NCBI RefSeq assembly: GCF_000196355.1 | Contig: NC_007614.1 | Location: forward strand, 1,620,001-1,652,000 | Direction: 5' to 3' | Source of the DNA: Nitrosospira multiformis ATCC 25196 | Lineage (GTDB): Bacteria; Pseudomonadota; Gammaproteobacteria; Burkholderiales; Nitrosomonadaceae | DNA: 32,000 nt | Shown: positions 1-32,000 of the stretch, piece by piece | Layout: each line of letters begins with the position of its first letter | How positions within the stretch are numbered: the stretch's first letter is position 1 | Program-made: the position numbers and the translations under genes | Notes under the pieces: generated by a model | Told to the model about the DNA's origin: nothing | Seen by the model: the letters and a program-made list of their open reading frames with translations, nothing else | Databases searched by the model: none

Positions 1-242
1 CAAGGCTCGAACAAGAGGGTTACGGCACACGCTCACACCAGGCAGCCGGGGATTCCGCTCCGCAACCAAACCATAACCGGAGTAATTGAGGTGCCGAATT
101 GAGGTAGCAAGACATCTTTTGGCATTGCCTGTGTATGCAAATAACTCACAGGAAGAAGTAAGGGTCGCCGACGAAATTCCTGTGCTATCCTATCGTCAAA
201 ATGGCTCTTAATCGATGATATAAAAACAATCCGGCATAAGCC

Positions 243-503
243 GTGGAGGCATCATTGTTAAAAAGATGGTTCCCGCTGATAATTCTGGTTATCTTTGCAC
301 TGCTCAGCATCGGGACGCTTAACAGGCTGGCACGCAATATGGCGCAGAAAAGAGATTTCTACAGCGATCCGCTGTGCTGGACGTTTTGGGACAAAACCCA
401 TCAGGGGGCCGTGGAAGTTCGTCATGAAAGAGCGCCTCAGAAACCTGGGATGTCAGGAAAGAGCGCTTTCATGAAAAACGGAACTCTTATCGCACAAACC
501 TGA
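243..503 (+). CDS. hypothetical small membrane protein (weak call)
   Basis: 86-aa ORF with GTG start and one hydrophobic helix (WFPLIILVIFALLSIGTL). No obvious SD and no family recognised. Confidence 0.25.
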   Translation: MEASLLKRWFPLIILVIFALLSIGTLNRLARNMAQKRDFYSDPLCWTFWDKTHQGAVEVRHERAPQKPGMSGKSAFMKNGTLIAQT

Positions 504-731
504 ATATTTTCCCACGTCACCCGGAACCAGAGGCAAGAACAGTATTAAATAACACTTTGCAGTAAGCGCGTACCTGAGGAAGCGCTGCTGAAGTGCGTTC
601 GTCTCGCTACAGCAGGTCATTCAGCCTGTGTTAACTCGCATAAATCGCTCCAGTTATAGCCCCCCTTCCCTTGCAATACCTATAGCCAGGATGCCTTATT
701 CCTGACACTGGGATATCATAGTGTAAGGTTG

Positions 732-2708
732 ATGACACCTTCCATGCTCGATATCAATTCCCTTTTCTCTGCTGGGGGCGCTTTAGCCCGGAGTGTGCCA
801 GGTTATATAGTGCGTACGCAGCAGAGGGAAATGGCTCAGGCAATTGCTGATACCATTGCCTCCAGCACGATCCTGATTGCAGAGGCCGGAACGGGCACGG
901 GCAAAACCTTCGCCTATCTGGTGCCCGCCTTGATGACAGGGGGAAAGGTGATTATTTCCACGGGGACAAAGACTCTGCAAGATCAGTTGTTCAACCGTGA
1001 CATTCCAACCGTTCAGAGCGCGCTCAAAATTCCAGTTACCGTGGCCTTGTTGAAGGGACGGGCAAATTACGTTTGTCACTATCATCTCGAGCTTACCTTC
1101 CAGGAAAGCCGACCGGCCCTCGTCAGCCGAGAAGAGGTGAAGTATCTGAACTTGATTGAACGTTATGCCAAGAACAGCAAGAGCGGGGACAAGAGCGGCT
1201 TGAGTGAAGTACCTGAAAATGCCTCAGTCTGGCAGTACGTCACTTCCACCCGCGATAATTGCCTGGGTTCGAACTGTCCGCACTACAAGGATTGTTTTGT
1301 CATCGAAGCACGCAAGCAGGCCCTGTCAGCCGATGTGGTGGTGGTAAACCATCATCTATTCTTTGCCGACGTCATGCTGCGTGATGAAGGACTGTCGGAG
1401 TTGCTCCCCACCTGCAATACAGTGATATTTGACGAGGCTCACCAGTTACCGGAAACAGCCAGCCTCTTCTTTGGGGAATCCGTCAGCACCGGTCAATTGC
1501 TGGAGTTGGCCCGGGACAGCGAGGCTGAAGCACTGGGGAATGCAAAAGATTTTGCTCCCCTCCCCCCTGCTATCGCGGCAATGGAAAAGGCCGCGCGCGA
1601 TTTGCGCTTGACTGTGGAAGGGGAGAACATGCGCATGCCGGTGACTGCAATCAAGGCTAACGCAAAATTTGCCGGCGCGCTGAGCGAATTGCAGGAAAGA
1701 CTGGATAGCCTGATCGATCTGCTCGAAAGCCAAGCTGAGCGCTCGGATGGTCTGGAAAATTGCTGGCAGCGTTCTCGGGAAATCGCCGGCCGTATAAAAC
1801 GCTGGCAAGAACAGGCTGAAGCCGAAGGCTTCGTGCGGTGGGTGGAAGTATTCAGCCAGGCATTGCAACTCAATGCCACCCCGCTTTCCATTGCGGGGAT
1901 ATTCAACAAACAATTGGGCGGCCCTCCACGCGCCTGGATATTTACGTCCGCAACACTTTCAGTCAAGGGCGACTTCTCTCATTATAACGATCAGATGGGG
2001 CTGAATACGGGAACCATCCCTTCGCATTCCATGTGCTGGGAAAGTCCCTTTGATTTTGCCCATCAGGCTTTGCTCTATGTTCCAGCAGGCATTCCGGAAC
2101 CGAACAGCAGCAGATATACGGAAGACGTGGTGAAGGCAGCGCTGCCGGTATTGAAGGCCAGCCGGGGGCGGGCATTTTTCCTGTGCACCAGCCTGCGCGC
2201 GATGCAAAAGACATATGAATTGCTGCTGGAGGCATTCAAGCGGGAAAGACTCGACTACCCTCTGCTGCTGCAAGGCCAAGGTGCGCGCTCCCACATGCTG
2301 GAGCGTTTCCGGAAGATGGGCAATGCAATTCTGATCGGCAGCCAATCCTTCTGGGAGGGCGTGGATGTGCGTGGAGAAGCATTATCCCTGGTGGTGATCG
2401 ACAAACTTCCTTTCGCTCCTCCCGATGACCCGGTGCTTGCCGCACGTATCGACAAAATCAACAAGGAGGGCCGTAATGCCTTCATGGAGTATCAATTGCC
2501 GCACGCTGTGATCAATCTGAAACAAGGAGCTGGCAGGTTGATCCGGGATGAAACCGACCGGGGGGTACTGATGATCTGCGATCCGCGCCTGATCAGCAGG
2601 CCCTATGGCAGAAAAATCTGGCAGAGCCTGCCCCCCATGAAGCGCACACGCAATCTGGCTGAAGTGGAAGCGTTTTTTTCGGCAAATTCCACCTTGACCC
2701 AGGCGTGA
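732..2708 (+). CDS. DinG-family (YoaA-like) ATP-dependent Fe-S DNA helicase
   Basis: Walker A AEAGTGTGKT; DEAH box (VIFDEAHQL); four-Cys Fe-S pattern (YVCHYH ... NCLGSNCPHYKDC); C-terminal helicase motifs (SQSFWEGVDV, QGAGRLIRD). ATG at 732 immediately follows an alternative TTG at 729. Confidence 0.9.
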   Translation: MTPSMLDINSLFSAGGALARSVPGYIVRTQQREMAQAIADTIASSTILIAEAGTGTGKTFAYLVPALMTGGKVIISTGTKTLQDQLFNRDIPTVQSALKIPVTVALLKGRANYVCHYHLELTFQESRPALVSREEVKYLNLIERYAKNSKSGDKSGLSEVPENASVWQYVTSTRDNCLGSNCPHYKDCFVIEARKQALSADVVVVNHHLFFADVMLRDEGLSELLPTCNTVIFDEAHQLPETASLFFGESVSTGQLLELARDSEAEALGNAKDFAPLPPAIAAMEKAARDLRLTVEGENMRMPVTAIKANAKFAGALSELQERLDSLIDLLESQAERSDGLENCWQRSREIAGRIKRWQEQAEAEGFVRWVEVFSQALQLNATPLSIAGIFNKQLGGPPRAWIFTSATLSVKGDFSHYNDQMGLNTGTIPSHSMCWESPFDFAHQALLYVPAGIPEPNSSRYTEDVVKAALPVLKASRGRAFFLCTSLRAMQKTYELLLEAFKRERLDYPLLLQGQGARSHMLERFRKMGNAILIGSQSFWEGVDVRGEALSLVVIDKLPFAPPDDPVLAARIDKINKEGRNAFMEYQLPHAVINLKQGAGRLIRDETDRGVLMICDPRLISRPYGRKIWQSLPPMKRTRNLAEVEAFFSANSTLTQA

Positions 2709-3427
2709 AGCACATTTTGCCCGCGCTCCTGGCGGGGTGTATTTTCATGCAGGATGTGCGCGGCGAAAACAACGATGCGTCCGAGAGCTCCCAAAGCCAC
2801 AGACCCGAGCCGATGGTCTTTGACCTGGTCGATCCGCTCGATGCAAAGAAGGGTGAACTCGAGATCAATGCCTTGCTGAATCTTTCGCCGGGGGCGGAGA
2901 TGCTACGCTGGTCGCCCGAGATCGAATACAGCTATATGGATGGTCACTCGATCGAATTGGAACTACCGATCGAGAATGATTTTCTGCAGCAATATAAGGT
3001 TTCTTTGCAAGGTTCTTTCGGTACGCTCGCGCAGGGTCGCATGCTGCATGGCTGGCAGGCTATCGGGCGGCGAAAAAACGATGAAAAAGTGTTCGGGGCG
3101 GAAATCCTCTATTTGAACGATTATAAATTTTCTGACATGTGGAGCATGATGAACATGCTCGGGGTACGGCACACCGCTTTGGGTAAATCCGGTAAGTTCG
3201 TCGGTGTGCTCAATAACAGCCTGTTTTACAGTTATTCAAAACATCTCGCCCTGGGTATAGAGTTGAACAATGAAATAGAAGAACGGCGCTGGCGCTACCG
3301 ATTGACCCCCCAGCTCCAATACGTCTTCAACAAGCACTCGATTATTCAGGTGGGCGGCGGACCGTCGCAGTTGAACACCGAGCGAACCGAGTGGCTGCTG
3401 ACCTCACGTGTCATTTATGACTTCTAA
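2705..3427 (+). CDS. putative lipoprotein / outer-membrane beta-barrel-like protein
   Basis: GTG start overlaps the helicase stop (GTGA). Lipobox LLAGC, alternating beta-strand-like sequence, and an aromatic C-terminus (RVIYDF) typical of OM proteins. No named family recognised. Confidence 0.6.
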   Translation: MKHILPALLAGCIFMQDVRGENNDASESSQSHRPEPMVFDLVDPLDAKKGELEINALLNLSPGAEMLRWSPEIEYSYMDGHSIELELPIENDFLQQYKVSLQGSFGTLAQGRMLHGWQAIGRRKNDEKVFGAEILYLNDYKFSDMWSMMNMLGVRHTALGKSGKFVGVLNNSLFYSYSKHLALGIELNNEIEERRWRYRLTPQLQYVFNKHSIIQVGGGPSQLNTERTEWLLTSRVIYDF

Positions 3428-3608
3428 TCCGGGGATAGCAATCCAATTCCTTTTGCTATTCTGGCACGCGTATCGCGTACCCTCCCCGATTTAAGGCATT
3501 GCAGCACACAGTCGTGCTGGCAGAACCCCCTGTGCGCCAAACGAAGAGGGCCAAGAGAGCCAAAAGGCCACGGATAGAAATGGAGCAAGAACGAAAGAAA
3601 GGGGTTTT

Positions 3609-3842
3609 CTACGAGCGGTCGCGCAGTTCCGTCACCCCTTCTTTCTCTGCGCAATGATTGCAGCAGAACATGGCGCCGCTTTTCTCCAGGCCGTGCCCGA
3701 TGATTCGAACGCCACAGTGCGTGCAGGTAGGCGCAAGCTGGTTAATGGCACATTCAAAACTGTCGAACGTATAGGTTTTATTCGAAACGACTATCTGAAA
3801 AGCTTTATCGTAGTCGTTCCCACATCCATCACATTTCGGCAT
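3609..3842 (-). CDS. small Cys/His-rich putative metal-binding protein (77 aa)
   Basis: Strong SD (GAGGAG about 6 nt upstream of ATG). Eight Cys at residues 4, 7, 31, 40, 43, 60, 61, 64, arranged CxxC-x23-C-x8-CxHC-x16-CCxHC, plus His50. Confidence 0.7.
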   Translation of the reverse strand: MPKCDGCGNDYDKAFQIVVSNKTYTFDSFECAINQLAPTCTHCGVRIIGHGLEKSGAMFCCNHCAEKEGVTELRDRS

Positions 3843-4268
3843 ACGCTTCTCCTCTAGGCTGAAAACGAGCCTTCCAGCAGGCCCGCTGCAAGAACTCCGA
3901 AAAAACTTCTATTCCACTGCCTCGCCAGATTGCGCGAATCGTTTGTCCCTTTCGGCTTTTGAAACTTTGAAATGAGGCTGCCGGAATCATTGTAACCCAA
4001 GGTAGAGGAAGAACTTCTCCTGATGGGGGTTGACGGGGACGCGAATCCATCAATCCAGCAACCCGGCTAATTGCTTCCCCAGGACCGCAGACGGGCACAA
4101 ATATACTCCATCTTTGCAGGGCCGGGTGCGCTATCGACTATGGTATCCAGGGAGAGGATCGAGGTACTTTGACGGGGTGGATCAAGCGCCCGCCCTGTTT
4201 GTCATGAAATCCCGGACCATTTGCGACTTTGCGGGGAAGATAGCAATACCCCAAGCGATTCATATAGC

Positions 4269-4296
4269 TTGAAAAAGTCGAATTTTGTTATATCTT
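4269..4296 (+). promoter_or_regulatory. candidate sigma70-type promoter for the PEP-CTERM gene
   Basis: TTGAAA (4269-4274), 16-nt spacer, TATCTT (4291-4296), about 80 nt upstream of ATG 4379. Pattern match only. Confidence 0.3.
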
Positions 4297-4378
4297 AAAA
4301 GGTACCAGTGGAGGTAATACAGCGCCTTTGCCGGTTCAGATCTGGTTATCGCCGCAGCTTTCTTGAGGAGAGATAAAA

Positions 4379-4996
4379 ATGAAAAAAATTCATGCTGCCG
4401 TTCTTGCTATGGGATTCGTTACTGGTAACGTAAACGCTGCCGATTTTTCTTTTACGGGAAACTTTGAGCATGATGACGAGGTACAGGAGTTTAACTTTAC
4501 CGTGACCGCCCCGATGTCTGACGTTACCTTGCGTACCTGGTCTTACGCGGGAGGGACAAACGCTGCTGGAGCGGAGGTTGCCCGAGGAGGATTCGATCCC
4601 ATCGTTGCATTATTTGACGGATCGGGAAATTTGATTGATCAGAATGATGACAGTGGTCTGGTCCTTGATCCCGTCAGTCTAGCCGCTTATGACTCCCTTC
4701 TGACGCACGCTCTCTCGGCTGGAAACTATACTGCGACCGTCACTCAATACAGCAGCTTTGCCAATGGACCTTTGCTAGCTGATGGCTTCCAGGGCACTTC
4801 CCATACAAACTTCAGTAGCCGTGATTCGCATTGGGCACTGGATATATTGAATGTCAGCTCCGCTTCAATCGGCGCTTCTTATATCTCTGAGACTCCTCCT
4901 ATCCCGGAGCCCGAATCCTATGCTCTGCTGCTGGCGGGGCTCGGCCTTATTACGTTCGTGATGCGGTACTCCTCAAGGAAGCAAATGCCGGCATGA
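4379..4996 (+). CDS. PEP-CTERM-anchored secreted protein, DVUA0089-like N-terminal domain
   Basis: SD GAGGAG upstream; signal peptide (MKKIHAAVLAMGFVTGNVNA). DVUA0089-type motifs: FSFTGNF..DDEV..FNFTV, LRTWSYAGGTNAAG, GGFDPIVALFD, NDD. C-terminal PEP-CTERM sorting signal: IPEPESYALLLAGLGLITFVMR followed by basic residues. Confidence 0.85.
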   Translation: MKKIHAAVLAMGFVTGNVNAADFSFTGNFEHDDEVQEFNFTVTAPMSDVTLRTWSYAGGTNAAGAEVARGGFDPIVALFDGSGNLIDQNDDSGLVLDPVSLAAYDSLLTHALSAGNYTATVTQYSSFANGPLLADGFQGTSHTNFSSRDSHWALDILNVSSASIGASYISETPPIPEPESYALLLAGLGLITFVMRYSSRKQMPA

Positions 4997-5113
4997 AGTA
5001 GGGGAGGAGTGAAATAATGTGTCTTTTTACTCAATCGCGTGCGCCACCGTACAGAAAAACACAACGGTGACAGCTATAGTGACAGCTCGAAAATAACCAG
5101 AGGAGGTATCAAC

Positions 5114-5416
5114 ATGAGCTATCTGAAACCCGTTCTTACCGCAACGATGCTGGCGCTGGCGCTCGGACTTCCCGCTTGTAAATCCAAACAGGAAGCGGCG
5201 CGGGAACAATCACTGGAACAGAAGGCCGATACAAAGGAAGATAAGGCAGATGTGGTGCGCAAGGAAGGGGAAGCAACTGCGGACAGGATCGAAAGGCAAG
5301 ATCCTGGTATGGATTCCAGGAGCACGGATCGAGCCGCCGACGCTGCACGTGAATCCTCCGAGAATCGCGCCGACCAGTTGGAAGATGAAGCCGATCGCCT
5401 GCGCGAGCAGAAGTAA
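5114..5416 (+). CDS. probable small lipoprotein, charged/low-complexity (100 aa)
   Basis: ATG at 5114 preceded by AGGAGG (5101-5106). Signal peptide ending in the lipobox-like GLPAC. The remainder is rich in E/D/R/K/A. Confidence 0.6.
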   Translation: MSYLKPVLTATMLALALGLPACKSKQEAAREQSLEQKADTKEDKADVVRKEGEATADRIERQDPGMDSRSTDRAADAARESSENRADQLEDEADRLREQK

Positions 5417-5433
5417 TGGTTATAACGGTTGGT

Positions 5434-5467
5434 CCTGGTTAACGGCAATCAGCTGCGGTTAACCAGG
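5434..5467. terminator. stem-loop between convergent genes (possible bidirectional terminator)
   Basis: Perfect 10-bp stem CCTGGTTAAC (5434-5443) / GTTAACCAGG (5458-5467) with a 14-nt loop. A T5 run follows on the + strand a few nt downstream. It lies between the 5416 stop (+) and the 5469 stop (-). Confidence 0.45.
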
Positions 5468-5468
5468 G

Positions 5469-7325
5469 TCATCCTTTTTCGTACAGTTCGGTAATCTGGG
5501 TCGCGAAGCGCTTTTCGATTTCTGAACGTTTCAGTTTCAGAGTGGGTGTCAGCAGGCCGTCTTCCACCTTCCAGGGTTCCTGTGACAGATATACCGCCCG
5601 AATTCGGGCGTATTTGGGGAAACCGCGCAAGGTTGCCTTGATCCTTTTCAAAGCGGCTGCTCGGGTAGCCGAATGGCTCAGAGATTGGACCTCGTCCGTT
5701 TTCAGCCCCAGGCTGGAGGCAAGATTCCGCCATTCCCTCTTGTTCACTACAGCCAGTGCGGTCAAATAAGGTCTTCCTTCGCCAACCACCATTACCTGGT
5801 CAAACAAGGGTTCTTGAACGATAGACATCTCCAGATCTCCCGAGGGCACTTTTTCACCACTGGAAGTGACCAGAATCTCTTTGATTCGTCCGCTGATAAA
5901 TACATGATTGTCAGAAATACGGGCCTGATCACCGGTATGCAGCCACCCCTCTGCATCAATCGCAGCGCGGGTTTCTTCGGGTCTGTTCCAGTAGCCCAGC
6001 ATGACGCCAGGACTTCGGGCCAACAGTTCACGCTGCTCGCCGATACGCAGCTCTACGCCAAGCAATGCGCTCCCCGTTGATCCGGGCATATTATCCTGCA
6101 AGCGATTGGCTGTCAGAATGGGTGAAGCTTCGGTCAGTCCGTACCCTTGCAGAAGCGGCAAACCCAGTCCTATAAAATACCTGGAAACATCCGCATGGAG
6201 CGGGCCACCTCCGCTTACGGCTAGCCGGAGCCTCCCCCCGAATGCGGCCAGCACCTTGGCGGCTACCAATTGACGCAGAATAGGCCACGCAACGCGCTGC
6301 CATAGTCTCTCCTTCCCCTGTGCTTGCACGACGGTGAAGCGTTTCCAGCCAAGTGCAACAGTCCAGTCGAGCAACAACCTGGCAACCCATCCTCTTTCCT
6401 GCACCTGCTGGTTCATTTTATTGCGAATACCTACATAAACCTGCGGCACGGCAACGAATATACCAGGCCGTACGGATTTCAAATCCTCTGGCAAATCTTT
6501 TAGTGAACGGGCATAGGCTACGCTGCTCCCCGCCATGAGAGGAACGTAATAGCTGGCAGTGCGCTCAAGCATATGCGAGAGCGGCAGAAGCGAGAGATAA
6601 ACGTCTTCCGGATAGCCGGATATCGCTTGAAGGGTTGCCTCCGCATTCCAAAGCACATTGAAGTGTGAAAGCATGACACCCTTGGGCTTGCCGGTGGTTC
6701 CAGAAGTGTAAACAAGTGTAGCGAGCGCGTGAGAATCGGAGGGTTGAGAATTACCCTTGTCGCCAGAGTTGCCCCTCTCCTCCTCATCGCTGGCACCCTC
6801 ATCTGCTGCCTTCAGCCATTCACCTACACCCTGTAGCACCCTGCCCTCGCCACCGTCTCCTGACGGATGTTCAACGCATAGTATCTTGCCTAATCCGGCA
6901 TCCTTGCATCGGGAGGCCAGTGTTTCCCAACGCTTTTGAGTGCCCACCAGAAGTAACCGGCTGCCGGAATCCTCGAGAATGTAGGCAATGTTATCTGGCG
7001 CATCGGAGGGATAAAGAGGCACCACCACGAGCCCGACAGCGAGTGCCGCCTGATCAAAGCAGACCCATTCAATGGAATTGCGTAGCAGGATTGCGACACG
7101 ATCACCCGCTTCGAGATTCTCCCGCATCAAAGCGCGCTTCCAGCGCCTCACCCGCGTACCCATTTCCTGCCAGTTGTATTCCCGCCATTCCCCGCTCTCG
7201 ACATCAAATTGCCGGTACGCGATCGCTTGTGGGGTACGCTTGATTCGAATGGAAAAGAGTCCTGCCAGTGTCTGAGCCTCTCCGCATGAAATGATATCTG
7301 TCTTCCGCTTCTGCCCCATCTGCAT
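5469..7325 (-). CDS. long-chain-fatty-acid--CoA ligase (AMP-dependent synthetase/ligase family)
   Basis: AMP-binding signature YTSGTTGKPKGVMLSH; GYGLTE; C-terminal TPTLKLKR motif. The start is uncertain: the ORF is open to 7427, but ATGs at 7325/7319 give the N-terminus usual for this family. Confidence 0.9.
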   Translation of the reverse strand: MQMGQKRKTDIISCGEAQTLAGLFSIRIKRTPQAIAYRQFDVESGEWREYNWQEMGTRVRRWKRALMRENLEAGDRVAILLRNSIEWVCFDQAALAVGLVVVPLYPSDAPDNIAYILEDSGSRLLLVGTQKRWETLASRCKDAGLGKILCVEHPSGDGGEGRVLQGVGEWLKAADEGASDEEERGNSGDKGNSQPSDSHALATLVYTSGTTGKPKGVMLSHFNVLWNAEATLQAISGYPEDVYLSLLPLSHMLERTASYYVPLMAGSSVAYARSLKDLPEDLKSVRPGIFVAVPQVYVGIRNKMNQQVQERGWVARLLLDWTVALGWKRFTVVQAQGKERLWQRVAWPILRQLVAAKVLAAFGGRLRLAVSGGGPLHADVSRYFIGLGLPLLQGYGLTEASPILTANRLQDNMPGSTGSALLGVELRIGEQRELLARSPGVMLGYWNRPEETRAAIDAEGWLHTGDQARISDNHVFISGRIKEILVTSSGEKVPSGDLEMSIVQEPLFDQVMVVGEGRPYLTALAVVNKREWRNLASSLGLKTDEVQSLSHSATRAAALKRIKATLRGFPKYARIRAVYLSQEPWKVEDGLLTPTLKLKRSEIEKRFATQITELYEKG

Positions 7326-7852
7326 GGCTCCATGTATCTTGAAATCAATCATCAATCCTAGCGTGAGACTTATGGTTTTGCTGCCTTCACCCTTCTTCTC
7401 AGTCACGGGTGGTCCCCTTTTCATCATAGATTAGACTATGCGCGGAAGACCATTTTGCCCAGAGTTGTAGTACTAGGCCAAATGATGGCGGGTCATATAT
7501 CCCATACAAGCGATATTCGCATCTTTCGTTAAGCCAATCTCCTGATCTTGCCGAAGCGGCCCGGCTGAGCATCCGTCCGACCCCGAAGACAGGCCCTGTC
7601 GCTCAGGAAATGCTTGCCGCTCGTTCAGAGCTCCTTCGATCCTTCGAACAGATTCAGGATCAGGGCGGGAGATGAAGTGCCCAGGATGACAGCAACGAAG
7701 GGTTTAGAGAGAAGGAAAGAAGAGATCGAACGAGTGGAGAAATATACCCCCACTCCTCTTAGCCTCAAAAAAGCTGCAAGGAATGCTCGCTCTTCCATAG
7801 CCCTGGATCATTTTTGCTTGAGCAGTCTTGCGAGGGGACGGTATAACAGCCA

Positions 7853-8050
7853 TCAGACCCAGGAGCAATCAATCGTATCCTTAGCAATATTGGTCAAGTT
7901 TCCAGTATTTTTTATGTCACCATACTCTTTCACCGGACGATGAAGCCAACGAGGGTCGGGCTCGTGAAGACAGGGAAAACAAAACCAAGGCTGATAATCA
8001 GGACTGCCGCCAATCAAGCGCTGGATTTTAGAGCCATGGATAATTTTCAT
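7853..8050 (-). CDS. hypothetical protein (65 aa, weak call)
   Basis: ATG with a weak GGAA-type SD. No family recognised. It competes with the antisense ORF 7614..7943. Confidence 0.3.
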   Translation of the reverse strand: MKIIHGSKIQRLIGGSPDYQPWFCFPCLHEPDPRWLHRPVKEYGDIKNTGNLTNIAKDTIDCSWV

Positions 8051-8159
8051 GATTTTCTTTCCGTAAGAGATTATTTTTAGAGATTCGGGGCTCCGAATTT
8101 GATGAAAGCATGCCGAATCGGTATCTGACAGTGCCAGATTAAACCTTAACTCTAATAAT

Positions 8160-8187
8160 GAAGATGGACGTTTAAACGTCCATCTTC
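8160..8187 (-). terminator. perfect 28-nt palindrome (hairpin) downstream of 8212..9024
   Basis: GAAGATGGACGTTTAAACGTCCATCTTC forms 14-nt arms with no spacer. It sits 25 nt past the stop of the minus-strand gene. The flanking T-tract is only modest. Confidence 0.4.
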
Positions 8188-8211
8188 ATCTGGCGAGACC
8201 TTCGAGTTTAT

Positions 8212-9024
8212 TCAAAGAACAGGGATATATTCCGCGATACCTTCAAGGTTCACAGCCTCGTACGTGAGCTGGGCTCCAGGGTGATCTACGACAAAGCCAC
8301 GGCTGTGAATCAGGATGCCCATTGTCTTGAAGTTCTGCCGCAACTCTTCTCCCAGCTCAACCGGCGGCAGAATCAGGGCGAAATCCATAGAAGGTTCATC
8401 CGCAGCCCCGGACCTGAAATTTACTGAGACAAGCGTTCCCGCTACTGTTTGCTGCTGAGTAATTTGCGACCCGCGAAATACGAAATGGCCTTCCGGGCCG
8501 GTATATTCGAGGGAGGCCTCTTGTGGCTTTTCTTTCGCACCCAACGGACCCGATGCTTGAGGAAAAAAAACGACGCGTTTTACACTTTCCTGATCAACAA
8601 ATGTAAAACGACTGGGATTTCTCTTCGGGTGCTGGGAATTGCTCAGTTTGGGATTTCTCTCCGGGCGTTCGGAATTGCCCAAGCCGGGATTTCTCTCCGA
8701 GTGTTCGGAATTGTCCAGCAGTGCCTTTTTTGAATCGCGTTTGACGTGTATCCGAACCCCCTTGGCACCGGGAGGCAAGGGGTCCCAGAGGTGAACGACA
8801 CCGATAGGTGTAATTGCGTGTGTGGCGGGTTCTTGAGGTGGATCAGCGACAAAATCAAAATCATAAATGCCGTCGGGCGGCGGCTGAATGAAGGCAAAAG
8901 GTTCTAACCGCGGATTTTTCCAACCCTCGCCAGGTATATTCCCCGAGGCGGTGATTCGCAATTTTGGTGGATGATTTTCCAGAACAAATAGGTCAACATC
9001 AAGAACTTCCAGAACTTTTTCCAT
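8212..9024 (-). CDS. hypothetical protein with an internal 3 x 12-aa tandem repeat
   Basis: 270-aa ORF with a GGGGGA SD about 8 nt upstream of ATG. N-terminal conserved-looking domain (VLENHPPKLRITASGNIPGEGWKNPRLEPF...PPPDGIYDFDFVADPP). Central repeat NSEHSERNPGLG / NSERPERNPKLS / NSQHPKRNPSRF. Confidence 0.65.
   Translation of the reverse strand: MEKVLEVLDVDLFVLENHPPKLRITASGNIPGEGWKNPRLEPFAFIQPPPDGIYDFDFVADPPQEPATHAITPIGVVHLWDPLPPGAKGVRIHVKRDSKKALLDNSEHSERNPGLGNSERPERNPKLSNSQHPKRNPSRFTFVDQESVKRVVFFPQASGPLGAKEKPQEASLEYTGPEGHFVFRGSQITQQQTVAGTLVSVNFRSGAADEPSMDFALILPPVELGEELRQNFKTMGILIHSRGFVVDHPGAQLTYEAVNLEGIAEYIPVL
8614..8721 (-). repeat. 3 x 36-bp in-frame tandem repeat inside CDS 8212..9024
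   Basis: The motif GGGATTTCTCT recurs at 8614, 8650 and 8686, an exact 36-nt period. The units are about 75-85% identical by eye. Confidence 0.9.
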
Positions 9025-9246
9025 TTTCGACTTCCCCCGTCATTTGAAATGAGTGGAGCGCTCTGCGGTAGCAATGCCTTGCGGTTTTGCCATTGCCCTT
9101 CTTTATAGCCGAGGAAAGTAAAATAACAACCACATTCACATTGTCTGTATAACCTTCCCAGAACAATGCACACCGGAAGGGCGGAGACCATACTCGAAGG
9201 GGAAAAAATGTTCTGCTTGCAGTGCCTGCAGCTTCCTGATCTCGGG

Positions 9247-10356
9247 TCACAACAGCCGGTTCCGAAACAGCCATGCGGCGAAAGGCAGCATAACAGCCGC
9301 CATGATCAGGAGCGGAATCAGGTCATAGCCGACCATCGACAAGTCAGCCCCCTCCAGATACACGCGCTGCATCAGGTCAATAGCAAAACGGAGGGGATTA
9401 GCCAGAGTAATAGTCTGAATAAATTCCGGCATGTTGCGCACTGGCGTCGCCAAGCCTGAAAGCATTATGAGCGGCATCACCAGCATGAAAGTATAGAGCA
9501 TGGCCTGCTGCATAGTGGTACAAACCGCTGAAATCGCCAGACCCAGCCCTACACTGGCAATGATGAACAATGCCAAACCGGTATAGAGTGTTACCAGCGA
9601 ACCGGCAAGCGGCACCTCGAACCAGTAGAGCGACACCAGGAGAACGATAGTGGATTGCAGCAGACCTATTGTAACGATTGGAATCACCTTGCCCGCCATG
9701 ATTTCCATGGGTGAAAACGGCGTCACCAGTAACTGATCGAACGTACCGTTCTCGCGCTCGCGGGCCACGGTGAGCGCAGCCAGCAACATTGTCTGTATCA
9801 TGCTGAGCGAGGCGATCAAGCCCGGCATCAGATTCCAGCGGGTTTCCAGATTGGGGTTGTACCAGGCGCGTGCCTCAACCTTAAGGGGCTGTCTCGCGTT
9901 GCCACCTAACGTCGCATTATAGGATTCGATGATTGAAGCGACATACCCCGCGGCAGAGCTGGCACTGTTGGAGTTGCGTGCATCGAGAATCAATTGTACC
10001 GGGGCAGGCTCGCCCGCATTCACTTGCTGCTCGAAGCGCGGCCCGATCTGTATCACCATCAGGGCCTGCTGCGAATCGATCACTCCCGCGATATCCCGCT
10101 GTGTTTGCAAGGTTGCGACCCGCTTGAAAACACCGGTTCCATCCAGACGCGCTATCAATTCAACGGAGGTAGCACCGCGGCTCTGATCAAGCAAGGCATA
10201 GGGCACGTTGATGAGATCAAAAGTGGCAGCGTAGCCGAATAAAAAGCTTTCCACCAGCGACGGGACGACAAGAATGACCCGATTGGCCGGATCTTTCAGG
10301 ATTGCCAGAAACTCCTTGCGACACAGGCTGATAATGCGGCGCGCGAGGTCAAGCAT
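9247..10356 (-). CDS. ABC-2 type transporter permease (YbhR/YhhJ-like)
   Basis: N-terminal RKEFLAILKDP motif, large periplasmic loop and a C-terminal cluster of TM helices. Likely ATG at 10356, 4 nt after the upstream gene's stop; the longer ORF to 10434 overlaps that gene. Confidence 0.85.
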   Translation of the reverse strand: MLDLARRIISLCRKEFLAILKDPANRVILVVPSLVESFLFGYAATFDLINVPYALLDQSRGATSVELIARLDGTGVFKRVATLQTQRDIAGVIDSQQALMVIQIGPRFEQQVNAGEPAPVQLILDARNSNSASSAAGYVASIIESYNATLGGNARQPLKVEARAWYNPNLETRWNLMPGLIASLSMIQTMLLAALTVARERENGTFDQLLVTPFSPMEIMAGKVIPIVTIGLLQSTIVLLVSLYWFEVPLAGSLVTLYTGLALFIIASVGLGLAISAVCTTMQQAMLYTFMLVMPLIMLSGLATPVRNMPEFIQTITLANPLRFAIDLMQRVYLEGADLSMVGYDLIPLLIMAAVMLPFAAWLFRNRLL

Positions 10357-10360
10357 GAGG

Positions 10361-11524
10361 TCAATCCAGTTTCTTGCGGGTGACGAAGCGCGCAAGACCC
10401 AGCAACAGCACTGCATAGCTTGTGAGAATCGCATAATTCTCTATTATCACCGGCCATACATTGCCGGCGAGATACAGCGTCCGGATCAATTCCATGAAAT
10501 AAGTGGCCGGTAGAATCTTTCCAACCAGCTGAATGACAACAGGCACGTTGCGCAAGTCAAAAAGAAAGCCGGAAAGCATGAGGGCGGGCATGAAGCTGGT
10601 AATAATTGCGATTTGACTGGCAGTGAACTGGTTTTTGGTAATGGACGAGATGACCAGGCCGAAACCCAGCGCCACCAATAGATAGAGCATCGAGCCGCCC
10701 AGCAGGATTAGCAGGGAGCCGCGCATGGGCACCTCGAACAGAAAATGCGCTGCGGCCAGGCATAACCCGAGACCCGCCATGCCAACCAGAAAATAGGGGA
10801 CAATTTTCGCCAGCAGGATTTCCGTGGGGCGCACGGGCGAGACGAACAATGCTTCCAGCGTACCGCGTTCCCACTCGCGCGCCATCACCATCGCGGTGAG
10901 AAAGGCCCCGATGAGGGTCATGATCAGAACGATCAAGCCTGGCACCAGATACCATGTACTGGAGTTGGCGGAGTTGAACCACAAGCGTTCCACCAGCGTG
11001 ATTCTACCCTCGGCCGGGACCGATGAAGCCGCTTTTCGGTCAGCCTGCCGCAACGTCCACTGGCCAACAATACTGTTGATGTAGCTTCGAATGATTGTTG
11101 CGCGAGTGGAATCTGTTCCATAGGCCAGAAACTGGACTTGTGCTTCGCCTTCTCCCAATCGTCGGGAAAAATCGCTTGGTATCCGGAAGATCCCCTCTAT
11201 TTCTCGCGCCAGCATCAAACGCTCTGCCTCCTGCATGGATGGAACTCTTACAGGTGAAATATACGGAGAAAGTTCCAGGCCTGAGACAACGTCCACCGCA
11301 GTGGGGGAGGCATCTTCCAGTACGATTGCAACGGGCGCATTCCTGACATCGAGGGACAAGCCGTAACCGAAAATGAGGATCAATATAATGGGGAGACCAA
11401 TTCCAACCGCGAGATTGCTTTTGTCTCGCAACAGTTGGCGTATTTCCTTTCGAATCAGGGAAATGAGACGTAGTTGAAAGCCGAGATAATTCCGTTGACC
11501 TGATTGGCTGTTTTTTCCCCTCAT
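10361..11524 (-). CDS. ABC-2 type transporter permease (YbhS-like)
   Basis: RKEIRQLLRDKSNL motif with the same ABC-2 topology. The start overlaps the ATPase stop (ATGA). Confidence 0.85.
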   Translation of the reverse strand: MRGKNSQSGQRNYLGFQLRLISLIRKEIRQLLRDKSNLAVGIGLPIILILIFGYGLSLDVRNAPVAIVLEDASPTAVDVVSGLELSPYISPVRVPSMQEAERLMLAREIEGIFRIPSDFSRRLGEGEAQVQFLAYGTDSTRATIIRSYINSIVGQWTLRQADRKAASSVPAEGRITLVERLWFNSANSSTWYLVPGLIVLIMTLIGAFLTAMVMAREWERGTLEALFVSPVRPTEILLAKIVPYFLVGMAGLGLCLAAAHFLFEVPMRGSLLILLGGSMLYLLVALGFGLVISSITKNQFTASQIAIITSFMPALMLSGFLFDLRNVPVVIQLVGKILPATYFMELIRTLYLAGNVWPVIIENYAILTSYAVLLLGLARFVTRKKLD

Positions 11525-13335
11525 AAGCTCAACGCTCTTTCAGCCGATTTATCTCGTTCCCGCTCGCGGGCGACGATACGAATGAATGCCTCTTCCATTG
11601 TCAGCGTAGCATCCTTCCCCCCGGCTTGCCCGCGAATCTCGTATGGCGTTCCCATGGCCACTAACCTGCCATTGTCCTGGATTACGATACGATCGCAATA
11701 TTCCGCCTCCTCCATGAAATGGGTCGTAATGATGATCGTGGTGCCCATTTCCGATAATGCAGTAATGCGACGCCAGAACTCTCGCCGCCTCAGTGGATCG
11801 ATTCCGCTGGTGGGTTCGTCCAGGAACAGGATTTCAGGCTCGTGCAGCAGGCCAACCGCCATCGCAAGCCGCTGGCGGAAACCACCGGGTAATACACCGC
11901 TGGGAGATTGCTCTCTCCCTGCAAGATCAAATAGCCGGGTGACGGTCTGAATACGCTTGCGTAGCCGTTCGCCGGAAAGGCTGTAGGCGCCGCCGAAAAA
12001 CTCCAGGTTTTCCTGCACAGTCAAATCCCCGTAAAGGGCGAATTTCTGCGCAACATAGCCTATCCTTCGGCGTGCGGGAGCACGCGCATGCCGCAGGTCG
12101 ACCCCCGTCACCCGGAGAAAACCACTGGTTGCGGGGAGAAGGCCGCACAGCATGCGAAAGGTCGTGGTCTTGCCTGCTCCATTCGGCCCTAGCAACCCGA
12201 AGATCTCACCGCGCTGCACCGAGAAGGACACGTGATCGACAGCGATAAAATCCCCGAATTTTCGTACCAGATCACGTACCTCGATGATCTTTTCATCCGA
12301 CTGGCGATTTTCTTCCGAGGTAGGTGCAGACGGTGCCGACCTCTCGAACGGGAGAGTATCTGGCGGAGTCATTTGGTACTGTTCACGCAGCAGTACCATA
12401 AACCCATCTTCAAGACGCGCCTCCACCGGGATGGCTTCAATACCGCTCAGCAACGCATCGATATCCTGCTGCCGTGCATGAGGGTGACGGATAAAACGTA
12501 CTGCCCCGCTTTGAGGCACGGCATCTATGATGTTTCTGGAATCATCCAGCAGTTGTGCTTGTAGAACTCGCGAAGGCTGACCTTGGGTGGGGGTGGCGAC
12601 AAAGCAAAGGCCGCGCGCATGCTGCCGTATTTCGTCAGGCGGGCCTTCAGCAAGCAGTTTGCCCTCCTCCAGCACATGAATCCTGGCGCAACGCTCGGCT
12701 TCATCGAGGTAGGCCGTGGTAATCACCACGGTCAGTTGCTCCTCATCGATCAATTGCCCGATGATCTCCCACAACTCTCGTCGCGACAACGGATCGACAC
12801 CCACTGTTGGCTCATCGAGCAGCAGCAGTTCGGGAGAACGCACGAGAGTACAGGCCAAACCCAGCTTCTGTTTCATGCCTCCTGACAGTTTTCCCGCCGG
12901 GCGCTGTGTGAAGCGGATGAGATCGGTCATTTCCAGCAGTCGACGATAGCGTTGTCCGCGTACCTCCTGCGGCACCCCATGCAGATCTGCATAAAGATCG
13001 AGATTCTCCTGCACGCTCAAATCCTCATACAGGCCGAAGCGCTGCGGCATATAACTTATGCGGTCCTGCACTCTTTGCGGGTCCGTTACGACATTCACGT
13101 CCAATACCTGGAGGTGTCCGTCATCCGGCTTTATCAAACCTGCGAACATACGCAAGAGAGTAGTCTTGCCCGCCCCATCCGGACCAACCAGCGCAGTAAG
13201 CGAACCCGCAGGCACTTCCATGGAAACGCCTGCGACAGCCTGCGTTATCTGACTGGTTTTTTTGACCAGAAAGCGTTTGTAAATACCGGTTGCCGCCAGC
13301 GCAAGCTGCATTTGTTCCATCAATGCTTCACTCAA
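11521..13335 (-). CDS. ABC transporter ATP-binding protein with duplicated ATPase domains (YbhF-like)
   Basis: Two complete ABC cassettes. First: GPDGAGKTT / LSGGMKQKL / LLLLDEPT. Second: GPNGAGKTT / LPGGFRQRL / ILFLDEPT. Start is TTG at 13335 (overlapping the HlyD stop) or ATG at 13320. Confidence 0.9.
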   Translation of the reverse strand: MSEALMEQMQLALAATGIYKRFLVKKTSQITQAVAGVSMEVPAGSLTALVGPDGAGKTTLLRMFAGLIKPDDGHLQVLDVNVVTDPQRVQDRISYMPQRFGLYEDLSVQENLDLYADLHGVPQEVRGQRYRRLLEMTDLIRFTQRPAGKLSGGMKQKLGLACTLVRSPELLLLDEPTVGVDPLSRRELWEIIGQLIDEEQLTVVITTAYLDEAERCARIHVLEEGKLLAEGPPDEIRQHARGLCFVATPTQGQPSRVLQAQLLDDSRNIIDAVPQSGAVRFIRHPHARQQDIDALLSGIEAIPVEARLEDGFMVLLREQYQMTPPDTLPFERSAPSAPTSEENRQSDEKIIEVRDLVRKFGDFIAVDHVSFSVQRGEIFGLLGPNGAGKTTTFRMLCGLLPATSGFLRVTGVDLRHARAPARRRIGYVAQKFALYGDLTVQENLEFFGGAYSLSGERLRKRIQTVTRLFDLAGREQSPSGVLPGGFRQRLAMAVGLLHEPEILFLDEPTSGIDPLRRREFWRRITALSEMGTTIIITTHFMEEAEYCDRIVIQDNGRLVAMGTPYEIRGQAGGKDATLTMEEAFIRIVARERERDKSAERALSL

Positions 13336-14411
13336 TGCTTCACTTCGCTGGAATTTCCATTATTTCTGAGAGCGATATGCACGGTGGCGGGCATACCCAG
13401 ACGCAGCCTGTCCTCCGCGTCTTCCACATACACCCGTATCTCATAGACAAGGCTGGTGCGCAGCTCCTCGGTTTGTACAGGCTTTGGGGTGAACTCGGCA
13501 GCCGACGAGATATAGCCAATACGACCATGAATGGACTCCTCCGGATGACTGTCGGTAACAACCTCTGCCCTCATGCCAAGCTTGATTCGGCCTAGATCGA
13601 TCTCGGATACGTAGGCTCGGACCCATTTTGGATCGGTTATGGCCAGCGCATAAACCGGACGTTGTGGCGAAGCCATGTCTCCCGGTTCGAGAAGACGTGA
13701 GCGTATGACAGCATCAATAGGGGATTTCAATTCGGCCAAATCAAGCTGGTGCCGCAGCAAGGCCAGCTCAGCACGAAAAACGTTCAACTGCGCCTCCGCC
13801 TGCGCAATATCTTCCTTGCGCGGCCCGATCAATGCCAGTTGCAGTGCCTTTTTACGATTTTCGAGTTGCGCTACGGCCACCCGACGGCGAGACCTGGCAT
13901 TGTCGAGATCCTGCTGGCTGACGGCCGCCCCCGAGTCACTTTCAATCTCCATCAAGCGGCCGAGAAACTGCCGGGCGAGATCGGCATCGGCCTGAGCGGA
14001 AGCAACTTCGGCTTTGGCCTGTGCTATTTCCTCGGGACGGGTACCGTTCTCAAGCCGTAACAGAGCTTGCTCCTGGGCGGCAACCTGGGCTTCGGCTTGC
14101 GCAATTTGCAACGTGAGAATGCGGGTATCCAGCTTTGCCAGAACTTGTCCGGCCCTGACCCGGTCTCCTTCCTCCACTCGCATTTCAGCGATCCGATCGT
14201 TTCCGTTGAAGGCGAGAGAAACCTGGCGGATATCCACATTGCCAAAGAGAGTCAGGAACTCGCCATTGCTTTTCTTATGGGTAAAAAACCAGCTTACCGT
14301 TCCCACCGAAATCAGAGCAAGTCCTATTGCTATTCCTATAAGGACGAGTTTTTTATTCACCGATGATGTCAGATGCGGTTGCGCTGCTTTATTTGAGACG
14401 GATGGCCGCAT
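13332..14411 (-). CDS. HlyD-family membrane fusion / secretion protein (YbhG-like)
   Basis: N-terminal TM anchor (KKLVLIGIAIGLALISV), long coiled-coil hairpin (AQAEAQVAAQEQAL...; AQAEAQLNVFRAEL) and a C-terminal beta-barrel domain. Start uncertain: ATG 14411, GTG 14360, or ORF open to 14525. Confidence 0.85.
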   Translation of the reverse strand: MRPSVSNKAAQPHLTSSVNKKLVLIGIAIGLALISVGTVSWFFTHKKSNGEFLTLFGNVDIRQVSLAFNGNDRIAEMRVEEGDRVRAGQVLAKLDTRILTLQIAQAEAQVAAQEQALLRLENGTRPEEIAQAKAEVASAQADADLARQFLGRLMEIESDSGAAVSQQDLDNARSRRRVAVAQLENRKKALQLALIGPRKEDIAQAEAQLNVFRAELALLRHQLDLAELKSPIDAVIRSRLLEPGDMASPQRPVYALAITDPKWVRAYVSEIDLGRIKLGMRAEVVTDSHPEESIHGRIGYISSAAEFTPKPVQTEELRTSLVYEIRVYVEDAEDRLRLGMPATVHIALRNNGNSSEVKH

Positions 14412-14838
14412 GGAACCGCCAGGCACTTTGCGAATCAGTACCACTAACGACAGCCTCGGTCGCATCTTCCAGTGCAACGATTGTGGAAGGAATTGACGCT
14501 GCGTTGCCTGAATAAACCGCGCCACTCTGAAAGACCGGTGGGGATGCCAGATCGAGCGCCTGCTTCAGGGCGTTGATATGCTTTACTGCTGCTTTTGCCT
14601 CCTTGACGCTCATTCGCAGTCGTTTCATCGCATGCTGGCCATCTACCAATACCAACCCCATCGCACTGGTGTAAAGACTGGAGACGGTATTCAGAAGTAA
14701 AATCCCCTGACTATCGGGCTCATCCCACTCTGCCTTGTTCAAGCTGCCCCGATGCTGGCGCCAGTCGCCAAGCGCAATTGCTGCATCCCGGAACTGGTTG
14801 CCCAATTCGAAAGCATCATCGGATGAAAGCTCGTCCAT
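14389..14838 (-). CDS. hypothetical protein (149 aa), first ORF of the exporter operon
   Basis: ATG with a purine-rich SD-like stretch (AAGAAAGAGAG). Helical-looking sequence. Its end abuts or overlaps the HlyD gene start. No family recognised. Confidence 0.5.
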   Translation of the reverse strand: MDELSSDDAFELGNQFRDAAIALGDWRQHRGSLNKAEWDEPDSQGILLLNTVSSLYTSAMGLVLVDGQHAMKRLRMSVKEAKAAVKHINALKQALDLASPPVFQSGAVYSGNAASIPSTIVALEDATEAVVSGTDSQSAWRFHAAIRLK

Positions 14839-14946
14839 GCGTTTACTCTCTTTCTTCGTCAGCCTCTTTTAATGCGAAATATCGAGCAAACCCTGGACAG
14901 CACATAATATGCGTTTTTCGCCATCTTCCTCCAGTAGTCGATACTC

Positions 14947-16146
14947 ATGAAAATAATTCTTCTTGCTGCCTTTGTCGTTCTGGAAATAGGCTTTGCCCCG
15001 CCCCTTCGCGCCGCCGAATCAGCAGGTTTTGCTCTCAATTATATTGGCCAGCAAATCGTACCCAACAAGACAAGATTCAAAGGGACAACGGTCGGGGGGT
15101 TGTCATCTCTGGACTATAGCGCAAGCACTGACCGTTACCTATCCATCAGCGACGATCGCAGCAGAACCAATCCAGCCCGGTTTTATGAATTGTCTCTGGA
15201 TCTCGCCAAATTCCAGTGCTCGGCCAAGCCGGGTATGGCAGGCGTGACCTTTCAGGCTGTAACCACGATCCAGCAAGCCGGTGGAGGGGCATTCGAAAAA
15301 AACTCCGTGGATCCGGAAGGTCTCCGTTTTGACGGCAGCCGCAACAAGATTTATTGGAGTGAGGAAGGCCGCCGGGAGATATCGGGTTTTCGAAGCCCTG
15401 CGGTGCGGGAAATGAATGCTGATGGCAGACATTCCCGCGATTTCGTTGTTCCTATTTACTACTCTCCCAGTGGCTCCCGTCTTTGGACATTTACCGGCAG
15501 TAAGGGTGTTTACGACAATTTGGGATTTGAGAGTCTGACACTCTCCACCGACGGTACAACCCTGTATACCGCCACCGAAAACGGCCTGGTTCAGGATTCT
15601 CCCCCTGCCAATGCCTATAGAGGCTCACGCGCACGTATTCTTGCCTTCGACATTGCCACCGGGAAATCAGTCGCGGAATATGCTTACGATGTTGAACCTG
15701 TTACATCCGTACCATCCTTGCTCGGCGGTTTCACCATCATCGGCGTGAGCGACTTCCTCGCCATCGGCGACCGCCAATTCATCACTATAGAGCGCGCGTT
15801 ATCCCCCGGCACGATCACGCCTGGCCGTATTAACACCGGATATACCGTCCGGCTTTATTACGCAGATGCAAGGGACGCCACCAACATTTCCGGAATGGAA
15901 TCAATCGCGGACAAGAACATCTCTCCGGTAAGAAAAATTCTCCTGCTTGATATGTCAGACCTGAAAAATGCGGATGGCTCGGCTCTGGCTATTGGTAACA
16001 TAGAAGGCATCACCTTTGGTCCCGAATTCAGGGGCAAACGCACTATCTTGCTGGTGGCTGACAACAATTTCTCCAGAATGCAATTCACCCAATTTGTCGC
16101 ATTGGAAATTGCCTCTGAATCGGAGCTAGTGGAGCGGTTACAATAA
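14947..16146 (+). CDS. secreted esterase-like activity of phytase family protein
   Basis: Signal peptide (MKIILLAAFVVLEIGFAPPLRAAES). Hallmark GGLSSLDYSASTDRYLSISDD...RFYEL motif, with beta-propeller-like repeats. Confidence 0.8.
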   Translation: MKIILLAAFVVLEIGFAPPLRAAESAGFALNYIGQQIVPNKTRFKGTTVGGLSSLDYSASTDRYLSISDDRSRTNPARFYELSLDLAKFQCSAKPGMAGVTFQAVTTIQQAGGGAFEKNSVDPEGLRFDGSRNKIYWSEEGRREISGFRSPAVREMNADGRHSRDFVVPIYYSPSGSRLWTFTGSKGVYDNLGFESLTLSTDGTTLYTATENGLVQDSPPANAYRGSRARILAFDIATGKSVAEYAYDVEPVTSVPSLLGGFTIIGVSDFLAIGDRQFITIERALSPGTITPGRINTGYTVRLYYADARDATNISGMESIADKNISPVRKILLLDMSDLKNADGSALAIGNIEGITFGPEFRGKRTILLVADNNFSRMQFTQFVALEIASESELVERLQ

Positions 16147-16166
16147 AATGATGAAAAGCGTACCGC

Positions 16167-16979
16167 TCATTGGATTTTTTCTTGAGCTTTGGTATCGATT
16201 ACCCCTGGTATATCCTTCGTCGGCCGAGCAAACCGGCCTTTAAGGTCATCAACCCCAGACTGGGGTTTGGCAAGTTGCTTTAAATCTGCACGCTGCCTGC
16301 GCTTTTCCTCACTGTCTATTTTCATATTCTTGTCCCGCTTTTCGACCAATCCAGGTACTGCTTCTCCTTCATGATTAAAAGACCAGCCGAGCATCGGCTG
16401 ACCGAGGGGTAGCGCGTCGCCCAGCTTACCTTCGTAGCCCGTGTTCCAGACATGCCAGGTCTTGCCATAGCTGTTCATCTTCCCTTTCATCAACTCTTTT
16501 TCCGCAATGTCGGGAATGTTGGGGGCTACAAGCTGCCCCGAAAGAATTTCGCCGTTATGCGGATGCCAGTACTTTTTTTCCTCTTCGGGCAGCGTGTTGA
16601 AAAGCTTTGCCGAGATAATGAATTCGATGCCATTCAGGTTTGCATCCTCCGTGTTCCCATCGAACAGCGTACACTGCGCAAAATCCTCGTTTACCTGGTG
16701 ACAATAGTGATGAGCCTCCATCTGATCTTCCGGAGAATCCTTCATTGGATGGAAACCAACCAGATAAATGCCAAACGGTTTCAAGGGAGAACCGCTCTGC
16801 AACAGCTTGGCGCCTGCTTCCAGAATTTTCGTTTTGGGCGTTTTTGCCTCACCCCCGGGGTTGGCATGAGGTCCAGAGGACTCCTGTGCGAACGCCTCTT
16901 TTGCAGAGCCAAGCATTCCGCTGCTTGTCAGTAAAGCAAAACACGAAATAATTAAAAAATTTCCGCTCAATCTCTTCAT
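16167..16979 (-). CDS. DUF1264 / OBAP (oil-body-associated protein-like) family protein, secreted
   Basis: Signal peptide. Motifs HHYCHQVNEDFAQC, GIEFIISAKLFNTLPEEEKKYWHPHNGEILSG and TWHVW are characteristic of DUF1264. Confidence 0.8.
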   Translation of the reverse strand: MKRLSGNFLIISCFALLTSSGMLGSAKEAFAQESSGPHANPGGEAKTPKTKILEAGAKLLQSGSPLKPFGIYLVGFHPMKDSPEDQMEAHHYCHQVNEDFAQCTLFDGNTEDANLNGIEFIISAKLFNTLPEEEKKYWHPHNGEILSGQLVAPNIPDIAEKELMKGKMNSYGKTWHVWNTGYEGKLGDALPLGQPMLGWSFNHEGEAVPGLVEKRDKNMKIDSEEKRRQRADLKQLAKPQSGVDDLKGRFARPTKDIPGVIDTKAQEKIQ

Positions 16980-17325
16980 ACCGTCCCTTTCGAATATATT
17001 TATTCAGGAATATTGCATGCTTCCTCACACTCGTCCGTACGGTGGCACACAGGAATGAACCATAGCAATATGCTGAACGCTAATGAACTTCTTCAAGGGT
17101 TCCCAAGGAAATAGCGTAGAAATAGCAGTTATTCGCTTCCCATCATAATGCTTGCTGAATAGAGCGATTCAGCTGGTTTCATAGCTCGATCCGCGAATTC
17201 TTGCCCTACTTTCATGAATGAGCTGTTCTCAGTGCATTCCTTCATGTTCCAGCCTTGCATGCAGCCTGTATTTCCATAAACACTCCATGCCACCGCTGCC
17301 TGGGCCGCCTCTTCCCCCGTCTATC

Positions 17326-19533
17326 CTAGAACACATAACTTGCATTCAACCCCACTATCACGTTTCGCCCCGCCGAGGGTTCATAAAAACGCTCGTTGCC
17401 TTCATTCACAATTACGGCACCGACATATTTTGCGTTGCTTACATTGTCTATCCGGATGAATTCGCTGAGCTTCAAACGACCTAGCTGATGCGAATACGCG
17501 AGCCGGATATTGGCTATGGCATACTGTTTTGCAGCTTCCGTATTGATATCGTTAGCGTAAACCCTATCACGATAGATTGCCTCGATCACTGCCGAAAACC
17601 CTGGTAGGCCGCGTCGCCACGCCAGTTCCCCATAGGCGGTATTACGCGGTATACCGGGAACCAGGTTGCCCTCCGCTACAATTACGAAAGGAGTGCCGGC
17701 TCGTGGCTGGTAGGTATAGGAATCGCGAAACCTGGCATCAAGAAAGGTATAAGAAAAATACGCAGAAAGATCCGCCCCGAAGCGATGGACGGCGGCAAGT
17801 TCTATGCCCCGTCTCCTGGTATCGGTCGCGTTCTGAAAAGTAGCTCTCCCCCCGATATTGGTCGCCGGCAGAATCTCATCGGTAACCACACTCTCAAAAA
17901 GCGCGAGATTGAGGCGGGTATTATCCGTAGCCAGCCACTTGAATCCCACTTCGATATTGCGGCTCTCGCTGGGGCGAAGAGAGAAATTGAGACCCGAGGC
18001 ACCATCCGGCCGGTAGGCAAGTTCTGTAAAGGTGGGTGTTTCGAAACCCCATCCGCCGCTGGCGTACAGATTGAGCGTCGATGTCGCCTTGTATAGCAAG
18101 CCCAGCACGGGATTCACATTGCGAAAAGTCAAACTGCCGCTATCATCGGCATTGCCGGGGCGGACAAAAAAATCCTCGGACTTGAATTTCACATTGGTGT
18201 AACGCACGGCGGCCGAAAGCGCCCAGGACTGCGTAAAATGCCACTCGGCCTGCCCGTATTGACTAAGGCTACTGACCGTATTATTTTCATTACGGCGCAA
18301 ACCTCCACGCACGCCAAGGATTGCGCCGGAGAAATTCTCGAACCCCTTGCGCCGCTCCTTGAAAATTTCGTACTCGATACCTGCGGTCAGCGTGAATGGA
18401 CGTTCCCCCATGCTCCGATAAGTCCATCGCAAGCCTGCTCCCCCAAATTGCCGGTCAAGATCGACTACGCCCCCTGAACTGGTCGCAGGAATCTGCGCGC
18501 CGCGTGGCACAGCAAGAAACTGCTCCAGCTGGCGGGTTCCTGCATAACCGATCAGCTTGATCTTGTTCGAAGCAGAGAATCTGTGTTCATACACCGCACC
18601 GCCTTGGGTATTGTCGATGCTCTTGCGGGTGTTGAAGGTATGGGCGCTAATATCCGCCTGTCGGGGATTCTCGATAACCTGAGCTTGCGTGAGTCCAAGA
18701 GGATCCTGCGTGTTGCCCTGGTGCAGTTCATTGACTACCAAAGTGAGGTTGGCATCATGGTCAAACCTGTACGTAGCCTTTGCACTGGCCTGGTAACGCG
18801 TTGCCGCGCTATGATCGCGATAGCCGCTTGTCTGAAAGCGGGAAATATCGACTACGTAGTTGAATGGCCCGGATATAACATCCGTTCCCCCTAATGTCCC
18901 CCCCAGCTTGATCTCGCCGCGAGAGGTGCCATAGCTGCCGCCTAGGAGAGTTCCGGATAAGGTGGTTTCGTTTGGGCCATCCTCCGTAAATGCCTGTATT
19001 ACCCCGCCTGAGGCATTGCCGTAAATGGCGGAAAATGGCCCGCGCAATACCTCGATGCGTTTGGTTGAACCGAGGTTGATATTCGCCGCCTGGCCTTGGC
19101 CATCCGGCATGGTGGCGGGAATGTCATCGACGAATATGCGTATGCCACGAATGCCGAAAGTGGAGCGCGCGCCAAAGCCGCGGCTGGATATTTGCAGATC
19201 CTGTGCGTAATTCTGGCGATTCTGAATGACGAGACCTGGAACGCGGGAAAGCGCCTCAGAAAGATTTACCCGGGGCTGAACCTCCTGAATAACCTTTGTC
19301 TCCACTACATCGATAGACATCGGCAAGGAGAAGCTGGATTGTTCAGTGCGGGTGCCGGTAATGACGACTGGATTGAGAACCGGTAAAGACCTCCCTGATG
19401 ATTCGAGCGGCGATGCCTCAGCCGCCGTATTAGTCCCAGTTTTGGACTGTACGGGAGGAGAATCCGATGCAGGCACGAGGTTCGGCAAGCCAATCCCGAT
19501 CGCGACGAGCGCAAGGTTCAGGATTTTCAACAA
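17326..19533 (-). CDS. TonB-dependent outer-membrane receptor
   Basis: Signal peptide; TonB-box-like VVITGTR; plug-domain motifs (IEVLRGPFSAIYGNASGGVI); long beta-barrel; terminal ...LNASYVF. TTG start in the ORF track. Confidence 0.9.
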   Translation of the reverse strand: MLKILNLALVAIGIGLPNLVPASDSPPVQSKTGTNTAAEASPLESSGRSLPVLNPVVITGTRTEQSSFSLPMSIDVVETKVIQEVQPRVNLSEALSRVPGLVIQNRQNYAQDLQISSRGFGARSTFGIRGIRIFVDDIPATMPDGQGQAANINLGSTKRIEVLRGPFSAIYGNASGGVIQAFTEDGPNETTLSGTLLGGSYGTSRGEIKLGGTLGGTDVISGPFNYVVDISRFQTSGYRDHSAATRYQASAKATYRFDHDANLTLVVNELHQGNTQDPLGLTQAQVIENPRQADISAHTFNTRKSIDNTQGGAVYEHRFSASNKIKLIGYAGTRQLEQFLAVPRGAQIPATSSGGVVDLDRQFGGAGLRWTYRSMGERPFTLTAGIEYEIFKERRKGFENFSGAILGVRGGLRRNENNTVSSLSQYGQAEWHFTQSWALSAAVRYTNVKFKSEDFFVRPGNADDSGSLTFRNVNPVLGLLYKATSTLNLYASGGWGFETPTFTELAYRPDGASGLNFSLRPSESRNIEVGFKWLATDNTRLNLALFESVVTDEILPATNIGGRATFQNATDTRRRGIELAAVHRFGADLSAYFSYTFLDARFRDSYTYQPRAGTPFVIVAEGNLVPGIPRNTAYGELAWRRGLPGFSAVIEAIYRDRVYANDINTEAAKQYAIANIRLAYSHQLGRLKLSEFIRIDNVSNAKYVGAVIVNEGNERFYEPSAGRNVIVGLNASYVF

Positions 19534-19640
19534 TTTTTGCTTTCCGCCGGAACATCGGGCAATTGAAGAAGTAGCGAGAGGCTAACCGAGCTTCTCCTGT
19601 TGATCAACAAATCCAAATCAAACGGGAGCCATTTTTATTT

Positions 19641-20069
19641 TTAATAGCCCGGCTGACCTCCCATGCCGCCGCCAGGAGGGGGAACCAGAGAGGGAAAAGA
19701 AGAACCTGACGATGAAGGCGAGGAAGCCTGCTCCACCTTCTGCTTTCCAGCCGCTGCTTCTTTATTAACTTTTTCTACCGCCTCATTTATACGGGCTTGC
19801 TCGGCAGTGGCCGACTTGTTGATGGCGGCGTTATCGGCATTGGCCTCCTTGATCATACAGTCATGGTAAGTTTGTATCTGTTTCTGCCACTCATTGATTT
19901 TTCCCACACTCCGGTTGAAGGCATCGACACTGCTTGAATCCACCACTGGCGTCTCTGGCATTGAGCCGCAACCGCTGGCAGACCAGCCCCCTTTTTCGAA
20001 GGTTCCCGCGTTTGCGGCAAACGCGGTAATGAGTACAACTGATACTGGAATATAAATGATTCGACTCAT
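19641..20069 (-). CDS. hypothetical secreted protein with Ser/Pro/Gly-rich C-terminus
   Basis: ATG at 20069 with GGGAGG 6 nt upstream. Signal peptide (MSRIIYIPVSVVLITAFAANA), helical middle and a SSPSSSGSSFPSLVPPPGGGMGGQPGY tail. Co-oriented with the TonB receptor, 107 nt upstream of it. Confidence 0.6.
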   Translation of the reverse strand: MSRIIYIPVSVVLITAFAANAGTFEKGGWSASGCGSMPETPVVDSSSVDAFNRSVGKINEWQKQIQTYHDCMIKEANADNAAINKSATAEQARINEAVEKVNKEAAAGKQKVEQASSPSSSGSSFPSLVPPPGGGMGGQPGY

Positions 20070-20248
20070 ATACGCCTCCCATGATTGATAGAATATGATC
20101 ATACCGGCTCAGCCATAACTCCTTCTTTCGCCCGCACGGCCGCAAAGGGTGCGGCAAGTCAGAGAAATATATAAAGCGAGCGGCTTATATTCCTGCTGAT
20201 ATCGCTGCGGTCAGCTGCCATTGAAGAACATACGCCAGCATCTTATAG

Positions 20249-20255
20249 GCTAATA
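20249..20255. repeat. 7-bp target-site duplication (GCTAATA) of the left IS481 copy, outer copy
   Basis: GCTAATA lies immediately before TGTAGTAG at 20256. The same heptamer lies immediately after ...CTACTACA at 21478. Confidence 0.85.
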
Positions 20256-21478
20256 TGTAGTAGTCGCGATCCCATCAGACAGTTTCCCGATTTGACTGGT
20301 GCAGTTGTCAGATCAGATTCAACTGTTCAGTAATGTGATTTTATCGTTCCACACCTCCTTTCCGTCAATTAATGTTTGCATGGGTGTTCGCCCGCAGCAC
20401 ATCTTGCCCTGATGAGTGCGGTCGTGATTGTAGTAGTGCAGCCAGTCATCCAGGTCAATTTGCAACTCCTCGATTGATCGGTATATCTTGCGCCGGAACG
20501 CGACCTGGTAGAACTCTTGCAGGATCGTCTTGTGAAAGCGCTCACAGATGCCGTTGGTCTGCGGATGATTGGCTTTGGTGCGAGTATGTTCAATATCATT
20601 GAGCGCCAGATAGAGCTGATAATCGTGAGTCTCTGGCTTGCCGCAATATTCAGTGCCTCGGTCGGTCAGAATTCGGATCAGGCCCATGTCCTGTTCTGCA
20701 AAGAAGGGTAGTACCCGATCGTTGAGCAAATCCGCGCCTGTAATCGGCGTTTTGGTCGTATAGAGCTTGGCTGTGGCCCACTTGGAGTAGGTGTCGACGA
20801 AGGTCTGCTGATAAATACGACCCACGCCCTTGATCGTGCCCACATAGAAGGTATCCTGACTGCCAAGGTAGCCTGAATGGGCGGTTTCCACCTCCCCATG
20901 GGCGACATCGTCGTCCTGCTTCTTCTCCAGGGCACTAACCTGCGCTTCGGTCAGCACTTCTCCAGTCTGCGCGATATGACATTCCAGTGCCGCCAACCGC
21001 TTCTTGAATGATTCCAGGTCCCTGCGCAGCCAGACAGAGCGAACGCCTGAAGGAGAAATGAAGATGCCGCGTTTGCGTAACTCGTTGGAAACGCGCACTT
21101 GCCCGAATGCAGGCTGCTCAAGGGCAAATGCAGCTACCGCCATCTCGACTGCTTCTTCAACTCTATTCTTGGGATTGGGCTTCCTTCGATTGGCATCAAT
21201 CAGGGCATCGATACCACCATTTTCCATCGCTGACTGATACCGATAGAAGGTATCCCGGGAAAAGCCCATCACCTTGCAGGCACGCGATACATTGCCAAGC
21301 TCGGCTGCCAGATTAAGCAGCCCTACCTTGTGCTTAATAACATTTTGTTGAACACTACTCATGGGGTTACTCCTTTGCGCTTTCAGCGCTCAATTTGATA
21401 AAGATTCGCACCTCTATCAAACCGGGTAACCCCGCTTTTCGCAAGGCCCTACTGTCAGATTAAATCTGAACTACTACA
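20256..21478 (-). mobile_element. IS481-family insertion sequence, copy 1 (1223 bp)
   Basis: Ends TGTAGTAGT...ACTACTACA. Imperfect 28-bp terminal inverted repeats match at 21/28 positions by eye. Single DDE transposase ORF. Flanked by a 7-bp direct repeat. Confidence 0.9.
20319..21362 (-). CDS. IS481-family DDE transposase (347 aa)
   Basis: N-terminal HTH (GNVSRACKVMGFSRDTFYRY); integrase-core catalytic region (DTFYVG..., TDRGTEY, HPQTNGICERFHKT). Identical to the protein at 26989..28032. Confidence 0.92.
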   Translation of the reverse strand: MSSVQQNVIKHKVGLLNLAAELGNVSRACKVMGFSRDTFYRYQSAMENGGIDALIDANRRKPNPKNRVEEAVEMAVAAFALEQPAFGQVRVSNELRKRGIFISPSGVRSVWLRRDLESFKKRLAALECHIAQTGEVLTEAQVSALEKKQDDDVAHGEVETAHSGYLGSQDTFYVGTIKGVGRIYQQTFVDTYSKWATAKLYTTKTPITGADLLNDRVLPFFAEQDMGLIRILTDRGTEYCGKPETHDYQLYLALNDIEHTRTKANHPQTNGICERFHKTILQEFYQVAFRRKIYRSIEELQIDLDDWLHYYNHDRTHQGKMCCGRTPMQTLIDGKEVWNDKITLLNS

Positions 21479-21485
21479 GCTAATA
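21479..21485. repeat. 7-bp target-site duplication (GCTAATA) of the left IS481 copy, inner copy
   Basis: See 20249..20255. Confidence 0.85.
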
Positions 21486-21544
21486 TAACCGGTTTGCAAA
21501 CGGCAAGAACAGCCATATCATCATCCGCCTATCCCCTCAGTTTT

Positions 21545-22762
21545 ATGCAATCCGCTGCAAACGCCTGGCGCGATGTGCTGGCAAAGTCCGTGCTATTCTT
21601 TTTTGGGATAGCGCTCTGGTACAAGGGGTTGAGCTTTTATGCCTATTACCTTTTGCCCCTCGCCTGGACGATAGATGGAGGACTGGCCCGCGCTGGAGAA
21701 ACGGTCAGAGAGCCTCTGGCAATCGGCATGCTTCTGTTATGCTTCGTCCTCGCCCTTGGCATACTCTGGAGCGATCATCCTGATCTTGGATTCAAGGTCG
21801 GGCGAAGATATTTTGCCTTTCTCGTTTTTATCCCCTATCTAGGCCTCTTGAATAAGGAACGTCTACCTTGGGCAATCAGTGGAGCGCTCCTGGGTTATTT
21901 TGGCGCACTGCTTATCGGTTTATATCACTGGCTGGTAATGGGCGTACAAGGTATTCCGACTTTGGGGATGCCTTACACCAGTTTCTCTTCGACACTAGGA
22001 ATTGGAGTAATACTGTCTCTCTATATTATAAAAACAAGCAGAAATAATGGAATCCGACTGTTTTTGTGGTTTCTCTCTGCCTTTCTATTGTTCATTCAGT
22101 TTAATCAAGACGCCAGGGGCGCACTTTTAGCAACGCTTTTCTCATCGTTGCTTCTGCTGTTTTTGCTGTATAAAACAAAAACCAAAACCCTTCTGATCGT
22201 GATGACACTGGTGATCACAGTAATCACGTTGTTCGCATCCAATAGTACGAGTTTTCAAGAAAGATTAATGCGAGCGAAGAATGATATTCAGTTATCCTGG
22301 ACAGGAAAATATACAACCAGCTTGGGTTATCGCCTGGCCATGTGGGATGTCGGTCTCCATGGAATAGCCGAGCATCCCTTTGTCGGTCACGGCACGGGAA
22401 CGGCAGCAAGGTATTTCGAGAAAACCGTTGAGACGTATAAAGGGGGTATTTACCGGGATTTAACAGAATTTCACGACACTTATCATTATCACAATGACTG
22501 GATTGAGATCGGAATGCAGTTAGGACTGCTCGGGATGGCGACTTATGCTTTCTTTTTGTGGAGTTGGTATCAAACGCTAAAGAGACATCAACTGATAGTT
22601 CTTGCGGCGGCTTTACTCTGTTTTATTTTTCTGTCCGGCTTAACAGACACTCTGGTTTTTTTTCGACAAACTTTTTACTTGCTTCTTGTAATCACCGCTA
22701 TTGGTATTACCTCTCACAAAGCATCGGAGCGGCTGGACTCTACAAAATATATTACTTCTTGA
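21545..22762 (+). CDS. O-antigen ligase / Wzy_C-domain family polytopic membrane protein
   Basis: About 10 or more TM helices. RGALLATLFSSLLLL loop motif. GHGTGT...HYHNDWIEIGMQLGLLGM is typical of the WaaL/Wzy_C family. The ORF track starts at TTG 21494; the first ATG is at 21545. AT-rich relative to its surroundings. Confidence 0.8.
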   Translation: MQSAANAWRDVLAKSVLFFFGIALWYKGLSFYAYYLLPLAWTIDGGLARAGETVREPLAIGMLLLCFVLALGILWSDHPDLGFKVGRRYFAFLVFIPYLGLLNKERLPWAISGALLGYFGALLIGLYHWLVMGVQGIPTLGMPYTSFSSTLGIGVILSLYIIKTSRNNGIRLFLWFLSAFLLFIQFNQDARGALLATLFSSLLLLFLLYKTKTKTLLIVMTLVITVITLFASNSTSFQERLMRAKNDIQLSWTGKYTTSLGYRLAMWDVGLHGIAEHPFVGHGTGTAARYFEKTVETYKGGIYRDLTEFHDTYHYHNDWIEIGMQLGLLGMATYAFFLWSWYQTLKRHQLIVLAAALLCFIFLSGLTDTLVFFRQTFYLLLVITAIGITSHKASERLDSTKYITS

Positions 22763-22819
22763 GTGATACTGGCAGTTATTGGAGTGGATGATTCAACATT
22801 AAACTGGGATAAGAAGGAA

Positions 22820-23779
22820 ATGACAAGATCGCCGCTACTGTCTGTCGCATTAGCCAGCTTTAACGGAGAACGCTATATTGCTGAGCAGTTGGAAAGTATA
22901 GCTCAGCAGTATAGACTGCCTGATGAACTCGTCATTTCAGATGATGCCTCCACTGATAGCACTACTGATATCGTATTGAGATTTGCGCGGCATGCTCCAT
23001 TCCCCGTGCAACTCCTCGAGCACTCTGAGCGTCTTGGTTCCACACGTAACTTTCAAACGGCTATATGCGCTTGTAATGGTGACATAATCTTTTTATGTGA
23101 TCAGGACGATGTTTGGTATCCAAAAAAGATCGAACTTATTGAAGCAGGTTTTATCGATAACCATAACGCAGGTGCCGTTTTCACCGATGCAGATGTAGTT
23201 GGCGAAAACTTAAACCCATCTGAAATACGTCTTTGGGAAGCTTTTAAATTCAATTCAAAAGAACAAGCACAAATTAATGGTTGCGATGCACTGGAAGTTT
23301 TGTTCAAGCATCCGGTAGTAACAGGTGCGACAATGGCGTTTCGTTCCATTTATCGAGATCTTATTCTACCTTTACCCGATATGTGGCATGACGCTTGGAT
23401 TGCTCTACTTATTGGAGCAACTTCATCCCTAGTGGCATTGCCCACACCATTGATTGCCTATCGGCAGCATAACTCTAACCAACTTGGGATTCCTCGTAGA
23501 GGTAGGAATCGCGGCAAGACTTGCGCAGAAATATATGGACCACAAGTTCTCCATTATGAATTGACTCGAGCGCGTCTCCTCGCGCACGAGAAGCACTTTC
23601 CAGTTTCTAAGCAGAAACTAGAAAAAATGGAGGAATTGCTTATTTTTTTGCGGAATCGCGCTGCTTTACCTCAAAGTCCTTGGCAGAGATTACCGATAGC
23701 TCTAAATGAACTTGCTGCCTTCCGTTATCATCGATATGCATTCGGAACTATCAGTTTTTGGAAAGACTTGCTACGCTAA
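22820..23779 (+). CDS. family 2 glycosyltransferase (GT2)
   Basis: ATG with AAGGAA SD. LSVALASFNGERYIAEQLESI...LVISDDASTDST (GT-A nucleotide-binding), DQDDVWYPKK (DxD region). No C-terminal TM segment. Confidence 0.85.
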   Translation: MTRSPLLSVALASFNGERYIAEQLESIAQQYRLPDELVISDDASTDSTTDIVLRFARHAPFPVQLLEHSERLGSTRNFQTAICACNGDIIFLCDQDDVWYPKKIELIEAGFIDNHNAGAVFTDADVVGENLNPSEIRLWEAFKFNSKEQAQINGCDALEVLFKHPVVTGATMAFRSIYRDLILPLPDMWHDAWIALLIGATSSLVALPTPLIAYRQHNSNQLGIPRRGRNRGKTCAEIYGPQVLHYELTRARLLAHEKHFPVSKQKLEKMEELLIFLRNRAALPQSPWQRLPIALNELAAFRYHRYAFGTISFWKDLLR

Positions 23780-23920
23780 CCATTGCACACCTCTACAAAT
23801 CAAGAATCAATAGGTGTTGCACTGACCGGTTGAATGCGCCGGTACAGTTTATTGGGGTGGGTTTTCCCCCGATTTCACGGACACATCTAAAAAGGCTGAT
23901 AATGAGTCAGGAGGTGTGTC

Positions 23921-24208
23921 ATGGCAACGCGAAGGAAATATGCAGCGGAGTTCAAGCAGGAAGCGGTACAACTAGTTCGGTCTGGCAATGTGCCGGCAAG
24001 CCGGATCGCGCGTGATCTGGGGATTGATCCCAATATGCTGAGCCGGTGGTGCCGGGAAATGGGCTCGGTCGGTAATAAAGCCTTTCAGGGTCAGGGCAGG
24101 CCCCGTGATGAGGAGATGGCTGCGCTCAAACGTGAGCTGATCCAAGTTAGGAAGGAGCGTGATTTTTTAAAAGAAGCGGCGGCGTTATTCGCGAAAGCGT
24201 CGAAATGA
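23921..24208 (+). CDS. IS3-family transposase OrfA (HTH)
   Basis: MATRRKYAAEFKQEAVQLV... is a typical IS3/IS911 OrfA. SD GGAGG upstream. Confidence 0.9.
   Translation: MATRRKYAAEFKQEAVQLVRSGNVPASRIARDLGIDPNMLSRWCREMGSVGNKAFQGQGRPRDEEMAALKRELIQVRKERDFLKEAAALFAKASK
24163..24169 (+). other. candidate programmed -1 ribosomal frameshift heptamer T TTT TTA (followed by AAAAG)
   Basis: The X XXY YYZ heptamer is in the orfA zero frame (GAT TTT TTA AAA G). The -1 frame is open from here into orfB, with no stop between 24163 and 24205. Confidence 0.55.
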
Positions 24209-25047
24209 GATATCGCATGATCGAACGCTGCCGCGATGCCTTCCCCATTCGCCTGATGTGTCGTTGTCTGCATGTATCAACCAGCGGCTACTATGATTGG
24301 CGAGATCGCCCCTTGAGTCAGAGAGCGCATGATGACCGGCGTTTGCTGGAGCGCATCAGGAAGATTCATGATGGCAGCGATGGGGTGATGGGCAGTCCTC
24401 GAGTCTGGAAGGAGTTGCGTTATGAAGGCGAGGCGTGTGGGTTGAACCGCATAGCACGGCTGATGCGCCAGCAGAGGTTGTATGGCATCCCGCAGCGTAA
24501 ACGCTGGCACAAGAAGGTCTGTGGCCTTCGACCGGAGAATGTGCACAATCACTTGCAGCGGGACTTTACAGCAAGTGAGCCCAACAGCCGGTGGGTGACG
24601 GACATAACCTATGTGCGCACTCAGGAAAGCTGGCTTTATCTGTGCGTGGTCGTGGACCTGTACTCGGGCATCGTGGTCGGCTGGTCAATGAGCCACTGCC
24701 AGGATCCGCAACTGGTGCTGCAGGCCGTACTCATGGCGCTTTGGCAGCGTGAGGCAAAAACTCCCGTCATCCTGCACTCAGATCGCGGCTGTCAGTTTAC
24801 CAGTGACGAGTATCAACGCTTCCTGCAAGGACACAATCTGATTTGCAGCATGAGCGCTGTCGGTAGTTGTGCCGACAACGCGCTAGCAGAGAGCTTCTTT
24901 GGCTTGCTCAAGCGGGAGCGAGTATATCGTCGCCAGTATCGAACCCGGGCTGAGGCGCGCACAGATATCTTCGACTATATCGAGCGATTCCATAATCCGC
25001 GAAAACGGCGACAGCTGGAAATGCGTCAGAAGCAGGATTTAGCTTAA
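24205..25047 (+). CDS. IS3-family transposase OrfB (DDE integrase core), probably expressed as an OrfAB fusion
   Basis: WVTDITYV, LHSDRGCQFTS and ADNALAESFFGLLKRE (DDE triad context). It lies in the -1 frame relative to orfA. Confidence 0.9.
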   Translation: MRYRMIERCRDAFPIRLMCRCLHVSTSGYYDWRDRPLSQRAHDDRRLLERIRKIHDGSDGVMGSPRVWKELRYEGEACGLNRIARLMRQQRLYGIPQRKRWHKKVCGLRPENVHNHLQRDFTASEPNSRWVTDITYVRTQESWLYLCVVVDLYSGIVVGWSMSHCQDPQLVLQAVLMALWQREAKTPVILHSDRGCQFTSDEYQRFLQGHNLICSMSAVGSCADNALAESFFGLLKRERVYRRQYRTRAEARTDIFDYIERFHNPRKRRQLEMRQKQDLA

Positions 25048-25227
25048 CCAAACCGTCCGGAGAAATGGGGTAAAACCCGGTAGGGTCAGCTAGTCCAGGT
25101 TTCCACTTTAGAACGGTACTGATTCCAGAGTAGGGTGATCCTGCCCTGACGAAGCCACAGCAATATCAAAACTGTGCTAAACGTCTAGGGATTTTGAGTG
25201 TTTAAGGCATATCCTCAGCCATAACAC

Positions 25228-26802
25228 TTAGGGGGATCCAGAATGCTCTGATAAGATTGTCTTCTTGACTGTATATATTTGATAGATCAGGTTTGGCGAA
25301 TCGTGCAGCATCTCGAAGTTATCCGAGATATATTTATGAATTAGGGGATGTGTATTGCAGAAACGTAACTCCTCCCGCCCATCAAGAGGGAAATCGAATA
25401 TCAGGATAAAACCTGGATTTGTCACCTTGATTCGTTCAATTTCTAGCTGTTGAAAGCTTTCACTTCGCGAGAACAAGGCGTATATCTCCCACATAGGAGA
25501 CTTTCTTTCGAACAGGGGATAAGCTCCCGGCCAGAAAGGAGTTGTGATAAAACTTTGACCATCGGCTGCATACTTAGCAACTAATTTCTTTAATAGACTG
25601 ATCTCACTCGCTGTGCGAGCATCAACAGTCACTTTGGTGTCTGAAATTACGATGCTCACACATTGTTTGCTAGGCCGACATTGCCAGGCGGGATGAAAAT
25701 GCACCATCACTAATAAACTTGACCCACATAACAAAAGTGCCAACGGCCATTTGATCCTCGCTGGTTTTGTGGACAACAGCACTAGGCAACCGACTAATAG
25801 AGGAAAAATGCTTTTAGCAAGATGACTTACATCAGCTCGGGAATAAGCATAATGCGCATAGGGCAATGCCAAGAATGCAGTTGCAACCAAGGCCGATGGA
25901 ACAGCCCGCTTGTGAAATTTCTGGCGAGTAACCCATATGATAGCAAGTACGCCAAAAACGACTATAGCGATGAAAAACAAGCCAACCAGCACTCCACGAA
26001 TCGTCTTACCAATAGATACGGAGTCAAATTCCAAACGCCAAGGCCAAGGAACGGGTAGAGTAAGATTAGTTGCTTTAATTTCAAGGAAAAAGAGCAAGCT
26101 TTCCCAGAAGGCAGGAGCAAAGCCTGGTACCAGCAATATCATGAGAAGTATTGGAATATAACCAATTGCTACTCCTACTGCCCATAGCATAGCCACCTTG
26201 ATAAATTCAAGCTTATCCGCTTGCCTGATGGTCAGCCATATCATAACCCCAAAACTACCTAAGACACCGTATACCCCATGGTTACGGCCAAAAACAGCTA
26301 CAAAACCTACACATAAACCGGTGAAAAAGTAACGTCTCCTTGTAGGGTTCTGCACAAGAAAGGCCAATACTCCAATCAGCAGAATAGATAAAGAGACATC
26401 AAATAATTTGTGGCGTGGATACATCCAGACCACCAATGTGATGGCTGAAAGAAGTAAATAAGGAAAATTTAGCGTTCTTGTATTTCGAGCAATTAACAGT
26501 AGAGCGACGAATAATCCCATCACTTGAAAAACCGCCAAGCTACCCCTTAAGGCCACTATGCCATTGTCTCCCCACAGCCACATGAGTGTAGCGGACCAGT
26601 AGTAACGGCCGGGGTCGTAAGCCATGAAATCGCGGATAGGCACCTCACCTAGCATCACACGTTGAACCCCATACCAAAGAAAACCTTCATCCCATAGTGA
26701 GAATCCTTTATGCCCCTGCCATAGAAAAAGTGCGAGCACAACAAGACTGGAGAAAACCAGTATTTGAAAAACTGGAAGCTTATTTTCTTGGGGTTGATGC
26801 AT
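25228..26802 (-). CDS. polytopic membrane protein, GT-C-like (ArnT/PMT-type) putative glycosyltransferase
   Basis: 524 aa with about 12 or more hydrophobic helices in the first ~390 aa. An acidic first-loop motif (SLWDEGFLWYG...DFMAYDPGRYYW) resembles GT-C first-loop catalytic motifs. Soluble C-terminal ~130 aa. AT-rich. Family assignment is inference. Confidence 0.55.
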   Translation of the reverse strand: MHQPQENKLPVFQILVFSSLVVLALFLWQGHKGFSLWDEGFLWYGVQRVMLGEVPIRDFMAYDPGRYYWSATLMWLWGDNGIVALRGSLAVFQVMGLFVALLLIARNTRTLNFPYLLLSAITLVVWMYPRHKLFDVSLSILLIGVLAFLVQNPTRRRYFFTGLCVGFVAVFGRNHGVYGVLGSFGVMIWLTIRQADKLEFIKVAMLWAVGVAIGYIPILLMILLVPGFAPAFWESLLFFLEIKATNLTLPVPWPWRLEFDSVSIGKTIRGVLVGLFFIAIVVFGVLAIIWVTRQKFHKRAVPSALVATAFLALPYAHYAYSRADVSHLAKSIFPLLVGCLVLLSTKPARIKWPLALLLCGSSLLVMVHFHPAWQCRPSKQCVSIVISDTKVTVDARTASEISLLKKLVAKYAADGQSFITTPFWPGAYPLFERKSPMWEIYALFSRSESFQQLEIERIKVTNPGFILIFDFPLDGREELRFCNTHPLIHKYISDNFEMLHDSPNLIYQIYTVKKTILSEHSGSP

Positions 26803-26865
26803 TTGGTATTATTGTAACGATAATGTTCAGACGAGAGTATGCAGATTGTAATTCCAACCTATAGA

Positions 26866-26872
26866 CTTTATC
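26866..26872. repeat. target-site duplication of the right IS481 copy, inner copy (CTTTATC)
   Basis: CTTTATC lies immediately before TGTAGTAG at 26873, and ATTTATC immediately after ...CTACTACA at 28095 (6 of 7 identical). Confidence 0.7.
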
Positions 26873-28095
26873 TGTAGTAGTTCAGATTTAATCTGACAGT
26901 AGGGCCTTGCGAAAAGCGGGGTTACCCGGTTTGATAGAGGTGCGAATCTTTATCAAATTGAGCGCTGAAAGCGCAAAGGAGTAACCCCATGAGTAGTGTT
27001 CAACAAAATGTTATTAAGCACAAGGTAGGGCTGCTTAATCTGGCAGCCGAGCTTGGCAATGTATCGCGTGCCTGCAAGGTGATGGGCTTTTCCCGGGATA
27101 CCTTCTATCGGTATCAGTCAGCGATGGAAAATGGTGGTATCGATGCCCTGATTGATGCCAATCGAAGGAAGCCCAATCCCAAGAATAGAGTTGAAGAAGC
27201 AGTCGAGATGGCGGTAGCTGCATTTGCCCTTGAGCAGCCTGCATTCGGGCAAGTGCGCGTTTCCAACGAGTTACGCAAACGCGGCATCTTCATTTCTCCT
27301 TCAGGCGTTCGCTCTGTCTGGCTGCGCAGGGACCTGGAATCATTCAAGAAGCGGTTGGCGGCACTGGAATGTCATATCGCGCAGACTGGAGAAGTGCTGA
27401 CCGAAGCGCAGGTTAGTGCCCTGGAGAAGAAGCAGGACGACGATGTCGCCCATGGGGAGGTGGAAACCGCCCATTCAGGCTACCTTGGCAGTCAGGATAC
27501 CTTCTATGTGGGCACGATCAAGGGCGTGGGTCGTATTTATCAGCAGACCTTCGTCGACACCTACTCCAAGTGGGCCACAGCCAAGCTCTATACGACCAAA
27601 ACGCCGATTACAGGCGCGGATTTGCTCAACGATCGGGTACTACCCTTCTTTGCAGAACAGGACATGGGCCTGATCCGAATTCTGACCGACCGAGGCACTG
27701 AATATTGCGGCAAGCCAGAGACTCACGATTATCAGCTCTATCTGGCGCTCAATGATATTGAACATACTCGCACCAAAGCCAATCATCCGCAGACCAACGG
27801 CATCTGTGAGCGCTTTCACAAGACGATCCTGCAAGAGTTCTACCAGGTCGCGTTCCGGCGCAAGATATACCGATCAATCGAGGAGTTGCAAATTGACCTG
27901 GATGACTGGCTGCACTACTACAATCACGACCGCACTCATCAGGGCAAGATGTGCTGCGGGCGAACACCCATGCAAACATTAATTGACGGAAAGGAGGTGT
28001 GGAACGATAAAATCACATTACTGAACAGTTGAATCTGATCTGACAACTGCACCAGTCAAATCGGGAAACTGTCTGATGGGATCGCGACTACTACA
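26873..28095 (+). mobile_element. IS481-family insertion sequence, copy 2 (1223 bp), inverted relative to copy 1
   Basis: Both termini and both untranslated ends are base-for-base identical to the reverse complement of 20256..21478 where checked by eye. All six-frame ORFs of 60 aa or more are identical between the copies. Confidence 0.9.
26989..28032 (+). CDS. IS481-family DDE transposase (347 aa)
   Basis: 100% identical in amino-acid sequence to 20319..21362. Confidence 0.92.
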   Translation: MSSVQQNVIKHKVGLLNLAAELGNVSRACKVMGFSRDTFYRYQSAMENGGIDALIDANRRKPNPKNRVEEAVEMAVAAFALEQPAFGQVRVSNELRKRGIFISPSGVRSVWLRRDLESFKKRLAALECHIAQTGEVLTEAQVSALEKKQDDDVAHGEVETAHSGYLGSQDTFYVGTIKGVGRIYQQTFVDTYSKWATAKLYTTKTPITGADLLNDRVLPFFAEQDMGLIRILTDRGTEYCGKPETHDYQLYLALNDIEHTRTKANHPQTNGICERFHKTILQEFYQVAFRRKIYRSIEELQIDLDDWLHYYNHDRTHQGKMCCGRTPMQTLIDGKEVWNDKITLLNS

Positions 28096-28102
28096 ATTTA
28101 TC
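28096..28102. repeat. target-site duplication of the right IS481 copy, outer copy (ATTTATC)
   Basis: See 26866..26872. Confidence 0.7.
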
Positions 28103-28109
28103 GGAATCG

Positions 28110-28841
28110 TTATTGAGTTACTGGAGGAAGTATTGACGAAGGAAAAAACCTTCTTGCAAATTCCCTCAGATCGATTTCTGTCTCGCCGCCGTCCATGAAT
28201 CGGAATCTCCACACATTCTGTTGCTCGTCTGAATCCAGTTGCAAAGGATCATCTGCCAGCGCCAATCCGCCTTTTTCAAGGATTTCTCTGGCTTTCCTCG
28301 CGTTCCCTGCTAGCAGGGAGTTCAGAGCATCGGGAATTCCCCTTTTCTTCGCTGCATAGGCTTTGTTCATCCAAGGGGCCATTTCTTCCAGAAGGCCATA
28401 TTTCTTGTAAATGTTCGCCATGCGCGTCAGTTCATTCGCATCATCAAGCAGGTTGCCAGCCAACATGCGCTTGGCGATCATTTCATCCGAGGAAATTTGT
28501 GTTGCGGGTTTGCTCAGGCTGGAAAGGCCTCCAGTATCGGCTTCTGCGACAGCAGGTGTTTTCATCAACCCGGTGCTCAGGCCGGGCGTCGGGTAACCGG
28601 GGATAGATGGCTTCTGCTTATCCTGCTGCCATGGAATCGCTATCTCATCGTTGGCGGCACGGAGCCGCTCGCGTTTTTCCCTGTTGAAGTCTGCCTTGTC
28701 GATCCTCGCCCGATGCAACTCCGCCTCGCGCTCATCCGCCTTTTTCAACCGGTTGGCATCCCGCTGCCGGAGCTTCATATCCTGCCCCGTGCGTATACCC
28801 TGTGCAAGGCCGCCAGCAAACGCGCCCAGACTTTCAAGCAT
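28110..28841 (-). CDS. hypothetical phage-like protein (243 aa), last gene of the overlapping operon
   Basis: The start overlaps the upstream gene's end by 8 nt. Charged coiled-coil N-terminal part (KLRQRDANRLKKADEREAELHRARIDKADFNREKRERL). No family recognised. Confidence 0.6.
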   Translation of the reverse strand: MLESLGAFAGGLAQGIRTGQDMKLRQRDANRLKKADEREAELHRARIDKADFNREKRERLRAANDEIAIPWQQDKQKPSIPGYPTPGLSTGLMKTPAVAEADTGGLSSLSKPATQISSDEMIAKRMLAGNLLDDANELTRMANIYKKYGLLEEMAPWMNKAYAAKKRGIPDALNSLLAGNARKAREILEKGGLALADDPLQLDSDEQQNVWRFRFMDGGETEIDLREFARRFFPSSILPPVTQ

Positions 28842-29958
28842 GGTCCCCCTCCCTGTTGTGTTTATTCACTGTCGCCTTGCGCTTCATCAACCCTGAGGCG
28901 ACATTGAGCCGGTGAATGAAATCCTCCCCTACAAGTTCCACCGCTTTTCTGTTGAGTACCGCTTCGCCATTGGATAACCGGATAGGCTGCACGCCTTCAA
29001 TTGAAGCCGGGATGGAATCGCTGGTGCCGGTACCGGGACCTCGTACTATGCCACTGTTCCCATAGCCATCGCGCTTCAATGTGGATAAACCATAGGCATT
29101 GTAGTTCCTGATGACCCCGCCCGTCCGCAGGCCTGGGGTTCTCATCAGGTAAGCTCCGCCCAGGGTGCCGACCAGATTGCCTAACCCGCTGAGTCCTCCC
29201 GCTTTATTCTGCTGCTGTTGCTGCCATGCATTCAGTTGGCCCTGATATTGGTTCAGCATCAGGTTGCCGGAGGAGCTATTCGCACCAAGGGCGCCGTCAT
29301 ACCAGTGTTGCGCCGCATTCATGCCGGCGGTATGCAGCCCTGCTTTCGTTGCCAGGTTGTCAGTGGCGGCGTTACCTGCATTGAGCGCTGCCGCATCGGC
29401 AGCTATTCCCATGGTGGGCATATTACGCCCAAATTGGGCCACGCCCTGCCGCATGGCCATGCCCTGCAATTCTGTCTCGCGTCGGGCCTTATTCATTGCT
29501 CCCGCCGTGTCTTTGGCAAGCCCAAGGCTGATCTCGTGGGTCAGGCCTTGAAACTTGCCTGAATTAGGATTTACTCCCATGCGTCCCATCGTCCGTTGGC
29601 TCGAATCCAGGGCGCTCTCATAACTTTTTGCGATATCCGCTCCTGCCTCGGCCGCCATCTGCTCTTTACGCTCAAGCGAATCGAACTCGTTGGCTTCCCT
29701 CACCATGCGCTCTTCTATCGGCGCAAACAGGTTGCGGTATGCCTGCCATTGCGATTCGGCCCTCGCCGCATTGGCTTCGCCTGAGGCAATCTGCTGATCT
29801 ACAATCTTCTGGATCAGGGGGTCTTGTACCCTGGCTCTGTCCTTCTCCCATTCGAGCTGTTGCTTTGCCACATCCAGTTGCTGCTGGGCGATATCGGCCT
29901 GTTGTTTTGCCGCCTGCCCGATGAGCGGATCCGGTCTTGGTGGCTTCGAACTACACAT
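28834..29958 (-). CDS. phage virion-associated-like protein (coiled-coil N-terminus, Gly/Gln/Asn-rich middle, conserved C-terminal GPGTGTSDSIPA...LSNGEAVL motif)
   Basis: ATG at 29958 with GGAG 7 nt upstream; the track's TTG at 29964 is an alternative. It overlaps the GNAT stop by 8 nt. The composition and C-terminal motif resemble phage internal/tail-associated proteins from my recollection, not verified. Confidence 0.6.
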   Translation of the reverse strand: MCSSKPPRPDPLIGQAAKQQADIAQQQLDVAKQQLEWEKDRARVQDPLIQKIVDQQIASGEANAARAESQWQAYRNLFAPIEERMVREANEFDSLERKEQMAAEAGADIAKSYESALDSSQRTMGRMGVNPNSGKFQGLTHEISLGLAKDTAGAMNKARRETELQGMAMRQGVAQFGRNMPTMGIAADAAALNAGNAATDNLATKAGLHTAGMNAAQHWYDGALGANSSSGNLMLNQYQGQLNAWQQQQQNKAGGLSGLGNLVGTLGGAYLMRTPGLRTGGVIRNYNAYGLSTLKRDGYGNSGIVRGPGTGTSDSIPASIEGVQPIRLSNGEAVLNRKAVELVGEDFIHRLNVASGLMKRKATVNKHNREGDHA

Positions 29959-30565
29959 TTTCAATCTCCAGTATTTTGGTCAATCCATTTTCTACGTGCC
30001 TGTAGCCGAGCAATCTGAAAAACCGTGCGGCCTTATTAACTGTCTTTACGGTAATGTTGATTTCCCGGACGCCTAGCAATTTCATGGCATTCTCGACATA
30101 CCTTACAAAACGCTTGGCAGTAGTGCCGCGTCGCGCCTCGGGCAAAAGATACAGCGTGTCTTCCGTGGCAATAAGTGTCTGCGTGTGAGCGCTCTTATCC
30201 AGATACATGGCGCAATTGCCCAGCAACTTTCCTTCGCTTCTTACGGTAAAAAGAAGGTAGCGGCCCGCCTGCTCATACCGGATAAAAGTCTCGTAATCCG
30301 GCTGGAACGGTAGCCGATGTCTGTGTCCTTCGGTTTCATTCCAGTGGGTGCGATGCAAATGCTTTATTTCTTCTGTAATGTCCTCAATACGCTCTACAGC
30401 GAATACTATGCGGCCGTTATATCGAGGCTTGATTTGGGCAATATCTCTCGATTGCGCAAGCGTTTCCATGCGGTAGGCGGCAACGCAGATATCCGCGGCC
30501 AGCTCAGATGTCAAGGTCAAGCCCATATTTCCCTTGAGCAGCGAAATCAGTTCAATATTCATCAT
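29951..30565 (-). CDS. GNAT-family N-acetyltransferase (204 aa)
   Basis: ATG at 30565 forms an ATGA overlap with the upstream stop. GNAT core: LYLLPEARRGTTAKRFVRYVENAMKLLGVREINITVKTVNKAARFFRLLGYRHV (acetyl-CoA-binding motif A region and following helix/strand). Confidence 0.75.
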   Translation of the reverse strand: MMNIELISLLKGNMGLTLTSELAADICVAAYRMETLAQSRDIAQIKPRYNGRIVFAVERIEDITEEIKHLHRTHWNETEGHRHRLPFQPDYETFIRYEQAGRYLLFTVRSEGKLLGNCAMYLDKSAHTQTLIATEDTLYLLPEARRGTTAKRFVRYVENAMKLLGVREINITVKTVNKAARFFRLLGYRHVENGLTKILEIENV

Positions 30566-31998
30566 CCATCCATACGTGAAATAAGCTGTTCGAGAGAATC
30601 GCGAACAGAATTTATGTACGCATACAATGCCTCGCATTCAGCCTGGGTGGGGGGAGCGGAGAATGTAAGCGCACGAAAGGCGGGAAGCGCTATTCGGTTT
30701 CCGCGTCGTCCGGTCAGTATCTCAAGCATGGTTTTGAGCCATGGAGGTGTTCCGACCGGAATGCCAGGCTTCTTGATATAGGTTGCTTCAGCAGGTTGGC
30801 TGAAAAGCGCGGATTCAATCACAACCCCGTCACTTATCGCTTCTGCGCTTGCTTTATTGATTTGGATGCAAAAAGTGGCGGAAAGAATGTGTATCTGGGT
30901 AATTACGCCCGTTCCGCCAGCATTGGCTTGCATGGAGGGCGTCCCGACAAGCGTGCCACTGCCGATGGATATGGGGAGGGCATCGCCTGCGTTAGATTGC
31001 GCCAAGCCTGCTTCAATCAGGATATGAGTTTGCGTGATTGCGCCGCCTGGCAATATCTTCCCCTGGGCCAATGCGCCCATGCTGAGCATGTGCGCCTGAC
31101 TTACTTTCCCCGTGCTCAAGGTTCTGGCCGGCGCAACCAGGGCGCCCGCCAGGGCAATACCTCTGGTAACGCCGGCAGCGCTACCCAGGTTGGATTGAGC
31201 GAGGGAAGCGCCCGCAAGAATTTGATCCTGCTCGATCTTGCCCGTACTGGCGCCACCTGCCTGTGTTAATCCCGCAACAGCGAGCGTGTGATGTTGAGCA
31301 ATTTCTCCGGTGCTGCCCCTATTTGCCTGTATTGCAGCTACACCGCTTAATCCGGGTCCTGTATCAGCAGGCCACAGCTTTCTTGCAGATGCCTTGAATA
31401 GCTGCCATGGATTTTCATGAAAAGCCCGTGACTCAGCCGCTCCCCAGACTGAATCGGCAAAGCCGGCTATCAGTATCGTGCCGTCAAATTCCCATAGATT
31501 CCCACCGACGTACCGTCCAAGGTTGAAATTCTTGTTCCCCGCTCCCCAGGCTACCGGGGAACTTGTCCAGGTCAACCCGGCCTCTTTCCCATCGAGAAAA
31601 ACTTTGCACGTCGCTGCCGTACCCCCCGATACGAAAACGATACTCCGGCTTTTTGTGTTGAACCATGAAGAAAGGGTGCCGGAACTGGCGCCATTGGAAC
31701 CGATAGCTACTCTTAAGTCTGGATAAACCTGGTATGCGAAAGCATTGGGAGAAGAAGCCCCGAAGGGGCAGTGACCATAAGTATCGGGCCCACCCACAGT
31801 GGGGCACCACATAAAGAAGGTGCCGACATTGCCGGTCAGTTCCGGATAGCCGGTATAGGCGTAATAGTCATCGGCCCCATCAAACGAAAACACCTTGCCA
31901 TTTTGTGCTGGAACAATTGACGCATTGCCGCCCGCTGCCCAGCTTCGCCCGGTAACCAGATCGACCGGCCCCGCGGCAGGATTCCATAATATCCGCAT
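30562..31998 (-). CDS. LamG/ConA-like lectin-domain protein with repeat-rich C-terminal half (putative phage host-recognition / fibre protein)
   Basis: N-terminal ~200 aa match the Laminin_G_3 pattern (VFSFDGADDYYAYTGYPEL...GTFFMWCPT...VFLDGKE...NFNLGRY...FDGTILIAGFADSVW). Eight 22-aa repeats follow. The ATG at 31998 is 2 nt from the window edge, so the true start may lie outside the window. Confidence 0.7.
   Translation of the reverse strand: MRILWNPAAGPVDLVTGRSWAAGGNASIVPAQNGKVFSFDGADDYYAYTGYPELTGNVGTFFMWCPTVGGPDTYGHCPFGASSPNAFAYQVYPDLRVAIGSNGASSGTLSSWFNTKSRSIVFVSGGTAATCKVFLDGKEAGLTWTSSPVAWGAGNKNFNLGRYVGGNLWEFDGTILIAGFADSVWGAAESRAFHENPWQLFKASARKLWPADTGPGLSGVAAIQANRGSTGEIAQHHTLAVAGLTQAGGASTGKIEQDQILAGASLAQSNLGSAAGVTRGIALAGALVAPARTLSTGKVSQAHMLSMGALAQGKILPGGAITQTHILIEAGLAQSNAGDALPISIGSGTLVGTPSMQANAGGTGVITQIHILSATFCIQINKASAEAISDGVVIESALFSQPAEATYIKKPGIPVGTPPWLKTMLEILTGRRGNRIALPAFRALTFSAPPTQAECEALYAYINSVRDSLEQLISRMDG
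30820..31350 (-). repeat. eight tandem ~22-aa (66-nt) degenerate repeats within CDS 30562..31998
   Basis: Residues 217-393 parse as LSGVAAIQANRGSTGEIAQHHT / LAVAGLTQAGGASTGKIEQDQI / LAGASLAQSNLGSAAGVTRGIA / LAGALVAPARTLSTGKVSQAHM / LSMGALAQGKILPGGAITQTHI / LIEAGLAQSNAGDALPISIGSGT / LVGTPSMQANAGGTGVITQIHI / LSATFCIQINKASAEAISDGVV. Confidence 0.8.
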
Positions 31999-32000
31999 TC

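What the first reader, a model, noticed from the sequence alone, without database searches (positions are those of the whole stretch)
20249..28102. Two identical, inverted IS481-family copies bracket a 5.4-kb cassette, yet each carries its own target duplication
Copies at 20256-21478 (-) and 26873-28095 (+) are each 1223 bp. They are identical wherever I compared them: both termini, both UTR-like ends and every six-frame ORF.

The architecture looks like a composite transposon. However, copy 1 is flanked by a perfect 7-bp direct repeat (GCTAATA) and copy 2 by CTTTATC/ATTTATC. Two independent simple insertions explain that best.

Three consequences follow:
- The intervening segment has undergone no net inversion since insertion, because inversion by recombination between the copies would swap the flanks.
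- The 1.2-kb perfect inverted repeats are nevertheless an ideal substrate for a reversible inversion switch.
- Both copies sit in the 5' regions of the outermost cassette genes, 66 nt (or 16 nt for the TTG start) upstream of the Wzy_C-like gene and 70 nt upstream of the GT-C-like gene. In both cases the transposase is transcribed away from the cassette.

This symmetric placement could silence both transcription units or replace their promoters. Outward or hybrid promoters are documented for IS481-family elements.
Basis: partly seen in the sequence, partly recalled or inferred. Interest (0 to 1): 0.62.

Follow-up and report, generated by a model that had tools for sequence, protein, structure and literature searches.

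The report
Two independent IS481 insertions flanking glycan genes
Two identical copies of an active jumping gene landed separately, not as one unit, in the spacers on either side of a small sugar-coat gene cluster in a Nitrosospira soil nitrifier; this is ordinary insertion-sequence behaviour, and any effect on gene switching is untested.

Summary
The copies at 20256-21478 (-) and 26873-28095 (+) are 1223 bp each and 100% identical. Each encodes one intact 347-aa IS481-family transposase.

The genome is a Nitrosospira, with replicon sizes that fit N. multiformis ATCC 25196 from memory. It holds six copies, and all six carry a 7-bp target duplication.

Sister species carry the same low-GC cassette (Wzy_C-like, GT2, GT-C-fold) at the same locus and in the same orientation, without either IS. 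Their empty sites read ...TTATAGGCTAATATAGCCGG... and ...TATAGACTTTTATCGGAATCG.... So these were two independent simple insertions. The cassette was not delivered as a composite transposon, and it has not undergone a net inversion.

Four of the six copies sit in two tight pairs (P about 0.0015 under random placement), which points to local hopping. The other pair flanks an intact lon gene.

Both left IS ends (IRL) face co-oriented cassette genes. This is the geometry in which Bordetella IS481 Pout activates neighbours, but no convincing outward promoter was found here.

One correction: the TTG start at 21494 is not conserved, whereas ATG 21545 is.

The scan has noted similar IS481-family insertions with 7-bp duplications in other genomes. 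The finding is ordinary and of low interest.

The parts
20249..20255 (.). Target-site duplication of copy 1, outer copy (GCTAATA)
   Evidence: A single GCTAATA is present at the empty site in G012, G014 and G007 and in G020.
20256..21478 (-). IS481-family element, copy 1 (1223 bp). IRR lies at 20256 and IRL at 21478. Terminal inverted repeats are 28 nt (75% match) and begin TGTAGTAG.
20319..21362 (-). Transposase of copy 1: 347 aa, one ORF, with HTH and rve domains
   Evidence: Pfam HTH_29 and rve/rve_3. NCBIfam NF033577 IS481 family, 274.7 bits against a cut-off of 224.
21479..21485 (.). Target-site duplication of copy 1, inner copy (GCTAATA)
21545..22762 (+). Wzy_C-like (O-antigen ligase/polymerase family) membrane protein, 405 aa from the conserved ATG
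   Evidence: Pfam PF04932, E=2.4e-21. Start conservation. Called as 405 aa in independent assemblies.
22763..23779 (+). Family-2 glycosyltransferase. The start is uncertain: 338 aa from GTG here, called as 331 or 319 aa elsewhere.
   Evidence: Pfam PF00535, E=5.3e-22. Weak PHROG hit to GtrB-like O-antigen conversion, 1.4e-5. Gene calls.
23781..23857 (.). Left part of a 138-bp remnant of a third kind of IS (full ~1.24-kb copies lie elsewhere in the genome). It is absent from G014.
23858..25079 (+). IS3-family element (orfA 23921-24208, orfB 24205-25047), nested in the remnant between the convergent GT2 and GT-C-like genes. Two further copies exist in the genome.
   Evidence: Pfam and NCBIfam NF033516, 320 bits. 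Genome copies.
25080..25140 (.). Right part of the 138-bp IS remnant
25228..26802 (-). 524-aa polytopic membrane protein with a GT-C glycosyltransferase fold. The family is widespread, with members 59-91% identical.
   Evidence: No Pfam, NCBIfam or PDB sequence hit. AF2 model pLDDT 74.8. The 13 best Foldseek PDB hits are all GT-C enzymes (AftA, STT3, ALG12, DPY19, AglB, ArnT, PglB, ALG9, EmbB), prob 0.91-1.00 and TM 0.35-0.47. One source names a homologue as RgtA/B/C/D-like.
26866..26872 (.). Target-site duplication of copy 2, inner copy (CTTTATC)
26873..28095 (+). IS481-family element, copy 2 (1223 bp), identical to copy 1. IRL lies at 26873, facing the cassette.
26989..28032 (+). Transposase of copy 2 (347 aa)
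28096..28102 (.). Target-site duplication of copy 2, outer copy (ATTTATC; 6 of 7 match to the inner copy)
28110..28841 (-). Last gene of a co-oriented, overlapping operon of phage origin. Without the IS, its stop codon would lie 77 nt upstream of the GT-C-like gene.
   Evidence: ORF layout. The adjacent 376-aa product matches phrog_8003, virion structural protein, E=1e-94.

Best explanation
An active IS481-family insertion sequence of this Nitrosospira genome made two separate, recent insertions. They are most likely linked by short-range (local) hopping. The targets were the two A/T-rich intergenic spacers that bound a pre-existing low-GC glycan cassette (Wzy_C-like, GT2, GT-C-fold).

Shown:
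- Each insertion made its own 7-bp duplication.
- The cassette was already at this locus, in this orientation, before the IS arrived.
- No coding sequence was cut.

Inferred:
- Copy 2 sits between the last gene of a co-oriented phage-derived operon and the GT-C-like gene, so it most likely uncouples that gene from read-through transcription (a polar effect).
- Copy 1 splits the 213-nt divergent control region. It leaves only 66 nt of native DNA in front of the Wzy_C-like/GT2 pair.
- Expression of the outer cassette genes therefore now depends on promoters inside the retained 66 or 70 nt, or on transcription leaving the IS left end (IRL).
- The 1.2-kb perfect inverted repeats are a possible substrate for RecA-mediated inversion, but nothing indicates that this has happened or is used.
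For: - The two copies are identical.
- IS481-family transposase above the curated cut-off.
- Six genomic copies, five of them identical, all with 7-bp duplications.
- The same ends and mostly 7-bp duplications in 15 related elements of other Betaproteobacteria.
- Empty sites at both positions in G012 and G014, and at site 1 in G007 and G020, with the cassette present and collinear.
- Both inner junctions reproduced at 100% identity in an independent assembly and in Logan contigs of other runs.
- Two pairs within 7 kb among six copies: P(>=2 pairs) = 0.0015 in a simulation.
- Sites richer in A+T than the genome: 0.56 and 0.62 against 0.46.
- No ORF of 60 aa or more spans either emptied site.
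- All three cassette ORFs are intact, and the GT-C-like product has the same length as in IS-free G014.
- The right-hand neighbour is of phage origin.
Against: - The site-2 duplication is 6 of 7, and relatives have one more T at the empty site. One extra small event is needed and is unexplained.
- The transcriptional consequences are inference only. Consensus promoter and terminator scans are at chance level: 13 found against 11.4 expected, and 12 against 9.6.
- A 9-of-12 promoter-like site (TTGCAA-16-TATCAT) remains between copy 1 and ATG 21545. The Wzy_C-like gene may therefore be unaffected, although the -10 box is not conserved in three of the four relatives aligned.
- Identity of the copies could in principle also be maintained by gene conversion.
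Confidence: 0.88

Rival explanations
1. The IS-cassette-IS unit is a composite transposon that brought the low-GC glycan cassette into this locus.
For: Two identical IS copies bracket a compositionally foreign 5.4-kb segment (GC 0.42-0.45 against 0.54).
Against: The outer flanks GCTAATA and ATTTATC do not match, while each copy has its own duplication. G012 and G014 carry the same cassette at the same locus with both sites empty. G007 has empty site 1 with a variant cassette.
Confidence: 0.02
2. The pair acts as a reversible inversion switch. Recombination between the 1.2-kb inverted copies flips the cassette and changes which of the two convergent units lies downstream of the phage-derived operon or of other outside transcription.
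For: Perfect 1223-bp inverted repeats lie 5.4 kb apart. IS481 copies are known to drive rearrangements in Bordetella pertussis by homologous recombination (PMC6161684).
Against: The assembled orientation is the ancestral one. No read data could be examined. Inversion would leave every junction sequence unchanged, and an IS would still lie between the cassette and outside promoters, so a regulatory pay-off is not evident. No site-specific recombinase lies at the locus.
Confidence: 0.05
3. The insertions replace promoters. Outward transcription from the IS left end (a Pout or a hybrid promoter) now drives the Wzy_C-like/GT2 pair and/or the GT-C-like gene, and the arrangement is kept by selection.
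For: At both copies IRL faces a co-oriented gene 66-70 nt away. In B. pertussis, IS481 Pout lies near IRL and extends into co-oriented flanking genes at 70 IS elements (66 of them IS481), including katA and bteA (PMC6161684). The IRL-proximal 116 nt is highly conserved among 16 related elements.
Against: The standard scan finds no outward promoter in the IS ends. A relaxed scan gives only 8-of-12 candidates, TTCGCA-16-TTAAAT inside the IS and one weak hybrid at each site. IRL-inward orientation at both sites has a 1-in-4 chance expectation. The second tight pair, around lon, shows a different geometry, so pairing itself needs no selection.
Confidence: 0.12

Closest known systems
IS481 of Bordetella pertussis (IS481 family)
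   Same: Single-ORF DDE transposase with an N-terminal HTH and an rve core. About 1.0-1.3 kb long, with ends starting TGT. Short duplication of an A/T-containing target with a central TAG-like core (here xTTTAGC, xATTAGx; for IS481, NCTAGN from memory). Multiple identical copies usable for homologous rearrangement. Insertion in 5' regions of genes, with the left end facing them.
   Different: 7-bp rather than 6-bp duplication. Only 6 copies, against more than 230. No outward promoter has been shown for this element. Different host (a soil ammonia oxidiser).
Composite (compound) transposons such as Tn10 and Tn5
   Same: Two copies of one IS in inverted orientation bracket passenger genes.
   Different: No shared outer duplication. 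Each IS has its own duplication. The passenger segment is ancestral at the locus in IS-free relatives. This is at most a potential composite, not a transposed one.
Phage-borne O-antigen modification (gtr-type, serotype-conversion) cassettes at prophage ends
   Same: A low-GC cassette with a GT2 enzyme and a polytopic GT-C-fold transferase lies directly downstream of, and co-oriented with, the last virion gene of a phage-derived block. The cassette varies between species.
   Different: No GtrA flippase was recognised. A Wzy_C-like gene is present. The GtrB assignment is weak (PHROG E=1.4e-5). This concerns the cassette, not the IS pair, and was only lightly tested.

Membership tests
IS481 family insertion sequence | DDE (rve) transposase matching the family model above its curated cut-off | tested here: met
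   NF033577, 274.7 bits against a cut-off of 224, E=9.4e-82. The IS3 model scores only 90.9 against 160. Pfam HTH_29, rve and rve_3.
IS481 family insertion sequence | Single transposase ORF without a programmed frameshift (unlike IS3) | tested here: met
   One 347-aa ORF spans the element in all six copies.
IS481 family insertion sequence | Imperfect terminal inverted repeats beginning TGT, and element length of about 1-1.3 kb | tested here: met
   TGTAGTAGT...ACTACTACA, 28-nt inverted repeats at 75% match, 1223 bp. The same ends occur in 15 relatives. The family criteria are recalled from ISfinder, not checked here.
IS481 family insertion sequence | Short direct target duplication of constant length | tested here: met
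   7 bp at six of six copies in this genome, one of them 6 of 7. Also 7 bp at most related elements. A single copy is present at empty sites.
Composite transposon (as the origin of the cassette) | One target duplication shared by the two outer ends | tested here: not met
   The outer flanks are GCTAATA and ATTTATC.
Composite transposon (as the origin of the cassette) | Passenger DNA absent from the site where the IS pair is absent | tested here: not met
   G012 and G014 have the cassette with both sites empty.
Invertible DNA switch | Inverted repeats bounding the segment | tested here: met
   1223-bp perfect inverted repeats.
Invertible DNA switch | Both orientations present in a population | not testable with these tools
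Short-read contigs stop inside the IS and carry no linkage information.
IS-borne outward promoter (Pout or hybrid) activating a neighbour | IS end facing a co-oriented gene at short distance | tested here: met
   IRL lies 66 nt and 70 nt upstream of co-oriented starts.
IS-borne outward promoter (Pout or hybrid) activating a neighbour | A transcription start in or at the IS end reading outward | tested here: inconclusive
   Only 8-of-12 consensus matches, and none at the standard threshold. No RNA data were available.

The most novel reading that the evidence does not exclude
The symmetric, IRL-inward placement is not an accident of local hopping. Outward transcription from both IS left ends would have taken over expression of a phage-derived surface-glycan modification cassette. 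RecA-mediated flipping between the identical copies would add a slow on/off or either/or switch of surface glycan type in a soil nitrifier, for example under phage pressure.
Probability: 0.05. Interest if true: 0.5.

Novelty: new member of a known kind. Interest (0 to 1): 0.2.

Why it matters
The main value is for annotation. It shows that this IS is currently active in the genome: five identical copies, and one copy splitting a large ORF elsewhere. It shows that the element tends to hop locally, and that the glycan cassette next to the phage-derived block is ancestral rather than transposon-borne.

The pair is a ready-made substrate for inversion of the glycan genes. The pair around lon is a substrate for deletion. 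Both could cause stock-to-stock variation in a reference strain of ammonia oxidiser. If outward transcription from the IS were shown, this would be a non-pathogen example of the IS481 Pout effect.

Tried and rejected
No reads could be laid, so neither orientation nor transcripts could be tested.
- Megablast of the IS against plasmids found no match.
- Two metagenome pattern scans for the site-2 empty site were run to decide between 3 T and 4 T in closer relatives. The first gave 0 hits. The second gave 48 hits, none homologous to the locus.
- The genome paper (Norton et al. 2008) is not held.
- The 5-nt extension of the inverted repeat beyond the IS was considered as a sign of a longer element or a shared target. 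It was rejected, because the match is only partial and A/T-rich.
- A native sigma-70 promoter at site 1 was considered by eye: TTGAAG-17-TATAGG on the + strand, or TTGCAA-16-TATAAG on the - strand across the target. Neither passes the scan's rules. The whole spacer is about as conserved as the flanking genes, so conservation does not single them out.
- A terminator-like hairpin inside the IS, antisense to the transposase (20900-20916 on +, 27451-27435 on -), lies within a chance-level count of such sites.
- Sequence searches for the 524-aa protein (Pfam, NCBIfam, PHROGs, PDB profile) gave nothing. Only the fold comparison placed it.
Full report
**Observation**

The two elements are real and exactly as described. 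Reverse-complementing 20256-21478 gives 26873-28095 with 0 mismatches over 1223 bp. The repeat finder extends the match to 1233 nt. The extra five bases on each side are only partly complementary A/T-rich flank and are not part of the element.

Each copy has 28-nt imperfect terminal inverted repeats starting TGTAGTAG. Each carries one 347-aa ORF with HTH_29 and rve/rve_3 domains. The ORF scores 274.7 bits on NCBIfam NF033577, 'IS481 family transposase', against a cut-off of 224.

The flanks are GCTAATA/GCTAATA for copy 1 and CTTTATC/ATTTATC for copy 2. The IS ends lie 66 nt from ATG 21545 and 70 nt from ATG 26802. Both transposase genes read away from the cassette.

**Genome context**

The window lies at C1:1620001-1652000 of a 3.23-Mb genome of four contigs, with chromosome GC 0.539. 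Relatives of the transposase and of the locus are named Nitrosospira and Nitrosomonas. The replicon sizes (3,184,243, 18,871, 17,036 and 14,159 bp) fit Nitrosospira multiformis ATCC 25196 from my memory of the published genome. I could not open that paper.

The chromosome has six copies of the element. Five are identical, and one has 3 mismatches and 1 gap. All six are flanked by a 7-bp duplication: GATTAGA, TATTAGC, C/ATTTATC, TCTGAGC, CTTTAGC and GTTCATT.

Seventeen full-length related elements (73-86% nt identity) with the same ends occur in Nitrosospira, Nitrosomonas, Gallionellaceae, Burkholderiales and Chromobacterium. In the 15 whose flanks I inspected, most have 7-bp duplications. One of them is also 6 of 7 and one is 5 of 7. 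A 7-bp duplication is therefore the rule for this clade, and the heptamers here are not chance.

**Empty sites**

I joined the flanks in a script and searched 40 related genomes.

- Four sister species carry site 1 uninterrupted over all 800 nt: G012 at 91%, G007 at 90%, G014 at 88% and G020 at 87%.
- Two carry site 2 uninterrupted: G012 at 94% and G014 at 93%.

Base-level alignment gives ...CTTATAGGCTAATATAGCCGG... with a single GCTAATA at site 1. It gives ...TATAGACTTTTATCGGAATCG... at site 2.

In G012 and G014 the whole region is collinear with the window. The Wzy_C-like/GT2 block and the GT-C-like gene are present, in the same orientation, between the two empty sites. The cassette therefore pre-dates both insertions. 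It was not brought in by the IS pair, and its present orientation is the ancestral one.

One detail remains open. Relatives have four T at site 2, whereas the window has GACTTTATC[IS]ATTTATCGG. There are two possible accounts:
- The local ancestor had three T and one duplicate later changed C to A.
- A 6-bp duplication plus one stray base was made at integration.

Two metagenome scans found no closer empty site.

**Not an assembly artefact**

An independent assembly (GCA_900108135.1) has a contig identical to window 21339-23952 and another identical to 24948-27012. Contigs from four Logan runs also match at 100% and run 25-29 nt into the IS left end. Each of these starts or ends inside the IS left end and, for the longer ones, inside the IS3 element. 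Both inner junctions are thus reproduced.

These contigs cannot report orientation. Inversion by recombination inside identical copies changes no junction sequence, only the linkage across the 1.2-kb IS.

**Why two copies sit so close**

Among the six copies there are two pairs within 7 kb. In 200,000 random placements, P(at least one pair) is 0.064 and P(at least two pairs) is 0.0015.

The second pair (C1:2386789-2388011 and 2390786-2392007, both on the - strand) flanks an intact 814-aa Lon protease gene. Each of those copies again has its own duplication.

The sites are richer in A+T than the genome, at 0.56 and 0.62 within +/-25 bp against 0.46. Local hopping into A/T-rich spacers explains the arrangement without invoking selection. 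IRL-inward orientation at both sites has a 1-in-4 chance expectation.

The element also cuts genes.

**What is bracketed**

The segment 21479-26872 has GC 0.42-0.45. It holds:
- A Wzy_C-family protein (PF04932).
- A GT2 glycosyltransferase (PF00535; weak GtrB-like PHROG hit).
- A convergent 524-aa membrane protein with no sequence-family hit.

For the 524-aa protein, the AF2 model has pLDDT 74.8. Its 13 best PDB fold hits are all GT-C enzymes: AftA, STT3, ALG12, DPY19, AglB, ArnT, PglB, ALG9 and EmbB. 'GT-C-like' is therefore supported at fold level, with modest TM-scores of 0.35-0.47.

Between the convergent genes lies an IS3-family element (23858-25079). It is nested in a 138-bp remnant of yet another IS. 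G014 has nothing in that spacer, and G012 has a different IS3-like remnant there. G007 keeps the Wzy_C gene (80% identity) but has a GT4 enzyme and an unknown 387-aa ORF in place of GT2 and GT-C. The locus is therefore a variable glycan cassette and a recurrent sink for IS elements.

To the right, the genes 28110-31998 (-) overlap one another. The 376-aa product matches phrog_8003, 'virion structural protein', at E=1e-94. This agrees with earlier notes of the scan that a phage-derived block ends here. Without copy 2, the last stop codon of that block would lie 77 nt upstream of the co-oriented GT-C-like gene.

**Likely consequences (inferred)**

Copy 2 most probably uncouples the GT-C-like gene from read-through of the upstream operon.

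Copy 1 splits the 213-nt divergent spacer, with 147 nt left on the side of the 153-aa ORF and 66 nt on the Wzy_C side.

Comparative data fix the Wzy_C-like start at ATG 21545. The TTG at 21494 is followed by TAA in G012, G007 and G020.

Promoter and terminator scans are at chance level. A 9-of-12 site (TTGCAA-16-TATCAT) survives between copy 1 and the ATG, but its -10 box is not conserved in three of the four relatives aligned.

In Bordetella pertussis, IS481 carries Pout near IRL, and its transcript runs into co-oriented neighbours (katA, bteA; 70 IS elements, 66 of them IS481) (PMC6161684). The geometry here is the same at both copies. However, I found only 8-of-12 outward candidates in the IS end. 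The IRL region is strongly conserved among relatives, which is compatible with, but does not show, regulatory signals.

**Verdict**

This is a correct and careful observation of an ordinary phenomenon. It is two independent, recent insertions of an active IS481-family element at the edges of a pre-existing glycan cassette. It is not a transposed composite, and it is not a demonstrated switch. The scan has recorded comparable IS481-family insertions with 7-bp duplications, and 'identical copies with different duplications', in other genomes. Interest is low. The inversion and promoter-capture ideas remain cheap to test experimentally.

Noticed in passing
G000 C1:2386789-2392007 (locus L101 3790-9008): A second tight pair of the same IS, in direct orientation, flanks an intact 814-aa Lon protease gene. 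Each copy has its own 7-bp duplication (TCTGAGC, GTTCATT). Recombination between the copies would delete lon. One of the two is the only diverged copy (3 mismatches, 1 gap).
   Followed up: partly
window 23781-25140: The IS3-family element (23858-25079) is nested in a 138-bp remnant (23781-23857 plus 25080-25140) of a further ~1.24-kb IS. Full copies of that IS lie at C1:2118008-2119269 and C1:1932014-1933252. G014 has an empty spacer here, and G012 has a different IS3-like remnant at the same spot. This convergent spacer collects IS elements in several species.
   Followed up: partly
window 26866-26872 / 28096-28102; L017, L018: The copy-2 duplication is 6 of 7 (C against A at the first base), and IS-free relatives have TTTTATC (four T) at the site. 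In related elements L048 and L022 the duplication is also imperfect. In L048, as here, the odd bases directly follow the right IS end; in L022 the mismatch is at the last position. Bases carried over from a donor flank at integration are one possibility.
   Followed up: partly
window 26873-26988 (IS left end), alignment: The 116-nt leader upstream of the transposase start is highly conserved across 16 related elements. It contains a conserved inverted hexamer pair TTGATA-N14-TATCAA, then a GC hairpin (GCGC-loop-GCGC) directly before the AGGAG ribosome-binding site. Its function was not examined.
   Followed up: no
window 25228-26802 (-): The 524-aa GT-C-fold protein belongs to a family without any Pfam or NCBIfam model. 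The 120 best hits listed are 59-91% identical, and sources name Pseudomonas, Polaromonas, Deltaproteobacteria, Dissulfurispiraceae and Pseudobdellovibrionaceae among them. The family has an invariant D38-E39-G40 motif near the first loop.
   Followed up: partly
L019 (G007) 4111-8754: The sister species G007 keeps the Wzy_C gene (80% identity) but carries a GT4 glycosyltransferase and an unknown 387-aa ORF instead of GT2 and GT-C, plus an IS3 fragment. The cassette next to the phage-derived block is swapped between species.
   Followed up: partly
G000 C1:2509712-2510934: Another identical copy of the IS interrupts an 876-codon ORF 44 codons after its start (duplication CTTTAGC). This shows that the element also inactivates genes in this genome.
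   Followed up: partly

What the first reader, a model, noticed from the sequence alone, without database searches (positions are those of the whole stretch)
26803..28112. Removing the IS481 copy puts the GT-C-like gene ~77 nt downstream of, and co-oriented with, the phage-like operon
Delete copy 2 plus one copy of its target duplication. The stop codon of the last phage-like gene (28110-28112) then lies about 77 nt upstream of the start (26802) of the AT-rich GT-C-like gene on the same strand.

This is the classic position of lysogenic-conversion or moron genes. Surface-glycan modifiers lie immediately distal to tail/tailspike genes in P22-like, epsilon15-like and Sf6-like phages.

The hypothesis is that the glycan genes began as a phage-borne serotype-conversion module. 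The IS481 insertion then uncoupled that module from phage late transcription.
Basis: inference. Interest (0 to 1): 0.68.

Follow-up and report, generated by a model that had tools for sequence, protein, structure and literature searches.

The report
IS481 insertion between phage remnant and glycan gene
A jumping gene recently landed in the 77-base gap between the last gene of an old, inherited phage remnant and a sugar-transferase gene in Nitrosospira multiformis; the original side-by-side arrangement is real, but the sugar genes look like an ordinary variable cell-surface locus, not cargo brought by the phage.

Summary
A 1,223-bp IS481-family element (26873-28095) with a 6-bp target duplication sits in a 77-nt spacer between the stop of a phage-derived gene (28110) and the start of a GT-C-fold glycosyltransferase gene (26802), both on the minus strand. 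IS-free Nitrosospira multiformis strains Nl12 and Nl7 carry the uninterrupted junction (66-78 nt). The window equals the Nl12 arrangement plus three IS insertions.

The "phage-like operon" is the end of a ~23-kb late-gene-only cluster. It has a P22-like portal and Bcep22-like virion proteins. It occurs in 21 Nitrosospira/Nitrosovibrio species, diverges in step with chromosomal flanks and is under purifying selection. No integrase or early genes were found where the left side was examined.

Its last gene is a shortened version of a 435-aa gene. In an intact relative prophage that gene is followed by a 2,278-aa virion gene and no glycan genes.

The glycan genes form a low-GC, strain-variable cassette, mostly convergent on the phage genes. 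GT-C is adjacent in only 3 of 21 species. The family sits in ordinary O-antigen clusters elsewhere and is absent from 50,697 phage genomes. The most likely reading is a variable chromosomal glycan locus fused to a truncated, domesticated prophage.

The parts
20256..21478 (-). IS481-family element, copy 1 (transposase 20319-21362). It has a 7-bp target duplication TATTAGC at 20249-20255 and 21479-21485. It lies 15-66 nt upstream of the Wzy_C start.
   Evidence: Identical 1223/1223 to copy 2. The empty site is seen once in Nl12 and Nl7. NCBIfam NF033577 scores 274.7 bits against a cutoff of 224.
21364..21560 (+). Rfam psRNA2 (RF02349) match 1. It is the outward-facing strand of the IS481 left end and runs into the Wzy_C 5' region.
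   Evidence: 129.3 bits against a gathering score of 65, model positions 1-201.
21494..22762 (+). Wzy_C-domain protein (O-antigen ligase/polymerase-like). The first ~175 codons are conserved and have host-like GC (50.3%). The rest is cassette-variable (41.9% GC).
   Evidence: Pfam PF04932 E 2.4e-21. It is 90% identical to Nl12 throughout, but against Nl18 it is ~93% over the first ~175 residues and then ~58%. GC values.
22763..23779 (+). Family-2 glycosyltransferase, 43.7% GC.
   Evidence: PF00535 E 5e-22. Only generic GT2 hits in PHROGs and NCBIfam.
23781..25140 (+). IS3-family element (orfA 23921-24208, orfB 24205-25047) inserted between the convergent GT2 and GT-C genes. Boundaries are approximate.
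   Evidence: rve and HTH_21 domains. Absent in Nl12, a remnant in Nl7, and a 525-nt fragment directly after the p243 homolog in Nl18.
25228..26802 (-). GT-C-fold integral-membrane glycosyltransferase (524 aa, 44.0% GC) with an invariant WDEG motif at residues 37-40.
   Evidence: AF2 pLDDT 81, pTM 0.83. The 12 best Foldseek PDB hits (E<=4e-3) are all GT-C enzymes: DPY19, AftA, ALG12, AglB/STT3. Invariant D38 and G40. No Pfam, NCBIfam or PDB sequence hit.
26803..26872 (-). Distal 70 nt of the ancestral spacer, including one target-duplication copy at 26867-26872.
   Evidence: Aligns to the uninterrupted spacer of Nl7 and Nl12. No promoter or terminator consensus.
26797..26987 (-). Rfam psRNA2 match 2. 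It is the outward-facing strand of the IS481 left end and reads into the GT-C start codon.
   Evidence: 128.2 bits. Model positions 1-115 match the IS end almost perfectly; positions 116-201 align poorly to the flank.
26873..28095 (+). IS481-family element, copy 2 (transposase 26989-28032). This is the insertion described in the finding.
28097..28109 (-). Second target-duplication copy (28097-28102) plus the proximal 7 nt of the spacer.
28110..28841 (-). p243, the last gene of the phage-derived cluster. It is a shortened homolog of a 435-aa late gene of an intact relative prophage.
   Evidence: BLASTP E 3e-18 to the N-terminal ~265 aa of L095:15553-16860. Present in 19 of the 21 species loci; the other two contigs end just before it. 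45-93% identity. dN/dS 0.15-0.20.
28834..29964 (-). p376, a virion structural protein (Bcep22 gp70-like).
   Evidence: phrog_8003 E 1e-94. tblastn hits in 71 phage records. dN/dS 0.05-0.12.
29951..30637 (-). GNAT acetyltransferase (Bcep22 gp69-like position). The likely start gives ~203 aa.
   Evidence: PF00583, phrog_1249. Synteny.
30562..32000 (-). 3' 478 codons of a 506-aa gene, the most divergent gene of the cluster (possible receptor-binding protein). It continues beyond the window.
   Evidence: L002 extension. 32-57% identity across species against 65-80% for its neighbours.

Best explanation
Copy 2 of a 1,223-bp IS481-family element transposed recently into a 77-78-nt intergenic spacer of Nitrosospira multiformis. 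It was a simple insertion that made its own 6-7-bp target duplication.

Before the insertion, the spacer joined two things that had long been neighbours but probably have different origins.

(a) The first is p243, the truncated last gene of a ~23-kb late-gene-only podovirus remnant. The remnant encodes a spanin-like protein, TerS, TerL, a P22-like portal, capsid, adaptor, fibre, internal virion proteins, GNAT, p376 and p243. It is inherited vertically across Nitrosospira/Nitrosovibrio and kept under purifying selection.

(b) The second is a GT-C-fold glycosyltransferase gene at the near edge of a low-GC, strain-variable surface-glycan cassette (GT-C, GT2, variable part of Wzy_C). This cassette is exchanged by recombination between two conserved anchors: the 3' end of p243 and the 5' third of Wzy_C.

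Shown: the insertion, the ancestral junction, the phage ancestry, the GT-C fold, the co-divergence and the cassette breakpoints.

Inferred: the glycan cassette is a chromosomal variable locus that became welded to the prophage when the distal prophage end was lost, rather than phage cargo. In the GT-C-bearing lineage, read-through from p243 into GT-C was possible before the IS arrived. The IS now either blocks that read-through or replaces it with outward transcription from its left end.
For: - Insertion and empty sites.
- Phage ancestry and gene order.
- Vertical inheritance: synonymous divergence of p376, GNAT, p506 and p243 against Nl18/Nl7/Nl12 is 0.13-0.44, matching TonB and DUF1264 at 0.23-0.35. 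dN/dS is 0.05-0.32.
- Across species, p376 is 73-77% identical against 73-76% for TonB in syntenic loci.
- The 15 late genes are mostly intact in 16 genomes.
- No integrase or early genes lie within 10 kb to the left in Nsp13, Nl5 and one MAG.
- Truncated end: p243 equals the N-terminal 60% of p435. The intact Nv4 prophage continues with a 2,278-aa virion gene (phrog_14770 E 1e-184), then a second Mu-like prophage, with no glycan genes. Bcep22 continues with gp74 and a giant gp75.
- Cassette behaviour: homology to Nl18 stops 27 nt before the p243 stop and resumes inside Wzy_C.
- GC steps from 50.3% to 41.9% within Wzy_C.
- GT-C synonymous divergence to the Nv4 and C-128 orthologs is only ~0.8. 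p376 against Nv4 (2.9) and TonB against Nsp8 (1.7) are far higher.
- GT-C is adjacent in 3 of 21 species loci.
- The GT-C family lies in non-phage O-antigen clusters and a phage-free Nitrosospira locus. It has no homolog in phage or plasmid collections.
Against: - A glycan cassette of some kind abuts p243 in about 13 of 14 loci with enough downstream sequence. The far flank varies: sm153-TonB, DsbD/HMA, GGDEF-EAL, PBP, PepSY/RND.
- The one Nitrosospira-like contig with sm153-TonB but no phage cluster also lacks the cassette. This linkage is what a 'cassette belongs to the element' model predicts.
- A convergent glycan operon at the end of a P22-like late region also recalls P22 gtrABC (from my own knowledge).
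- Neither att sites nor the true ends of the element could be defined.
- The left part of the cluster in the window's own strain could not be read: its genome is masked, and an IS3-family element interrupts the cluster at L002:1-265.
- Only one intact relative prophage was available as an outgroup.
- The promoter and terminator scans are consensus-based only.
Confidence: 0.58

Rival explanations
1. The glycan genes are the terminal cargo (a serotype-conversion module) of the prophage. GT-C was co-transcribed with the late operon, and the IS481 insertion uncoupled it.
For: - Adjacency, co-orientation and a 66-78-nt spacer free of promoter or terminator consensus in IS-free strains.
- A glycan cassette abuts the cluster end in about 13 of 14 loci whatever the far flank is.
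- Both are absent together at the sm153-TonB site of L100.
- The cluster has a P22-like portal and an Sf6-like TerS, and phages of that type carry conversion genes at that end (from my own knowledge).
- The cassette has low GC.
Against: - The end of the cluster is a truncation. The intact relative and Bcep22 continue with a giant virion gene, and the intact relative carries no glycan genes.
- No integrase or att was found.
- GT-C is adjacent in only 3 of 21 species loci and is inverted and distal in C-128.
- Wzy_C and GT2 are convergent on the phage operon.
- The GT-C family is absent from 50,697 phage genomes and from viral contigs other than one over-extended provirus call.
- Cassette synonymous divergence is decoupled from that of the phage genes.
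- No GtrA-like flippase gene is evident in the cassette ORF list, and the GT2 gives only generic GT2-domain hits, not a specific GtrB match.
Confidence: 0.22
2. This is not exclusive of the best explanation. The two IS481 copies do not silence the glycan genes. Instead they supply outward transcription from their left ends into GT-C and Wzy_C, rewiring the expression of both glycan transcription units.
For: - Both copies have the same (transposase-proximal) end facing a glycan gene start, at 70 nt and 15-66 nt.
- Rfam sRNA family psRNA2 matches the outward-reading strand of exactly this end in both copies, at 128-129 bits.
- Both ORFs remain intact. The same sequences recur in independent assemblies of the strain.
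- Outward promoters are known for Bordetella IS481 (from my own knowledge).
Against: - No sigma-70 consensus lies on the outward strand.
- Only model positions 1-115 of psRNA2 match, so the family may simply be an IS end mistaken for an sRNA.
- I could not retrieve the paper behind the family.
- The shared orientation has a 1-in-4 chance expectation.
Confidence: 0.3
3. The two inverted IS481 copies form a composite transposon that delivered the 5.4-kb glycan segment next to the phage genes, so the adjacency is secondary.
For: Identical inverted copies bracket 21479-26872.
Against: - Each copy has its own matching target duplication: TATTAGC for copy 1 and TTTATC for copy 2. The outer flanks do not match each other.
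- IS-free Nl12 and Nl7 have the same gene order with single empty sites.
Confidence: 0.02

Closest known systems
Prophage serotype-conversion modules (P22 gtrABC, Sf6 oac, epsilon15 and D3 polymerase/inhibitor genes)
   Same: Surface-glycan genes lie directly beyond the distal end of a P22-type late region. Most are transcribed toward the late operon. They have low GC and vary between strains.
   Different: - No integrase or att was found.
- The phage end is a truncation inside a virion gene.
- The intact relative prophage lacks glycan genes.
- No GtrA was seen and no specific GtrB match was found.
- The GT-C family was not found in sequenced phages.
- The cassette is exchanged independently of the phage genes.
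Hypervariable LPS/O-antigen loci between conserved flanks (for example the Xanthomonas etfA-metB LPS locus, PMC2238763; E. coli galF-gnd from my own knowledge)
   Same: - A low-GC central cassette lies between conserved anchors.
- Recombination breakpoints fall in the flanking genes.
- Wzy/ligase-type genes and glycosyltransferases are present.
- There are multiple IS insertions and strain-to-strain replacement.
   Different: One of the two conserved anchors is a phage-derived gene. The cassette is small (3-7 genes). The glycan made is unknown.
IS481 family insertion sequences (Bordetella IS481 as type member)
   Same: A single DDE transposase ORF, ~1.2 kb, TGT... terminal inverted repeats, a short target duplication and several identical copies per genome.
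   Different: The target duplications are 6-7 bp of AT-rich sequence, not the NCTAGN of Bordetella IS481. The left end is catalogued in Rfam as an sRNA (psRNA2).
Bcep22-like podophages (Lessievirus) and Ralstonia GP4-like phages
   Same: They share the order internal virion protein, acyltransferase, gp70-like virion protein. p376 is 32-38% identical over 47-74% of its length.
   Different: The Nitrosospira cluster is ~23 kb of late genes only. It lacks gp73, the full-length gp74 and the giant gp75-type gene. It is chromosomally fixed.
Gene transfer agents and domesticated prophages (RcGTA type)
   Same: Late-gene-only cluster, no integrase or replication genes seen, vertical inheritance with the host, purifying selection.
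   Different: The ancestry is podovirus-type. The cluster includes TerS and ejection proteins. Some copies carry broken genes. Particle production or DNA transfer has not been tested.

Membership tests
IS481 family insertion sequence | DDE transposase matching the family model above its curated cutoff | tested here: met
   NF033577 scores 274.7 bits against a cutoff of 224. rve and HTH_29/32 domains.
IS481 family insertion sequence | About 1.0-1.3 kb, single ORF, terminal inverted repeats | tested here: met
   1,223 bp with one 347-aa ORF. The terminal 9 nt are perfect inverted repeats, and about 21 of the first 30 positions match.
IS481 family insertion sequence | Short target-site duplication, with the empty site present in relatives | tested here: met
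   TTTATC for copy 2 and TATTAGC for copy 1. Single copies of each site are seen in Nl7 and Nl12.
Phage moron / lysogenic-conversion module | Lies inside the boundaries of a prophage (between att sites, near the integrase) | tested here: inconclusive
   No integrase or early genes were found in 10 kb of left flank in three genomes, and no tRNA in the seven loci scanned. The ends of the element could not be defined.
Phage moron / lysogenic-conversion module | Sits at a natural gene boundary or end of the phage genome | tested here: not met
   p243 is a shortened homolog. The intact relative and Bcep22 continue with 435-532-aa and giant virion genes.
Phage moron / lysogenic-conversion module | Autonomous transcription unit with its own promoter and terminator | tested here: not met
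   No promoter or terminator consensus lies in the 66-78-nt spacer. The scan is consensus-based only.
Phage moron / lysogenic-conversion module | The gene family occurs in phage genomes and travels with the phage genes | tested here: not met
   No tblastn hit in 50,697 phage records. GT-C is adjacent in 3 of 21 species loci. Synonymous divergence is decoupled.
Gtr-type three-component glycosylation system | GtrA flippase plus GtrB-type Und-P-sugar synthase plus GT-C transferase | tested here: inconclusive
   GT-C is present. The GT2 gives only a generic N-terminal hit to the GtrB-like PHROG (E 1.4e-5, residues 26-126). No GtrA-like small membrane ORF was identified, but small ORFs were not searched systematically.
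GT-C fold glycosyltransferase | Multi-helix membrane domain structurally similar to solved GT-C enzymes | tested here: met
   AF2 pLDDT 81.4, pTM 0.83, with 16 helices in residues 9-369. Foldseek probability 1.00, E 7e-5 to 6e-4, TM 0.4-0.5 to DPY19, AftA, ALG12 and AglB/STT3.
GT-C fold glycosyltransferase | Conserved acidic motif in the first extracytoplasmic loop | tested here: met
   D38 is invariant and E39 at least 90% conserved (WDEGFLWYG) in 35 homologs of 59-91% identity. The topology of the loop is inferred.
GT-C fold glycosyltransferase | Uses a polyprenyl-phosphate-linked sugar donor | not testable with these tools
   Biochemical.
Hypervariable O-antigen/LPS-type locus | Variable low-GC genes between conserved anchors, with breakpoints inside the anchors | tested here: met
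Gene transfer agent / domesticated prophage | Late-gene-only cluster, vertical inheritance, purifying selection | tested here: met
   Some copies have broken genes (g678 in Nl18, p243 in Nl7, several in L038).
Gene transfer agent / domesticated prophage | Produces particles that package host DNA | not testable with these tools
   Experimental. The only lead is a citation of prophage induction in N. multiformis 25196 (Choi 2010, as listed in PMC11849493).

The most novel reading that the evidence does not exclude
The 'phage-like operon' is the distal end of a ~23-kb late-gene-only podovirus cluster. The cluster has been kept intact, at a largely syntenic site, under purifying selection across Nitrosospira/Nitrosovibrio. 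It would be a domesticated phage or GTA-like particle system in ammonia oxidisers. Its truncated end is permanently joined to the genus's hypervariable surface-glycan cassette, about 2 kb from the cluster's own fastest-evolving gene (the fibre-like p506). On this reading, particle specificity and the cell-surface receptor evolve as one linked module, and IS481 insertions switch the glycan genes.
Probability: 0.25. Interest if true: 0.7.

Novelty: new member of a known kind. Interest (0 to 1): 0.35.

Why it matters
As stated, the finding is an ordinary event: an IS hop into the leader of a glycan gene beside a cryptic prophage.

It matters in two modest ways. First, it shows how surface-glycan variation in a soil nitrifier is generated. 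Cassettes are swapped between a phage-derived anchor and a Wzy_C anchor, and three IS insertions are layered on top. This bears on phage adsorption and strain typing now that Nitrosospira phages are being isolated.

Second, it exposes a genus-wide, selectively maintained late-gene phage cluster that has not, as far as I could find, been described. That cluster could be tested as a GTA-like system.

Tried and rejected
- Composite transposon: rejected by separate target duplications and IS-free relatives.
- Inversion between the IS copies: rejected because each copy keeps matching duplications.
- Promoter and terminator scans of the spacer in the window and in Nl12 found nothing. An RNA fold of the reconstructed junction shows no hairpin followed by a U-run.
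- JUMPstart/ops motif GGCGGTAG: the 3 matches all lie inside the IS copies or the sm153 gene, not in the glycan leaders.
- Sequence-based annotation of GT-C found nothing in Pfam, NCBIfam, PHROGs or a PDB profile search. Only the fold search worked.
- p243 has no family hits and no phage tblastn hit.
- tRNA or att search found none in seven loci or L180.
- The window's own genome could not be extended. The species-representative scan returned no 100% match, so the region is apparently masked. The draft contig L002 adds only 1.3 kb and ends in an IS3-family element.
- The metagenome scan with the TonB receptor mostly returned 45-52% paralogs from other genera. Only L100 was informative.
- An apparent 3.8-kb ORF-free stretch in L095 was an artefact of ORFs running off the locus. 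It is a 2,278-aa gene.
- Literature: nothing on this locus, on a Nitrosospira GTA or on psRNA2 in the searchable library.
- P0104 context lookup failed.
Full report
OBSERVATION

The window comes from Nitrosospira multiformis. All 21 related loci from the species-representative scan are Nitrosospira or Nitrosovibrio.

On the minus strand, a 243-aa ORF (p243) ends at 28110 and a 524-aa ORF starts at 26802. Between them lies a plus-strand 347-aa transposase ORF.

The mobile element is 26873-28095, 1,223 bp. It is 1223/1223 identical to an inverted copy at 20256-21478. Its ends are TGTAGTAGT...ACTACTACA. Its transposase passes the NCBIfam IS481 cutoff (274.7 bits against 224).

Copy 2 is flanked by TTTATC. 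Copy 1 is flanked by a perfect 7-bp TATTAGC. Removing copy 2 and one duplication leaves a 77-nt spacer.

IS-free relatives carry both empty sites. Strain Nl7 (L033/L008) has a 78-nt spacer and strain Nl12 (L034) a 66-nt spacer. TATTAGC occurs once at the copy-1 site in both strains.

A blastn comparison shows the window is colinear with Nl12 at 88-91% identity. The only differences are three insertions: IS481-2, an IS3-family element at about 23781-25140, and IS481-1. A composite-transposon origin and an inversion between the copies are both excluded.

WHAT THE TWO NEIGHBOURS ARE

The upstream genes are phage-derived. p376 matches phrog_8003 (virion structural protein) at E 1e-94. It also hits Bcep22-like and Ralstonia GP4-like podophages, where the same acyltransferase-then-gp70 order occurs.

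In relatives the genes further upstream are:
- a spanin-like gene, small and large terminase, and a P22-like portal;
- a major head protein, an SU10-type adaptor and a tail-fibre protein;
- an endolysin-like protein and a 678-aa internal virion protein.

In the window's own strain a draft contig (L002) extends the window by 1.3 kb. It shows the 144-aa and 127-aa cluster genes, a conserved strong terminator, and then an IS3-family element inserted in the intergenic region.

The downstream gene has no Pfam, NCBIfam, PHROG or PDB sequence hit. An AlphaFold model built from 35 homologs has pLDDT 81 and pTM 0.83. It finds only GT-C enzymes among its 12 best PDB matches: DPY19, AftA, ALG12 and AglB/STT3, the top ten at E 7e-5 to 6e-4. 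An invariant WDEG motif lies near the N-terminus. 'GT-C-like' is therefore right.

IS THERE A PROPHAGE, AND OF WHAT KIND?

The cluster occurs in 21 species-level genomes with the same gene order.

Within N. multiformis, synonymous divergence of the phage-like genes is 0.13-0.44. That equals the values for the flanking TonB-receptor and DUF1264 genes (0.23-0.35). dN/dS is 0.05-0.32.

Across species, p376 is 73-77% identical and TonB 73-76% in loci that keep the order cluster, glycan cassette, small protein (sm153), TonB. Fifteen late genes are mostly intact in 16 genomes, though a few copies have broken genes.

In three genomes the 10 kb to the left of the small terminase holds no integrase or early genes. 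It holds a 190-aa gene, a Bor-like lipoprotein gene and an FAD-binding oxidoreductase gene. No tRNA genes were found in the seven loci scanned.

This is an old, vertically inherited, late-gene-only remnant, not a P22-style temperate prophage.

Nitrosovibrio Nv4 also carries an intact relative with early genes (NinB, a DNA methylase, DUF1376). In that prophage the p243 homolog is 435 aa. p243 aligns to its N-terminal ~265 residues at E 3e-18. The 435-aa gene is followed by a 2,278-aa giant virion gene (phrog_14770, E 1e-184), then by a Dam methylase and Mu-like baseplate genes of a second prophage. No glycan genes are present.

Bcep22 likewise continues with gp74 (532 aa) and a giant gp75. The right end of the Nitrosospira cluster is therefore a truncation point, not a natural phage genome end.

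THE GLYCAN SIDE

The cassette is Wzy_C (21494-22762, +), GT2 (22763-23779, +) and GT-C (25228-26802, -). Only GT-C is co-oriented with the phage genes.

GC is 42-44% in the cassette. It is 50% in the first 525 nt of Wzy_C and 54-57% in p243 and p376.

Strain Nl18 has a different cassette: a 387-aa protein, a GT4 and a Wzy_C. Homology to the window stops 27 nt before the p243 stop. It resumes inside Wzy_C, where the first ~175 residues are ~93% identical and the rest ~58%. This is the signature of cassette replacement between two conserved anchors.

GT-C follows p243 in only 3 of 21 species loci: Nl7, Nl12 and Nv4. In N. briensis C-128 it heads a six-gene glycan operon that converges on the phage genes from 7 kb away.

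N. briensis Nsp8 has a family member at a phage-free locus. In Pseudomonas and Polaromonas, homologs of 62-65% identity sit in ordinary O-antigen clusters. The family has more than 1,600 members. It has no tblastn hit in 50,697 phage genomes or in the PLSDB plasmids.

GT-C synonymous divergence to the Nv4 and C-128 orthologs is about 0.8. p376 against Nv4 (2.9) and TonB against Nsp8 (1.7) diverge far more, which indicates inter-species exchange of the cassette.

EVIDENCE THAT CUTS THE OTHER WAY

Some glycan cassette abuts p243 in about 13 of 14 loci with enough downstream sequence, although the far flank differs. The one Nitrosospira-like metagenome contig with sm153-TonB but no phage cluster also lacks the cassette.

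This tight linkage fits a model in which the cassette belongs to the element. A single ancient fusion followed by co-inheritance explains it equally well. I weight the host-locus model at about 0.58 and the cargo model at about 0.22.

CONSEQUENCE OF THE IS

No promoter or terminator consensus lies in the spacer. Read-through from p243 was therefore possible in GT-C-bearing strains, and the IS now separates the two genes by 1.2 kb of antisense transposase sequence.

However, Rfam family psRNA2 (RF02349) matches the outward-reading strand of the IS left end in both copies at 128-129 bits. In each case it points into the adjacent glycan gene: GT-C for copy 2 and Wzy_C for copy 1. Only model positions 1-115 (the IS part) align well. 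This may mark outward transcription from the IS, or an IS end catalogued as an sRNA. It needs 5'-RACE to settle.

VERDICT

The finding itself is a new member of known kinds: an IS481 insertion, a variable O-antigen-type locus and a cryptic prophage. The more interesting by-product is the genus-wide, selectively maintained late-gene cluster joined to the variable glycan cassette.

Noticed in passing
window 21364-21560 (+) and 26797-26987 (-): Rfam sRNA family psRNA2 (RF02349) matches at 128-129 bits. The match is the antisense of the 115 nt between the IS481 transposase ATG and the IS left end, plus poorly aligned flank. The family therefore looks IS-derived. In both copies it reads outward into a glycan gene.
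   Followed up: partly
L032-L053, L059-L099 (relatives); window 28110-32000: A ~23-kb late-gene-only podovirus cluster is present in 21 Nitrosospira/Nitrosovibrio species. Its synonymous divergence equals that of the host flanks and dN/dS is 0.05-0.32. No integrase or early genes lie within 10 kb to the left. It is a candidate domesticated phage or GTA-like system.
   Followed up: partly
window ~23781-25140; L033:13964-14458; L032:11861-12382: An IS3-family element sits between the convergent GT2 and GT-C genes. A remnant lies at the same place in Nl7. A 525-nt fragment of the same IS lies directly after the p243 homolog in Nl18, which hints that IS3-mediated deletion removed GT-C there.
   Followed up: partly
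window 20256-28095: Both glycan transcription units now start 15-70 nt from the same (left) end of an IS481 copy. The two identical inverted copies bracket the 5.4-kb cassette like a potential composite transposon, although they inserted separately.
   Followed up: yes
L002:340-372 (about window 32970-33000 equivalent); L006:6864-7022: A conserved strong intrinsic terminator (GCGAGCCGCCCCTGTTCGGGCGGTTTTTTTTT) separates the 678-aa internal virion gene from the last six cluster genes. In the window's strain a second IS3-family element is inserted just upstream of it.
   Followed up: partly
window 30562-32000; L034:7883-9403: The 506-aa gene is by far the most divergent gene of the cluster (32-57% across species against 65-80% for its neighbours). 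Only its C-terminal ~70 residues are shared with the intact Nv4 prophage. This is receptor-binding-protein-like behaviour, and the gene lies about 2 kb from the variable glycan cassette.
   Followed up: partly
window 25228-26802 against L045:12435-14006 and L053:10001-11554: GT-C synonymous divergence to the Nitrosovibrio Nv4 and N. briensis C-128 orthologs (~0.8) is far lower than that of p376 against Nv4 (2.9) or TonB against Nsp8 (1.7). This implies inter-species transfer of the glycan gene.
   Followed up: partly
L018/L040:12553-17538: In Nitrosospira sp. Nsp1 the position after p243 is occupied by a 1,661-aa helicase-methylase fusion (type ISP restriction-modification-like) instead of glycan genes.
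   Followed up: no
L059:3649-6965; L063:3652-6962; L098:14272-18086: There are tandemly duplicated gene pairs (a 292-aa gene plus a 245-aa polysaccharide-lyase-domain protein) between the portal and capsid genes of the cluster in several strains.
   Followed up: no
L180:1-6267: In Nitrosovibrio Nv4 the intact podophage relative abuts, tail to tail, a Mu-like myophage module (Gp44-48, baseplate J, gp53-like fibre, Dam methylase). This explains the 99.7-kb provirus call.
   Followed up: no
L094:3503-4027; L098:7079-7492: A weak Lambda_Bor-like lipoprotein gene and a conserved 190-aa gene lie on the opposite strand at the left border of the cluster. They may be leftover phage accessory genes.
   Followed up: no
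L100:1-8768: A Nitrosospira-like metagenome contig has sm153-TonB preceded by Ada, AlkB and PEP-CTERM genes, with neither the glycan cassette nor the phage cluster.
   Followed up: partly

What the first reader, a model, noticed from the sequence alone, without database searches (positions are those of the whole stretch)
28110..32000. Four-gene translationally coupled operon of unassignable phage-like proteins
All junctions on the minus strand overlap:
- LamG-repeat protein to GNAT: ATGA overlap at 30562-30565
- GNAT to the 374-aa protein: 8-nt overlap at 29951-29958
- the 374-aa protein to the 243-aa protein: 8-nt overlap at 28834-28841

Such packing implies fixed stoichiometry or co-assembly.

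The parts are a lectin-fold protein with a repetitive fibre-like region, an acetyltransferase, a protein with a Q/A-rich coiled coil plus a G/N/Q-rich disordered centre and a conserved C-terminal GPGTGTSDSIPA...RLSNGEAVL block, and a highly charged coiled-coil protein. They do not match a textbook module I can name.

It may be the host-recognition/ejection end of a podovirus-like prophage, a tailocin remnant, or a domesticated adhesion/effector system. This is the part of the window with the most unknown function per kb.
Basis: partly seen in the sequence, partly recalled or inferred. Interest (0 to 1): 0.72.

Follow-up and report, generated by a model that had tools for sequence, protein, structure and literature searches.

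The report
Tail-end genes of a chromosome-fixed podovirus remnant
These four overlapping genes are the last part of the virus-particle gene set of a short-tailed phage relative that sits at one fixed chromosomal site in Nitrosospira soil nitrifiers; most parts are recognisable, but the parent element has lost its integration and replication genes and still evolves like a useful host gene set.

Summary
Four minus-strand genes overlap by 4, 8 and 8 nt exactly as stated, and the same junctions recur in most relatives.

"Unassignable" is overstated:
- The 374-aa protein belongs to the Bcep22 gp70 / JC1 gp64 virion-protein family (phrog_8003, E 9e-94).
- The GNAT occupies the same upstream slot in Burkholderia, Ralstonia, Ochrobactrum and Microcystis phages.
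- The first protein has a confidently predicted LamG/ConA lectin domain, eight 22-aa repeats and a conserved C-terminus.
- The 243-aa protein matches the N-terminal half of the virion protein that follows the gp70 homologue in a complete Nitrosovibrio prophage.

The block is longer than four genes. Two small genes lie beyond the window, and a membrane-protein gene followed it before an IS481-family insertion.

In relatives it is the distal end of a ~24-kb late-gene cluster running from the terminase genes through portal, capsid, adaptor, fibre and lysozyme to the nozzle. No integrase, replication genes or tRNA flank that cluster. It lies at the same locus across Nitrosospira and Nitrosovibrio. 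Its synonymous divergence equals that of the flanking host genes, and dN/dS is 0.06-0.4.

This is a new member of a known phage module. Whether the parent element is a gene-transfer-agent-like domesticated phage is open.

The parts
30562..32000 (-). p506: fibre-like protein, 478 of its 506 aa inside the window. It has an N-terminal LamG/ConA-like lectin domain, eight 22-aa repeats and a conserved helical C-terminus.
   Evidence: ORF. Full length of 506 aa in L003 and P0196. AF2 model; Foldseek matches to carbohydrate-binding jelly rolls.
31399..31998 (-). LamG/ConA-like lectin domain of p506 (residues 1-200 of the window fragment).
   Evidence: pLDDT 86-98. Foldseek matches: AbnA CBM domain 5ho2 (E 1e-7), the trans-sialidase lectin domain, CBM40 and pentraxins, and phage 'Concanavalin A-like lectin' proteins. 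Some homologues carry PF13385.
30802..31329 (-). Eight degenerate 22-aa repeats (Q-x-N-x-G-S-x-G-x-I-x-Q-x-H-x-L...), probably a beta-rich fibre shaft.
   Evidence: A period of 22 is the clear optimum. There is no repeat at the DNA level. The monomer model has pLDDT <50 here.
30565..30768 (-). Conserved C-terminal module of p506, the best conserved part of the protein and possibly its virion-attachment end.
   Evidence: Nearly invariant P411, G412, P414, P418, E426, G430, R431, R432, P439, F446, S447, T451, E454, E456 and R475. It is the only part shared with the 515-aa protein of the complete Nv4 prophage (65% identity over 18% of the protein).
29951..30565 (-). GNAT-family acetyltransferase (204 aa, or 203 aa from the second ATG).
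   Evidence: Pfam Acetyltransf_1 at 28.8 bits against a cut-off of 20.7. phrog_1249, E 2.5e-13. Profile match to PDB 3JVN acetyltransferase, E 6.5e-6. dN/dS 0.07-0.18.
28834..29958 (-). p374: member of the Bcep22 gp70 / JC1 gp64 virion-protein family. It is mostly helical, with a Gly-rich hydrophobic segment and a tape-measure-like C-terminal block.
   Evidence: phrog_8003, E 9.4e-94. tblastn matches in 71 phage records. JC1 gp64 was detected in virions by MS. AF2 model is helical, pLDDT 51. dN/dS 0.06-0.12.
29143..29199 (-). Gly-zipper-like hydrophobic segment GGLSGLGNLVGTLGGAYLM, which ends the conserved family core.
   Evidence: In alignment A4 the Bcep22 and GP4 homologues terminate exactly here.
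28903..29040 (-). C-terminal block GPGTGTSDSIPA...RLSNGEAVL...GEDFIHRLN, a module also found inside tape measure proteins.
   Evidence: Invariant columns. tblastn matches in 159 phage records, mostly actinophage tape measure proteins (E 5e-4 to 1e-2 in the rows listed). The match is internal in a Rhodococcus phage TMP and C-terminal in a Pelagibacter podophage protein encoded between portal and capsid.
28110..28841 (-). p243: short form of the virion protein that follows the gp70 homologue in complete phages.
   Evidence: 29% identity, E 3e-18, to residues 1-265 of the 435-aa protein after the p374 homologue in the Nv4 prophage. Only 75 representative relatives among 1.84 billion proteins, many of them 370-660 aa and aligned over their N-terminal ~220-290 residues. 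Weak phrog_9667 match, the Bcep22 gp74 family. dN/dS 0.13-0.20.
26873..28095 (+). IS481-family insertion sequence that separates p243 from the next gene. It is a simple insertion with a 7-bp target duplication at 26866-26872 and 28096-28102.
   Evidence: Identical inverted copy at 20256-21479. Transposase domains. Ends read. The reconstructed empty site is collinear with L007, L008 and L029.
25228..26802 (-). 524-aa polytopic membrane protein gene. Before the IS insertion it lay ~80 nt downstream of p243 on the same strand. It is the first gene of a strain-variable polysaccharide cassette.
   Evidence: ORF. It directly follows p243 in L007, L008 and L019. No terminator-like site was found between the two genes.

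Best explanation
The four genes are the distal end of the late (particle) gene string of a podovirus-derived element in Nitrosospira multiformis. The virion module is of the GP4 / Bcep22 / phi24B type.

In close relatives the order is: TerS, TerL, portal, variable fibre genes, scaffold, capsid, SU10-type adaptor, fibre, holin/lysozyme, nozzle, p127, p144, p506, GNAT, p374, p243.

Proposed roles:
- p506 is a modular fibre. A conserved C-terminal module is inferred to hold it on the particle. A swappable shaft and LamG lectin head are inferred to bind a surface glycan.
- p374 is a virion-borne protein, as shown for its homologues. It is inferred to be an internal or ejected protein that leaves through the nozzle and inserts into the envelope through its Gly-rich hydrophobic segment and tape-measure-like C-terminus.
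- p243 is the N-terminal domain of the next virion protein of that set (inferred).
- The GNAT is a non-virion enzyme kept translationally coupled to p374. It is inferred to modify either p374 or a sugar/envelope target.

The overlaps give coupled translation of one late transcript.

In relatives the parent cluster lacks integrase, replication and immunity genes. It sits at one conserved chromosomal site and co-diverges with the host. It is therefore best read as a fixed element that selection has maintained, not as a recently acquired prophage.
For: Anatomy and conserved overlaps.

p374:
- Family assignment.
- Virion association of the homologue JC1 gp64, and absence of the JC1 acetyltransferase from the virion list.
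- GP4 gp71 and gp73 are absent from solved structures, including the GP4 tail entry 8JOV, although the GP4 nozzle and a tail fibre are present there. This fits an internal or disordered location.
- Tape-measure-like block.

GNAT in the same slot: Bcep22, GP4, POI1126, Mwe-JY25, JC1 and the Nv4 prophage.

p243 is homologous to the N-terminus of the downstream virion protein.

p506 lectin fold and modularity.

Upstream virion genes in relatives.

Element level:
- No integrase, replication genes or tRNA at the left end in three genomes.
- Conserved right flank of orf153 and a TonB-dependent receptor.
- dS of the four genes against three strains is 0.13-0.44, compared with 0.23-0.35 for flanking TonB and DUF1264.
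- dN/dS is 0.06-0.43.
Against: - No direct evidence of expression or of particles.
- The roles of p506, p243 and the GNAT rest on position, fold and weak homology.
- The p374 model is low-confidence and has no structural match.
- Some p374 relatives carry a Peptidase_S74 chaperone domain typical of trimeric fibres, so a needle or fibre role cannot be excluded.
- The Nitrosospira GNAT and the Bcep22-type GNAT are not detectably homologous to each other, so a shared function is an assumption.
- Sporadic lesions exist: the nozzle is split in L006, p506 is split in L012 and L015, and p243 is truncated in L007. In this strain IS elements sit on both sides of the six-gene block.
- The upstream part of the element in this very genome lies outside the window and was not seen.
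- A closely related complete prophage exists in Nitrosovibrio Nv4, with TerL 81% identical. Recombination with active phages could therefore mimic conservation.
Confidence: 0.6

Rival explanations
1. This is the ordinary late-operon end of an active temperate podovirus prophage. The early genes simply lie outside what was examined.
For: A complete prophage with the same virion module is present in Nitrosovibrio Nv4. It carries a DNA methyltransferase, NinB, TerS/TerL, and the run GNAT, p374 homologue, 435-aa protein, 2278-aa LPD38 protein. Prophage induction has been reported for N. multiformis 25196 (Choi et al. 2010, as cited in PMC9502458).
Against: - In three genomes the genes left of TerS are Rz-like and small ORFs, followed by opposite-strand FAD-binding/GMC-oxidoreductase-type genes. 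No integrase and no tRNA is present.
- The right end abuts polysaccharide genes and a conserved TonB-dependent receptor.
- Most IMG/VR predictions are only 20-27 kb, against ~60 kb for the related phages.
- The locus is the same across species, and dS equals that of the flanking genes.
Confidence: 0.12
2. This is a decaying prophage remnant with no present function. The ORFs persist by chance.
For: IS insertions lie on both sides of the block in this strain. Scattered frameshifts or splits occur in relatives. The giant ejection protein found in complete relatives is missing.
Against: - dN/dS is 0.06-0.2 for GNAT, p374 and p243, and 0.14-0.43 for p506, at divergences where dS is saturated.
- Gene order, start-stop overlaps and Shine-Dalgarno sequences are conserved in ~20 genomes.
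- The IS insertions are intergenic.
Confidence: 0.18
3. This is a tailocin or a domesticated adhesion/effector system that uses only tail parts.
For: There is a lectin-domain fibre, and the gene set is lysis plus structural genes only.
Against: Terminase, portal, scaffold and major capsid genes are conserved in the same string. The tail is a podovirus nozzle, not a contractile or flexible tube.
Confidence: 0.03

Closest known systems
Bcep22-like podophages (Lessievirus: Bcep22 gp67-gp75; JC1 gp61-gp69)
   Same: The gene order is nozzle ('head closure/internal virion protein'), small protein(s), GNAT, gp70/gp64 homologue overlapping the GNAT stop by 8 nt, then further virion proteins. p374 shares ~35% identity over its first ~270 residues. 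The JC1 homologue was detected in virions by MS.
   Different: - The Nitrosospira block has a LamG fibre gene and two small genes between the nozzle and the GNAT.
- Its GNAT is of a different lineage (phrog_1249 against phrog_4470).
- p374 has an extra tape-measure-like C-terminus.
- The gp74 counterpart is a short form.
- There is no PAPS reductase and no DarB-like giant protein.
Ralstonia phage GP4 (Gervaisevirus) and the Stx phage phi24B virion module
   Same: The nozzle is homologous to PDB 8JOV chain A (E 1e-80), and a fibre N-terminus matches 8JOV chain 1. The adaptor is of the SU10 type. The general layout is nozzle, then distal or central fibre proteins, then packaged ejection protein(s).
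   Different: GP4 gp71 lacks the C-terminal block. phi24B has no detectable p374 homologue in the phage search, and it uses a 2811-aa LPD protein as its proposed ejection protein.
Tape measure proteins of siphophages (actinophage TMPs)
   Same: They share the short GPGTGTSDSIPA..LSxGE block. Both are long, helical, Gly/Ala/Gln-rich proteins expected to travel through a tail channel.
   Different: The similarity is one ~50-residue motif at E 5e-4 to 1e-2 in the rows listed. p374 belongs to a podovirus and has none of the TMP family domains.
Gene transfer agents (e.g. RcGTA) and other fixed, late-gene-only prophage derivatives
   Same: In relatives the parent cluster has only packaging, head, tail and lysis genes. 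It has no integrase or replication genes, occupies one conserved locus across a genus, and shows host-like synonymous divergence and purifying selection.
   Different: The morphotype is a podovirus. Neither packaging of host DNA nor host control has been shown. A near-identical virion module also occurs in a complete prophage.

Membership tests
Bcep22 gp70-like virion structural protein (phrog_8003) | Sequence match to the family profile over most of its length | tested here: met
   E 9.4e-94, residues 1-362 against profile positions 14-372 of 389. BLASTP gives 35% identity, E 1e-42 to 5e-43, to Bcep22 gp70 and GP4 gp71.
Bcep22 gp70-like virion structural protein (phrog_8003) | Position downstream of the nozzle and directly after an acetyltransferase gene in a podovirus late operon | tested here: met
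   The 8-nt overlap is also seen in Bcep22, JC1 and the Nv4 prophage.
Bcep22 gp70-like virion structural protein (phrog_8003) | Physical presence in particles | not testable with these tools
   Shown only for the homologue JC1 gp64, by MS.
GNAT acetyltransferase superfamily | Match to a GNAT domain model above the curated threshold | tested here: met
   PF00583 at 28.8 bits against a cut-off of 20.7. Profile match to PDB 3JVN, E 6.5e-6.
GNAT acetyltransferase superfamily | Same orthologous group as the Bcep22/GP4 'acyl-CoA N-acyltransferase' (phrog_4470) | tested here: not met
   BLASTP E 0.81. No phmmer link. Only GP4 gp72 touches phrog_1249, weakly at E 0.0015.
GNAT acetyltransferase superfamily | Acetyl transfer and identity of the substrate | not testable with these tools
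   NCBIfam gives only sub-threshold generic matches.
LamG / Concanavalin A-like lectin domain | Jelly-roll beta-sandwich fold | tested here: met
   AF2 pLDDT >93 over residues 1-200. Foldseek probability 1.00 to CBM, lectin and pentraxin domains, with E down to 1e-7 in PDB and 1.6e-10 in BFVD.
LamG / Concanavalin A-like lectin domain | Match to Pfam Laminin_G_3 (PF13385) | tested here: not met
   No Pfam hit for this protein. PF13385 is recorded for 15 homologues that share the C-terminal two thirds.
Gene transfer agent | Cluster of head, tail, packaging and lysis genes without integrase, replication or immunity genes | tested here: met
   Met in relatives L066, L071, L072, L070 and L078. Not visible in this window, which holds only the distal end.
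Gene transfer agent | Vertical inheritance at a conserved locus across a clade, under purifying selection | tested here: met
   Same right flank in 8 genome loci plus L070, and same left flank in 3. dS equals that of the flanking genes, and dN/dS is well below 1. No formal tree reconciliation was done.
Gene transfer agent | Particles that package random host DNA and transfer it | not testable with these tools
   No experimental data were found in the searchable literature.
Tailocin | Tail genes only, with no capsid or terminase | tested here: not met
   TerS, TerL, portal, scaffold and capsid genes are present in the same string.
Composite transposon (two IS481-family copies bracketing 21480-26872) | A single target duplication at the outer ends only | tested here: not met
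   Each copy has its own 7-bp duplication: GCTAATA/GCTAATA and CTTTATC/ATTTATC. Empty sites are found in L070 and in L007/L008.

The most novel reading that the evidence does not exclude
The ~24-kb late-gene-only cluster, of which these four genes are the distal end, is a functional podovirus-type gene transfer agent, or a similarly domesticated particle, of the ammonia-oxidising genera Nitrosospira and Nitrosovibrio. In that reading the LamG fibre targets the strain-variable surface polysaccharide encoded next door. The coupled GNAT-p374 pair would be a self-contained modification-and-penetration device, for example acetylation or acylation of the conserved N-terminal region of the ejected protein.
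Probability: 0.25. Interest if true: 0.75.

Novelty: new member of a known kind. Interest (0 to 1): 0.4.

Why it matters
Taken as four genes, this is an unremarkable but poorly annotated phage module. The analysis gives provisional names to four 'hypothetical proteins' that recur in Nitrosospira genomes.

Two points are worth more:
- A GNAT is kept immediately upstream of the gp70-family virion protein in phages of Burkholderia, Ralstonia, Ochrobactrum, Microcystis and Nitrosospira. Two GNAT lineages with no detectable similarity to each other fill that slot, although published work treats the gene as a 'moron'. This argues for a role in particle function, and it can be tested in the tractable Bcep22/JC1 systems.
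- In relatives the parent cluster looks like a fixed, selected, late-gene-only phage derivative in a genus that carries out soil nitrification. If it makes particles, it would be a route of gene exchange or cell lysis in organisms that control fertiliser nitrogen loss and N2O emission.

Tried and rejected
- Pfam, PHROGs and NCBIfam gave nothing for p506, p127 or p144, and only chance-level hits for p243.
- PDB sequence searches with p374, p506, p243, GP4 gp71 and GP4 gp73 found nothing useful.
- The AF2 model of p374 was low-confidence (pLDDT 51). Its Foldseek matches were generic coiled coils with E above 0.25, and I discarded them.
- p506 found no match in the phage collection by tblastn.
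- No DNA-level tandem repeat underlies the 22-aa protein repeats.
- I considered a composite-transposon origin for the segment between the two IS481-family copies. I rejected it because each copy has its own target duplication and its own empty site.
- I considered N-terminal lipidation of p374 through the conserved Cys2. It is not supported: there is no lipobox or hydrophobic leader, and some homologues carry a ~25-residue charged extension before that Cys.
- I considered strict co-variation of p506 with the adjacent polysaccharide cassette. It is weakened because L070 has an identical p506 but a different cassette.
- The Bcep22 founding paper could not be retrieved.
- No sigma-70-like promoter was found upstream of p127 on the coding strand.

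Full report
**Observation.** The minus strand of 28110-32000 carries four ORFs.
- p506 is cut by the window end. It is 506 aa in L003, a contig 100% identical to the window over 4000 nt.
- The GNAT is 204 aa, p374 is 374 aa and p243 is 243 aa.
- The overlaps are as reported: ATGA at 30562-30565, 8 nt at 29951-29958 and 8 nt at 28834-28841. GGAG and GGGAGGGGG Shine-Dalgarno sequences precede the last two starts.
- The geometry is conserved in related Nitrosospira/Nitrosovibrio loci. The GNAT/p374 overlap is 8 nt in 14 of 19 loci scored, and the p374/p243 overlap is 8 nt in 15 of 18. The packing is therefore a maintained feature, not chance.

**What the proteins are.**

*p374.*
- It matches phrog_8003 'virion structural protein' at E 9.4e-94.
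- By tblastn it matches 71 phage records. These include Bcep22 gp70, BcepIL02, DC1, JC1 and the Ralstonia GP4 group, plus Ochrobactrum, Achromobacter and Microcystis phages.
- In JC1 the homologue gp64 was found in CsCl-purified virions by mass spectrometry. The adjacent acetyltransferase gp63 was not, and the authors called it a moron (PMC9144972).
- The family core is residues 1-270. It ends in a Gly-rich hydrophobic segment where the Bcep22 and GP4 proteins stop.
- C-terminal additions differ by lineage. Microcystis, Achromobacter and Ochrobactrum phages have a Peptidase_S74 chaperone domain. Nitrosospira has the GPGTGTSDSIPA...LSNGEAVL block.
- That block also occurs inside actinophage tape measure proteins, and at the C-terminus of a Pelagibacter podophage protein encoded between portal and capsid.
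- AF2 predicts long helices at low confidence, and Foldseek finds nothing significant.
- GP4 gp71 is absent from solved structures, including the GP4 tail entry 8JOV.

*GNAT.*
- It passes the Pfam Acetyltransf_1 threshold and matches only generic GNATs in the PDB.
- A GNAT lies in the same slot in Bcep22, GP4, JC1, POI1126, Mwe-JY25 and a Nitrosovibrio prophage.
- The Nitrosospira type (phrog_1249) and the Bcep22 type (phrog_4470) are not detectably related to each other.

*p506.*
- Its N-terminal domain is confidently modelled (pLDDT >93) as a ConA/LamG jelly roll. It matches carbohydrate-binding modules, the lectin domain of trans-sialidases, pentraxins and many phage 'ConA-like lectin' proteins.
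- The domain is followed by eight 22-aa repeats.
- The conserved C-terminal ~70-90 residues are the only part shared with the equivalent 515-aa protein of a complete prophage.
- Its head and shaft are the fastest-evolving part of the block, at 33-89% identity where the neighbouring genes are 65-96%.

*p243.*
- It has only 75 representative relatives among 1.84 billion proteins. Many of them are 370-660 aa and align over their N-terminal ~220-290 residues.
- It is 29% identical (E 3e-18) to the N-terminal 265 residues of the 435-aa protein that follows the p374 homologue in the Nv4 prophage.
- It weakly touches the Bcep22 gp74 family.

**Context.** The window comes from Nitrosospira multiformis.
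- Twenty-one genome loci and 25 IMG/VR contigs carry a relative of p374. Most also carry the syntenic block p127, p144, p506, GNAT, p374, p243.
- Upstream in relatives lie TerS, TerL, a P22-type portal, variable fibre-like gene pairs, scaffold, capsid, an SU10-type adaptor, a fibre, holin/lysozyme and a 678-aa protein. That protein is homologous to the hexameric nozzle of GP4 (8JOV chain A, E 1e-80).
- The phi24B cryo-EM preprint shows the same virion architecture. There, the genes after the nozzle encode a central needle, tip proteins and a packaged giant ejection protein.
- The four genes are therefore the distal part of a podoviral particle-gene string.
- A strong terminator-like hairpin lies between the nozzle gene and p127. 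In this strain an IS3-type element has inserted just upstream of it.

**Downstream.** The IS481-family copy at 26873-28095 is a simple insertion with a 7-bp target duplication. The reconstructed empty site is collinear with L007 and L008. Before that insertion, p243 was followed ~80 nt later by the 524-aa membrane-protein gene. That gene is the first of a low-GC Wzy/glycosyltransferase cassette, which differs between strains whose flanks are 99.7-99.8% identical.

**Nature of the parent element.**
- In three genomes the region left of TerS holds Rz-like and small ORFs. Next come opposite-strand genes: a 190-aa protein, a Bor-like lipoprotein, an FAD-binding protein and a GMC oxidoreductase. 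There is no integrase, replication gene or tRNA.
- The right flank is the polysaccharide cassette, orf153 and a TonB-dependent receptor. These are the same genes as at 14947-20102 of the window. This flank recurs across N. multiformis, N. briensis and Nitrosovibrio.
- Most IMG/VR predictions are 20-27 kb.
- Against three N. multiformis-group strains, dS of the four genes is 0.13-0.44. For the flanking TonB and DUF1264 genes it is 0.23-0.35.
- dN/dS is 0.06-0.12 for p374, 0.07-0.18 for the GNAT, 0.13-0.20 for p243 and 0.14-0.43 for p506.
- A complete prophage with the same virion module exists elsewhere in the Nitrosovibrio Nv4 chromosome. It also carries a methyltransferase, NinB, and a 2278-aa LPD38 protein after the p374/435-aa pair.
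- The simplest reading is a lambdoid-type podophage that lost its early region and became fixed before these lineages diverged. Selection has kept its particle genes.
- Lesions are sporadic: the nozzle is split in L006, p506 is split in L012 and L015, p243 is truncated in L007, and IS insertions are present here.

**Mechanism, with status of each step.**
- *Shown:* operon packing and its conservation; family membership of p374 and the GNAT; the lectin fold of p506; position after the nozzle; purifying selection.
- *Shown only for homologues:* presence of the p374 family in virions.
- *Inferred:* p506 is a glycan-binding fibre anchored by its C-terminus. p374 and p243 are internal or ejected proteins that exit through the nozzle and engage the envelope. 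The GNAT acts in the producing cell on p374 or on a sugar/envelope substrate.
- *Alternative for p374:* a trimeric plug or needle, suggested by the S74 chaperone domain in relatives.

**Comparison and novelty.** The block is a new member of the Bcep22/GP4-type distal virion module. It has lineage-specific features: a LamG fibre, a different GNAT lineage, a tape-measure-like tail on p374, a short gp74-like protein and no giant polyvalent protein. I found no description of this Nitrosospira element in the searchable literature. The GTA-like reading is consistent with every genomic criterion I could test. It lacks any evidence for particles or DNA transfer.

**Verdict.** Interest is moderate. The four genes are ordinary phage parts. 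The conserved GNAT-gp70 pairing and the fixed late-gene-only element are the parts worth following up.

Noticed in passing
window 20256-21479 and 26873-28095: Two identical IS481-family copies lie in inverted orientation, each encoding a 347-aa transposase. Each has its own 7-bp target duplication: GCTAATA at 20249-20255 and 21480-21486, and CTTTATC/ATTTATC at 26866-26872 and 28096-28102. They are independent insertions, not a composite transposon. Empty sites are seen in L070 and in L007/L008.
   Followed up: yes
window 21364-21560 (+) and 26797-26987 (-): The Rfam family psRNA2 (RF02349) matches at 128-129 bits at the inner end of both IS copies. The well-aligned part of the model is the IS leader plus the terminal inverted repeat. 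At least here, this 'sRNA' family corresponds to an IS end.
   Followed up: partly
window 21494-26802: A low-GC (0.42-0.45) polysaccharide cassette lies between the phage-like block and the conserved orf153/TonB-receptor flank. It holds a Wzy-like protein (21494-22762), a GT2 (22763-23779), an IS3-type transposase orfB (24205-25047) and a 524-aa membrane protein with no family match. L070, whose flanks are 99.7-99.8% identical, carries a different cassette (GT4 plus another Wzy). L078 carries a larger one.
   Followed up: partly
L003 1-397; L070 9087-9110 (just beyond window position 32000): A strong terminator-like hairpin (GAGCCGCCCctgttcGGGCGGTTT followed by a T run) sits between the nozzle gene and p127. 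In the window's strain an IS3-type element has inserted ~27 nt after the nozzle stop codon, so the six-gene block is bracketed by IS elements.
   Followed up: partly
L052 2955-6265; L066 17188-19897; L071 13270-15390; L072 13271-17257: Between portal and scaffold the elements carry strain-variable gene pairs with a shared N-terminal motif (MIRFL..T..G..YGKG). They have Beta_helix or polysaccharide-lyase domains. In one strain a 292-aa/245-aa pair is tandemly duplicated. These are possibly extra fibres or depolymerases.
   Followed up: no
L068 + L063 (Nitrosovibrio sp. Nv4, contig OCMZ01000002.1, ~1.05-1.09 Mb): This is a complete lambdoid-type prophage with the same virion module. It adds an N6/N4 methyltransferase, NinB, an endonuclease VII gene inside the tail region, and a 2278-aa LPD38 polyvalent protein after the p374/435-aa pair. 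The same genome also has the late-gene-only element at the conserved locus (L019).
   Followed up: partly
L006 4818-6853; L012 8077-9396; L015 7801-9395; L007 ~11750: Some relatives carry sporadic lesions: the nozzle is split into 237 + 431 aa, p506 is split into two or three ORFs, and p243 has a premature stop. I did not check whether these are real mutations or assembly errors.
   Followed up: no
window 30317-30355 (GNAT residues 71-83): The N-terminal extension of the Nitrosospira-type GNAT has an invariant His-rich motif, H71-x2-H74-W75-x2-T78-E79-x-H81-R82-H83. This is not part of the canonical GNAT core. It may be a metal- or substrate-binding site.
   Followed up: no
L066 3503-4027 and 8763-9453; L071 6672-7100 and 8363-9427: The left edge of the element keeps a lambdoid lysis-region signature: Rz-like spanin ORFs just before TerS and a Bor-like lipoprotein gene on the opposite strand. 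The true ancestral prophage boundary may therefore lie a few kb left of TerS.
   Followed up: partly
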